Shown here: positions 1 through 64,000 of the stretch, piece by piece
Layout: each line of letters opens with the position of its first letter
Numbering within the stretch: the stretch's first letter is position 1
Source of the DNA: Nageia nagi
Lineage: Eukaryota; Plantae; Pinophyta
Direction: 5' to 3'
Assembly: GCA_050084985.1 (NCBI GenBank)
Contig: JBITNC010000001.1
Coordinates: 158,410,001-158,474,000, forward strand
DNA: 64,000 nucleotides
The notes under the pieces: generated by a model
The model's input: only the letters and a program-made list of their open reading frames with translations
The model's database searches: none
What the model was told of the DNA's origin: nothing
Position numbers and translations under genes: made by a program

Positions 1-1478
1 ATTGAAAGAAAAGCTAAAACCAATTTAAAATGATCTCAATGTAATCACATTTTTGCAAAGAATTTTTGTAACATTACTGAAAATTATATTTTTCTCCTTT
101 TACTTGACATTAAAATAAAAAAAAATTGCTCTCTTTTAGGAGTGACACAGTACTATGTTTTGAGTTGTATTTTTAAAGAATTATTTACATGCTTTGACTA
201 GGATTCTCTCTGTGAGGAATTTGTTGCAAAATCCTGATGGATTGCATCAACCATGTGGCAACATAGCATGTTTCAATTTTATGAATTGATCCTTTGGAAT
301 CATTTAGTTGAATGACCAATTCTACGTAGAACAAACTCAATAGTAATGTAACAACTGTATCATGTGCAAGTGCTGATTCTTGCTCTATAGACATGGTTTA
401 AGTTTCATTCTTTGAGCTCTGAGTTGATTATAGGTTCATATTATACTTATCAGTACAAGTTGTCTGTTTTGCACAATTCTACATAAAATGTTAGTGACTT
501 AGTATGATTATGAAGAATAATTTGAGACTGATACTTGCAAAGGTTTTCAGATTGGATTTCAAGAAACGGGTCTGAACCTGCTTGTTGTTTCTACTCCTTT
601 TTACTTTCAGATAAAAACTATAAAGGAGTTCAAATTACAAGAGAGAGAAACATTTTGAGTTAGCCTAGTTCTTCAACAACTGCAAGTAGGTACTGTTTGA
701 AGTCTTGTTAGATGAAAACTCAGATGAAAGGCATAAGATCTGGGGTTTAATTCTTTTGTACAATGAGAACAACTTAGTGTAGCTTTTTCGTTGATACTTT
801 TCCAAATGAGCCCCACTTCATGTTCTTATCTCCTCTTCATGGAACTACAAGCAGTTAAATCTTGCTATACTTTAGTTATATACTTATTGCAAATGATATG
901 CCAGATATGCCATCCTTTTCAACATGCAATTAACTCCTTGAATATCCAATCACTGGCTAGAATTGGAGTATCACAGTGCCTATTTTATCAACTAATGTCA
1001 AAGGTGAAACTACATCTCCATCCCTTCCTGAAGAGCCGATCGTTTCCATTATCTGACACTAAACATGAGGTTGTGGAATTCAGGTTGAGTTAGGAGCATT
1101 CTGGCATGATTAATAAAATGTTCTTTAATTCATACATTTCTGATAATAGATGTAAGATATTAAAGGTATAAAGAATTATTCTCTAGTCATAATTGGTCTT
1201 ATGAATTTGTCGATAAATATAGTCCGATATAAGCCTTCACCTTTACCTTTAACAAGCCAGATATCCTACAAATGCTATTTTATCACCGATATCTTTGTTT
1301 GTAGCCACTTATTAGCATTGTGTTACTCAAATGTCATATGAGAGTATTCCTCTGCGCAAATATAGATTGAATTTAGCTTTGTTTTTGGCGATTCTGCTTT
1401 CTATTGGCTATAGAGATGTACTTAGGGGTAAAATAATTATGTAGAATTTCTGTCTTGTTTGTGATTTTCAAAGATTCA

Positions 1479-1859
1479 CTTGACTTCTGACTTCAGCCTG
1501 CAAAAGCAATACCCTTTAAGCAGAATGTCTTTCGTAGAGCCTACCTGTTGTACCTATCAGATAACACTGTTGATATTATACATATACTGAATGAACCTAC
1601 AAATGGGGTGCAAGCTTCACATCTGAAGAAGGTTGGACCAAAGTTTGATACAAATCTCATGGAAGGTGTGCCACCTGTTGACATTCTCCATAAGTATGAA
1701 ATTTTAGAGCCCCTTTCAGAAGAAGCCAGATTGGACTATGAATGGTTGTTGGCTAAAACTGAGAAGGTAGAAGGTTGGCCAAGTTCATTTTGGTAGTTCT
1801 TGAAAGGGATACGAGAAACTCTTAAACTTGCCCCTTTACGAGGGGTTAGAGGAGAATAA
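1479..1859 (+). pseudogene. Decayed C-terminal fragment of a plastid PotD/PotF-like polyamine-binding protein gene (ENF2-like)
   Basis: Frame reads LDF*LQPAKAIPFKQNV...GPKFDTNLMEGVPPVDILHKYEILEPLSEEARLDYEWLL. This matches my recollection of the plant ENF2 family C-terminus (W-x-[DE]-FCLQPARALPF...KLDTNL..GVPP.EIL.KCEFLEPL). TGA at 1488-1490 replaces the conserved Cys. TAG at 1794-1796 is followed by 20 more sense codons to TAA 1857-1859. No upstream homology is visible. Confidence 0.7.
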
Positions 1860-2537
1860 AAGTGTAGAACAATGTTGAGTATCATTACTATTTTGTATCT
1901 ACTTAAAAGAGTATGCCAATCAGTCTTTCAATGAGAAACCCCATTCAGCATTTGCATTTGTCATGTTATTCAGCTATATTTTGAATTTGCAGGATCTGTT
2001 CTGAGTTTGTAAAGGCTGTCATCTGTCTAAGCTTTTGAAAAGGTACTTTTTTTTCATGGAACTAAAATTAGTCAGATTGTTTTGCCTTTCCGTTCAGGAT
2101 TTAGACTATTTGGCTGCCTTTGGTGCCAATTTTCAAGGAGCCACTCAATCTGGAACCACCATAGATGATTGTGTTTTCCAATACAACAACTAGTTTGAAA
2201 TGCTTGAAATAAGTAAATCTGAGTGAATGATAAAATATTCACATTCTATGTTTTTATGCAAGTCTGCAAAATTGTTACGGATTTATAGGAGTATCAGATT
2301 CTTACCTGGTCGGCAGTGCTTGCACTTCTTTATTACTTGGACCTATGTTAATTATTTTGATCATAAATAAAGGGTGCTTTTGGAACACAATTTTGAGGAT
2401 ATTAGAATATACTAATATACTTCTTTCACCATTATTTATAGAGATATTAGCTGGTTAACAGATTAGGAGAAGCTACTATACTCATCTTTAGAGAGGCATT
2501 GGCTGGTTAACATATCTTGACGAATCCATCTGTAGAT

Positions 2538-3743
2538 TGTAACGATCCAAACAGATCTCAAGCAAATATCAGTGAAATTAATTTCAAATTATCAAATTAG
2601 GGCATCCACAATATGCATTACAAACCCTAGTATGCCAACGTTGGGCTTTCACAAGCATTAATGCGCCATACAATGCCAACGATGGGCCAAATACATCAAT
2701 ACACAACTATTACAAGCTAATAAATCCAACGTTGGACACACACATGCACAATGAGGCCAAACGATGCCAAAATATGAACAAGTACAATGCAATAGCTGAG
2801 ATCCAAATTGCCCATGGCTTAGATTATGATCAACAATGATATACAATACAAAGCCAAGCCCAAAGGGCTAACATCAGCCTCCTGGGAGCTGAACTGGGCC
2901 GGACGAACCCTCCTTGTGTTGCTGGACGATGGGACAACAACGTCTCCTCACAATCTGACTTCTCCCCACCGAAGGGGCCCTCCTCAAATCTGGATAACCA
3001 TGCGAGTGGTAGAGACTCCACCTCGGAATACCACCGGATGGGAAAAGGTGCTCCACCAATGCCGTAGATTGCCAAGATCCCTCAGCCTGACAACCCTCTT
3101 AGGTGCTCTGCCTAAGGAATACACTTAGCGCTGTGCTAAGGTCTTGTCCACCGGACAAAGTAGAAGTGTAAATGTAATAATGATCAAGTTTGTCCAGCAA
3201 ATGAGACTCCAAGTCTCTTTATACTCCTTGCCTGGTCCTGGATCTCACCTTAGAATCACCACCAAGCTCTTAGGCCCCAATGTTAGCCTCCAGAGGGCTC
3301 GGGATGCCCAATGTGGCTGCCTAGGAATCAAACATGCCAACGTGGGAGTCCTGGGTGCCATAAATGCCAACACAGGGTCAAGGGGTGCCACGCATGCCCA
3401 CATGGGTCTAGGTGCCATGTGTGGGAGTCCAGGTGTCTGTGATGGGCCAACATGGGGTCTAAGGGACTCCCAAGATTGGCGCAAGCATACAACCTCCTAT
3501 CTAGACCATTTAAGTGTAACAAGATCTTGGGATTCACATAATCAAGTTTGGTATCCCCAAGTACACTTAATCTAACCTATTCTATACTTGGGAGAGAGAC
3601 GTCCCACTAGGGTTTCACGATGGGGTCCATGACCCATTAAACTCCTATCCTAAGTTACACATAACACACTACTAATAAAATATTTTTAAGATAGACCTTT
3701 TGGCCATTACAAATATTTTATATGTTACAAAAGGGACATCACA
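2538..3743 (-). repeat. 3' LTR (1206 bp) of the TR-GAG-like element
   Basis: TGTAACGATCC...CATCACA; aligns to 6679-7722; carries 162 bp (2916-3077) absent from the other LTR. Confidence 0.93.
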
Positions 3744-4110
3744 AAGCCTCCCTCCTAAGATTGCTTGCCCTTAAGCAATGGTGGAAGACTATAAAACATC
3801 ATCTTCCAAGAATCCTTTGGTGTTGATGTTCCAAGCTGAGACTCTTCACCAATGGGCCGAGGAATGTTGTATTCAGAATGGGGTTCCTGCAAACAAGAAA
3901 ACAAGAGTGAGTGTAAATAGGTGGAGCTCAGGCTCCTTGTGACCATCCAATCTCCCATCCTCCTTCACGTGGGGTCCCCAACTCCTCGGGCTGAAATCAC
4001 TGTGCATGAATCCTTCCTACTTCCCAATGTGAGACACCAAACTGCTCCTTGGGTCATCGCCATCCAACATCTTCCTCCCAGATGCAAAATGAAGTGGTAG
4101 AGCTTTTCCA

Positions 4111-4580
4111 AGCTCCAATTGTCATGCCAAACTTCACCCAAGCTCAACGTGGGGGACATAAGCCCTCCAATGCGCCACATGAGCTGCTTCATCATCCCAA
4201 GGCCAAATGTGGGATGTCTAAACCTTCCAATGCTCCATGTGAAGTGCTCCAACTCCTCCAGTTCCAACATGTGGCACACAACAACATCTAGGCTCAACGT
4301 GGGTGGCTCCAACTCCTTCAACTCCAACGTGGGATATACAACATCCCCATAGCTCAATGTAGGCTGCTCCAACTCCTCTATGCCCAACATGGGGTGGCAA
4401 ACCCCTTCCTCATCCAACGTGGGGGTCCTAAGCTTCCCCATACCTAACGTAGGCCATGATGGCCTCTTAAGTTGTAATTGGGGCCAATAAGCTCCTCCAA
4501 TCTTGACGTCGTCATCCTCAACCTCTTTGAGTGCATCGTGGGATGCCAGGTCTCCTTCATGTCCAATGTGGGTCCTCCTT
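4111..4580. repeat. Degenerate 30-bp tandem array (core CCAACGTGGG), about 15 units
   Basis: Successive 30-nt blocks from 4111 align on (C/T)CAA(C/T)GTGGG. The minus-strand ORF 3965..4441 shows 10-aa periodicity (PTLxLxE/G). Confidence 0.8.
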
Positions 4581-4599
4581 CAGCTTCCTCTTTCCTGGC

Positions 4600-6644
4600 A
4601 CCATTCAATCAACTAGCCTTTTGTTATCCACTTGGGGAAAATCGTCCCTGATTTCTTGTTGCGTGTGAGTTTTCCCATCAATCTCAAATCTCATGGTGAT
4701 CTTTTGATATTTCGTGTGAATGTCCCCAAAGATCAAACAACCATTGCACTCCCAATATGATATGATGATGACTCTTGAGAGGGTAAAGGTAGAAATTCTC
4801 CCTAATGGTGCAACTCTGCAATCGAACCCCAAATCTCTTCACAATATGATCCATAAGGGTGAGTTTCCCGTTGGCGTTGGAAACTCGGAATCCTTTGAAC
4901 CCCTTTGTTTTCAGATTCTTCTCCACAAATCATGCATCAATGAAATTGTGAGAAGCACTCGGATCAATCAAGACCATGATGTCTTGGCCTCTTGCCTGTA
5001 CCATGACCTTCAAGGTCAAATACTTCTTCACCCTGTGCAATGAAGCAATCATGCTAACCAAGGTCCCCTCCACCCTAGGTGACCCTTGTTCCAACGTATC
5101 CACCCAAATCATCTAACCCCTCTTATGAAAACACTTAGATATAATGCACTTGTCCTTTCCCCAAGCAACGGTGCCCTGGCGCCCAATGCTTCTTACAGTA
5201 GAAGCATTTCCCCTCATCTCTTAGCTTCCTCCTTGCGGCAGCGTCCAACTAGTTTGTTTGTGGTGGGAGAGATGGCTTGGCCTTGCTAGACCCCTCCTTG
5301 TCCACAAACGGCTTCTTTGCATAACCCCCTCTTTGTGTTGGACCTCCTTTAGGAGATTTCATGGTCGGCTCAAGATCATAGGCCGAATGGATTGCATCAT
5401 CAAGGCTTCTTGGAGAGGATACCTTGACTATGCCTTAGAGTGGCTCCATCATCCCTCCATGAATAGGAATGTCAACCTCTACTTTGAAAGATGATGAATC
5501 ATGACAACAATCTTTTGGAACTCTGTCACATACTCATCCACCGTGTCCTGCTGCCTCAATGGTGTTAGATCTTGAAAGTAGTCGTTTTCCCTTTTCCTGT
5601 CAAATCTCTTCACAAGCTTCTTGGCAAACTCATCAAATGAAGAGATGTTCGTATACCCTTGGATGATCACCCCATGTTGCCACTATTCTAGTTCGTCCCC
5701 TTCAAAATTCAATGTGGCGAAGTGGATGGCTTCTTCCTCCTCCATGTTCGGGTTCAAAGTAAAATAAGTTTGCAATTGACGCAAGCAAGCCCTAGCAATC
5801 ATCTTCTTGCCGTTGTACATCGACACATGCAACTTGCTAATCTTGTGCTCCCTCTTGTTCAAATGTGCATTACTAGGGGTACGAGGAGTGTGAGTGTGTC
5901 CTCCTCTCAAGCCTAATAATTCTAGGTAGCCGTTGAAATCCACATCCCTTCTCAACCTTGGATCCAACGATGTGTACTCCCTGAAGATCTGGTTCAATTC
6001 TATGGGTCTAGGAACTCTGTTCTTCGGCTCCTCAGATTTCTTGGTGAACATGGGCTTGGACGGCTGCAGAATGATGGGTTGCTTTCCAACCCTGCCAACA
6101 TCCTCCTTTAGGTACCTCTCTAGGAGAGGGTTAGTACCTTGCTGTGCTCGATATGACTAGGATCTCATGAATGCATCCTTTGGCCAAATTGGGGATCCAT
6201 GGTGTGTGGACTTCCGATCCCACAAACTTCGAGATCTCCTCGTGCTCGGCTCCCTATCTTCCTTGCTTGGCTCCCATTTGTCTTCCTGAGTGTGACATGG
6301 GTGCTCATTCTCCTTTTTGCCTCCACATGAACTCCCAAATGTCGGTTCAACTACTGTTGCATGGATGTGATGGCTCTTGTCATGTTGGTAATGGCAGAAA
6401 TCAACTTGTTGAATTTTCGTTTGGGTGTTGAAGCCTCGGACTGGTGTAGGGCTCCTCCTCCTTGTGAACCCAGATCTGTCACCCCGCACACTTTCTTCCT
6501 TTATGATCTCTTCCTTGCGTAGTGGCTCATTCATCCAATGCCTAGGTTCTTCCTCCTAGGTATCTACCTTCCACCTTTCTTTGTGGATGCCATGCCTCTC
6601 CGGATGCTGTACTTGGTGTAGTAGCGGTGGATCTTGGGTTTCAT
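4600..6644 (-). pseudogene. Disrupted gag (Retrotrans_gag) and aspartic protease of the TR-GAG-like element
   Basis: ORF fragments KISKLHVSMYNG...QLQTYF...AIHFATLNFEG, LVKRFD...LRQQDTVDEYVTEFQ and protease MVLIDPSASHNFID...IILGVQWL, broken by stops and frameshifts. Confidence 0.85.
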
Positions 6645-6678
6645 ACACAGTCTGGACGGATCCACGCTCTGATACCAC

Positions 6679-7722
6679 TGTAACAATCCAAACAGATCTC
6701 AAGCAAATATCAGTGAATTTAATTTCAAATTATCAAATTAGGGCATCCACAATATGCATTACAAACCCTAATATGCCAACGTTGGGCTTGTCACAAGCAC
6801 TAATGCGCCACACAATGCCAACGATGGGCCAAATACATCAATACACAACTATTACAAGCTAATAATGCCAACGTTGGACACACACATGCACAATGAGGCC
6901 AAATGATGCCAAAATATGAACAAGTACAATGCAATCGCTGAGATCCAAATTGCCCATGGCTTAGATTATGATGAACAATGATATACAATACAAAGCCAAG
7001 CCCAAAGGGCTGACGTCAGCCTCCTTGGAGCTGAACTGGGCCAGACGAACCCTCCTTTCCCTCAGCCTGACAACCCTCTTGGGTGCTCCACCTAAGGAAT
7101 ACACTTAGTGTTGTGCTAAGGTCTTGTCCATCGGACAAAGTAGAAGTGTAAATGTAATAATGATCAAGTTTGTTTAGCAAATGAGACTCCAAGTCTCTTT
7201 ATACTCCTTGCTTGGTCCTGGATCTCACCTCAGAATCACCACCAATCTCTTAGGTCCCAACGTTAGCCTCCAAAGGGCCTGGGATGCCCAACGTGGGTGC
7301 CTAGGAATCAAGCATGCCTACGTGGAAGTCCTGGGTGCCATAAATGCCAACGCAGGGTCAAGGGGTGCCACGCATGCCCACGCGGGTCTAGGTGCCATGC
7401 GTGGGAGCCTAGGTGTCTGTGATGGGCCAATGTGGGGTCTAGGGGACTCCCCAAGGCTGGCGCAAGCATAAAACCTCCTATCTAGACCATTTAAGTGTAA
7501 CAAGATCTTGGGATTACCACAATCAAGTTCGGGATCTCCAAATACACGTAATCTAACCTATTCTATACTTGGGAGGGAGACGTCCCACTAGGGGCTCACA
7601 GTGGGGTCCATGACCCATTAAACTCCTATCCCAAGTTACACAACACACTACTAATAAAATATTATTAAGATAGACCTTTTGACCATTACAAATATTTTAT
7701 ATGTTACAAAAGGGCCGTCACA
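6679..7722 (-). repeat. 5' LTR (1044 bp) of the TR-GAG-like element
   Basis: TGTAACAATCC...CGTCACA; adjacent to the iMet PBS; 162-bp deletion relative to the 3' LTR. Confidence 0.93.
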
Positions 7723-8400
7723 TAGATTTTGATGGTCAATAATAGAACCTAGTTGAGTTTATCCAACTCATTAAACACATACTAATGCCTTATACCCCAT
7801 GAAAAATCTCTCTTTCAAGGCATATAAGGTAGGGGTATGTGAGAAAGATGTTACAACGCATGTGTTGAATAATACATGAAACATAAGTTAGTATGGGTTA
7901 TCTGAGGTTGATAGCTTGTATGTTATATTCATGTTCCATCTAGTCCCTTGGGCCTTAAGGATCAAATTACACCAAGAAACAAAATTGAACTGAAATCAAT
8001 AATCCAAATTTAAATGATAGAAATGCTCCTTCTATTCATCTGACCAAAGGTTATCTTGAAATTATGAAGCGGCTATTCCAATTCATTAAAGTAGGTTATA
8101 TTAAAGGAGTCTAAAATGTACATCGTACAATAAGATGAAAAAGAACATCATGGACAATATGGAATGTAATAATGACATCTGAAAAGCTTTTGTTTTAATA
8201 CATGATCTAATATGCAATCTTCGAAATTTGTGCTCAATTCATCAAATAAATGTGATTGTACTTTTAATGAGTATTAGATACGACATTTTTGTATTTTTAG
8301 ATTTTTCACGATGCTCTTCTATGCACTTCTAGTAAATCATTCATTAATATAGATGTTAGATGAGCGTACAATGTACATCATACATCTAGAAGATAGTATA

Positions 8401-11400
8401 TGTTGTGTCCACACAACACACCCCAAAATACAAAATTTTGGGGACCCTATTTTTGCAAATCTAGAGATCTACTTTCTAAGCAAGACAGTGAAGGGAGTTG
8501 ATCGGGATGATAGGGGATTGATCATGAGTGTTCTGAAGCAGCTAATACTACTAAAGATGGTGCACAAAGGTTATTCACAAGACGTTGTGAGATAGGTCAT
8601 TGTGCCAGACTATCAATTTTGGAGCTTTCAAGACTCCTAACTCCAAGGGATGGTGTTCCTAAGCAGTTGGCATAGTTTCTAAAGATTGGCCAAGTGCAAA
8701 ATGGGAAATTTAGTACCTTTGCTCTTGGAAATGGCTTAGAGTTGATTCAAATGATTTTAAAGATGAGCCAAGTGCAAAATGGGAAATTAAGTACCTTTGC
8801 CCTTGGAGCTGATGATGGATCAAGTCATTAAGATGATACCCCCAGTGGTGAATGCAAACTGCAAAATCATGGTAATTGATAAGTTTGATGACACAGGGTT
8901 ATGGAAAATCCAGTTTGAGGCACATTTGGACTTGGAACTTTTCAGTTCCGATCAAAGATGCTCCCTAGAGGACGAAAAGAAGAGTTAGAGGTCTATGCTT
9001 CCAAGGAGTGTGGAGTTGAGCCTACATGGAAAAATGAGTTTTTTCCACACAAATTGGAATGGAAATGTGAGCATACCCTTTTGAAGACCTTGCAAAATGA
9101 CTAAGGTTTGCTCTTGGAAAATTTGAAAAATGGACAAAATTATTGAGCTAAAAGGTAGGCGCATGTTTTCCAACTTTTCCAAACCTTGTTGAGCATGTCA
9201 AGACATGGTAAATTAGTGCCTAGGACTTGGAGCCCCCAAATTGAGTCAAATTTGCAATTCTTGAGCATGAGGAGATAGGTTGTGCAATTCTACACAAATT
9301 TTAGAAATCAATTTTGATAATTGGTTTAAGTACCTATTTCCATTGTGAACAATTTGGCTTTTGAAAAAAGAGCAAAATTATGCCCATAATGCCTAGGTGC
9401 TCATTTTCCAAGTCTTGAGACTCTTGAAAATTTGCCAAGTTTGTCCAAAACACCTTATGAAGCCTCCAAAATGCCCCCTCAAGAGAAAAACCTCAAATTC
9501 AACGCCTAAAAGCTCCAAACCCTCACAAAACTTGCCAAATACCTTATAATTCCATTCTTCACCCATTCATGAGGTCAAATCCACATTTTAAAATTTTTCC
9601 AAAAGCGACCCCCCCATCTTTTCCGAAAAATATAGACAAAAAAATCCACTTTTTTTTTGGAAAATCTTCACAAAATTCCTGGAAAATTTTCTAGAATGAT
9701 CACATCAAGAGCTGCTGAGCTCAAGCTAGGAGACGTCTCCGTAGGAGGGGGGCCTCTTGGAGGTAAAGGGCTAAGCATCGCTGATCTGGGTACCTGATGA
9801 AGGAAGCAAGTGAACCATGTGAATCACGGAAGAGACAATGTTATTGGCCCCTGATCTCATCATAGATAAAGCATCGAAAGATGAAGTGATCCTCAGATTT
9901 GGTCTCCAGAGAGTAGAGGCGGCAGACTCATAACTCTTTGGCTAAGTGGTGGTCTGTCTCCACGCGTAGCTAGTGTGAGCATACCCTAAACTATCCGAGC
10001 GATGTCCTCAACCCGGGGGGAGGTGTAAGTTGATGTATCTTGGAGGGGAAATCCTACCATCCTCGTCCTGAGGGTAGTGTTGGGCATAGTGGTCCAACTT
10101 GGGTGTTGTGACAGGGGGGACACCCAAGTAGCCTAAATGAAGGCTCTATAGATCACATCTCGGATCGCTATCAAAGAGTCCTTAGGGTCTGGGATAAGTC
10201 CGTCGGTGGGGAAGGTAGTCTATCAAGAGAGAACCCAAATCTCGCAAGCATCGTAGATACATTAGCATACCAGCATCGACGACAGCCTTTAGTTGCCAAC
10301 TCCATCGAGGAGGCTTAAGCTCTCATCGAAAGTCTAACAGAATCTGTAACTTTTCCATGGTTAGATAGAAGTTGAAGGCGACGTAGGTAGTTGATGGTGG
10401 AAGGGCCCATATTAGGAGGGGCTGGCAACCGAACTCCGTGAGCATGATAGGGTGAGGGATTGTCCTCTTGCTCCGAATGAAGTGGGAGAGGAAGGAGATC
10501 AATATCCTCTCGACTGGGATCCAATCTGCTAAACTAGGACCCCAAATCTCGACCCCATATGGGGCTGCAAGAATGAACAGGGTCTGGAAAGTTTCAACTT
10601 GGATAGGACATCTTGAAAATGTAACTGTATACATTGCCTCTCTAGGGTGGAGATTGCTGCATAATCCCGTCGGATCCTAGGCGGAGCTGCCATCTGCATA
10701 GAGAACCTGGGTCTTGAGAAGAGCACTCCCAAGTAGATGTATGAGGGAGTGATCTCAATAGTGTTGTTGCGAAAGGTGAACTAGGTTCGATCCAAGGTGG
10801 CTTTGGAGAATTGAAAGCCACAACTTTAGTTTTGCTAAGGTTCACTGATAACTCCTAACTATCGTTGAAAGTGGCCAGGGCATCAATCAATCGTTGGAGT
10901 CCCTCAATTGAGTGGAAAAGCAACGGAATGTCATCCACAAAAAGTAGAATGGGAACTCGACTTTGGTGGAGAAGGCAACTGGAATCAGGACCCATGGTGT
11001 CAAGGATGAAGGACTCCAACTCATCAATGTAGAGGCCAAATAAGGTGGGGGAGAGAGGACAACCTTGCTTCACCCCAATTGTGTTGAGTATGCTGTTCGA
11101 GAATCCATCGGGAGTGCGGACTTGCCCTGAAAGAGTCTCGTAGAGAGTCAAAATAGCCGCTAAGGCAATCTCTGGGATGCCCAAACGCCGCAATATGTCC
11201 TAGAGTCTGTGTCTAGGCACCATGTCGAAAGCTTTCCTAAAGTCCACAAAGCAGCAATACACTAGGGACTTGTGGAATCTAGCCTCCTCAATAGTGGCCC
11301 AAAGAGTGAGGATGTGGTCGGTGGTGCGGTGGTCCTTATAGAACCCTGCCTGGCTTGCAGCTCAGAACCCTCTTGTGTTTGCCATCTGTGAGATGTACCC

Positions 11401-12095
11401 CTCAAGAACCGTGGCATAGAGCTTGGCCAAGGTGTGACCAGTCATGATCGTGAGGTAATTGCTTGGTTTGATGAGATATTCTAAATTTGTTTCTTGTTTC
11501 ATGATATCAAATTAGGAATTTCATCCAAACTCTAGTTTTTCCCACATTCTTCCACCATGTCCATTTGATTGTTCACAATTAGTCGCACTTCTTGCTCCTC
11601 TTTGTAACAATTCGAACAATAGTTGTTTGTTTGCAAAGTTGGATGAATTGGATGAAATCCCTAATTGATTCAAAAAGGATAAACTCTTTAGACAATGCTT
11701 TGTCGTGGTAATCAGTTTGGTATCTGACCAAGTATTCGTTTCCATTTCACAAGTGTAGTATCTCATTTTACAGTATTACCTTCTCTTTTCTTTACTCTTT
11801 CATTTTCTTTAAAACTCATAGCAACCTTCGAACTATTGCACAATAAACACCTCGATCTCTATAAAAATGTGTGTTAACAGTTACTACCTCTAGTACACCA
11901 CTTAGCTGATTCCCAAACAAAATCTACACAATTTAAGCTTGTATTAACAACACGAGTTGCCTATAAAAACCTTGGGGTATCAATCCTTACAAGAGGAGTT
12001 TAGTAACGCGTTCTCGCATAAATGCTGGGTTGCTTTCCCATCTTGATCATTGTCAAGGTGATCACCGAGTAAGAGGAAAGATTCCCTTCCCAACA
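8401..12095 (+). repeat. 5' LTR, rearranged (about 845-bp deletion plus LINE replacement)
   Basis: Aligns to 15744-19087 except that the equivalent of about 16644-17488 is missing (join at CAAATT microhomology near 9300) and about 17889-18468 is replaced by the LINE fragment 9709-11468. Confidence 0.88.
9709..11468 (-). mobile_element. RTE-X-like non-LTR retrotransposon fragment (RT through C-terminal CCHC), truncated at both ends
   Basis: PSNYLTIM...QAGF...HRTTDH...CCFVDFRKAFD...GVKQGCPLSPTLFGLYID...LLFVDD...NLSKTK...YGVEIWG...ICRL...EDHFIFRC; GC-richer than its surroundings; no tail or TSD. Clade assignment is from motif style only. Confidence 0.85.
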
Positions 12096-12100
12096 TAGAT

Positions 12101-12117
12101 TGGCGCTAGAAGGAGGG
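12101..12117 (+). promoter_or_regulatory. Primer-binding site, tRNA-Asn
   Basis: TGGCGCTAGAAGGAGGG, 5 nt downstream of the LTR end, is the reverse complement of the plant tRNA-Asn 3' end (CCCTCCTTCTAGCG-CCA). Confidence 0.85.
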
Positions 12118-12239
12118 CCTTGACTTGTTTTTTGTGTTCTAATTTATTGTTGTCTCTTGAATTTTCTTTTCTTTTTCTTTTTGTTTTTATTTTGCTACTT
12201 TAACACTTCAAGCTGGGACCTAGAAAAGAGAACAAATTT

Positions 12240-15006
12240 GTTTATAGTACAAGGGCAAATAGAGCAATAGAAGAGGCGACTGAAAGGGAGTTGAATAAAG
12301 AGATAGATCAAACTCTAAGAAGCCCAGTATCCGAATTCAACTTAGAAGGGTCCAATACTCCACCAACGCAACGTACTTCCCTAAGAGCCATTGTTACACC
12401 ACTGGGTTTTACTCCTAGTATCTCACAACCCCAATCGCACAACCTATTATACCATCAATTCAACCACCAATTGTTCAATTTACTAATTAGAATTAAAACA
12501 ATCCAATGGCGACAACTCCAGCATGGTTGGTGGGAAGACCTATCAATAGTGCAGGATAGGTGCATTAATGCCCAAAGAATCCGGATAGATTTTTGTCGAA
12601 GTTTATTCATGATGGACCAGTAACGGTGGAAGAGCATATTCACATGTACAAAGATAGCATAGGATGATTAGATGTGGTTCATGAAGATGTGGCTTGCCGC
12701 ATGTTTCCAAATACTCTAGATAGCATGGCTACTATGTGGTATGCTAGTTTACCTGAAGGATTGATAACTTCATGGACACAACTCGAATAATCATTTTTGA
12801 ATCAGTTCATTGTGCCCATCGATCCAAGTGTTCTATCCAATCAACTTGCACTGACTAAACATCAACCCCATGAGCCGCTTCGAAACTTCAACTAGAGATT
12901 TCAAAAAGTATACTCCAAACTCATGGATCCTTACAAAGTTGATGCACCATGTGCGTTCCAAATGTACTTAAGATCACTCGATGGTATGGCAACGACTTTC
13001 CTCAAGAGAGATGGTATAGTTACGACACTACCTATTGCCTATTCAGCGGCATTAAAGATTGAACAAGAGCTCAATGAACAAGGAGTCGACGAAATGAATG
13101 TGACCCCATGCAATCCATTCATCCATCCAATACCCATACTCAAAATTTGAGCATTGAAGGTGTGGTAAATCCTCAGACAATCCCACCCCAACCAATGAAA
13201 TTAGCGATTGATACAAGTTTAGCTATCAATCCAATTGCTCCTTTCTAGCCTACATTCCTAAATCCGACTAAACAAGTTGCGAATCCTAATGTTGACACCG
13301 AAATAGTTTGGGACAACAATGGAAAATTGAAGATCTTGTGAGGTTGGTACAGAATATGAGCAATGATATGACTCAAATGAAAATGAATTATAGTCATGGT
13401 AATCAAAATCAATAGAATGATAGAAGTCAAAATGAACAAGATCATAATCAAAATTATCAAGGTGATAGACCCAGGAATTTCAACTTTCCGAGGACAAATA
13501 GAACATGGAACATTGGTCCAAATAACGACGGTGTTCCAAATCCGATTGTCAACAATAATAATCATGTGAACAATGTTGATTTATCAAGTATAGGCTTATC
13601 CAATTGGTGTAGAGTTCACTCTACAACCTCACATGGAGAATCCAAATGTCTTGAATTCAATGCAACAATGAACGTTTTTCAACAAGAGATACAAAATATG
13701 GACATGACATCGAATGATGAGCCAAGTGCATCTCGGGGCAAACTCCAATCCCGTTCTAGTAATCAAGATGTCATACAAAGATGAAGATGTCCAGGAAGAA
13801 GAAACACCTGATGATGGAGTATACGTTGTAGGAACAATCTTTGAAGAAGTCTATCCAACGCACCAACAAACACCACAGGGCCAACATGCCTATAATTTTC
13901 GGTCAAGGGTAAGCAAAGAAAATGCAACTTCATCCAGACCTTCGAATAACATACAGATTCCGCTTGATCAAACTTCACTAGTTAATCCTCCACCACCACA
14001 TGTGCAACAACCTTTGCAAGTACCTGTGCAACATGTACAACCATTTGTACAAATCTCTTGTCAAGCACACAATCAGCAAGGAGAGACACAGTTCAAACTC
14101 AAACAGGTGATAGAGGAGAGAACAAAATCAGTACCACTGTCATACAATATCGTTGAAGATATAAAGAAACAAAGAGCAAATATGACGATGTATGATTCCT
14201 TAGATGATGAGATCCAACAAAAGCTGTTGCTCAATGAAATCAAGCAAAGAAGCATTAATGGATACCCAAGCCTTTGGATATAAAAACGATATCAATTCAA
14301 AAGAAGGGAGAAGAGATTAATGCCCCTTCATTTCTACTAATCTTTAGAATAGAAGGCAAGAACTTGCATAATTGCTTGGTAGATTTTGGAGAGTAGGGAA
14401 ACGCTATGCATATTGGAGTGGAAAAAGTTTAAAATGCCACTTTCAGATAGCCCTACAAAGGTCACTTAGTTAGACCAATCTGAGGTAAAGGTATTAGGAA
14501 TGTTGAAAGACGTGCACATACAAATAGCATTAGAACCACATATTCAACAAAGAGTAAATGTCTAGGTAGTGGAAATACAGGACACCTATGGGATGTTGCT
14601 TAGTAGAAAATGGTCAAGAGATATGAATGGAAATATCTGCATGGATTGGTCTCACATGTGGCTTCCATGGAGAGGCATTGCAAACCAGATAAGGGTCGAA
14701 AGAGAACCACGACTCAAACAAACGATTACAAAATATAATAATTTGAATGAGGTCCAATTCCTTGAAGTGGGAATGGGTGTCTATGAGTCAAATGAAGTCC
14801 ATCATCTGAATATGAAGCCAACAAAGAAGAAAGTCTTTGCAATCAGGCCTACAAAAGCCAAATCTAGAGCATACAATCCCCAAAGCACTGCAATGAAGGA
14901 ACGATGGACAATCAAGGTCAATGATCAAGCATCCAAATGCTTCGTGGGTAAGGATTCACCATTACCATATAATGGTGAACATTCTAAACCTTTCTTTCCA
15001 CCTTGA
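12240..15006 (+). pseudogene. Disrupted gag-protease of the Athila/OTA element
   Basis: Gag (VHEDVACRMFPNTL...WYASLPEG...WTQLE), Cys/His knuckle WCRVHSTTSHGESKC, protease LHNCLVDFG and downstream YGMLLSRKW...MDWSHMWLPW; many stops. Confidence 0.8.
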
Positions 15007-15743
15007 ACAAAGTTGAAAGTTGCAGTGTTGTACATAGTGTAAATAGAATAGCTTGTCCTGCTCTTGTTTTCAATTGCAGATATAATTAGCTTAGGTATCT
15101 TAACGAAATCAACAAGATTCTCAAGCATTCAAGCTCATTGATTGACATTGGTTTGCTACCAATTGGTGTAAGTCCGAATATAAGCTACCCTCATCATAGC
15201 ATACCAAGCTTAGGAACTAGTTGTTCCGACCCAGAGACTACAATTGGAACATACACTCTAGATGATACTAACAAATTATCTGATGTAATAGGTACTGACA
15301 TTGGTACCCTACCAATCGGTGCAAGTTCGAAAAACAGAGGGTCCTCAGAATCATAAATGATAGACAAAGAACATAATATAACAGTACAATCAATAAGCCT
15401 CATGCTTGTTGATGAAGTACGGACATAGGACTTAAGCCTTAAGCTTTTGTCCAATTGTGGTGAGTGATGAGAAAGACGAGGATATTAAGAATGATGTGAC
15501 TGCATCATTTGTATCCGTCTTGTGAGCTGGGAATGGTGGCCACAGTTATTTCTTTGGAACCTAGAGTACAATGTAGGTGTCCCGATGGCTACTCGATAAG
15601 CTAGTGAGAGTTCACTCACTTTAACGTAAATTGACAATACAATCGTTAGTGAATGCTAACATTGGATCATTCTCCAATGAACGACGCATATCACTGTGTA
15701 TCCTTTTTATATACTAACTTTGTTTTTGTTTTTATTTTGTAAT

Positions 15744-18700
15744 TGTTGTGCCCACACAACACACCCCAAAATACAAAATTTTGGGGCCTTATTTTTGCAA
15801 ATCTGGAGATCCACTTTCTAAGCAAGACAGTGAAGGGAGTTGATCAGGATGACAGGGCATTGATCATGAGTGTTCTGAAGCAACTGATAGCGTGATACTA
15901 CTAAAGATGGTGCACAAAGGTTATTCACAGGACACTGTGAGACAGTTCATTATGCCAGATAATCAATTCTGGAGCTTTCATGACTCCTAACTCTAAGGGA
16001 TGGTGTTCCTAAGTAGTTGGCATAGTTTTTGAAGATTGGCCAAGTGCAAAATGGGAAATTTAGTACCTTTGCTCTTGGAAATGGCCTAGAGTTGATTCAA
16101 ATGACCTTAAAGATGAGCCAAGTGCAAAATGGGAAATTAAGTACCTTTGCCCTTGGAGCTGATGATGGATCAATTGATCAAGTTGATACCCCCAGTGGTG
16201 AATGCAAAATCATTTTAATTGGTAAGTTTGATGACACAGAGTTATGGACAATCCAGTTTGAGGCACATTTGTGCTTGGAACTTTTTAGTTCCGATCAAAG
16301 ATGCTCCTCAGAGGACAAAAAGAAGAGTTAGAGGTCTATGCTTCCAAGGAGTGTGGAGTTGAGCCTACATGGAAAAATGAGTTTTTTCCACACAAATTGG
16401 AATGAAAATGTTAGCATACCCTTTTGAAGACCTTGCAAAATGACTAAGGTTTACTCTTGGAAAATTTGAAAAATGGACAAAATTATTGAGCTAATAGGTA
16501 GGCGCATGTTTTCCAACTTTTCCAAACCTTGTTAAGCATGTCAAGACATGGTAAATCAGTGCCTAGGATTTGGAGCCCCCAAATTGAGTCAAATTTGCAA
16601 TTTTTGAGCATGAGGAGATAGGTTGTACAATTCTAAACAAAATTGGTCTTTCAAGTTTGCTAATTGGACAAGTTTTGCTCCCTCAAAACATGTAAAAGCA
16701 GAAAAAATAGAAAAGAGGAATTGAGGGTGGCCAATGAGAATTCACCAAAAATTCTCAAAATTTATTTTTGCAATTTTAAGACATGAGCATTAAGATATGA
16801 CAAATTTATGAGCATTCACCTTAAAAAAATTGAAAAAATGCCAAAATTATTTATTTTGGAGCAAGGCGCACGTTTTCGAACTTTTCCCAAGTTTGCCAAG
16901 CATGTCAAGACATGAAAAACCTGCGCCTAGGAAAAGGAGCCTCCAATTTTGTCCATAATTGAAAATTTTAATCATAGGCACAGGGGAAATCCAATTTTGC
17001 ACAAGTTTGGTCTTTTAATTTTTGGAAAAAAAGAGATTTGCTCCTCCAAAATCATGGAAAATGGAGAGCCAATAGGAATGCTTGAAAATTTTCCAAAATT
17101 TTCAAAATTGAAGAGATAGGTAGGGTGGGGATCATAAAATTACACACCTTTGCTCTTGAAATTATTGAAAAAACTCAAAAAAACACCCTCCCGAAAGGTA
17201 GGCGCAAGTTTACCATGTTTTCCAACCCTTGACAACCTTGCCAAGCATGCCAACACTTAGAAAACCTGCGCCTAGCATTCTAGGGGCCTAAAAGTGTTTA
17301 AAATCCAAATTTTTGAGCTCCATGGGGTGCAAAATTCAATTCTACACCATTTTGGTCTTTGAAATGTGCAATTTGGATAAGAAAAACTCCTTCAAACCAT
17401 GGATTTGTCCTCCAAAATGGGGAAAATTAGAAGAACAGAAAAAATAGGAAACTCCAAATGAGCAAAATTTTGAGTCAAGATCCAAAATTTTAGAAATCAA
17501 CTTTGATAATTGATTTAAATACCCATTTCCATTGTGAACAATTTGGCTTTTGAAAAAAGAGCAAAATTATGCCCATAATGCCTAGGCGCTCATTTTCCAA
17601 GTTTTCCAAGTCTTGAGACTCTTGACAATTTGCCAAGTTTGTCCAAAACATCTTATGGAGCCTCCAAGATGCCCCCTCAAGAGAAAATCTTCAAATTCAA
17701 CGCCTAAAAGCTCCAAACCCTCTCAAAACTTGCCAAATACCTAATAATTCATGAGATGAAATCCACATTTTTAAATTTTTCTGAAATTGACCCCCCATCT
17801 TTTTCGAAAAATATAGACCAAAAAATCGACTTTTTTCGAAAAATGTTCTCAAAATTCCTTGAAAATTTACCAAAATGATCACATCAAAGGCAAATCCAGA
17901 TTGAAAGAAATAAGGAGCTCAAAAGATTAACGAATGGATCTAGAATGATGATTTGAAGCTCCAAATTTTGCCAAATTGATGCAAAATACCTCAAAATCCA
18001 TGCCAAAGGGCATCATTTTTTGTAAATATTTTATTTTCAAGCATATTTTATTGGGATGAGTATTGTTCTCCCACTAAATGACATTGCAATCTTAATTTAG
18101 CATTCAAATTAGCATTTTTTTAGTATTTTAGGATTTCTTCAGAAAAATCCCTCAAAAATACCTATAAATAAGTTGCATGGGGTCTCATTTTCACCAGAGC
18201 TCATTTTGTGAAAAAAGTGAAATTTTTGTAAAAGAGGAGCAAATTGATGTATTCTCGCATAACTCTTGTATAAGCTATATACAAAGTGATTAAGGTGTAG
18301 ATTGAGCTTGATTTGTCGTTTGTGGTGTTGTGAAATGATCCATAAGGGCTATCTTTGTTGGTTTGACACTTTCGCATCCTTCCTTTGAAAACTTATGAGT
18401 TTTAGGGAAAATATCATTGCATTTGAAACTAATCTTTGATAGTTGCTTGGTTCATAGCATGCATGTTAGATGAGGTATTTTGAGTTTGTTTCGTATTTCA
18501 TGACATCAAACTAGGAATTTCATCCAAACTCTAGTTCTTCCCATGTTCTTCCAACACATTCATTTGATTGTTCGCAATCAGTTGCACTTCTTGCTCCTTT
18601 TTGTAACAGTTCGAACAATAGTTGTTTGTTTACAAGTTGGATGAATTGGATGAAATCCTCTAAACCGATTCGAAAAGGATAAACGCTTTAGACAATGCTT

Positions 18701-19087
18701 TGTCGTGGTAATCAATTTGGTATATGACCACTTATTTGTTTCCGTTTCACAAGTGTAGTCTCTCATTTTATAGTATTACCTTTTCTTTTCTTTACTTTTT
18801 CATTTTCTTTAAGACTCATAGCAACTTCCGAACTATTGCACAACAAACACCTCGATTCCTATATAAATGTGTGTTAACAGTTACTACCTCTACTACACCA
18901 CTCAACTGATTCCCTAACAAGAATTTAAGCTTGTATTAACGACACAAGTTGCTTATAGAAACCTTGGGGTATCAGTCCTTACAAGAGGAGTTCAGTAATA
19001 CGTTCTCGCATAAATGTTGGGTAGCTTTCCTAATTTGATCATTTTCAAGGTGATCACCGAGTAAGAGGAAAGATTCCTTTCCCAACA
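15744..19087 (+). repeat. 3' LTR (3344 bp) with TATA box near 18163 and ~350-bp internal repeats
   Basis: TGTTG...CAACA termini; CCTATAAATA at 18161-18170; three related units of about 350 bp between roughly 16440 and 17380. Confidence 0.9.
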
Positions 19088-20599
19088 ATATACATCATAT
19101 ACAACATGAAAAATACATTATGTCATACAAAATTTGACAACTAAAGAACTTTTGCTTAATACCTGATCCTCTATGTAAATTTCCAAATTTGTAACCAATT
19201 TGTTGGATAAATGTGTTTTTCGTGATGAATATTAGGAACAACTTATTCAACACCATAAGAATTTCATGAGTATGTTCCATGTAAATGACTTGTTGTATGC
19301 AAGAAAAACACACAACACCTAAATACACTTAGAAGACAATGTTCAACATAGAGAATAGAGAATACTTCATATAGAAATAGGAATATTTAGAGAGTAAAAA
19401 GTTTCAAGCTTTTTTTGGAATTCCCTTAGAAACTTGAATTCTCTACCAGGGGTACCTCAAATTTAAGGGTAGATTGATTTTCGTATTGAGATCTTTATAT
19501 AATTTATTAATTTGAGATATTATTTCAGATAGCTTCTCTCTCATGGGTATTATATATCATATCAATTGACATTAAAACATATCCTTTGCATCTTTGGAAG
19601 CCAAAACAGAAGAAAGAGTAAATCAGTTTTTGTGTGGAATATTAATTTAGATTTGTTGTGAATTTAAATTATTTAATACAATTTTTTAGTAATTTTATTT
19701 GTGTTAATTTTGAGCCTTTTGCAGCTTGGAAAACTTGGTTTGAAATCTCATCTTTCAGTCATAAATACTTATTCAAAGATACAAAATTTGAGAATATTGT
19801 AAGTCATAGTGCTTAATGGAAGGAGGTGATCATGTTCATGATTTGTTTCAAACAGGATAGAATAAAAATCACAATAACAAGCTAGGGAAATTTTTAGCCA
19901 CGAATCTTTGCTTATAAGCAAATTTTAGGATTTCTAAATTTTTGATTTGGTGAATTTTGGGAGTATGGGCCGGTGCACAGTTTCCAAAATTTTGTAGATT
20001 TTTTAAATTATGAGGGTCGACTTGCCAAAAAATTATAAGCCTTTATATATATTCATCAACCCAACGAATTAGATTATAGAAATAATTGGCAAAATTTTAG
20101 GAATTCAAAAAAGATGTTTATCTTGTTTTAGGCTAAACAAAAGGCATTTATTTCCTTTAAGAGGTAAAGATAAGGCGGTAGGGGGAGTTGGATTGTGAAG
20201 CTGAAGGAGAGATTTTCTTGTTAGCAATGCTATTGATGGTTTGACAAGATGGTGATGGAAGGCATTTGATAACATTTATCTTCTTGTGCAGATCGTTCTC
20301 TCGGATGGTCGTCTCCTGAGATAGGCTCCACAAGTCATGATCATCATCTCAAGATATGAAGATCTTAAAACTACGTCTGATTGGCATTCAAAAGGTTTTA
20401 TCCATATTTTGCAATATTTTTTAGGTGCCTATTTACCAAGACTTGAATATCATAAGTGTTGAGTCTGTCGACTCACACAATAGGTGTTTTATATGAAATT
20501 TATCCAACCAATAAAACTTAGCTAATTATCTCAATATAATATTATAACGAAAATCTATGAATGAATGATGTTGTCCTTTTAATGATTTTTTTTTAAATT

Positions 20600-21965
20600 T
20601 TTTAGTAATGGTGAAAAAAAGGTTAAAAAGCTTATATGGGTGAGTTGGGATCAAAAGTAGCGAAAGGAGATAATACCCCTTGGGTGAAAATCACTCCCTG
20701 ATTCCCCATTTCCAAAGAAGAAGGTACCTTGTGATGGCTATACTTTTTGGAACAACCCACACCATATTAAAAAGTTTTTGTATCAAGGGAGATGCTAGGT
20801 TATTGAGGATAGATCAAAAGTCAGATTTTAATATTATAAGTGGTTTAGTTGGAGAACCTTTAAAATATCACCAACTTTTCTCCTTACTAGCCCAAACAGT
20901 TTCGACCAAATATGGGAATAAAGTGTGCGATTACCTCTGGCTTCATAGACCTAAGAGAAGGTGGAAAACCTTGGAAGTTGAAGAGCTTCCAAACTTTCTG
21001 CAATAGTTCTTAAATCTTCGTAATAAGTTTGTGCAACTGTATTTTTTGAAACAAGCTAAAGATGGAGATGCCTTTATCTGGCAAAACTAGAAGGGAGGCT
21101 CTTACACAGTTAAATCTGATTATAATATCTTGGAAGGAGAAGGATAGGGTTGGTTTCTGGTGTCCAAGGTATGTATGAAAGACCTTACCTTGAAAATTGC
21201 ATTTATATTTTGGCTTGCAGTACAAAATAAAATTTTAACCTTGGACAATCAAAAGATTAGATGTTTCTATTTGTCAAATAAATACATATTGTGTAAACAT
21301 AATGAAGAATTTGTGGATCATCTCCTAGCAGAATGTGGCTTTATGCAGTATTTGTTTATCATTTCCATGGTCCATTCTAGGTTATTTGGGTTCTCCCTCA
21401 AAATTTTGAGGACTTTTATCTTTAGTGGGACAAACCTTTTAAGAGCGTCTCAATAAGATTTGGGATTTCAACCCCCTCATATTCAATGGGGGGTATGGAA
21501 AGAGCTCAATCACTGTATCTTTAAGGAGAAAAGAATGGAGGTCTCTCTTCTAGTACATAGAATTGCATAGATGGCTATGGGGAATTTGAAGATTATGAAG
21601 TTTAAGGATGTATGGGATTATGATATGGAATCCACAATCTTGAGGAACTAGGGAATGAAGAATAAATATGATCCTCCAATAACATATCCTAAATAGTAAT
21701 TGAAGTGGACCCCCCCTCTGGTTGGATGGATAAAACTCAATTTTGATGGAGTCTTGAAAGGAAACCGTTGACTTTTAGGAGCTGGGGGAGTTTTTAGGGA
21801 TCATTTGGGGAACATGATCCTTATTATAGTTGAGTCTTTGAGGTTTGAAACCAACCACTTTGCTAAGGTAAGAACGACTTTTTTTTTCTTATCCTTCCTT
21901 GAAAAGCTAAACTATAAAAAATCGGTATTGGAAGGGGATTTATAAAATACTGTTAAAATATTGAA
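20600..21965 (+). mobile_element. L1 LINE ORF2 C-terminal fragment (zf-RVT + RNase H), decayed
   Basis: WVSWD, KIAFIFWLAVQNKILTLDN...CKHNEEFVDHLL.EC and WTPP.VGWIKLNFDG...GAGGVFRD...LEGD motifs. Confidence 0.85.
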
Positions 21966-23340
21966 TGAATCCTCTCCCCCCAATATTAAATATAGAAGGA
22001 ATGATGGTGGAAGAAAGAAAGAAAGTATATTAATGTCCACAGATGACCAAAAGCAGTCAATGGGACTGTCAAGTACAATCATGCTCATGATGCTAGCAGA
22101 GCCAAAGATGGGCAACAACTAGAGAAAAACCTAAAAACATAGAAAACGACATAAACTAATACAATCACATAGAAGTCTCAAACCTAGAAGCAAGGGAAAC
22201 ATCATCTAGAACCACCAAATGGAGGTCGTCCTGGGTGTCTCTAGGGAGAGAGTATGGTGGTACATTTTGCATTGTAAAGGGTTATCAATGAACTATGCTA
22301 GATATGCTTGTGCAATTGCCGATGATCAAGAAGGAGGATGTGATATGTCATGTCGATTATGTGGTCGAAGTGCGCTGGATACATCTCCTAGTCCATCGAA
22401 GTGGCTGAGTAGGCTCGTCTTGATCTCTCTTGTGAGCTCCTTCAGGAGAGGGAGCTTGGAAAAATGATGTGATGCGTTAGACCTCGTTCAGATCGCTTGA
22501 GAAGGCGTTTCCAAAGGAGGAAGGCCTCTTGAAAATACAAAGCCAGGCAACATTGGTCTAGGTATAAGAGAAATGTGGCTAGCGATCTACTAGAGTCTCG
22601 TAAGAGAATGATATCAGCCTCGAATCTCGTAATAAACAAAGCACCGAATGGCGAAGTGGTCCTCGGACTTGGTCTCAAGAGAACAAAGGTGGCAAACTTG
22701 TAAATCTTAGTCTATGTGGTGATCTGTCTTAATCCTCAACCGGTGAGAGCAAACTCAAAATTGTCTGAGGAACATTCTCAACCCAAGAGGGAGATGTAGA
22801 CTGGTGTACCCAGGTAGAAGGATCAAGCCTCTATCAATCTAAAGGTAGTCTCGTGCTTAGTGATCCAACTTGGGTGCCAACATTTGTGGGGGAGACACTC
22901 AGGTGGTTTGAATGAAAGATCTATATTTAATCTCTCAGATCGTGGTCAAAGAGTTAGTTGGGGTCCTAGATGAGTCCTCCGATGGTAAGTAATCTCTTTG
23001 GAGAAAAACCAAATCATTGAAGCATCTCCGAAATCTCTGCAAACCAACATCGACAACAACCCTACCTAACTAAATCAATCGACGAGGCCAGAGCTTGAAT
23101 TAGAAACCTATCTGTATCCCCCCTATGGGAAGATAAATGTTGGAGGCGACGAAGATAGAGGACTATGTAAGCGAAGGGCCCACGCCAAGACGGACTGACA
23201 ATCGAACTCCGCAAGAATGATAAGATGTGGTACCGTCCGCTTACTCCGAATGAAACGAGAAAGCAAAGTGACCAAGATTCGCTCTTGCAAGGTCCAATCC
23301 GCAACTCTCAAGCTGGAGCCCCAAATCTCAATCCCACATA
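21961..23340 (-). mobile_element. Second RTE-X-like LINE, 3' fragment
   Basis: GIEIWGSSL...ERILVTLLSRFIRSKRTVPH.IILAEF is homologous to the 9709-11468 copy; it continues into a 3' UTR ending in a short ATTCATTC-type tail near 21961-21970. Confidence 0.8.
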
Positions 23341-24855
23341 ATCTCATCATGCAACATAATTTGAGAGGGGTGAATCATGTGGAAGATGGTGTAATAAATA
23401 TAATGGTAACCTCATTGATTACAATCCCATGCATTGCAATTATGGCCTTAATGCAAAGTGAAATGGCAATGTTAACCTTTTGCGCCTTAGGAATCTAATT
23501 CAATGAGAAGTATTGTTCTGCCCTATAAGTCAAAATGGTTGGATCATCGCCATCAAATTTTGGAAAATCTAACTTGGTTGTTCTTGGGAGAATGAATGCT
23601 TGTTGAGGACCCTAGTGCATCTGGTGTGGTTGTCCTACCGACTGTTGAGAACTCGAACTTGATGGTGTGCCCACATTTATCAACTTTGCTTGATCTAGTT
23701 CTAGGTTCTTGCTTAAAACACTATATTTGGCATCTAGCCTTGCTATTGTTGTGGATACATTGTCAAAGGTAGTTTTGAGGTTGACTTGACTCAACATATT
23801 ACTAATTTGGTTAACCTGTAGGGACAATTTGTCGAAGTCTTGAGATCTTCCATTAGCAATATGAAAAATTATCAAAATAGGCTAGGCCTCGACTTACTAT
23901 TTTTATAAATTGCTATTTTTGGAATACTGAAATAGTATATGGGTGCTATATATCAAAATGATCAGCTTGGAATAATAAGCACAATGGTATAGGTCTCAAA
24001 ATGATGATTTTGGAAGTTCGGAACCTTTTTTAGCTAAAAAATTGTTACCAAAGGTAACCAGCAGTTGCTCTCAGATTTTGCTAATGCTTCATGATGTAGA
24101 AGATATCAGCTTTTGAAGTTTTTACCAATTTTGGAAATTGCTATTTTGGGTGCTCAAACAAAGGGTTCCTTAAAATGAACGGTTTCACAATACTAATGGA
24201 TCAAACACAATCTAAAACCCAATACAGAGTAAACATTTGGACGGAAAACACAACCCAATATACCAAATGGATCGACTTAGAAGAGGGTAACACAATATGG
24301 GTTCAAAATTTAACACGAATTTCTAGAAAAAAATTGGTAGAGTTTCGTTTTAAAAATGGACAAAATCTAGGTTTCAATTTTGACTTCAAAAAAAAGTAAT
24401 TCAAATCTTCAAATCTGTCCATAGGTAGCCAAAATCAAAGCTCTGATACCAATTGTTAGGAATCTAGAAGCTCTTAAAAGAGATTTTAGCCAAAATAGCA
24501 ACAAAATATGAAATATCAATAGATTTGTAATGCAACAAAATGTACAATTCGAGCAATGCAATTCAGAATGACAAGAAGATAGCAGAATAGGATAACTTTA
24601 CTGAATAGTAATACGAATTGCAGGTTGCTTTAAGGGGGCTTCCTTCTTACAACTCAAAAGACAAATATATTTTTGAAGATGATATCTCTACCCCTCTTTA
24701 CACAATAGTCATGCTATCGTAACCCTAATTGGTGGTTCATTACAAAATGTTGATTCACCTTACAAAAGTATGACGGTTCACATCATAAGTCAGTACAAGA
24801 TGATAATTAAATAAACTACTAACATAAGTAAATGTTAGTATATGGGATCCTAACA
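23341..24855 (-). mobile_element. Truncated chromovirus-type LTR element: 5' LTR, PBS, leader and start of gag
   Basis: LTR 24454-24855 with TGTTAGGA...TCCTAACA termini; iMet PBS (GCTCTGATACCA on plus) at 24440-24451; gag motif KLDFPKFDGDDP...RAEQYF at about 23500-23600. Confidence 0.8.
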
Positions 24856-25880
24856 TGAGTAGAATGGTACATGGTTTATATAGCATTAGACAATGAAAGA
24901 AGTTTGCAATTTATGGTCAACATGGAAAAAACAGAGATAGATTCACAAGTAGTTGATTGAGAGCTATCTATCCTCGACAATTGGTCCATTCTGATATATG
25001 TATGCTATGCAAACACAAAACATTAGTGAGTCTTACTACATTACTTCCATTAATCATTATACAAGAATGGTTTGGGTTTATTTCCTTTATGCCAATGTAG
25101 ATGGATTTACGACCTTTAAGAAGTTAAGAGAAATGGTTGAGAAGCAAAGTGGTTATGGGGTCATGAGGACAGATAGAGGACGTAAATACAAATCAAAGGC
25201 ATTCAATGATTATTGTGCATGCAATGGGATTAGATGACAATTGATTGCTGCCTATTCTCAACAACATAATGAGGTTGACGATATGGAGAATACAACAATT
25301 GTGGAGATGACTATAAACATGTTAAAGGCAATAAAACATTGAGCAATCAATATTGGTCTGAAGCAGTTGGTACAACAGCATGCGTTATATGGGAGTCCTA
25401 CAATGGTAGTGAAAACAAAGCACTTTATGATGTATGCTTTGGTAAGGAGCCTACTCTTCAGCATTTAAAGTATTTGGTTGGTTGGTGAATGTGCATGTGA
25501 ATGGCAAGAAGAGGAGGCGATTACATCTAAAAGCCAAGGTTGTATGTTTGTTGGCTGTTATGGTGAAACTAAAGCATAACGGTGCTATGATCCCCATGAA
25601 AAGTAGTTGATAATTTCTAGAAATGTGTCTAGTGGAGTTACTAATGGTACTGGAATCACGAGTGTGTCTACATGACACAGCAACCTAACAAGCACAAACA
25701 AAGGTAAGAGAACATTTCAAGCACACCCACCTAATCAATTGTCAGATCAAATTTCAATAGAAAATTTATTACTGGTCATGTTGGGCACAAAAGTAGTTAA
25801 TAATGCATTGTTATTGAATATGATATTGAACCATCAATAAATAAGGATGCAAGCCAGAAGAAAGAGTGGATCAGTGCTCT
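24856..25880 (+). pseudogene. Highly decayed Ty1/copia integrase remnant
   Basis: QLVHSDIC, YTRMVWVYFL...F..FKKLREMVEKQSG...MRTDRGRKYKS..FNDYC..NGI motifs. Confidence 0.75.
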
Positions 25881-25899
25881 TTGTAATCACATCATCAAA

Positions 25900-26450
25900 G
25901 ATTCTTTATGTGAAATGACAAATAGGTTTTCAATCTAACCATCGGACAACTCATCATGGTCAGGCTTATCTCAATGTAGGTAATCTTTATGTCTGTACTT
26001 TACTCAAGCTTTGTGGTATGGTATTGCTCTATCATGGCAGAATCTAAGAGTATTTATGTGAAAAAGGACAACTAAATGTATTTTAGAATGCTTTTCGAGA
26101 AAGCAAAAACAAAGATGATTGTTGCTTCATAGGATTTTGACAGGCAATTGACATGGTATCTGGGGCATTTGTTACTCCAGAACATAAAAGTTTCTTTAGT
26201 CTTGACCGTTTATTAAAGAGTAGGACCGATCCACACTTTATCACATAGAAGGTGAAGGACAATTAATTCTATGGCAACATATGTATTACTTGCTTATAAT
26301 CTTGGTAAGTTCCAATACTGATGATAGTGAAGGAGAGAACTTATAACACATTCCATCTTTTTCTTCCTATGTTAATGAAATATTGTTGAACTTACACAGC
26401 GCATGTGCCTTCAAGCCAGTTATGTTTTATTACAAGACATTATCAAGGAC
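25900..26450 (+). pseudogene. Very old RTE-type RT remnant
   Basis: QIGFQSNHRTTHH and CCFIGF*QAIDMV resemble the QAGF..HRTTDH and CCFVDFRKAFD motifs of the RTE-X-like copies. Confidence 0.45.
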
Positions 26451-26456
26451 ATTATA

Positions 26457-28160
26457 TTTTTTCAAAAGGGAATTATATTTATATTACAGGTGGGACAAAT
26501 AATTAACATAATATGCATACAAACCCTCTGAAGCAATGGCTCAGTAATCAATTATCCTAGAACATTCGTTTTACGACTCTTCTTTTTCTCCTTTCCTACT
26601 ATGCCTACTTCTGCATGTTTTGCTTGTTCCCCATTTGCTTTATGTGCTAGTAGTTCTACTTGTATTTCACGAGTCTCTATATTTTTTGTTAGCGCTATAT
26701 ATTTGGATGTAACTGTATATCCGATCAACATTGTAGAATTCCTTTTCGCTTTATGGTCTGATGCTGCTGCTCGTATATTTAGCGCTGTAGGTTTGATTGA
26801 TAGTACATGTTCTCTTATTGCTGCATTCCCACTTGTTGCTGCTTTTTCAGTTGGTACTGTATGCACTGCTGATGCTGAAGATTTGGTTGGTGCTGCCCGT
26901 CCTTTGGTGTTGCATGTTCTTCTAGCATTGCAAGATCAGTTCCTGTCAGGTTATCCCACTGCATATTCTATTAATGCTTCATGTTCACATTTTGCATGTT
27001 CCCTTGGTGTTGCAACATGTTTTGGCATTGCCTGTACTGTAATTGCTGTAGATTTGGATGGTGCTACTTGCCTTTCTGGCATTGCTACATTCTCTTCTAT
27101 CACAGCAATTTCATTTTGCTTTGGGTGTTCAGCTGATTATGTGCTTTTTCATAACACTGCATTTCCACTTGTTGCTGCATTTTCCACTTGATGCTGGTCC
27201 TTGTTCTGAAGGTTGCTTGGTTGGCATATCTTTAATACTCCCTCCCTTAGTTGGGTTCCTCTATCGGCGAGCTCGTTTGCTTTCTTATTTAGATTCCTGA
27301 GGATGTGTTCAAATTGGACATGGTCAAATTTTAAGCTAATTTACTTCACTTACTGATGTACTCTTTGGAGGCAAATGGATTTTGGTTTGGTTTTGTTGTT
27401 CAGAATGTTAATAAACAGTTGAGAATCCCCCCTCTCAATAAGCTATTTGATTTCCTTCTCTATTTCCAACTCCATTCCTGTCTTAAGGGCATGGAATTCT
27501 GCAAAATTGTTAGAACTTAGTATTATAAGCAGTCAACTGAAATTAAAACCATACCTCCTTGCCTTCTTTGTTGAGGATTGTTTCCCTTGCACTTGAACTG
27601 CTGGGGTTGCTTTTGGAGGCTCCATCAAACTTCAAAAGATGATTGGAGCTGTCTTTTGTAGAGGAAGCGGTTTTGAGACTTTTCTTGGATATTGCATGGG
27701 TAAGCTTTGATGGAATCCCTAACTAGACATTGGATTTTAACCTTGGTTTTATCTATGTAATGACTTATGAGTTTCTTCTTTGAAGATTTTCCTGTTCCTA
27801 CTGTTCCATATTCCCCAGAAAAAGTTTCTGGGAGTAATTTTCTGAAGTTGGAGCATGGATTTATCATTTTTTATTTCTACAGGAAGGGAGGGATTTCTAG
27901 GAGAAATGAACTTAGATGTTGAAGGCAGCATAGGGGCTTCACTCCAGCCAAGAAGACCTTCATGAAGCTTGGTCCATACTGCTTTAGAAAAAAGGATGAC
28001 AATACTAAATGGGTACTTTCTTCCTGGTTGTAGCATAAGGTGCAGATAGATGAGCGGCCAGCAAATCCTCTTTTTTTTTTAAAGATTATCTGGAGTAAGC
28101 TGATGATTGTGGCAAGCAGTCCAGAGAAACTAGTCGACCTTTGGAATTGAATAAGGAATC
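26457..28160 (-). mobile_element. L1 LINE, 3' part (zf-RVT, RNase H, Gln-rich tail, short A tail)
   Basis: IPKVD*FLWTACHN...KRGFAG...CTLCYNQEES.HL, AEFHAL...IEGDS...HILRNLNKKANELAD; putative A-rich end near 26457. Continuous with 34822-37630 once 28161-34821 is removed. Confidence 0.85.
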
Positions 28161-28340
28161 TGTTGTGCCTACACAACACCGCCCCAAATTTTTTTGCATT
28201 TCGAGGACCGTCAGGAAACATAAAAAAAAAAAGATTGCATGAAACCTATCTAAAAGATGCATACCTTTTGGAGTATATTGGGAACATGTTCAGTTTGCAT
28301 TTTCTCAGCAGTAGTGTCATTTTTTATGCACTTTTCTCCT

Positions 28341-29880
28341 TTCGCATGTTTTCCATAGAGTGCTTTTGCACCACCTTTCAGCCATGCGACCATACAGCCT
28401 TGTCTTTGTTGTCTACATTATCTCCCTTTTTTGTATTTCACCCACCTTGCATCTTGTTTGTCATCATGTTGTCAAAAAATGCAGGAAAAGGGCATGTTTT
28501 CAGCCTATCGCATGTTTTCGAGGGAGTCCTTTTTGCACCCCCTGGAGAAGGTGCGACCAGGCTGGGTTGCATCTCATACTTAGCATTTTTTGTCCCACTT
28601 TGATGTCGCATGCATTGGAGTGAGTCCTTTTGCACTCCTCAGGAACCATGCAACCAGGAATTTCAGACTTAGCATCATTTTTGAAGATGTCGCATGCATT
28701 GGAGTGAGTCCTTTTGCACTCCTCAGGAACCATGCGACCAGGAACTTCACGCTTAGCATTGTTTGAAGCCTCAAAAGGCTGTCGCATGCATTTCATCAAG
28801 TCCTTTTGCACTACTCGCAAAGGGTGCGATCAGCTTGAAGAACACTTAGCCAAATTTCGGAGCCTCTAGGCTTGTTGCAAGGATGGAGATGAGTCCTTTT
28901 AACTCATCCAAAACCATGCGACCAGGGAAAACAGAAGGAAATAAGCCAAGTGTTGGACGTTGGTGACAAATGGAAGCCCATGCATTGGACCTCATCCTGC
29001 ACCTATCCCATGGTGACACATGCTCCACCTAGAAGGCTATGAAAGGGAAGTCAACCCCCTTCATTTCAGTTTGCAAAGTTGGAGAGGGCTAGAGCGTGGG
29101 GAGATAGGAGCAAAAACACCCCTTCTTGGACGTTCGACCAAGGACATCCTACACCTTTTTCGAAGTTTTGTTCAAGATTTAGACCTTGGGAAGCGTGCCA
29201 AGAGCTGGGCGCAAGGATTCAAGCATGTGCTCTAAGCACCCATCCAAAAGGATGCGACGAGGGAGTTAAGAGCTCAAGTATGTTGGAAATTGGCTAAGTC
29301 CCCTGGTCCCACTTCCTAGTCGCACCATTCTTATCTGGTCCTTTTGCACCGTCCACCATGCATGCGACCTTGTTTGTAAGCTTTCTATTGGACCTTTTTA
29401 GCAAGTTGGTAAGAGAGTAACACCTGGCCCAAGGGCAAATCTATAAATATCGTCCTCTCCTTGAGCATTTCATACCTCATTTTCATCCCTCTTCTTAGTC
29501 GCATCATTTTCCATACATGCTTAAGCATCCATCCCAAAACATGCGACCAAGGAAGAAACATTAAAAGACATTGCACTCATTTCAAGGCTTGGTCGCATCA
29601 CTTTTCATGCATGCTCAAGCACCCACTTCAGAACGTACGACCAAGAGAGAAGGGACATTTAGGGACGTTGTACATTCAGTTAAGCCTCTTTTGGCTAAGG
29701 CATTTCAAATCCACCCTTGAACCTAGTCGCATTATTTTTCATGCATGCTTGAGGCACTCATTCAAAACCATGTGACCAACTTTGGAGTGAAGAATTTTGT
29801 TCAGGAAATTGACTAAGTGTCCTAGGCTTAATCGCACACTTTCTTGGCTGTGCTTTTGCACTCATTCATAAATGTGCACC
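28341..29880. repeat. Array of 12 spaced tripartite palindromes (49-51 bp each)
   Basis: Units start at 28341, 28507, 28605, 28689, 28781, 28874, 29208, 29319, 29498, 29592, 29726 and 29831; consensus GTCGCA-N13-GT(G/C)CTTWWGCAC-N13-TGCGAC. Confidence 0.9.
29442..29449 (+). promoter_or_regulatory. TATA box inside the solo LTR, upstream of the accessory ORF
   Basis: CTATAAATA followed by CTCATTTTCA, the same context as the TATA at about 18163 in the related LTR. Confidence 0.6.
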
Positions 29881-29930
29881 TAGATTAGTCATACATTTGG
29901 AGTTGAGGAAGGAGTTGGGTAGTGTCCTCC

Positions 29931-32900
29931 ATGGCTTCAAGCACCTAAGTACCCTCTTTGAAGGCCAGGAAGACCCAAAGCTAGCTATTTGAGAGGCATG
30001 TGACTAAAAACCAGATGACTCGACTTTTGAAAGGGAGTTTGATAGAATTTCGGCTGAAGAGCAGACTTGAGCTCCTTGAGGCCAAATTTAAGGGAAAATA
30101 TATCTTTGTTGGTGACACTGATTGGGGTAACTTGGACCCAATTATGACCTTGGCCTTTATAACCTCTATCCGCAAGGAGGACTTGTTTGAGGAACTTATC
30201 CACGTGCAGCTTGTTCAATGCCGCCATGATATCGTTTGCAGTACCTTTTCTTGACTTGTGCAGTGAAGTGGCAAAGAAGTGTGAGTTCAGCAAGAGAGTG
30301 CTACGGGATACAGAGGGCAATGTAATCATGGACTTCACCTCTATTGGTATTGAAGCAGCTTTTGGCTGGAAACTTTATGGGGATGACTATACATTGGTCC
30401 ATTCGGAGGAGTTTCATGACTCCACTTCTCGATCTGGAGACTATGTTAGACCTTGGTTGCTTGAGAATTTCAGAACCTTTAGGGGCAAGTTGATCAGTGC
30501 ACGAAGAGAAGAATTTCTATCGGTTGTGGCAAAATTGATCACCTTATTATCAAGAGTAACTGGTCAAGAGAATGATGCCAAGTACCGGAGGGGGTTCACA
30601 GGTTTTATGGCTGCAATTAGTTTGGGGAGGCCCATTTGGTGGGTAGGGGTTATCAGTGATGCCTTGCGCTACTAGTTGTCCTTTTTCAGCTCCTCGAAGA
30701 GATTTTACATGAATTCTTACCTAGTGTACCTATTACTGCATGATTAGGTTAGATCCAAGGAGCTAGCTAATGAGAGGTACTTGGGGGAGAAGAGTGCTCT
30801 CGTGTGGAGGGCATACCAGAAATGGTGGTGCCAGAATAAATTTGAGTATTTTTATGGAAAAACTTATGCTTGGGAATATGATATCTATAAGGATATCAAG
30901 GGAGAGTTTGTGGTGAAGAGGATTTATGATGCTGCAATCTAGGCTATTCGTGTGCATGCAGACTTTTTTCTGCAAGACGTTGACTTCACCTACATCATAG
31001 TTTATGGCTTGGAGGAGTAGCCCATGCTCCTGCCCAGGTATGTCAGCGACAGGCTGATCCTCATGGAGTTTGCCAGGCAGCTCTTGTACCTAAAGGAGGA
31101 GTTTTGGAAGAAGAAAAATGCCACCACCAACTTGGCTATTTCTATATCTAGATATGTGTGCCAGACTTAGGTGGAGGCAACACACATGCGGGAGGAGCTA
31201 TAGCAGTATAACTTTTTCAGGGAAGTTGCTACTAGGAACTATGATCTCGAGGGGATGATTGCCCATTTCTATGACATTGCTTTTCATTGGCCCATTCCAT
31301 TTCCACACAAGTCTTTGGGAGGTGAAGAAAGGTATAGGAATGTGCAGGACGAAGGGGAAATTGCGTGCATCAAAGCTCATTTGAGTAAAAAGAAGGCTTC
31401 CCTTCAGGCAGAAAAGCCTCCTTAGAGGTCTCAGACTACCAAACCCCGATCTAAGGAGGCCATTTTGAAGATTAAATCTCCTGCCCACACAACATCCTCA
31501 CCAAAAGACAGGCCCTTGCTTTCTACAGGAAAAAGGCAAGAGGCCCCAAGAGAGCCCCTTCCAGGGCCCAACAAGCGTAGTGTGTTGGAAGCTGACCTTA
31601 AAGATGCTGGGTATTATGCTCTTCCTTCAGATGTGTTGGACGATGTGGTAAACACCGCATGTGGTAGTGACTCCCCCACGAAAGCAATTCCTTCTAGATC
31701 GACCCATTCTCCTGGACCAAGAGAGAAAGTTCCCCCTTTACAGTAAAGTTCTAGCAACTCCAAGACCTCTTCCTCTTTTTCCGATGAAGAAGCTGATGAA
31801 AACCTTGACTGTACGGCTAGAGATTTTGTGGAAGAATTAGAGAGCCATAGTCAGAGAGAAGAAGAAGAGGAAGATGATGCCAACGCTGCCCATTCACCTC
31901 AGCAAGAAGACGTAGCCATTGGTGCTTCAGCACCCGATGAGATGGAAGTGGAAACCATCCTGGAAGATGAGATAGTGGATGTAGGCACTTATGATGATGA
32001 CATCTAGATACTTGGCCAAAAGTGCTCTAGAGAGGTGGTTGCATCCAAATCCTCTCTCGTCGAACCCAGAAAAAGTTCTCCCTCACATAAACCCTCTACC
32101 AAGAGGAGTCATGATAAATCTCCCTAGCTTTGAAGTATAGGCATATCTCTATGCAGTAGTGGAGGAGATGAAGAGGACGAAGGAGAGATAGAAGAACAGA
32201 AGAAGAAGAGAAGGTAGGAAGAGCATCAGGGCAAGGAGATGGTGGTAGTTCCAACTACCCTAGCAAAAGAGGCCAAGAAAGTTGATAAAGGAAGATTGCT
32301 GGTTCAAAGGTTTCCCCCTTGACCAACGATCAAACATCTAGATCTTGACCTAGATGCATGCCTTAGAGCCCTCAACATGAGTACGGCTCACGATGAAGAT
32401 ATAGACCAGGACTTGTGGTTTGGGGACGAGGAAGAACTTTTAGATGGGGAGAAAATTTAGAGGGTGGACACTTTTGTCTCCACCTCTTGAAAGGAGATCT
32501 CCATCAGCCATTGCTACTCCAAGGAGAAGCATCCTCAAAGGGCCGAGGACTATGTTATTGAAACTTACAAGATGCCAGTCCAACTGGGGTTAACGGCCAG
32601 GAAACACATTGTTACCCAGAATGTTGCAGTCATGGAACAGGAAGGCTATGAAGCCAAAAGGGAAGTGAAGAAATTAAAGAAGGAACTCACAACCAGTCGG
32701 AAAATCATAAAGGAGTTCCTGAAAATTAGCACCGCTCCCTTACATTTGCAGAAACAAACTTCCTTCCATGAGGGGTGGGAACTCATGGAGCAGCTCAAGA
32801 ACGAGATGATGGAGACCGTCGAGAGATTGTCTTCACGCATTTACAAGCTTCTAGCCGAGGGTGTTGAGATCAGGAATCTCAGAGCTCAGATTACTACTCA

Positions 32901-33480
32901 CCTCCGCCAGTTGGATAGTTACCTACCCAACGCCTCCCACCTGCAATACACGTCGATAACCTCGAGAAATTGGTCTCTAACCATGAGTTCACCTATCACC
33001 ACGATTGGTTGAGCCACGCACTTGAGAAGTGCAATGTTGTCCTCAAAGTAAGGATCCCCTTGTGAAAGGAGGTAGAGGAGCAGATGAGTGAGTATCTTTA
33101 TCAGCTCAAGTTCCAAGGGGAGGATAATAATGTTTGAGAGAAGGAAGCAGTATTGGCAAAGGCCCAAAATCTAATCCAGGAGCATCTTGAGGTCAAGGAT
33201 CTAAACTTGCTGAAGGCAAGACTTCCTATCGTGCATGAGAGGTAGATGGTCATCTGGAGGTACCGGATGCAGGCCAAAATCAAGAAGATTGAGGATTACT
33301 TCCGGCAAAATGATAGTACCATTGGTATGATCTCTAGGGGCGTGCAGTGGCGTTCTTGGAGGAGACCATCGAGTCCTATGGTCTCACCAGCAAGGAGTGT
33401 AATTCCGCCCATACCGAATCAAATTTGGCCTAGATCTGATTCAACTGCAGACTTCCCTTGCGGTACCTTTTTTCATGTTT
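29931..33480 (+). pseudogene. Accessory retrotransposon protein (about 1,150 codons, disrupted): N-terminal globular domain, acidic/basic disordered linker, C-terminal coiled coil
   Basis: Colinear ORF fragments at 30000..30254, 30187..30675 (continuing ...ISDALRY*L...RFYMNSYLVYLL), 31465..31746, an acidic tract with a KKKRR motif at about 31780-32250, and the coiled-coil-like 32572..33012; first ATG at 29931. Confidence 0.75.
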
Positions 33481-34821
33481 AATGCATACAGGTTGCTTGT
33501 CAGACTTTACTTTGATTTGATTGGTGTAGGGATGAGGTTTTGCTCTTGCCAGGTCAAATCTGTCAGACTCATTTATGACTTTGACCAGTGCAAGGATAAG
33601 GTTTGCCTTCCGCTGGTTTTGATGTTAGACCTTTTCAGTCTATTTATTGCATATCTGATTTTTTGTTGGATAGAATAGATGTAGAGTAGATGCATTGCGG
33701 TTGTGGCATTTATATTTTGTCAGCTTTAGATGCCACTTACATAGTTTTGTGGGATGATATCTGATTTTGTATCGGTATGTGTGTTGCGTGTGTGCACACC
33801 ATATCAGATTTGATGCCTTTAGGGCATCATTTCTAGTGGCCAATTTATACCCCATTTGGGCCATTTAGAAAGGGATTTGACATACGGGATTTTTGTATGA
33901 GGAATTTTGACATAAAGAGTTTATGCATATGATCTTTTGTACTATTTTTGCATTGGACTTTTGCACGTAATGAAAGCATCATATATTGGAGTTCTTGCAT
34001 TTTGAGATTGAGGCTATTGAGTTCATTTGTACAATCATTTTGAGCCTTTGCATGTCATAAGATTCACATTCCATTGCATAGAAGATTGCTGCATAAGGGG
34101 TTTTATGCATGTTCTATTATTGAAAATCAATATGAATGTGTTTTTGTTTAAAGGAATAAAATCATAAAGTTATACTGTGAGGAATATCATTTGTGGGATT
34201 ATGCATATTTGAATGGTTGTTTCTATGAATTGCATATTGATTTTGTGAAAGAGTCTGATCCTTCTTTGCATAGTTTGCACGCAAGTGGATATATTCTGAG
34301 GTCTACAACTTGTCTTTATATCATTCGGTTAGTTTACTGTACTTATGCCCTCACTCCATCTTTACCCTTCCCATTGAGTTTTCCATAAAGACCCTATAGC
34401 TTCTTGCTCTCCTTTGGTAGTTATTTGAGCATATTTGCTATTTGCTGCACGGCTTGATAGTGAGTGTATTGACCTTAATGAATCTGAAGACGACCTGCCG
34501 AAACATTGTATCCTTGGTGACGTCTTCATAGGTCTTTTCCTTTCCTCGCATTCCCTTGCATTTATCCTGATGTTTTTCCCTGCATTTGTGATCTTTCTTT
34601 GCTTTTATTCACATTGGCAGTCTTTCCTCATTAAGGAAAGGAATCCCGATGCGAGTTTCCTTTGTATACGGTTAACAACATGCATCTTTGACTCTAAAGC
34701 CATCAAGACCATATTCCATGTGAGCGCTTGGGGTAACCAATCCTTTCAGGTGGGAACAAGTAACGCTGTTTCCTCCAAGTCTTGTGCATGTTTTGGGCGA
34801 GGAAAGAAATACATATCAACG

Positions 34822-37630
34822 AAATCCATGTCAAATTCCAAGTGATGTTACCTACAAGAGTAGAATCCATTTTGGACTTGTATTCCTTCATTACTGTATA
34901 AATTCCATCTCCATTGGAAGATCCCCATATGATTACATCTTTGTTTCCAGCATAAGATGGCAGTCTTTCACTCAATTGAGATTTAACCATCTGCCAATGA
35001 GGCTATAAATGACTAGGAAGATCAAGTTTTCTTTTTTCAACTTCTGATTGTGCATGATGGAATTGAGAGTTTTAAGGTTGTTATCCTTTAGCCACTTTTA
35101 TAGTGGAGTTTCTATTTGCAGTCTTTAATTTCCCAGTATCTTGTGAGAGACGGAAACTTCTCAACCAGAGATGGGGTTCCATGATAGTTCTTCTGCAATT
35201 ATGTGTTTGCCTTTTGAATCCCTTTCCAAATTTAAAATTTCTTTAGAACTTTTGGATTAAAAGAGGTCTCTAAGCCAGTTTTCCTAGTGCAGTATTTGTG
35301 CACCAATTTTAGCACCCCCCATTTAGAGGCTGGGTGATCATTTCCCAAACCAATTTTGCTTTCAAAGCCATACTTTGTTTACTTATTGCTCATAGAAATC
35401 TTGTTATTATTTTCTCCATCTCATTAAGAAAGGAATTTGGTGTATGGATAATAGAACATTGTTAAATAGGTAAAGCACTGATGACAGCTTTGATTAGGGT
35501 CATTCTTCCATGGTGTTTGAGCTGGACATTGGACCATCCTTCAATTCTTTTCTTCTTTTTTTTCAATAATCTCATTACATTGATTACTTTTAATTCTGCT
35601 CAAGTCGATATAAATTCCTGGATATGTGAAAGTGGCATTAGTCTTGCCTTGACAACCCAATATTCACTCTTATCTCTTTGACTTTTCTATTATTTCTGCT
35701 AGAAAAATAGATCATAGACTTGCTGTAGTTTATCCTGATTCCTGTTGCTTTCTGATATGTTCTGAGAACCATTTTGATTCTTATGGCAACCATTTTTGTG
35801 GCTTTACTCAATAGGATTGGATCATTTGCAAACTGGGCATTATTTTATCTTTGAACCTTTTCATGGATGGGAAGTTCTGGTAGCTTTTTAAAGCCTTTTT
35901 GTTGTTCGAGTAGTCTTGGTAAACCTTGTATTACCTGAATGAATTACTATGGGGAAGGGTACAACCTTGTCTAACTTCTCTTGAAGCCTGGAAGTATGAT
36001 GTAGGTCTGCCATTAAGCAGGGGAGCAATCCATGGTCTTGAAATACATGCTGCTATCTATTTTTTAACTGTTCATGGAATGCCACTTTATTTACAATTTT
36101 CAAGATCATGTCATGGTCTATTCTGTCAAAAGCATTTGCCATATCTACTTTGAGGGCCTTATCATTAGGTTTGTCCTCCCTGCTAGGGTGCATTGCTTCT
36201 TGAACTAATATGATTCCTTCATAAATTCTTTAGCCTTTCATGAACCCAGCTTGGTTGAGAGGAATAATTGAATATACCAACAGAAGCATTCTGTTTTTGG
36301 ATATTATTTTGTATGATGTATTGCAAAGCAATATTGGGCTGAATCTTTGGAATTAATGGGCATGTTTTTCTTTAGGAATCAGGCCAAAAAGTTGGAGTTG
36401 ATTTCCTCATCTATTTGCTGTTTCGTTCTGCTTTCTTCAACCATCTCGAGAAGATCCTTCTTGATTATGTGCCAAAAATCAAGTTAAAAAATTACATTGA
36501 ATCTGTCAGGCCCTGGTAATTTATCGTGTTGCATGGAATATACCACTCCTTTGAACTCCTTCATAATGATAGATTGGATCAATTTTTCATTGTCCTCTTG
36601 CCTCAGAGAACTGTGAATTAGATCTAGAAGTGCTCGCTGACTGATTGCTTTAATTTCTCCATCTTTGCCGAACAGATCTTAGAAGTCGATAATCCGTTCT
36701 TTCATTTTTTGTACATTGGTTGATATTGTCCCATCTTCCATTGTTATCGTGTTCATATTTCTGCGCTGTGCTTTCTTATGAAAGAATTTGTGTTTTTGGT
36801 GCCTTGTTTAAGCCATATCATATCATTTAGTTTTGCTTTCAGTATGGAGTAGGATGTATCCTTGGATTTGTTTTTGATCCGTTTTCTGATCTGCTGCTTG
36901 AAAGTTTGTAGCCTTTTTTATCCACTTTTGGGCATAAGTACCATTTTCCCAGCTGTCGTCCCATACTTGCTGAACTAACTCTTTGAAATCAGCCTCCATT
37001 AACCAAACGGAGTTATATTTGAAGGGGATGGCACCCAATTGGCTTGTTGTTCGTATCCCAAAAGTACCGGTTGACTGTCCATTAGATAGTATTTCTTGAG
37101 AGATTTTGTTTCTATGATCTAATAGAATATCATCAACGAGAAATCAGTCCACTCTTTCAGCAAAAACGTTTGAGCATAATCTTTTATGAGCTCAAGTGTA
37201 TTTGCCCCTTGTCAGTTGTACATCCATTAGATTGTGCTGCTGAATAAGGTCTTCTACTAGTTCTCTATTTGGGTCTCTTATGTGACCCCCACCTTTTTTT
37301 ATTCTGTGGGTTTCAAAACTAATTTGAAATCTCCTCCAATTACCCAATTTTCTTGCTTTGAGTTGGAATACACATTAAGGAATGCCCTCCAACACCAGCC
37401 TTTTTTCGCTAGGTTGTTAGGAGCATAGATGTTGGTGGTGGTGTATACTTGAACAGTAGGGGCTTTAAGCACTGTTGTTAGCCGGTGTTTTGTGGCCTCT
37501 ACTGAAATTCACTTCCATTCTGTTTCCCAGGCTGTTACTATTCCTGATCTCCCATGGAAAACCCATTGTTCTGTTTGATTCTTTCCAGATCTAGTTTGGT
37601 TTCTTGGATCAGCAACATATCTGTTATTTT
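34822..37630 (-). mobile_element. L1 LINE, 5' part of ORF2 (endonuclease + RT), decayed
   Basis: DMLLIQETK, NIYAPN, WVIGGDF, PFKYNSVWL, PGPD.F, RPILLCN..YKII, QFAND and IWGSSNGDGIYTV motifs on the minus strand. Confidence 0.85.
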
Positions 37631-38529
37631 CAAGTGATGTGAGATGTGCATGCAAAACACATTGCAGCAAGAAGGATTATGCAAGTTGTCCTTGGGAGCA
37701 AAGTTGATGCCAAAAATGTGGTATGGAGAAATCAGTTGCCTCATTTTGAAATCATTGACACACAATGGTAAAATCAAGGGTGAACTTTTTTGACCGTACT
37801 GTGAAGAAGATGAATTTTTTTTTTGTGGTGGGAATTTGACTTCTATGCACTTGACAGACTCAGTGAATATATGTATCTTCCAGAATAGTTTGTTGATTTT
37901 CATCTATCTGGAAATTAGAGGATTGATGTTCAACGGAATCTGTAATTTGTAAAGAGCTAAGTTGCTGCAATACTTTAGAAAGCCTGAGATGCTTATTTTA
38001 TTACTTTTTTATTATGATATTGTTCTATGCTTTCCTTATTGACTTCTTATTTTGATATTTGCCTTCATGTGTTTCAAGATTTTTATTTGTATCAAAGCCC
38101 GAGTCTTGGCTTGTGGTGAACTTTGGACAAGCTATTATTAAGATTATAGTTCCATTGGATTTTTTAGGAATAATATAAGATGAATAAAGACAACCTATTT
38201 TCCGTATCCATTCTTGATTTGTTTATTCAACTTTTGCTCCTGCTCCTATGTTATTCTACATCTTTTCCTTTTGCTGTTGGTTGAAGTTCTGTATGTGTGG
38301 TACTTTAATTTTCCTCGATACTTTGGTATAATTATGGAATGCTTCTGGAGAATGATTACTTTTCATTGCAATTATGTTAAAGGTGGAGAAAATCATTGTC
38401 TTTGAACTTGTGATAAAGTATGCTAAAATTCTACAAGAAGCTAGCTTTTCTTGTATGATGTGTTGATGTGCATAAATGTAGAATAGAGAAAGGTGCTGAT
38501 GTTAAGTAGTGCTATATCGCTTCAAAATT

Positions 38530-38583
38530 GAAACTAATGCAAAGCACCACTATATTGTTACGAAATTATTTGTAAGAATGCAG
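38530..38583 (+). promoter_or_regulatory. Branch point and 3' splice acceptor of a 5'-UTR intron of mS37
   Basis: AACTAAT at about 38532 and TGCAG|GT at 38579-38585, 57 nt before the ATG; the upstream sequence is U-rich and intron-like. Confidence 0.6.
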
Positions 38584-38640
38584 GTCATTTGACTACAGGG
38601 TATCACTTCTGTAACAGATACAAACAGCATTTTCTGATAC

Positions 38641-39007
38641 ATGGGTCGTAAACTGAGAAGTTTATACATAAATCCAAAAAAATTTGGTCAAAATCGTCCC
38701 CCTTGTACAACGGAAATGGTATCATTTCTGTCTTGCTTGGCATCAAATACAAATGATGATGCTAAATGTGTCAAGGAAAAGAACCTTTTGCTGACATGCG
38801 TTGATGCACAGGTTTGTCCATAATCCATTTCTCAAAGCCATTTTTCTTCAATTGATTGTTCAGGTCTGACATTAAACAATGTCTGTGAGTTCCTGTATTA
38901 ATTTCTCGTCTTACTTCAAGTTCTTCCATGTGCAACAGGGTGGGAAGAAGAAGAAGCCCTTTGCTACTCTTAACTACCACCTGCAGAGACTAAGCAAAGG
39001 AAGATAA
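38641..39007 (+). CDS. mS37: CHCH (twin CX9C) domain protein, probable mitochondrial ribosomal protein mS37 (Mrp10-like); join(38641..38811,38939..39007), 79 aa
   Basis: Exon 1 encodes MGRKLRSLYINPKKFG...C-X9-C...C-X9-C...DAQ and ends CAG|GTTTGT. The 127-nt intron ends TGCAACAG. Exon 2 encodes GGKKKKPFATLNYHLQRLSKGR*, containing the NYHLQRL motif I recall from the plant family. Frame is intact. Confidence 0.88.
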
Positions 39008-39829
39008 TCTGATATACATTACTTGTGGACCTCTAAAAATAAAATTCATGTTTTGGTAGGCCCTTGTGATAGCCTTTCCTAGCCACCATGGCTGGAAAAT
39101 ATTTCTTCTATGCTGAGAATATACTCTATTTGGATCCTAAGTGGTTTGGACTTTGAAGGTGGATGTCATAACATTGGAGAAATCAATATGCCTTTCTGCA
39201 ATGTGAAGTCTAGGAAATAATGGATGAACTTGAGGTTCAAATTGTGATTATTTAGCTCTTGACTAACTGTGAAACACCTTTTGCAACATGTTACAGTACT
39301 CTGCTCAAGGTCCATTGCGGAAGCCTACTCTTTGCCTTTGTGAATTGAGATTAATTTCTGTCAAAGGGCCTATTGACTTTTCTTTGAACAGGTTCTTTAA
39401 TGCATAGTTTCATGTCCTAATACTTCGTCCACCCTATTAGCCAGGATTATTATTGCCCCTTCTCTTACTTGGTAGTTATTATTAAATTTCTTCCAATTGT
39501 AGGATTCAGTAGCTATTATTGTGTATTGAAAGAGATACAAGTTCGTTCCAAAGCAAAATGGGTCAATCTCAAGCGTGCAAATAATGGCAATTTTGGCTAT
39601 ATCAATTGTACATTCCTTGTTTGAAGTTTTCGAACATTGTTGAGTTGTTTTCTTAAGAAAATAAAATGCTTTTTTGTTGTTTTCAAAACTTTAGGTTTAT
39701 TTGAAAAATTATTACAATGAAATTTGTAGAATATTACAAAACCTTAAAAAATAAGCAACACAACATAAAATAAGAGGAACACAACATAATTAAGGTTGGT
39801 CTATTTCTAGGTTCCTTATCCTTAATAAG

Positions 39830-39950
39830 GGGTTGGGTACTTTTTTTCAATAGGCAATCACCTACAACATGGGTTGAGTATTTTTTTAAATAGGCAATCA
39901 CCTACAACATGGGTTGGGTACTTTTTTTAATAGGCAATCACATACAACAT
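39830..39950. repeat. 40-bp tandem repeat, 3 copies
   Basis: GGGTTGGGTA-T-run-AATAGGCAATCACCTACAACAT repeated three times head to tail. Confidence 0.9.
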
Positions 39951-40459
39951 ACATTATGAGAGATTAAATATATGTTTGATATGTATTTAAAAGGTTGTGA
40001 GTTTTAAGGAAAAAGTGTAGATATGCAAGTAGTAGACAAATAATTTTCATTTATAGAAAAGAAAATCTGAAAATAATAAAGAAAAACCTGAAGCAGGTAA
40101 ATGGTATGATTAGTATGATTCTTTTTGTTGTAATGAATATTATAATTTGTAAAACAATATTATGTAGTATGAAGAGATTTTTGAAGAAGGAAATAATAAT
40201 ATTAGTGTGGACCCAAAAATGCATGTGTTTATAAACATGGTCTTGATTTTGATGAAATTTGATAATAAAGAAAGGAATATTATCATGATTACTATGTTTC
40301 TTTATCTTAATTCATAAAACAATACATTATGTAGCATGTAAAGGAAATAATAATGTGGCTGGACAAACTTGAGTGGTGTTTATTATGATGGTCTTAATTA
40401 ATTTCTTTAAAATTTGTTGATAAATAAAGGGAGAGATTGTTTTATGTTTGGTACTTGGT

Positions 40460-41110
40460 CTAAGGAAAATCTCTCTTCTTTATTCAGGATGATAAAAATA
40501 AAAAGGATTTACTTGTGGTATATACTATCAAGAAGTTAAATTTAAATACAAGTTCAAATCCTTTACAATGGGTTGGTTGCCACAAAGGAAGCAAATTATA
40601 ACTTCCGATATTATAATACCTTCCAATAAAGATAAATGTTTTTTATTTTATTTTTGTGATTATTATGGTTCTTCATAACATTTTAATGAATATCATAATC
40701 ACCAAAACAATATATTAAGCAACATGCATTTTTTTCTCATGTTTTTATAACTTAAATAATAACATTATAGTGGATAAAACTTGCACTTGTTTATCATGAT
40801 GGTCTTTATTACATAGTTTTTTTTTTTTTTTTTTTAATTTATAAATACAAGGAAAGATGTGTTACACAAAAATCTAGATACATGGAAAATCTCATCTTTA
40901 TTGTGGATAAAGTAGTCAAAAGGATTTGATTGTGGAATAGATTGTTAAGAAGCTAAAGTTGAACACAACTTCATATCCTTACCCTTTATAATGGATTGAT
41001 TATGACAAAGGAAGCAAATTAGAGTTTTTGTTTACTTGATTGTGTCATTAGTGGATACGATGTAGTGCTAAAAAAATATTGTGTGTAAATCATAGGCATG
41101 GAGCTTGGGA
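40460..41110 (+). pseudogene. Duplicated, very decayed gypsy protease remnants
   Basis: Two related segments (about 40464-40598 and 40884-41024) reading like IVD..SQKDLI...VKKLKLNT..YP. Confidence 0.4.
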
Positions 41111-44100
41111 GTCTTGAACATATTCCATTCTAATTAATAGATGCTTATGCTCTACCCCTAGTTCTTCCTACTTAAAATATGCCTATTATTACTACATAAT
41201 AGTTTAAGAAGGATCATTCCTAATTATTTTACCTTGTATACTTAATGAAAATATATTGAAAATCAAATACATTAAGCAATAAACTATCTAGTTGAGGTTT
41301 GAAATCAATGCCCTTACATGGATGGGCACTTTAATAATATGCCTTACTAAGGAATCTTACTTTGCAATAATTACAAGAATACACAATGACACATATCGAG
41401 ATAACCAAGTTTGATAGCTCACTCTTCTTTTCATCTACATGCATTTTATCTCTTCTCTATGTCATTATGTAATCCTCAATGTGATCATCTATCTTGGGTA
41501 GGGAAATGCAGTAAGTATTATGGGTGAAAAGCGAACTCAACCATAAATCATACTCTAAGATGTGTTCCATGCTAACTTCCCAATTTTTCTCCAAAATGAT
41601 TACTTAGATATATTATTTTTATAAATAGAACTAAAAGCAACTTACATGACCCATGGAAATGGTTTTCTAGAACAACTTGAAAACTAAATTTTATTTACCT
41701 TTACTCTTATCCTTAAGGTTCATTTTTGTTCTAAGTATGTTATGAAATTGTCTACATAAATATGAAGCGATGTTCTTTTTCTCTATGAGAGGTTTAAAAT
41801 ATTCTTCCTAAATTATCAGAATTACATATTACATGGAATATATTTGTAATCATCAATATGACTAAATAAAGTGGAAGAAATGGGATCTTCAAGGTGATAT
41901 AGATGCATTAGTGGGTGTGCATATATAAAATAAACATGTTAATGTCATCAAAGACCTCTTATTTATCATAGAAGGGCCATCACTTGTATACACAATCTAA
42001 TGAAGTAAATACTTAAATAGTAAATGTTTACTTGATCTAGTATATTATGATATATTACATAAAATATTATGTCATCTATAAGCTAATCAAAGATAGTATT
42101 ACTAGATTAAAATTTAACTTCGAAAGCTGGAAATTTAATAACAATATATGTTAATCATAAAGAGATAAAAAATTAAGGAAAAATACTTGTTTACTCTTAT
42201 GATAGTTTCACACATACATACTTAATTTTTTACTTATATGGATCTAAAAGCCAATGTAGAAAGATTAATAGCCTTGTTAAAAAAGTATTCATGGGAACAA
42301 CCAAATAGTTACCTCCAAAAGATTCCATGCAATCAACTTAGATGTATTACGACAAATCAAAATGCAACAAATAAATAAGTAACGAGAGCTCAAATCTACA
42401 CACACATTTGCTCTTATCGTTGAATATAATTAAAATATTCAAGCATATACAAGATTAAACAATATTATGTTTATTGTTCTCATATATGACTTATTTATCT
42501 AAAAGTTATCTTCATGCTTAAGAACTTCAAAAACATGAGCACTTGATGGAAAAGGCCATTGCAAGGAACTTATAATTCCTCTTTCATTGGAGATATCCCT
42601 AAAAAATACTAAAAAATATTAAACTATTTATTTATATCTCAAACCCAAAATAATTCTTCTATACTAATCTCTTTAGATCCTTTAGCTTTTCTTGAGCATC
42701 AACACTTCCTTTCATAGATTTACTTTGCCTTTTTTAGTTTGAAATAGAATTATATGAAAGATATAAGGATTGCCTACTCCTTACTCTTCCTTGAGAAAAC
42801 CAATATGGGCCTTGCTCTATTATATTCCCTTCTTAACAGTTGTCCATGAACATTCTAAGTGAAAGATGAAAATCCATTTATTGATAAGTTGATGCTTCAA
42901 TTCATGTCTTTGTAATGCATCATTCATGTCTCATGGTCAAATTGTTTTATACATTGCTCTTGGTGAGCAATTGTTCTTTTAGCCAAAATCTTGATAATGA
43001 CTTTCAATTATTAGATCTTCTCTTAAAAAAGAAATGATAAATTATTTTCTTACACTTATTATATAGGTAATGCAATAACATATTTGGAAAAAAAAATAAC
43101 TATATTAACTAAATATTGAGAAACTTGAGGCAACTCATGAACGAAAGGCATGATGGGCTTTCAAGGAAGCTCATCGATTTCCATGAATATGAGTTTAGTG
43201 TTGACTAACTCTATACATATTTGGAATTTTCATAACATATTTTTTTCATAATAACCAAATTAGATATAAAAGAGAATCTCTATTATAATGAAGAAATTAT
43301 TGAGCATAATTGGATATTACCTCTAAAGAATTATGCAATTATTGTTGAAGGACAATACATCATGAGATTTCCACATGAAGTAATTAATTCAAGCAAGCAT
43401 CCAAAAAAATGAAGCACATGATATGGGTGGGTAAATAAGCCTCATAATAATGCATCAATTAATAATAACGCTCAAAGGGAACTACCAACATTGGCATTTT
43501 AAGCTTAATATTGTGGCACTATGCATTCTTACAATATGTGGTAGAAGTGTCCTTTAAATAGGCACACAAAGTTCTCCTAATCCATGTGATATTACTCACA
43601 CAATTGGGTTATACAAAATATATTTTAATCTCAATGGTCGGTTTTACCTATCCATGTATACACTAATGAAATACATAGGAGTTAAATAAAAATGGCCCAA
43701 GTATTAAGAAATACTAATGTGTTAAATACAAATAAGTTCAATATATAGTCACACTAATTTTATCTTAATCTCTAAAACCCTCCCTTAACATAAACTTAGG
43801 AGGATCAATAATGTCTACAATATCATTTGAAGAGGTGAAGGTGTCATCAACTATATACCCTCCCTTGATGGAAGCTTCTTATGGAGTCTTATGCACACAC
43901 CTCAAATGAAAAAAGGAATTATCTTCATTCAATCCAAGTTTCCATTAAATCCCATAAAGAGAGCTTAATAGTAGTAAGTCTTAACTATTTCTCTAAATTG
44001 TTCTTTAGTTTTTCCTTAATGCCCCACTATGCTGGAGCTGGAGGAGGAGGAATATGAATGGGCACATTAGGATCCTCTCCCATTACCTCTTGAGTTTGGT

Positions 44101-47100
44101 TTGGACTTTTCCCTTTTCCTTTGTCTTTATAATGATTTGCCATGGTAGGATACAATGATCATTCCTACAAATTAAGATTGCTATGCCTGTTGAACCTGTT
44201 GTTGATGTGAACCATAATCAGAAGGTACATTTTGATTAGGCAACAATTGATTATAATGTGTAGTGGTGTCCATTGATTAACATTCCATTGGGATAATGAA
44301 TTTCGATAGACTTGTAAGTTAGCATTAGGAGTTGAAGAATTGCCAGTAGGAACCAACTTCCCTATATCAATGAAACTCTGAACTACCTTGTGTAAATATA
44401 TGCAATGATTGATGCTATGGACTTGAACCCTATGAAATTCACAAAACTCATCATCTTTATACCATGGTTTGGTGGCCCAACTAGGATCCCATCTAACTTC
44501 TGGTAATCTCAGCAATTTAGCATTATTTAGTTTTGAGAAAAGTTTAGATAAGGGTTCCCCCAATGGTGTGAATTTTCTTTGTTGCTTGGAAGAATGCCCC
44601 TATTCTTGATTCTAACCTTGATTCTAATTCTGTTTCTGATTATAAGTTTGATTTGGCACATTCATTTGATTTTATTGTATATTTTGCACTTGAGGTGGTG
44701 GTGGTGCTTGGAGCATTAATTGATTTACTTGGGGTTTTCCTCTGTTACTAGCACCATTATTATTAAATCCATAATCTCTATTATTTTTCTCTTTATTAAC
44801 CACCTTAATCTCACCATTTTGGACCATTACCTCTTTTATGACCTTGGCTTGATAAATGGCTTCCTCAAAGGTCCTATGCTGCTGAATTTGAAGATGTGTT
44901 GAGATTTGTTTAATGCAAATTTTACTGAATAATCTCACTGATTATTCTTAAGGCAAAGAGAATTTCATATCCATGATCAAATATCTCCATATAGCCAAAT
45001 AGTTAAATATGGACTCTTGATCAAATTGAGACAACTTCATGAGATCTATAATTGAGCTCTCTTCTTGATATTAATTGAGAAGTGTTCAAGGAAGAGATTT
45101 TCTAGTCGCTCAAAGGTGTGCAAACAATGTTCAGGCAATGAATTATACCAATTCATTGCTTGGCCACCAAGGGTTATTGGAAATGTCCTCAAAAGCAATG
45201 CATCATCATTAGCAATTTGGTAGCATGCATATTTAAAGTGCCTCAAATGCTCTTTTGGATCCTCTTGCTTTTGAATTTATCAATCTTGGGTACCTCAAAA
45301 TTTCTTGGATATGGTCTCATAGGAACCCATGGACTGATTGGTTCATTACATATCTCCCCATAGCTTATTCTAGACAACCCTGAATTTTTGGATTTTGCCT
45401 CTAATTCTTGTAACCTTATAATAATCTTATCTTCATAACTCATGTTGGGCTTATTTATGCCTATATAAGGTAGATTTGATCCACCATCAGGTGGATTTGA
45501 TCCACCATAGGGATGATTTTTTCTATCGCTTGGTTCACCTTGAGATTGAAATTGGTAGATTGATTATGGATTATTGAACAGGCTTAGTTGTCTCTCAAAA
45601 GAATGAGCATTTGGGTTATAATAATTGCCTTTCTGTACAAAAGATTTTCATTGCATATTTGGCCCATACTTTTGATGTGTATGATGATCATACACTTGTT
45701 GCATATTTTGAGAATGATATTGTGCACTAGTATCATAATCATATTGTGAATTGTTTCCATAAGCTTTTTGCATATTTGGTCCTTGAATTTGTTGAGATCC
45801 TTGAGAAATATTCTTATTCTAATTTTGTTGCTCATTAGACACTTGATTCAAAATCATAAGATATTGCATTTGTGCAATAATTTATTTTATTGCCTCCATA
45901 GTGTTGGAATGTATAATGCATTAGTAAAGGTTTTGTAATAATCTTCTATGTAAGTTCACTAATACTTAAGGGTATCATTTGATACCTTAAGTATTTAAGT
46001 GAATATGATAATGTAACTTGTCCTACACTCCATGTCATGAGCATGCCCCTTGGGTAAAAGGATGTGCATGTCATGCTTTTGTACATTGGATAAAAGGGTG
46101 ATCCAAAGAGGGATTTTAGCCTATAAATAGAAGGCTCCCTCTTTGCGATTACACACCAATTTGTGGACTAAAGTTGTGCTAGAGGATAGTGTTTAGGAGT
46201 TGAGATTAGGAGGATTGTAAAAGAATTGTATTTGTGATTGAAGTAAAGATCTAGTTAGTGATGTACTCCTAGTTGGAGGAACCATTTACATCTTGTGTTA
46301 TCTTTGTGAGATTGCTTTATGAGTTAGTTAGATGTGTTTTGTGAGCTTTCATGAGATCTTGAAAATATAGAGTTGTTTAGTTTATAGTTCATCTCTCTCA
46401 TTTGGTATCATAGCTTGGTTGGTGTGGAAGCTCCTCTTCTTGGTTTGGAAGCTCTTTTTGTTGAGGTAAAACTAAGAGAAGGTATAATATCCTTCTTTAT
46501 TGGTTATTGTTTAAGTATTGCATTTTGATACTAACATTTTTTTTTTTTTTTGTGTTAGTTTCTTTTTTTTGAGCAAAATTTGCCTAACAAATTACAATAT
46601 TTTATTTATACTAACCTCGTATGTTGATTACTATTTTTTTAAAAAATAATAAGGGGTTATTATAAAATTATCTTGTATTTTTTAATATTGCAAAAATAAT
46701 ATTACAAAATATGCTTGCAAACTTAATTTTATATGATGCAATTTGTGAGTACTAACATTTTATTGGGTTTCTTTTAATGTTTATATTTTTTTTCTAAAAA
46801 TATTACAAAAGGTTAGTAAACAAAAAAAATCTACAATCTGCTTCAAATTAATATTCAAAAGGGGAAAGTTTTTATACAAATTTTAACCTTTTTTTACAAT
46901 ATAGATACATTTATATTAAAAAAAATGAATATTGAAGGCGGACGATTTGGCGATGGTAGTGGCATTGGCGATGGTAGCCTGGTAGCATGAACCTCTACTC
47001 TGCTACCCTATATTCACTACCCCCTATGCTCCATTGCCCTTTGCTTCATTCCCTCTTCAATGATGGCACCCCCATTCCTCCTATGTGTGGTCTCCCAGTG

Positions 47101-48959
47101 GTATTGATGCCTAACCCATCCTTCGCCTCAATGCCTCCTTGCCTCCTCCATAAGCACCAACTCTCCTAGCTCTATGTAACCCTCTAACTCTTACATAGTG
47201 CCTCTATCTACTCCATACAACCCCTTCGCAACTCCCCTCACTCCTCCTAATCTCCTCCATTGGCTCATCTTTCACCTCCACCTCCGCCCTCTCCATCCCT
47301 GCCTCCTCTCATCCCTGCCAAGCCCTTAAGGTCGAATTCACCCTCTTCATTCTAACTTGTCACCCTTCTCTCGCCCCTTCTCTCTCTAGCATGAATTACT
47401 TAGTACATTTACATTATCTCATTTAATTTCTAAAAGTTGGTGCATTTAATAGATAAGTGCATTTAATTTCCTTTGATTGCTTTCAAGTCTTTTTTGGAGT
47501 GGCATGGAGTATATATGGTTGGCATTTAACACTGCTACATTTAATGTCTTAAGGTTATTTTTCTTATTCCATAAGTCTTCTTTTCCATCATTTCTCATTA
47601 AAATCACTCTGACTTACGTAGAGTTTGAGATACAATTGAATGATGACTTATTTTTATTGAAATTATTAAAAAAAGGGGAATGCATTTTTTTCTAGCAATG
47701 CTTTTTTAAGTAAAAGGGGGAATACTACTTTAATTTAGCAATTCTATTAAAAAAAATTGTAGAGTATTTACTTAAAATTAGAATGGATTTATACTTAGAA
47801 TTTTTAGCATGCAAAATATTTTTAAGGATAAAGTATTAAGTTAAGCTAAGTATGCTATCTTTAGGGGTACAACTTTAAGTAAAAATGAATAATTTGTATG
47901 AATTTTTTTACTTAAAGTTTAATGCATGTTGCTTGCTTAAATTTTTTAAGTTAAATTCTTAGAGCTTATATTTTTTAAGTTAAAATAATGCATGCTTATG
48001 ATTAGTACTTACATTTAGTACTTAATTTTTAAGTTAAAATGATGCATACTTATGCTTAGCACTTACTTTTTTAAAGTACATGCTTATTACTTAAAAACTT
48101 AAGTTATGATGCAATTTACTTCCTTATGTAAGAATGGACTTGTGCAAAAATTAGGAATGATGTAAAAGATGTTCTTTAGGGATTGGTAAACAAAACCCAT
48201 TGGAAACTTAGGTTTAAAATTTTGAATGGATAATGTTTTACTTATGCTCTTTTACTTCATGTTTCACATTTTGATTTATTTTCTTATGCAAACAAAATGC
48301 AAATATTGAAATGAGCAACCCCCTAAAATGAACACATCCTCATGTACATTCTATAACATGACTTGTTTAGGGAGCCATGAGGTGAGGATAGGCAGAATGG
48401 AGCCTTTAAGTCTAACAATACAAATGGTAAAAAGTTTGTACTTCTCAATTGCCCTTAAGTCCTCTGTTGGTTTGGACATAACTACAATAGGTGGACAGGC
48501 ATGTGTGTAGTTATACCACATGTCTGCACATCCATTCAAGGATTATCCTGATAACCTAAAAAGAGAACTTGAAACCTAATCAAGATTAATAATTTATCCG
48601 ATCTGATAAATGTCATAAACTTGGAAAATAGTAGTACTTCTCCTTATGAGAGTATAAAACTGACCAAGGTGAACTAGTTGAGGATTAGTAGTACTTGGGC
48701 TCCTCTTATGTGGGCATCCATGTGAAGGCATAATTTTAGAAAAGAAAACAAGCTTCAATAATGTCACTCTACATCTATGGTTCTTGAGATGAGAAATGTA
48801 TTTGGGTACATGGATTATTTGAGTTATAAAACATTTGCACTTGTAAATCAAATTATGCATGTCTTTTGTGTTAAAATTAATATTTATTTTTTACTTGGTT
48901 AAACTTAACATATAATGTTGTTAACCACATGCTTATTATTTCACATTCTTGTGTAGCAA

Positions 48960-51900
48960 ATGGGAGAATCCTTTTTACCCAAACACATTCTTGATGGATC
49001 TAACTTTGGGATTTGGGAACCACGGATGAGCTAAATTGTAGGCATGGAAGCTTTGGCAAATAGTGAATGAGAACCTTGTACCTCCTACATATGTGAAGGC
49101 ACTAGAGGTTTATAACACTAAGAATGAGTTGAAAACTTTCATGAGTTACCATGCAATTTTAGATGATATGCTCTTGATGATTTTCTCTTCAACCACGATA
49201 AAGAAAGCTTGGTATAAACTTAAATAAATCTACCTTAGTTCAATTTTTTTAAAAAGATTTACCATTCTCCAAAAATTACTTCAATCTCATCAAGGGGAAG
49301 ATGAAACTGTTACAATCTACTTGAAAAAAATCATTGACCTAAGGATTCAACTTGTTGCTTATGGGTGCAATTGGATCTATGATGAGTTCATGGTCTTAAT
49401 CATTCATCAAAGCTTTTCTTCAAAGTTTGGAAACTTTGTGATAGTTATGCAAATAATACTTGATGATGAATAAGAAGTCTTCTCCCTTGAGAACCTTTCT
49501 AAGCACCTTTTGAAGCATGAGAAAACCCTTAATAGTAAGGTGTTGATTTTTTCTCATAAAGATAATAATGTTACTTTTGGAGCAACCAAATCTCCTTTTG
49601 TTGGGTATGTTTCATCCTTTGTAAAGGAAATATCATGTACAACTATGTTTTGATGCAGGTAAGAAACGAAGGTACTTTTTTGCTCCAAATGGGACGAAAT
49701 TTTATGTGTAGATTCTACACATCCATACCTTTCCAATGGTATAAAGAACGCATAAAACAGAGCTCTGAGTCAAAAGTTATGACTTCTACAAGTTGGTTGT
49801 TTTTATAGGGACTGCAACTACGTTTTCCAGGGGGATACAGTTGGACAAAATATAATGGGTGGTTTTAACCCATGGTTTTATGCTCATTGTATTGTAATAC
49901 TACTATGTGGTTTTTGTATGGATTTATCTTATAAATATGGTAGTGTAATATGCATCAATTATCCTTTGGATCAATGCTTTTGCCTTGGGTTGGGCATGGA
50001 AGAGCATGATGGAGTATCCTAGAAGGATCTTGGATTAGTGTGTATGCCCTAGGTTGGGCATGGGAGCACATGATGGTGGATCTTAGATTAGATCTTGAGA
50101 GAATCAAGTATGCTCAAGGTTTGGGCATGGCACATGGTGATAGTGTGTGGTAATGCCTGTGATGGCATTATGGAAGGATGTCCATGGAGGCATTGCTTGT
50201 AATCATGGTGGAGTGATTGCATTGTGGGTGAAGAAGAAATCCATGTTTGAGGAGCCTGCTGACGAATATGACAGATGAAGAGTGGAACCTTCTCGATAGA
50301 AAGGCACTCGGAGCAATACGGTTGAGCCTCGCTGCATCAGTTGCCTTCAACATTTCGAAGGAAACAACGACAGAGGGTTTATTTCAGGCGTTGTCAAAAC
50401 TATATGAAAAACCCTCGGCCTCAAACAAGGTATTTCTTATGAAACGGTTATTTAATATGAAGATGTCGGAAGGTGGATCTGTTGCGGATCATTTAAATGA
50501 TTTTAATACTGTTACAAGTCAGTTATGTCAGGTATGTTTCAATCTCCCACTTGTTGAATCCTTTGCAAAGAGATCAACCAATCCTAAAAAAAAACTCACC
50601 AATCCAACCCATATATTCAAGCTTGAATATAAATTTACTCAGAACTCCCACTCCATGTGTAATCACCAATATAATCCAAATCACACATTAAACATCTACA
50701 ACATTTATCCAAGGACACAGACTGATTCACAATAGCTCCACCACTATTGCCTCTGCTGAAGATCATCTTCAAGCCACACCAAGGATATTCACCTCCTCCA
50801 GATTGTTCTTTCACCATGCTTTGAACCACCACACTAGATTAGTGTCAACCTTGCACCTTCTCCTGTGATCAACAAGCAACAAGACAATCTACCTTATTCT
50901 TTTTTTTTTTTTTTCAATGCTCCCACTGCTTCACCAATCTCCTACTTTCCACAGTCAAGAATAATACATTGAAAACTCTACCTTTCTAATTACAAGCTTC
51001 TGTATGCAGAATCTAGGAAGGGATAGGGCAAAAGAGATGGCCAATCTTATCTTGCAACAATCCGATTTCCTTAGTTCAAAATACAAGCTCAAACCTGGTT
51101 ACAATTCCTGCAACCCATTTTTTCTTTAGCTCCAGCTTCCACTCAAACTAGAATCCACCCAACCTTAAGCTCTGATACCAATTGTTGGGATTTATAATTA
51201 TTACGGAGCAATAGAACATAAAAAACATTTTAGAAATATAAGCACAGAAAATGCATAAACAAGAGAGACACAGATATACGTGGTTCACCCAGTTTGGGCT
51301 ACGTCCACACCAAACAGCCAGTCCTTCCTTTTTTATTATCCAGCAGAGTGAATAGATACAACCTACAGCAGATCCGCTGTAATATCCTCTATTTTCTCTC
51401 ACAGTCTCACGTTTCTATTTCTCACTCACCGAATCACGTCTGTTACTATGCCCTCATGCAAAAAGAGGGGTTTTTATCTAGGGAAAAAAGCCCTAAACCA
51501 AACATAAGTTCAACCGTCAGATTATTTGCCTGATAAACGGCCCAGATTGACTAGAAATTACTTTACTTTTACAAGGCAATTTTCCAGACGTTTTTAGCTT
51601 CCTGGGATATACATCCGGCTAAAATAAACAACTCTAAACAATCATGCTCCACACACAACAATCTCCCACTTAGAGAATGATTGTAGCAACTCCACCGCTG
51701 CTTCTTTTGCTGGACAATGACTCCTCTTTGGACCTGGCTGTTTCTCATCTTCATAGTCATCCTTGAAGACCAATTGAAACTGAGCATATTCTCAGTTTCT
51801 CCCTGGTTACAACTTTTGTTAGCATATCTGCAGGATTCTGGCTAGTATGTATCTTTTCCAGCTTTAATTCTCCATCTTCCAACACTGATCGTATGAAATG

Positions 51901-54900
51901 GTACTTAAGCTGTATGTGTTTAGTCCTAGAATGAAATGCTGAGTTCTTTGCAAGATGAATGGCACTTTGGCTATCACTGTATAGCGTCCCCATATCATGC
52001 TCCTTACCCAATTCACCCATGAACCTTTGTAACCAAATCATTTCTTTACTAGCCTCTGTAGCAGCAACATACTCTGCTTCTGTTGTTGAAAGTGCAACAA
52101 CACTTTGGATTTTGGAAAGCCAACTGACAGCTGTTCCACCAACACCTTTCAAAAAGAAGTTCAACCATCATAATAAATCTTATCCTTCTTTCTCCAAAAT
52201 GTTTGAGAAAAGAGGTAATGGCCATAGCAACAACAAGAACAAGAACAACAACATTAGAAATAATAACCATAGCAATAGAAATAATGACAACAACAACCAC
52301 TTCAAGCAAAGAGATGGAAAAAGCAAAGAAAATAATCCTTATCCTAAGGAAAAGTTTGATGGTAATTATGGCATCCAAGGTCACAAAGAAATTGATTGCT
52401 ACAAAAAGAAAAGAGAAGAAAATAACAAAGGTAATGAAAATGTAAAGAACTTCAAAGGAAAGAAGATTATTCATATTGGTTTTGCTGTAGTGCTCTACTC
52501 TATGTCTTACTCTTTTTTTGTTTGATTGGATTATTTATTCTGGTTGCACTAATCACCTATGGTTTGAAAAGAAAAAGTTTTAAAACTTTTGCAAGTATAG
52601 AAAAGATGCGGTTGTGATAGGTGATAACTCTACCCTTGAAGTCTAAGGAATTGGGAGTGTGTTGATTCATGAAAAGGTTCTTGAAAATGTTTTTTATGTT
52701 CCTAAATTAAGGATGAACCTTCTCTTCATGATCTAAGTTGCTAGAAAAGGGTACTCTTTTGATTTCAACTCTTAATATTGATGCATTAAGAAAGGACTTA
52801 CCACTTTGGTTAAAGGATCTATGAAAGATAACCTCTACATTATGGATCAAGTTCCATCAAATATGTGTCTTGCTTCTAGTGTGTGTTCTAGAGGTAATCT
52901 TTTGTACCATCATTTAGGGTACCTTAAACACAAGAGTATTCAAGTCATGAAAGACCAAGAACTTGTGGAAGGTTTGCCTTCAATTTCTCCTTTGGTTGGT
53001 CTATGCAAAAAGTGCATTCTTGACAAGATGCATAGATAAAAATTTAAAAAAGATAAGGCAACAAGAGTATCTCAACCTCTTCAACTTGTGCATTCAGATT
53101 TGATGGGTCCATTTCAGACTAAGTCACTTGGAGAAGCATCTTTGGTCTTAAAATTTATTGATGAATTTAGTAGGATGACCTTTGGGTATCTACTTGAGCA
53201 TAAAGATCAAACCTTTGAGAGTTTTAAGATTTTTTAAGGCCTTTGTTGAAAATTAAACTAACCTTAAAATCAAATTGAGATCAGATAATGGAGGATAATA
53301 TAATAGCAATCAGTTCAATGACTATTATGCTAATTATGAAATCAAGAGATAATTTACGATTCCTTACACTCCTCAGTAGAATGGTGTTATCGAAAGGAAA
53401 AATAAGATAATTATGAAGATGGCTAAATGCATGTTGAGTAATCTTCTTAGTTTTTTGTGGGGTGAAGCTATGAGCACTACTATCCCATAAAAGCTATTTA
53501 GAGTAAAATTCTTTTTGAGGCATGGTTAGGAATAAAACCTATCATTTTTCACCTTAAGGTGTTTGGTTGTGAAGCATTCTCCTACATTGTTTTTAAAAAA
53601 AGGAAAAAAATTAGATATAAGAGATGAAAAATGCATCTTTATGGGTTATGATAGTTAGCATAGAGGCTATAGGTTCTAATTTCCATCCTATAAAGTAGTT
53701 TTCATTTCAAGGGATGTAAAGTTCAATGAAATTTTTGAAGAATCTACTTCTAATAAGGATGTTGATGATCTAAAAGACTCTTTAGTTACACCTAGCTGGT
53801 TAGATATGGATGTAGACAAGTCACCTTAAAAATAAAATTCTCTAACATAAAGGGTAACAAGGAGCATGACCTTGAATAAATATTTATTTTTCAATATTGA
53901 CAACAAGCATGAGCCCTCATCATTCAATGAAGCTTCAAAGCATGAGTGTTGGATAGAATCCATGAAAGTGGAGTATTAGACGCTTATAAAAAATAAAACT
54001 TGGGACTTGGTTCCTTATCCCAATGAGAACAATGTGATTAGCAATAGGTGGATCTACAAGGTCAAGTTCAATTCAATTGAAGATATTGAGAAATACAAGG
54101 TAAGGTTAGTAGCTAAAGGTTTTGCTTAGAAATACAGTATAGATTATGAGCAAATATTTGCTCCCATGGCAAAGATGCTTACTGTTAGAATTATCCTTTC
54201 TTTTTTTGCAACTTAAAGATGGAAAGTTTTCCAACTTGATGTCAAGAGTGTATTTCTCAATGGTGACTTAGATGTGGAAATATTCATGAATCAACTAGAA
54301 GGGTTTATTATGGAAGGTAAAGAGTCCTTTGTGTGCAACCTAAAGAAGTCATTGTATGGACTTAAGCAATCACCTTAAACCTAGTATAGAAAGATTTTAA
54401 GATACTTTGCAGATATTAGATTCTCCAAGTATTTTTTTGGCTTTGATCTATATGTGCTCAATTAAAGAAAATATGTGGTCTTGATTCTCCTTTACATGGA
54501 TGATATTTTGATAATAAAAAATAATGATTAAATCATTCAAGAGTGAATATCCAAACTTAATACAACATTTGAAATGACTGATCTTGGTCTCTTGCACTAC
54601 TATATTGGAATGCAAGTGTATCAATATAAGGATTGTACTCACCTTAATCAATCTAAGTATATGTTAGACATCTTGTAGAAGTTTAGAATTGAATGTATAT
54701 ATGCTACGATCCCAATCTCTCCTAGAATCACTATTTCTATAAGCTCCAAATCTTAGTAGCTAATGCTACAGTTTATAGGCAATTAATTGGAAGTCTTTTG
54801 TATTTGATTATATCTAGACCAGATATTACCTTTGTAGTGAATTTAATGGCATGATTCATGTAAAAACCTTATGTTGAGCACCTTAATGCTATGAAGCAAA

Positions 54901-55466
54901 TTTTGAGATATGTTGCAGGGACTAAGGATCTTGCTCTCAAGTATTCTAAGTTACCCTCATTTGTTCTCTCTATATTCTCAAATTTTGACTATGGAGAAGA
55001 TAGAGATGATAGAAAAGCAACCTCTGCATATGTGTTTAGCATTGGATTAGGTGCTATCTCTTAGGATTCCAAGAAGCACCCTACTATTTCTCTTTGCACC
55101 ATAGAAGTCAAATACCATGCCATGTCTCTTGCTACCCAAGAAACTATTTGGCTAAGGCATATTTTGGAAGAAATTGGGTATGAGCATAGTGGTTCATCTT
55201 TGATTTATTCAGATAATTAGTCAACTATTTCTTTTGATAATAATCTTGTGTTCCATTAGAGAACAAAACATGTGGAAATCCATATCCATTTTATCAAGGA
55301 GAAGGTTCTTTATGGCATCATACACCTGGAGTATTGTCCATACACCTTGAACTCTACAAATTTGTTCACTAAGCCCCTCCTAGAAGCTCAGTTTTGTAAG
55401 CTTAGGGATGCTATCAGGTTGGTGAAGTTACCCTCAATGGGGGTGAAGTTTGAATTCTTATGTTGA
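48960..55466 (+). pseudogene. Copia gag-pol, many stops and frameshifts, interrupted at 49599-52144
   Basis: LDGSNFGIW gag start; IYSGCTNHL protease; QLVHSDLMGP and RSDNGG integrase; QLDVKSVFLNG and LLYMDD RT; RTKHVEIHIHFIKE RNase H. Confidence 0.9.
49599..52144. mobile_element. Chimeric 2.5-kb insert: partial LTR X (+), Tork-type gag fragment (+), and RNaseH-PPT-LTR-PBS-noncoding-PPT (-)
   Basis: Perfect TSD CCTTT (49594-49598 / 52145-52149); termini TGTTGG...CCAACA; gag ORF at about 50257-50525; LTR 51183-51660 with PBS at 51169-51180 and PPT at 51661-51671; second PPT at 50542-50552; RNase H ORF 51757-52144. Confidence 0.85.
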
Positions 55467-58400
55467 ATTCATGTTTGTGATGAAAAATTCACCCTTAACA
55501 GGATTTTATGCTGTATAGTGTTGATTTTATTGTACACCTTCATGGTAAGTTTGCTCTGCATGAGGAACTTGTACAAAATTTTTAAAACAAAAAGATTGGC
55601 CAATCTAGCACTATTTAGTTATCCATGTGTGATGAACTCTTATGTGTCTTTTGGCACTATTTAGTTATCCATATGTGAGGAACTCTTATGTGCATGCTCT
55701 ATTTTGTAATGATAATCAACACATATTTTATATATAGCAAGTGATTGAATTTTTGGCATGGCATCTTTGTGATGAATTATAGTGCACCATTGATCAGTTC
55801 ATGATTGAATTTATGTGATTCATCTATCCTTGATGAGATGAATATGTTGCATCTTACTAATCTTGTTATTTGATCTACTTATGAATTGTAGGTACCTTTG
55901 AGATTTGAGGTCACTTACCTTAGGTATGTAGGCTCTTAGAAACTCTTCATGACTTTCAGTTGGATGACTACTTCATGTACATTGAAACCAGTTATGGTTA
56001 ATGATTATATTTAGCAAAGTGATGAGTGTCAAACTAGATCTTTCTTATTTCACAAATATGTAAAAAGTTTTCATCTCCATTGTATCTATTTGGAGGAGAA
56101 CTCTCTTACTTTCTCTCTTCTTTCTCTCTTATTCGCTCTATCCCAATATTGCATTAAGGGGGAGTGTTGGAATGTATAATGTATTATTGTAATGGTTTTG
56201 TAATAATATTCCATGTAAGTTCACTAATACTTAAGGGTATCATTTGATATTTTAAGTATTTAGGTGAATATAATAATGTAATTTGTCCTACACTCCATGT
56301 CATGAGCATGCCTCTTAGGTAAAAGGATGTGCATGTTATATTTTGTACATTGGATAAAAGGGTGATCCAAAGAAGGATTTTGGTCTATAAATAGAGGGCT
56401 CCTTCTTTGTGATTACACATCAATTTGTGGAGTAAAGTTATGCTAGAGGATAGTGTTTAGGAGTTGAGATTAGGAGGATTGTAAGAGAGTTGTATTTGTG
56501 ATTGAAGTAAAGATATAGTTAGTGGATGTACTCCTAGTTAGAGGAACCACTTACATCTTGTGTTATCTTTGTGAGATTGCTTTTTGAGTTAGTTAGATGT
56601 GTTTTTTGAGCTTTCATGAGATCTTGGGGATATAAAGTTATTCAGTTTATAGTTCATCTCTCTCACATAGGAGATGTAGTGGAGGTTCCTTGTTGAGAAT
56701 TACCTTGAGGATATGGATTTTGAGGTGTATTTTGGATTTTTGGTGCTTAATAAAGATTTTGCATATTGTTGTGTGGAGCACTTTGGAAATTAGGTGGATT
56801 GGATATATTTTTGTGGTGTGTATTTTGAGGTTTGGGTTGGGTATGCATAAAGGTTTGACCAAGATCAGCCCAATCATCAAGATTAGCTTGATTTGATGTG
56901 TTTAGAATAGGTTTAGGTGTTCTGATATTAGGATATATTTTCCATGACACATGGTTGTGTGGATTTTGAAAAATATAAGTCGTATTGGTTGGTATGTTGG
57001 GTAAATTTTGATGGGTAACATGTTGGGAATAATTAGGCTAATTTGCATTTGTTTCCTTTTGGAATGAGGGAGATGTATTATGTTGCATAACATTTTGACA
57101 TTTAGGTGCTGCATTTTGAAAATATTATTATTCAAATTTGGGAGGTGGTTGGGGCATACTTGGTTTTTCTTAGGATAACCTCCTATCAAACAATTCTTGC
57201 TCTATTTGAATATTTAGTTGAAAATTTTGTAAATCAATATCTAGTTGCAAATTTTACACAATTGAAGGTCCTTTGGAGTGTTTTGGCACTTTGAAGGGGG
57301 GTTCTTGAATGGTAGGTAATCTACACTCTTATGGTGGAAACCAAACTTGGTCAATACTTTGTGCTATTAGAGGATTTAGAATGTTTTTTGGAGTGGATGG
57401 TTGTGGTGTTATAATTTGAACTCAGTTCATTGTCTCTTGGTACCAATTATGTGCATTAGGACCTTGTTTGCTAATTTTAAGTAGGGAGAGAGATGTATTG
57501 ACAACCTTTGGAGGCCCATTATCATCCATCACAACATACTTATAATGATCAAATCACATCAAAATGTTTCTATACATAAATTGGCCTTATGGAGAAGCTT
57601 GAGTTATGGGACCAACGATATTATGTGCTTGCTCCATTACCTTTACCATCTCATTAGGTTTAAGATGTTGAAATGTTTAGAGAGCTTTTGTAGAACTAAT
57701 AGGCTGATTATCCATAGTAAGAGTTGGCTCTTCCTTTATATCACTTGGATTACTCTTTTTCCTTTGAGCTCTTGTTTCAATCTTCCCATTATGGGATCTT
57801 CATACCAAACCAAATTCTCAGATGAATCGAACTCCATTTTAAAAGACTACCAAAAGGAAATTTTAAACACAATGAGCACAAATGAAACAAAACTTGCAAA
57901 ACAAAAATGGAAGTGAACACAAAACACCAATCTTACGATATATTCAAATTTAATCTTGCTTTAAAGTTGATGCAAATTACTCAATCACTTAAGATGAAGA
58001 TGCAAATATATATGAATAAAGCAATTATATGATAGATAACAATCTTTGATTATTTTTTCAATTACTTTTTGGTTCAATTTGACTTTTATATTGTTAATTT
58101 TGATATGGATAGGATATAAAAAGTGATGCAAATCCTTACCCGAATTAGAATGTTCCCTCTAGCTCCAAGGTGTAATGCTCAATTAGTTATAAGTCTCTCA
58201 CCAAAAGGAGAGATCTATAAAAAATATGCCAATCACCAAGGTGAAATTTGGAAACAAGCAGCAAAGAATGGATCCACACTCTAGACACAAGTGTGATCAT
58301 AACCTCTATATGTTTACAAGACTACACTTGGCTATGATAAGCCAAAAAATTCAGATCTATTACAAAATTAAGTTCACTGGTCCAAGGCATAGTTAAACTT

Positions 58401-60194
58401 ATGCATGGTATAACTATTTTTTAGAAAAAAAGCTCTCTATTTTTGGGCACAGTGGACTTGAGACTTTCTAGATGCTAAATTTTTATAGTTTGTAAGGCAC
58501 AGTGCACTTGTGAGCCTATTATCAAGGAGTAGTACACCTAGAAGATCACCTAGAGATCAAACAGTGTAAGTTTTGGGGTGTAGTGCACTTGGGGGCAAGG
58601 CATAGTATGCATGGGGCTTAGTTATTGGGGGCAATGTTCTTAGGTACTTATTTTTGAGGCATAGTGTTTCTAGCCCATTATGCATTTTGGACTTTGAAAC
58701 TTAGTCTGCAGTATCAATTTCTATTTTTAGGCATAATGCACCTATTACAAGGTGCATGTTGGATTGTGTTTGGGATAAAATTAAGGAGTTTGATCTTGAA
58801 AAACTTAGATATGATCCACCCTTCTCATAGGAATCTACTATCCAAGTTTTACTCAAAATTAATTATTTATTGTTCAAACTTTGCAAAATTACTCCATTTA
58901 GGTGAGTAAAATTCAAGAAACCAAGAATATCCAATTTTGAACAAAAACTTGAAAAAATGTGAGAAAGGTGAAGAGAACACCAAATTTAAAGGAGCAACTT
59001 GTTTTACCTAGGGTTCACCATTAAATGTAGCTCAAAATTCATGTTAATTATGGACTAAAATGTGTAAATAAGTTAGAAACACACATGAATTCAAGTATAC
59101 ATCATCTTATGATTTTCTTAATTTGAATTTGAAAAGATTATGCATAAAGATAGGTATGAAACTTCAAATAAACCTTAAAGAACTAGCAAGAATGTGAAAG
59201 AAACCTAAATCCATATAATGTGGATAGGGGGCCTCCAATTTAGGCCCCCTTAAGGCACCTGAATGAGCTTTAAGTGACTTTCCTCACTCTAAATAGCAAT
59301 GTGAGCCCCCTAGTTCCCAAATCAATGAAGACAACAAAGTATATGATGCCTATGATGTAAAGTATTATGCTTAAATATTGGTTTGATGGTTTGAAATATG
59401 AAATTTGTAATTTTAGGTGGATCTTCACATGTTTTGATGGATAAATATGAGATCTAGTGTTTCAAACCCTACCAAAGCTAAAATTGTATGAAAACATAAG
59501 ATCTTTACAAATCGTTGGATCTATGAGATCTAAGGATACCCATAAGAGCAAATGTAAGTTTAAACCATAAACTAATGCTTCTATAGATTTAAATTTAGTT
59601 TTATATGGTGGAAATGCAATTTAATATGAGTTTAACCTATCAAAAATGCTAAATGTGTGTATAAGTCTATTTGAGGATACAAAGGTGGATCCTCATAAGT
59701 TTTTCCATGGTTGAAATGTCTCCAATCCTACAAAAACCTTGAGTATACAAAATATATGCACTAATAGATCAATCCAACGATAAATTCACCATAAGAAGGT
59801 TACCTTGCACGTTTAGGAGCAAGCTTGAAGAGGATTGATGAAGAATTTTAGTTGAAACCCTTGATCCTTCAAACCTTAGCTTCAAAACCCTAGCATACAA
59901 TCTTGGAGAAAATTGATAGCAAAAATCATAAGTAATCAAGAAAAATAATGGTAGGAGAAGAAAATTCTAATTTTGCATTGAGTTATATACCTCCTTTGAC
60001 AACTTTAGTGAATATAGTTAGATACCCACTTTTGCACCTTTTTTGAGTTTAAGTCAATTTTGCTTCTTTTTCAAATACTTTAGATTTTGAGAATATATTT
60101 GAACACTATAAATTAGATAAAATAATGAATTAAAACATATCAATGTATTGAACTCAAATCATTCAAAAAGTGTTATTATTTGGTGTCTACACAA

Positions 60195-62493
60195 CTATCA
60201 TCTTTCTCCTATGGACTAGATCCTGCAAATAGTTATTGGAGCCTATTGCTTTTCAATGATTGATGAATTATCTAGTTTCAATTAGATATGGATCCAAGAT
60301 GAAGATCGGTATAAGAAAATATTTAACACCAAATGGGGCAATTTTCCTTTTTAAAGAATGCCATTTGGATTATCCAATGTTGGAGCAACATTTCAAAGAG
60401 CTATGGATCATGCATTTGGTGAGTTAATCAAAAAAATCATTTTGGTGTATTTAGATGATATTGTATTTTCTAAAGCTTGAAAGAATCACATTGATCATCT
60501 TTGAAAAGTGTTTGAAAAATGTAGGTAGTTTGGGATATCAATTAATCCCAAAAAGTTATTTTTTATGGTGAACCAAGGAAACTTGCCAGGGCATTTAGTC
60601 TCTAAAGAGGGATTGTCTATTGATCTAGATATAGTAAAAGCAATTGAAGCAATTCCTCTACCATAAAACAAGAAAGCCCTGCAATCATTTTTGGGATAAA
60701 TCAATTTTGTTAAATAGTTCATAAGTGACTTCTTAGGAATTGTTGCACTAATCACTACAATATTGAAGAATGATGTATAATTTTGCTTGTCTAAAGAAGT
60801 GAAAGAAGCCTTCCATAACATCAAAAAGGTGATTATTAGAGCACCAATATTGAAAAACCTATATTTTTATAAGGATTTTTTCATGTATGAATATGGAGTT
60901 GATAAGAGCCTAGCATCAACTCTTGCATAGAAAGGTGATAAGCAAGAATAACATCCTATTTATTTCCACAGTCAAAGACTACATGAACATCAACAAAGAT
61001 GTACATTTATAAAGAAGAAAGTCTTTGCAATTATGAAAGGTCTTAAGAAGTTTATACATTATGTATCCCAAAGTAAGAACCTAATATATACTATTCACAT
61101 GGATGTTAGAAGCTATATCACTCAAGATGAATTAGAAGAAGGGAAATTTAGATGGTCAATAAAAATTTGAGTTATGATGTTGAGATTAAACCAAGAAATT
61201 TGGTTAAAGAAAGAGGTCTATATGAAAAAATAGCTATGGTTGCTCAAGTTGTGATAATTATTGAACAACTAGATCCCCAAATGAACCTGGAAACTAATTG
61301 GATTAGATAATTATGCAACTATTTTAGGACCAATAAATACCTAAAATCTATAGATAAGTCATAAAGAAGGAGATTTATACTTCAAGCTTTAAACTATTTG
61401 ATGGTTGATGACCATTTATACCTAAAAAAACTTTGATGGTACCCTAATAAGGTGTGTGTCCTTGTATGAATCTCAAAGTATCCTATACCAATTTCACTAT
61501 GGGCTTTCTAGAGAGCATTTATTTGGATAAATAATGGCTACAAAGATCCTACAAGCTAGCTATTATTGGCCCACTATATTCCAAGAATCATTCAAAATAT
61601 CCTAGAAATATGAAAAATGTAATATATTTGTTTGCAGAAGAAGAAAGGCAATAATGCCTCTAAACTTGACAATTATAGAATAACCATTTCAATAATGGGG
61701 ACTAGACTTTATTGGGGTTATCAATCCAAATTCTTCTATTGGGAACAAATTCATCCTCACAAATACAAATTACTTTACAAGATGGGATGAGGAAATTCCT
61801 TGCAAAAATGTTGATCAACAATATGTGATAAGTTTGTTATAGAGATTAATCACCAAGTTCGATATTCCATAAACCAATATCTTAGATAATGGCCCAATGT
61901 TATTAGGAGAGAAGATATCAAAGTTTGTAGCTCAATATGGCATATACTAGAGAACATCTTCAAACTATTATCCTTAGGGAAATGGTATAGCTGAATCCAT
62001 AAACAAGAATTTCATAAGGATTATCAATTGGATGATAGATAACAATCAAAGGTAATGAAATAATAAGCTAGATTTAGCATTGTGGGTAGATAGAGTTACT
62101 ATCAAGGTTGCAATCAAAACATCTATCTATGCACTAGTGTATGGTAAAAGCTTTGTTTTGTTGATTCACATGGAATTTCATACCATGCAAATATTTAAGG
62201 ATATTCAAATTATTTTTATAGAGCATTTCAACATTGACAAAAGCTATTGAAGAAATGGTTTGATAAGAATAAGTTGTCTTGGGTTTCTTTTCAAGTTGGA
62301 GACTTGGTGTTAAACTGGGATGAAGATCAAGAAAAACCTAGAAAGCACCAAATATTTAATTCTTCCTAGTATGGATACTATGTGATCACCAAAATAATGG
62401 GGAACAATGAATTTAAGTTGACATATATTTTTGGACTCTAGGAGCTATTCATCTTAGTTAATGGGATCTGCCTGAAACACTACCATGTAAATT
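60195..62493 (+). pseudogene. Decayed Ty3/gypsy (OTA/Tat-like) pol: RT, RNase H, integrase
   Basis: RMPFGLSNVGATFQRAMD...VYLDDI, ALQSFLG*INFV, YYWPTIF, WGLDFIG.INP...NYFTRW, ending VNGICLKHYH. Confidence 0.9.
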
Positions 62494-63149
62494 GAAGTGC
62501 CAACTGACACATGCATAGTTGTATAACATTATAAATAGGCATAACATAGTAGTTAATAGGTTTAATTTAAATTTTGCATGGAATATTTATTTTTATGTTC
62601 CCAATCAACCAAGTCTTGCAAATTGATGACCAAAGACATCATTATATGATGAAGAAATATCTTAACCCTTCATATCACCACATATAATTAGATTGATGAT
62701 TGTCAAAATTGCTAAGCACTAAAACAATTGTTATCCATATTAATCTAGGAAAGATCTAACTTGAGTTCATTTATGCCTAATTCCTCTAATAAATCAATCA
62801 TCAAAGCATATAAGAGTTTCAAAATAAAAATTCAAAGCATTTGAATAAAGCATCATAATGTCCAATGTGAGGAATATCTGCAGATTATCCATAAGTGATT
62901 GAGATTAAATGCCAAGAATATATACAAAGAGGAGAAGCATCCATGTCATAGCTCACACAAAAACCCTTAGGAATGGGAAATATTATCAAAGTTCAAAAGA
63001 GACATACATAACAAAGGGAAAAATACTTGTTTGATAGCCTAACCTGGTTGGAATACTTGAAATGAAGAAGTCAAATATCTAGAGGATGGACCTAAGCAAT
63101 CCATATTGTATGATGTTTGGAAAGATGAGAGCATATATTATGCCATATT

Positions 63150-64000
63150 CCTTTTCTATTATATATTTTAGCTTGGCATACTATGTACCATTCCATACCT
63201 TCAACTGCATAGAATTTGTGGAGTAGGTATAAAAAATAATAAGGTTTAACACCATCCAAATATTGGGTTATTATGGCTACAAGCTTTTTATCAACTACAA
63301 ACCCTAAGGTCATCAATGAATATTTTTGTGTGCTAAAGAGCTATAAAAAGAAATATTAGAGACTAATTGACCTAGAAGCTAAAATATATAGGTGCACCAC
63401 CATAAACTATGATATAATAATGGGATTCTTACAAGATCAATATTAGGAAGTATTTTAAAAAGTAATCCTAAAGAATCTAGCTACAACCAACTTTAAGTAC
63501 CCAAACACCCAAGAAGTATTGACTATTTTGAGTGTGGTGATGGGGAAACAATTAGAAATTTGGATAGATCATGTCATGCTTTCACTTGCCTAGGTTATAA
63601 AGAAAGAAACATTCTATTTTGATTCTGAAAAATTTATTTATGATGGAATTTATTATCAACTGGCAAGGCTAAACAAGGGAGAAGAATTCTTGTACTCAAT
63701 TTACCTCATGTGCTTGGCCCTATATAAAAACCTATTTATATTTTTGAAGGTAATAATAAGTCCTCCAACACTCAATCATGGAATAGATATTAGGTGCCAA
63801 ATGCTGAGGAAAAATAATAGAGGCTCTCATATTATGAATTTGTAGAATATTTCCTAGCTCTAGCTTGGAAAGTAATTACTAGATCACCCCTTCCTTGACT
63901 TAATAAAAAATTCAAACTATTTCTTCAAGCTAAAGGAGAAGAAGTAGGAGATTGGTACTTCATGAAGAACTAGGAAATCATACTAGTATATGGATTCTTA
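63150..64000 (+). pseudogene. Decayed accessory ORF 3' of pol, resembling the solo-LTR ORF
   Basis: FDSEKFIYDGIYYQL...RFLYSIYLMCL resembles WWVGVISDALRY*L...RFYMNSYLVYL at about 30640-30740; runs off the window end. Confidence 0.55.

Follow-up and report, generated by a model that had tools for sequence, protein, structure and literature searches.

A putative solo LTR of a Nageia nagi Ty3/gypsy retrotransposon with a decayed, once-selected gene in its probable U3 region

A unit of 6,661 bp inserted in an L1 element of Nageia nagi is probably the solo LTR of a Ty3/gypsy retrotransposon, with a U3 region that holds a decayed, once-selected gene for a protein weakly predicted to be VANC21-like. 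The analysis shows the anatomy of the unit, its copy status, the selection that its gene experienced, its motif array and its collinearity with a true LTR. Coordinates below refer to the window, the whole stretch of 64,000 nucleotides that was analysed.

28161..34821, plus strand: whole unit, 6,661 bp, putative solo LTR of a non-chromovirus-type Ty3/gypsy family
28156..28160, no strand: left copy of the target duplication, GAATC, as read in the sequence
34822..34826, no strand: right copy of the target duplication, AAATC, with one mismatch, as read in the sequence
28161..28189, plus strand: 5' terminal motif, common to the LTR starts at 8401 and 15744 and to the nested LTR starts in loci L002 and L004
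28341..29881, no strand: motif array in which the inverted pair GTCGCAY...RTGCGAC occurs 11 times, with a spacing of 43-44 bp; candidate binding sites
29442..29448, plus strand: canonical TATA box about 490 bp before the ORF, putative promoter of the accessory gene, likewise arranged in locus L003
29931..33482, plus strand: decayed accessory ORF of about 1,150-1,180 codons, ATG to TAA, with at least 2 frame breaks and 21 in-frame stops
33483..34821, plus strand: non-coding 3' part (putative end of U3, R and U5), collinear with L002 and more weakly with L004 and L007
33841..33849, plus strand: degenerate TATA-like site 981 bp from the end, putative promoter of the genomic RNA, with the U3/R border just after it
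34827..37900, minus strand: right part of the host L1, with reverse transcriptase at 35700-36598; the L1 continues left of 28160
8401..12095, plus strand: 5' copy of the 3.3-kb LTR, interrupted at about 9728-11465 by another insertion
15744..19087, plus strand: 3.3-kb ORF-less LTR of the neighbouring gag-bearing element, a relative of the unit by its left and right parts

The Unit and Its Insertion Site

The unit starts with TGTTG at 28161 and ends with CAACG at 34817-34821, one base off the CAACA that closes its relatives and the LTRs at 12095 and 19087, and termini of the TG...CA type are common to the unit and the true LTRs. An earlier note on this DNA had described a 5-bp target duplication with one mismatch, and both copies are in place; at a single fixed site, agreement at 4 of 5 positions would arise by chance with a probability of about 0.016. 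The same note held that excision restores the frame of the host L1, and on the minus strand the reading frame does run through the joined flanks, continuous over the empty site (WNLT on one side of the joint, WIPYSIPKV on the other). An RVT_1 domain (E 2e-6) lies 0.9-1.8 kb to the right of the insertion, and Pfam did not recognize the L1 halves at the insertion site itself, where the interrupted domain is presumably zf-RVT. At the far end of the L1, positions 26532-27191 are of low complexity, and both strands have open frames there, of 219 and 127 codons. Just beyond its 5' end are exons of a host gene for a small CX9C protein (PF16860, E 4e-8) at 38641-38811 and about 38940-39010, and the L1 and the solo LTR may lie in the upstream region or first intron of that gene.

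Contigs from public sequencing runs were piled up on the unit in two sets of four runs out of 24 listed (X1, X2, X4 and X8; X1, X2, X4 and X7). They cover the unit from end to end, the two outermost flank bins are empty (four runs), and depth jumps sharply at 28161 in all four runs over a 140-base stretch. The unit is therefore a single copy of a high-copy plant repeat, with correctly placed ends. The loose ends of the other copies are mixed, with an agreement of 0.43-0.46 at 34820 and 0.52-0.65 at 28161. A search found no PBS, gag or pol inside the unit or adjoining it, and no PPT beside a TG start. No terminal inverted repeats extend beyond TG...CA, and self-comparison revealed no repeated R region at the two ends. 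The proposed homology between the termini and the ends of the 3.3-kb LTR held firmly by way of the relatives described below, whereas the direct homology is thin: the 5' tips agree at 25 of 29 bases (E 0.07 within the window), the 3' tips share short motifs, and the whole 3' parts reach a z of 0.2 under strict scoring and about 3 under lenient scoring. Only through relatives is the link between the unit and the 3.3-kb LTR firm.

The Accessory Gene and Its Relatives

The 3.5 kb previously taken for one decayed ORF behaves as such. It runs from the ATG at 29931 to the TAA at 33482 in three frame pieces, and its 21 in-frame stops compare with 70 expected in shuffles (lowest shuffle 50); its final 50 or so codons are uncertain. 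The product would have a globular N-terminal domain (to about 31400), an acidic, low-complexity middle with the word KKKRR, and a helical C-terminal third with heptad-like stretches. The gene of the window's copy is dead.

Among 1.84 billion representatives, a search identified 109 homologues (E ≤0.001), most of which were short pieces; those looked up, 10 in all, had no informative name, two being labelled 'hypothetical protein'. The homologous-protein search gave no match with the domain from the window, four unnamed matches with a profile, and with the L003 protein nothing besides itself. A scan of metagenome contigs, where 64 stretches fitted the pattern and 8 encoded a relative, provided seven related loci at 40-64% identity. 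One of them, L003, keeps 758 codons open. Searches of viral contigs yielded no relative and no LTR-end-plus-PBS match, and those of bacterial genomes yielded no relative.

Comparison of the ORF with those of L001 and L002 gave pS values of 0.65-0.83, near or at saturation, and pN values of 0.12-0.26; changes were about two to three times more frequent at third positions than at first or second ones. A dN/dS check on copies had been suggested, and omega was 0.20 and 0.06 in the two segments where it could be computed, which indicates purifying selection. The accessory gene was once real and was under purifying selection.

Probable Position of the Gene Within the LTR

The neighbouring element (8401-19087) provided the reference LTR. 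Its 5' copy is followed by a PBS-like 17-mer (12101-12117), which we take to match tRNA-Asn, and by gag at 12566-13078 (PF03732). The 3.3-kb sequence is a true LTR and occurs twice around the PBS-like word and gag. The element is non-autonomous and gypsy-type; its LTRs are 7-11% apart, it has a probable target duplication (GTATA/ATATA) and no reverse transcriptase, and a stretch that we assume to be protease-like had no match in Pfam. A T-rich tract, not a purine tract, precedes its 3' LTR, and a T-rich tract also stands before the family's LTR start in one contig of run X2. Further LTR pairs in the window are 2515-3746 with 6651-7725, a pair whose relatives interrupt the ORF of L002 and adjoin the ORF of L001 and of L005, and 45900-46400 with 56163-56665.

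In L003 and L005, the DNA that precedes the ORF matches the left part of the 3.3-kb LTR. In L004, a match to the right part of that LTR begins within the ORF, 60 bases before its end, and continues beyond it; the likeness between L004 and L005 is 82%. Joined across the three loci, these matches describe an LTR with the ORF in its middle. L002 supplies a second pair of ORF-bearing and ORF-less LTRs. In all four related units that reach the 3' end, a stretch of 1.1-1.3 kb separates the ORF from host DNA and closes with CAACA; no LTR start of the family's type was found between the ORF and the 3' end, and no PBS after it (0 of 4). Each of the six complete 3' parts examined, those of the unit and the 3.3-kb LTR included, has a TATA-like word at a distance of 924-1,031 bp from its end, so that the ORF would fall in U3. 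The second TATA that had been noticed at about 33845 is degenerate in the window's copy, where the canonical box is the one at 29442, but its placing is supported by this conserved distance. The other copies differ from the window's copy at 33842. A short palindrome lies at 33812-33828, about 15 bp before this site, and a similar word is found in the 3.3-kb LTR near 18000.

The convergence of these indirect lines of evidence supports the solo-LTR reading and the U3 position proposed in the earlier note; a whole element was present in none of the seven contigs. Upstream, the related units are cut by nested insertions (L001, L002 and L004) or contig ends (the others), with L005 interrupted on both sides, and no contig holds a whole unit. 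None of the seven is long enough to include the ORF-bearing unit twice around an internal region, and the duplication was seen for the ORF-less 3.3-kb relative only. No pol linked to the ORF-bearing family was found in this analysis. On balance we consider a solo-LTR origin and a U3 position of the gene quite likely.

That every solo LTR of the family would keep a promoter and gene was too wide a claim: LTRs of 2.6 and 3.3 kb in sister families lack the ORF, and the window's gene is dead. The ORF-less LTR of L002 keeps both TATA words, which favours loss of the ORF rather than an ancestral state without it. A tblastn search for a remnant of the ORF in the 3.3-kb LTR gave nothing significant, the overlap being visible by DNA alignment only. 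The ORF-less LTRs of two subfamilies join the shared 3' part 50-90 bases before the ORF stop (17947 in the window against 4696 in L004; the nested LTRs of L002 against 19351 in the same locus), a position hinting at a repeated route of loss or at the site of gain. At 4740-4780 of L004, just past the ORF stop, a purine-rich run is followed by TG, and the 3.3-kb LTR has a degenerate version there. In this one example the run and the TG may be a relic PPT and the start of an older LTR; if so, U3 would seem to have taken in the ORF through an upstream shift of plus-strand priming. L002 also has, all on the minus strand, an ORF-less 2.6-kb LTR (13737-16320) nested in the 3' part of an ORF-bearing unit, another LTR start (about 3001) that precedes its ORF by 200 bp, and a second unit with an ORF, which ends near 18214; L004 has a nested LTR start at 1687 (minus strand). 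The target duplications of the nested LTRs of L002 gave no clean reading.

The Motif Array

The exact word TGCGAC occurs 14 times in the unit against 0.5 expected, and never in the ORF or the 3' part. Tandem Repeats Finder detected only an 84-bp doublet in the array. The arrays differ by subfamily: the window has 11 units, L003 has 8 units of another word and L002 uses a third word, while none was found in L005. With an observed/expected ratio of 0.43, CpG is still depleted in the array region; the ratio was 0.36 for the ORF and 0.24 for the remainder of the window.

Predicted Fold and Proposed Mechanism

The best structural match of the accessory protein was VANC21 (PDB 9LNK), a weak match at 6-7% identity, and the protein of the relatives is weakly predicted to fold like this anti-silencing factor. 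There was no match to DUF1985 or DUF287, none in a PDB sequence search, none at E 0.001 with Foldseek against PDB and viral models, and no usable one in the ESM Atlas for protein P0025; the L003 protein gave ESM Atlas leads below 0.9 only (a Transposase_32 cluster at 0.81 and ATHILA at 0.80). Pfam, with Transposase_32, plant mobile domain and Athila ORF1 included, had no match for three pieces from the window (E up to 1), for the 42 homologues that were scanned out of the 109, or for 8 pieces of ORF taken from the loci. A Transposase_32 or plant-mobile-domain (PMD) fold had been suggested; neither gave a Pfam match. VANC21, the best structural match, belongs to a family whose structure is close to that of a PMD protein, the host silencing factor MAIN, according to the available text of PMC13547354. 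PMD clades are present in gypsy elements (PMC5418596, available part). Considering both points, the accessory protein may be a distant member of the PMD fold; it is not a VANC by membership.

We propose a mechanism in which the LTR would have two promoters. The upstream TATA at 29442 would drive the accessory mRNA, and the genomic RNA would start from the downstream one, which lies about 980 bp before the end. The region from the LTR start to the second promoter would be U3, and because the gene lies there, reverse transcription would copy it to both ends of the element. Recombination between the LTRs would then leave promoter, gene and polyadenylation region within one target duplication. The protein would bind the spaced inverted pairs of CG-containing words that lie upstream of the gene within the same LTR; it would probably do so as a dimer or multimer formed by its helical C-terminal part. 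Once bound, it would keep the promoters of the family open against silencing. ORF-less sister LTRs keep arrays and could use the protein in trans. Its most likely function is a sequence-specific protection or activation of its own LTR; anti-silencing in particular is conceivable, somewhat short of probable.

Alternative Explanations

The layout could instead be classical, with an LTR limited to the last 1.2-1.3 kb, the array and ORF placed between pol and the 3' LTR, and the unit a deletion product or chimera that starts with an LTR tip. The usual place of accessory ORFs and tandem arrays in plant elements is the region from pol to the 3' LTR, as stated in the available text of PMC7264820 and PMC11963269, no whole parent was seen among the seven contigs, and the purine run plus TG past the stop in L004 would also suit this layout. 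So would the contig depth, which shows a step close to the ORF's stop and is 3-7 times as high in the 3' part as in the 5' part; sisters that lack the ORF or have diverged, but have the 3' part in common, would explain the excess, as would a short LTR. However, a short-LTR layout would give at least a twofold LTR depth and joints that skip the ORF. The ratio between the 5' non-coding part and the first 2.2 kb of the ORF was 0.72-1.14, contig depth being a rough measure, and none of the 15 joints listed (of 96) skips the ORF; the equal depth speaks for an ORF inside the LTR. The 5' motif is an insertion boundary at 28161, at 8401 and in the nested insertions of L002 and L004, and the array-bearing left part stands at both ends of the element 8401-19087 and so belongs to the LTR there. 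The DNA before the ORF contains no pol in L005 or in the 2.8 kb that can be seen of L003, and short LTRs with the ORF once between pol and the PPT were seen in none of the seven related contigs, none of which is a whole element. We regard the classical layout as improbable. More improbable still is that the unit is a complete non-autonomous element, with short terminal remnants around one gene, that was copied in trans as a unit and is no product of recombination. Just one ORF-bearing unit was seen whole and all related 3' ends abut host DNA, as would be expected of such an element, but with no R repeat at its ends and no PBS or PPT inside, the unit by itself would be without the primer sites and strand-transfer homology needed for reverse transcription. 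Nor does it resemble a Mutator-type element, for which the target duplication is about 9 bp: the unit has a 5-bp duplication and no terminal inverted repeats past TG...CA.

The architecture could also be as we propose and the protein do another job: it might activate the LTR promoter in trans, tether integration to chromatin, or act as a chaperone of RNA or particles, with the arrays being ordinary enhancer repeats. This is a serious possibility, on a par with anti-silencing. The VANC21 match is weak and says nothing of function, tandem repeats are common in LTRs, and CpG is still depleted in the array region. The likeness of VANC to the host silencing factor MAIN (PMC13547354, available part) indicates that the fold serves opposite ends. 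Against ordinary repeats, an inverted CG word at fixed spacing, confined to the non-coding part and specific to the subfamily, fits a co-evolving sequence-specific binder; a transactivator would fit the array pattern equally well.

Relation to Known Systems

A solo LTR with a U3 gene, as we propose, has partial counterparts. Ordinary plant gypsy solo LTRs share its TG...CA-type ends, 5-bp duplication and lack of an internal region; they are non-coding, whereas the unit carries a gene of about 3.5 kb. The sag ORF of MMTV is much shorter than the window's ORF. It is nevertheless a U3 ORF with its own upstream promoter, present in both LTRs (PMC9412291, available part), and that arrangement is the one proposed for the unit; MMTV is a mouse retrovirus and sag has an immune function, and no sequence relation is expected. 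Extra ORFs (eORF/aORF) are common in the OTA group of Ty3/gypsy (Athila, Tat, Ogre and Retand), where the available text of PMC6317226, PMC7264820, PMC11963269 and PMC11728184 places them in the internal region, with LTRs to 'about 5 kb'. They include Athila ORF1 (PF03078), the plant mobile domain of Ogre and TatIII (PF10536) and Transposase_28 of Retand (PF04195) in the accessible parts of PMC6317226, PMC4408406, PMC7264820 and PMC11963269. To the extent of these sources, the likenesses are a large conserved ORF, a globular domain with a helical tail, very long LTRs, repeat arrays and a 5-bp target duplication; unlike those internal ORFs, the window's ORF is in sense orientation inside a 6.7-kb terminal unit and has no Pfam match. 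The gymnosperm TatIII ORF, antisense in the 3' internal region and with a plant mobile domain (PMC4408406, available part), was rejected as a candidate: the window's ORF is sense to the LTR, whose orientation is given by the neighbour's PBS and gag, and has LTR-homologous parts on both sides.

VANC21 and VANC6 are proteins of Arabidopsis VANDAL Mutator-like elements (PMC5735166), and VANC is described as dicot-specific (PMC13547354), both in the available text. VANC systems have a DNA transposon as host, whereas the host element of the window's gene is an LTR retrotransposon, and the protein has 6-7% identity and no match to DUF1985 or DUF287; a VANC-like trait that the family does have is the family-specific motif arrays in its non-coding DNA. 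A VANDAL Mutator-like element as the carrier was discarded in view of the LTR-type ends, the 5-bp duplication and the lack of a transposase. In the literature searched, mostly non-subscription, there was no report of a gene inside a plant LTR; the element tables of PMC6317226, outside this scope, may list such LTRs, and a plant 'gene within the LTR' match (PMC1560396, available part) concerns a gene inside the element, not inside the LTR.

Implications

Formation of a solo LTR is assumed to strip all coding capacity from a retrotransposon, and this unit would retain a promoter and a 3.5-kb gene. Annotation tools that search for additional ORFs next to the polyprotein would overlook such genes or assign them to the wrong place. 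The protein shares one unit with its candidate target word, and the two change together between subfamilies, which bears on the role of plant accessory ORFs. If the link to VANC holds, retrotransposon accessory ORFs, VANC and MAIN would be one fold family. Tentatively, and with rather less likelihood than an anti-silencing function as such, an old plant gypsy clade may have moved a VANC-fold anti-silencing gene into its LTR together with the arrayed word that it recognises, so that the solo LTR would be a protector cassette and the ORF-less LTRs that keep the array would be its parasites. Were this true, solo LTRs would escape the host's main route of retrotransposon deletion, and sequence-specific anti-silencing would be far older and wider than the dicot Mutator elements. 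It could also bear on why some plant genomes remain gypsy-rich.
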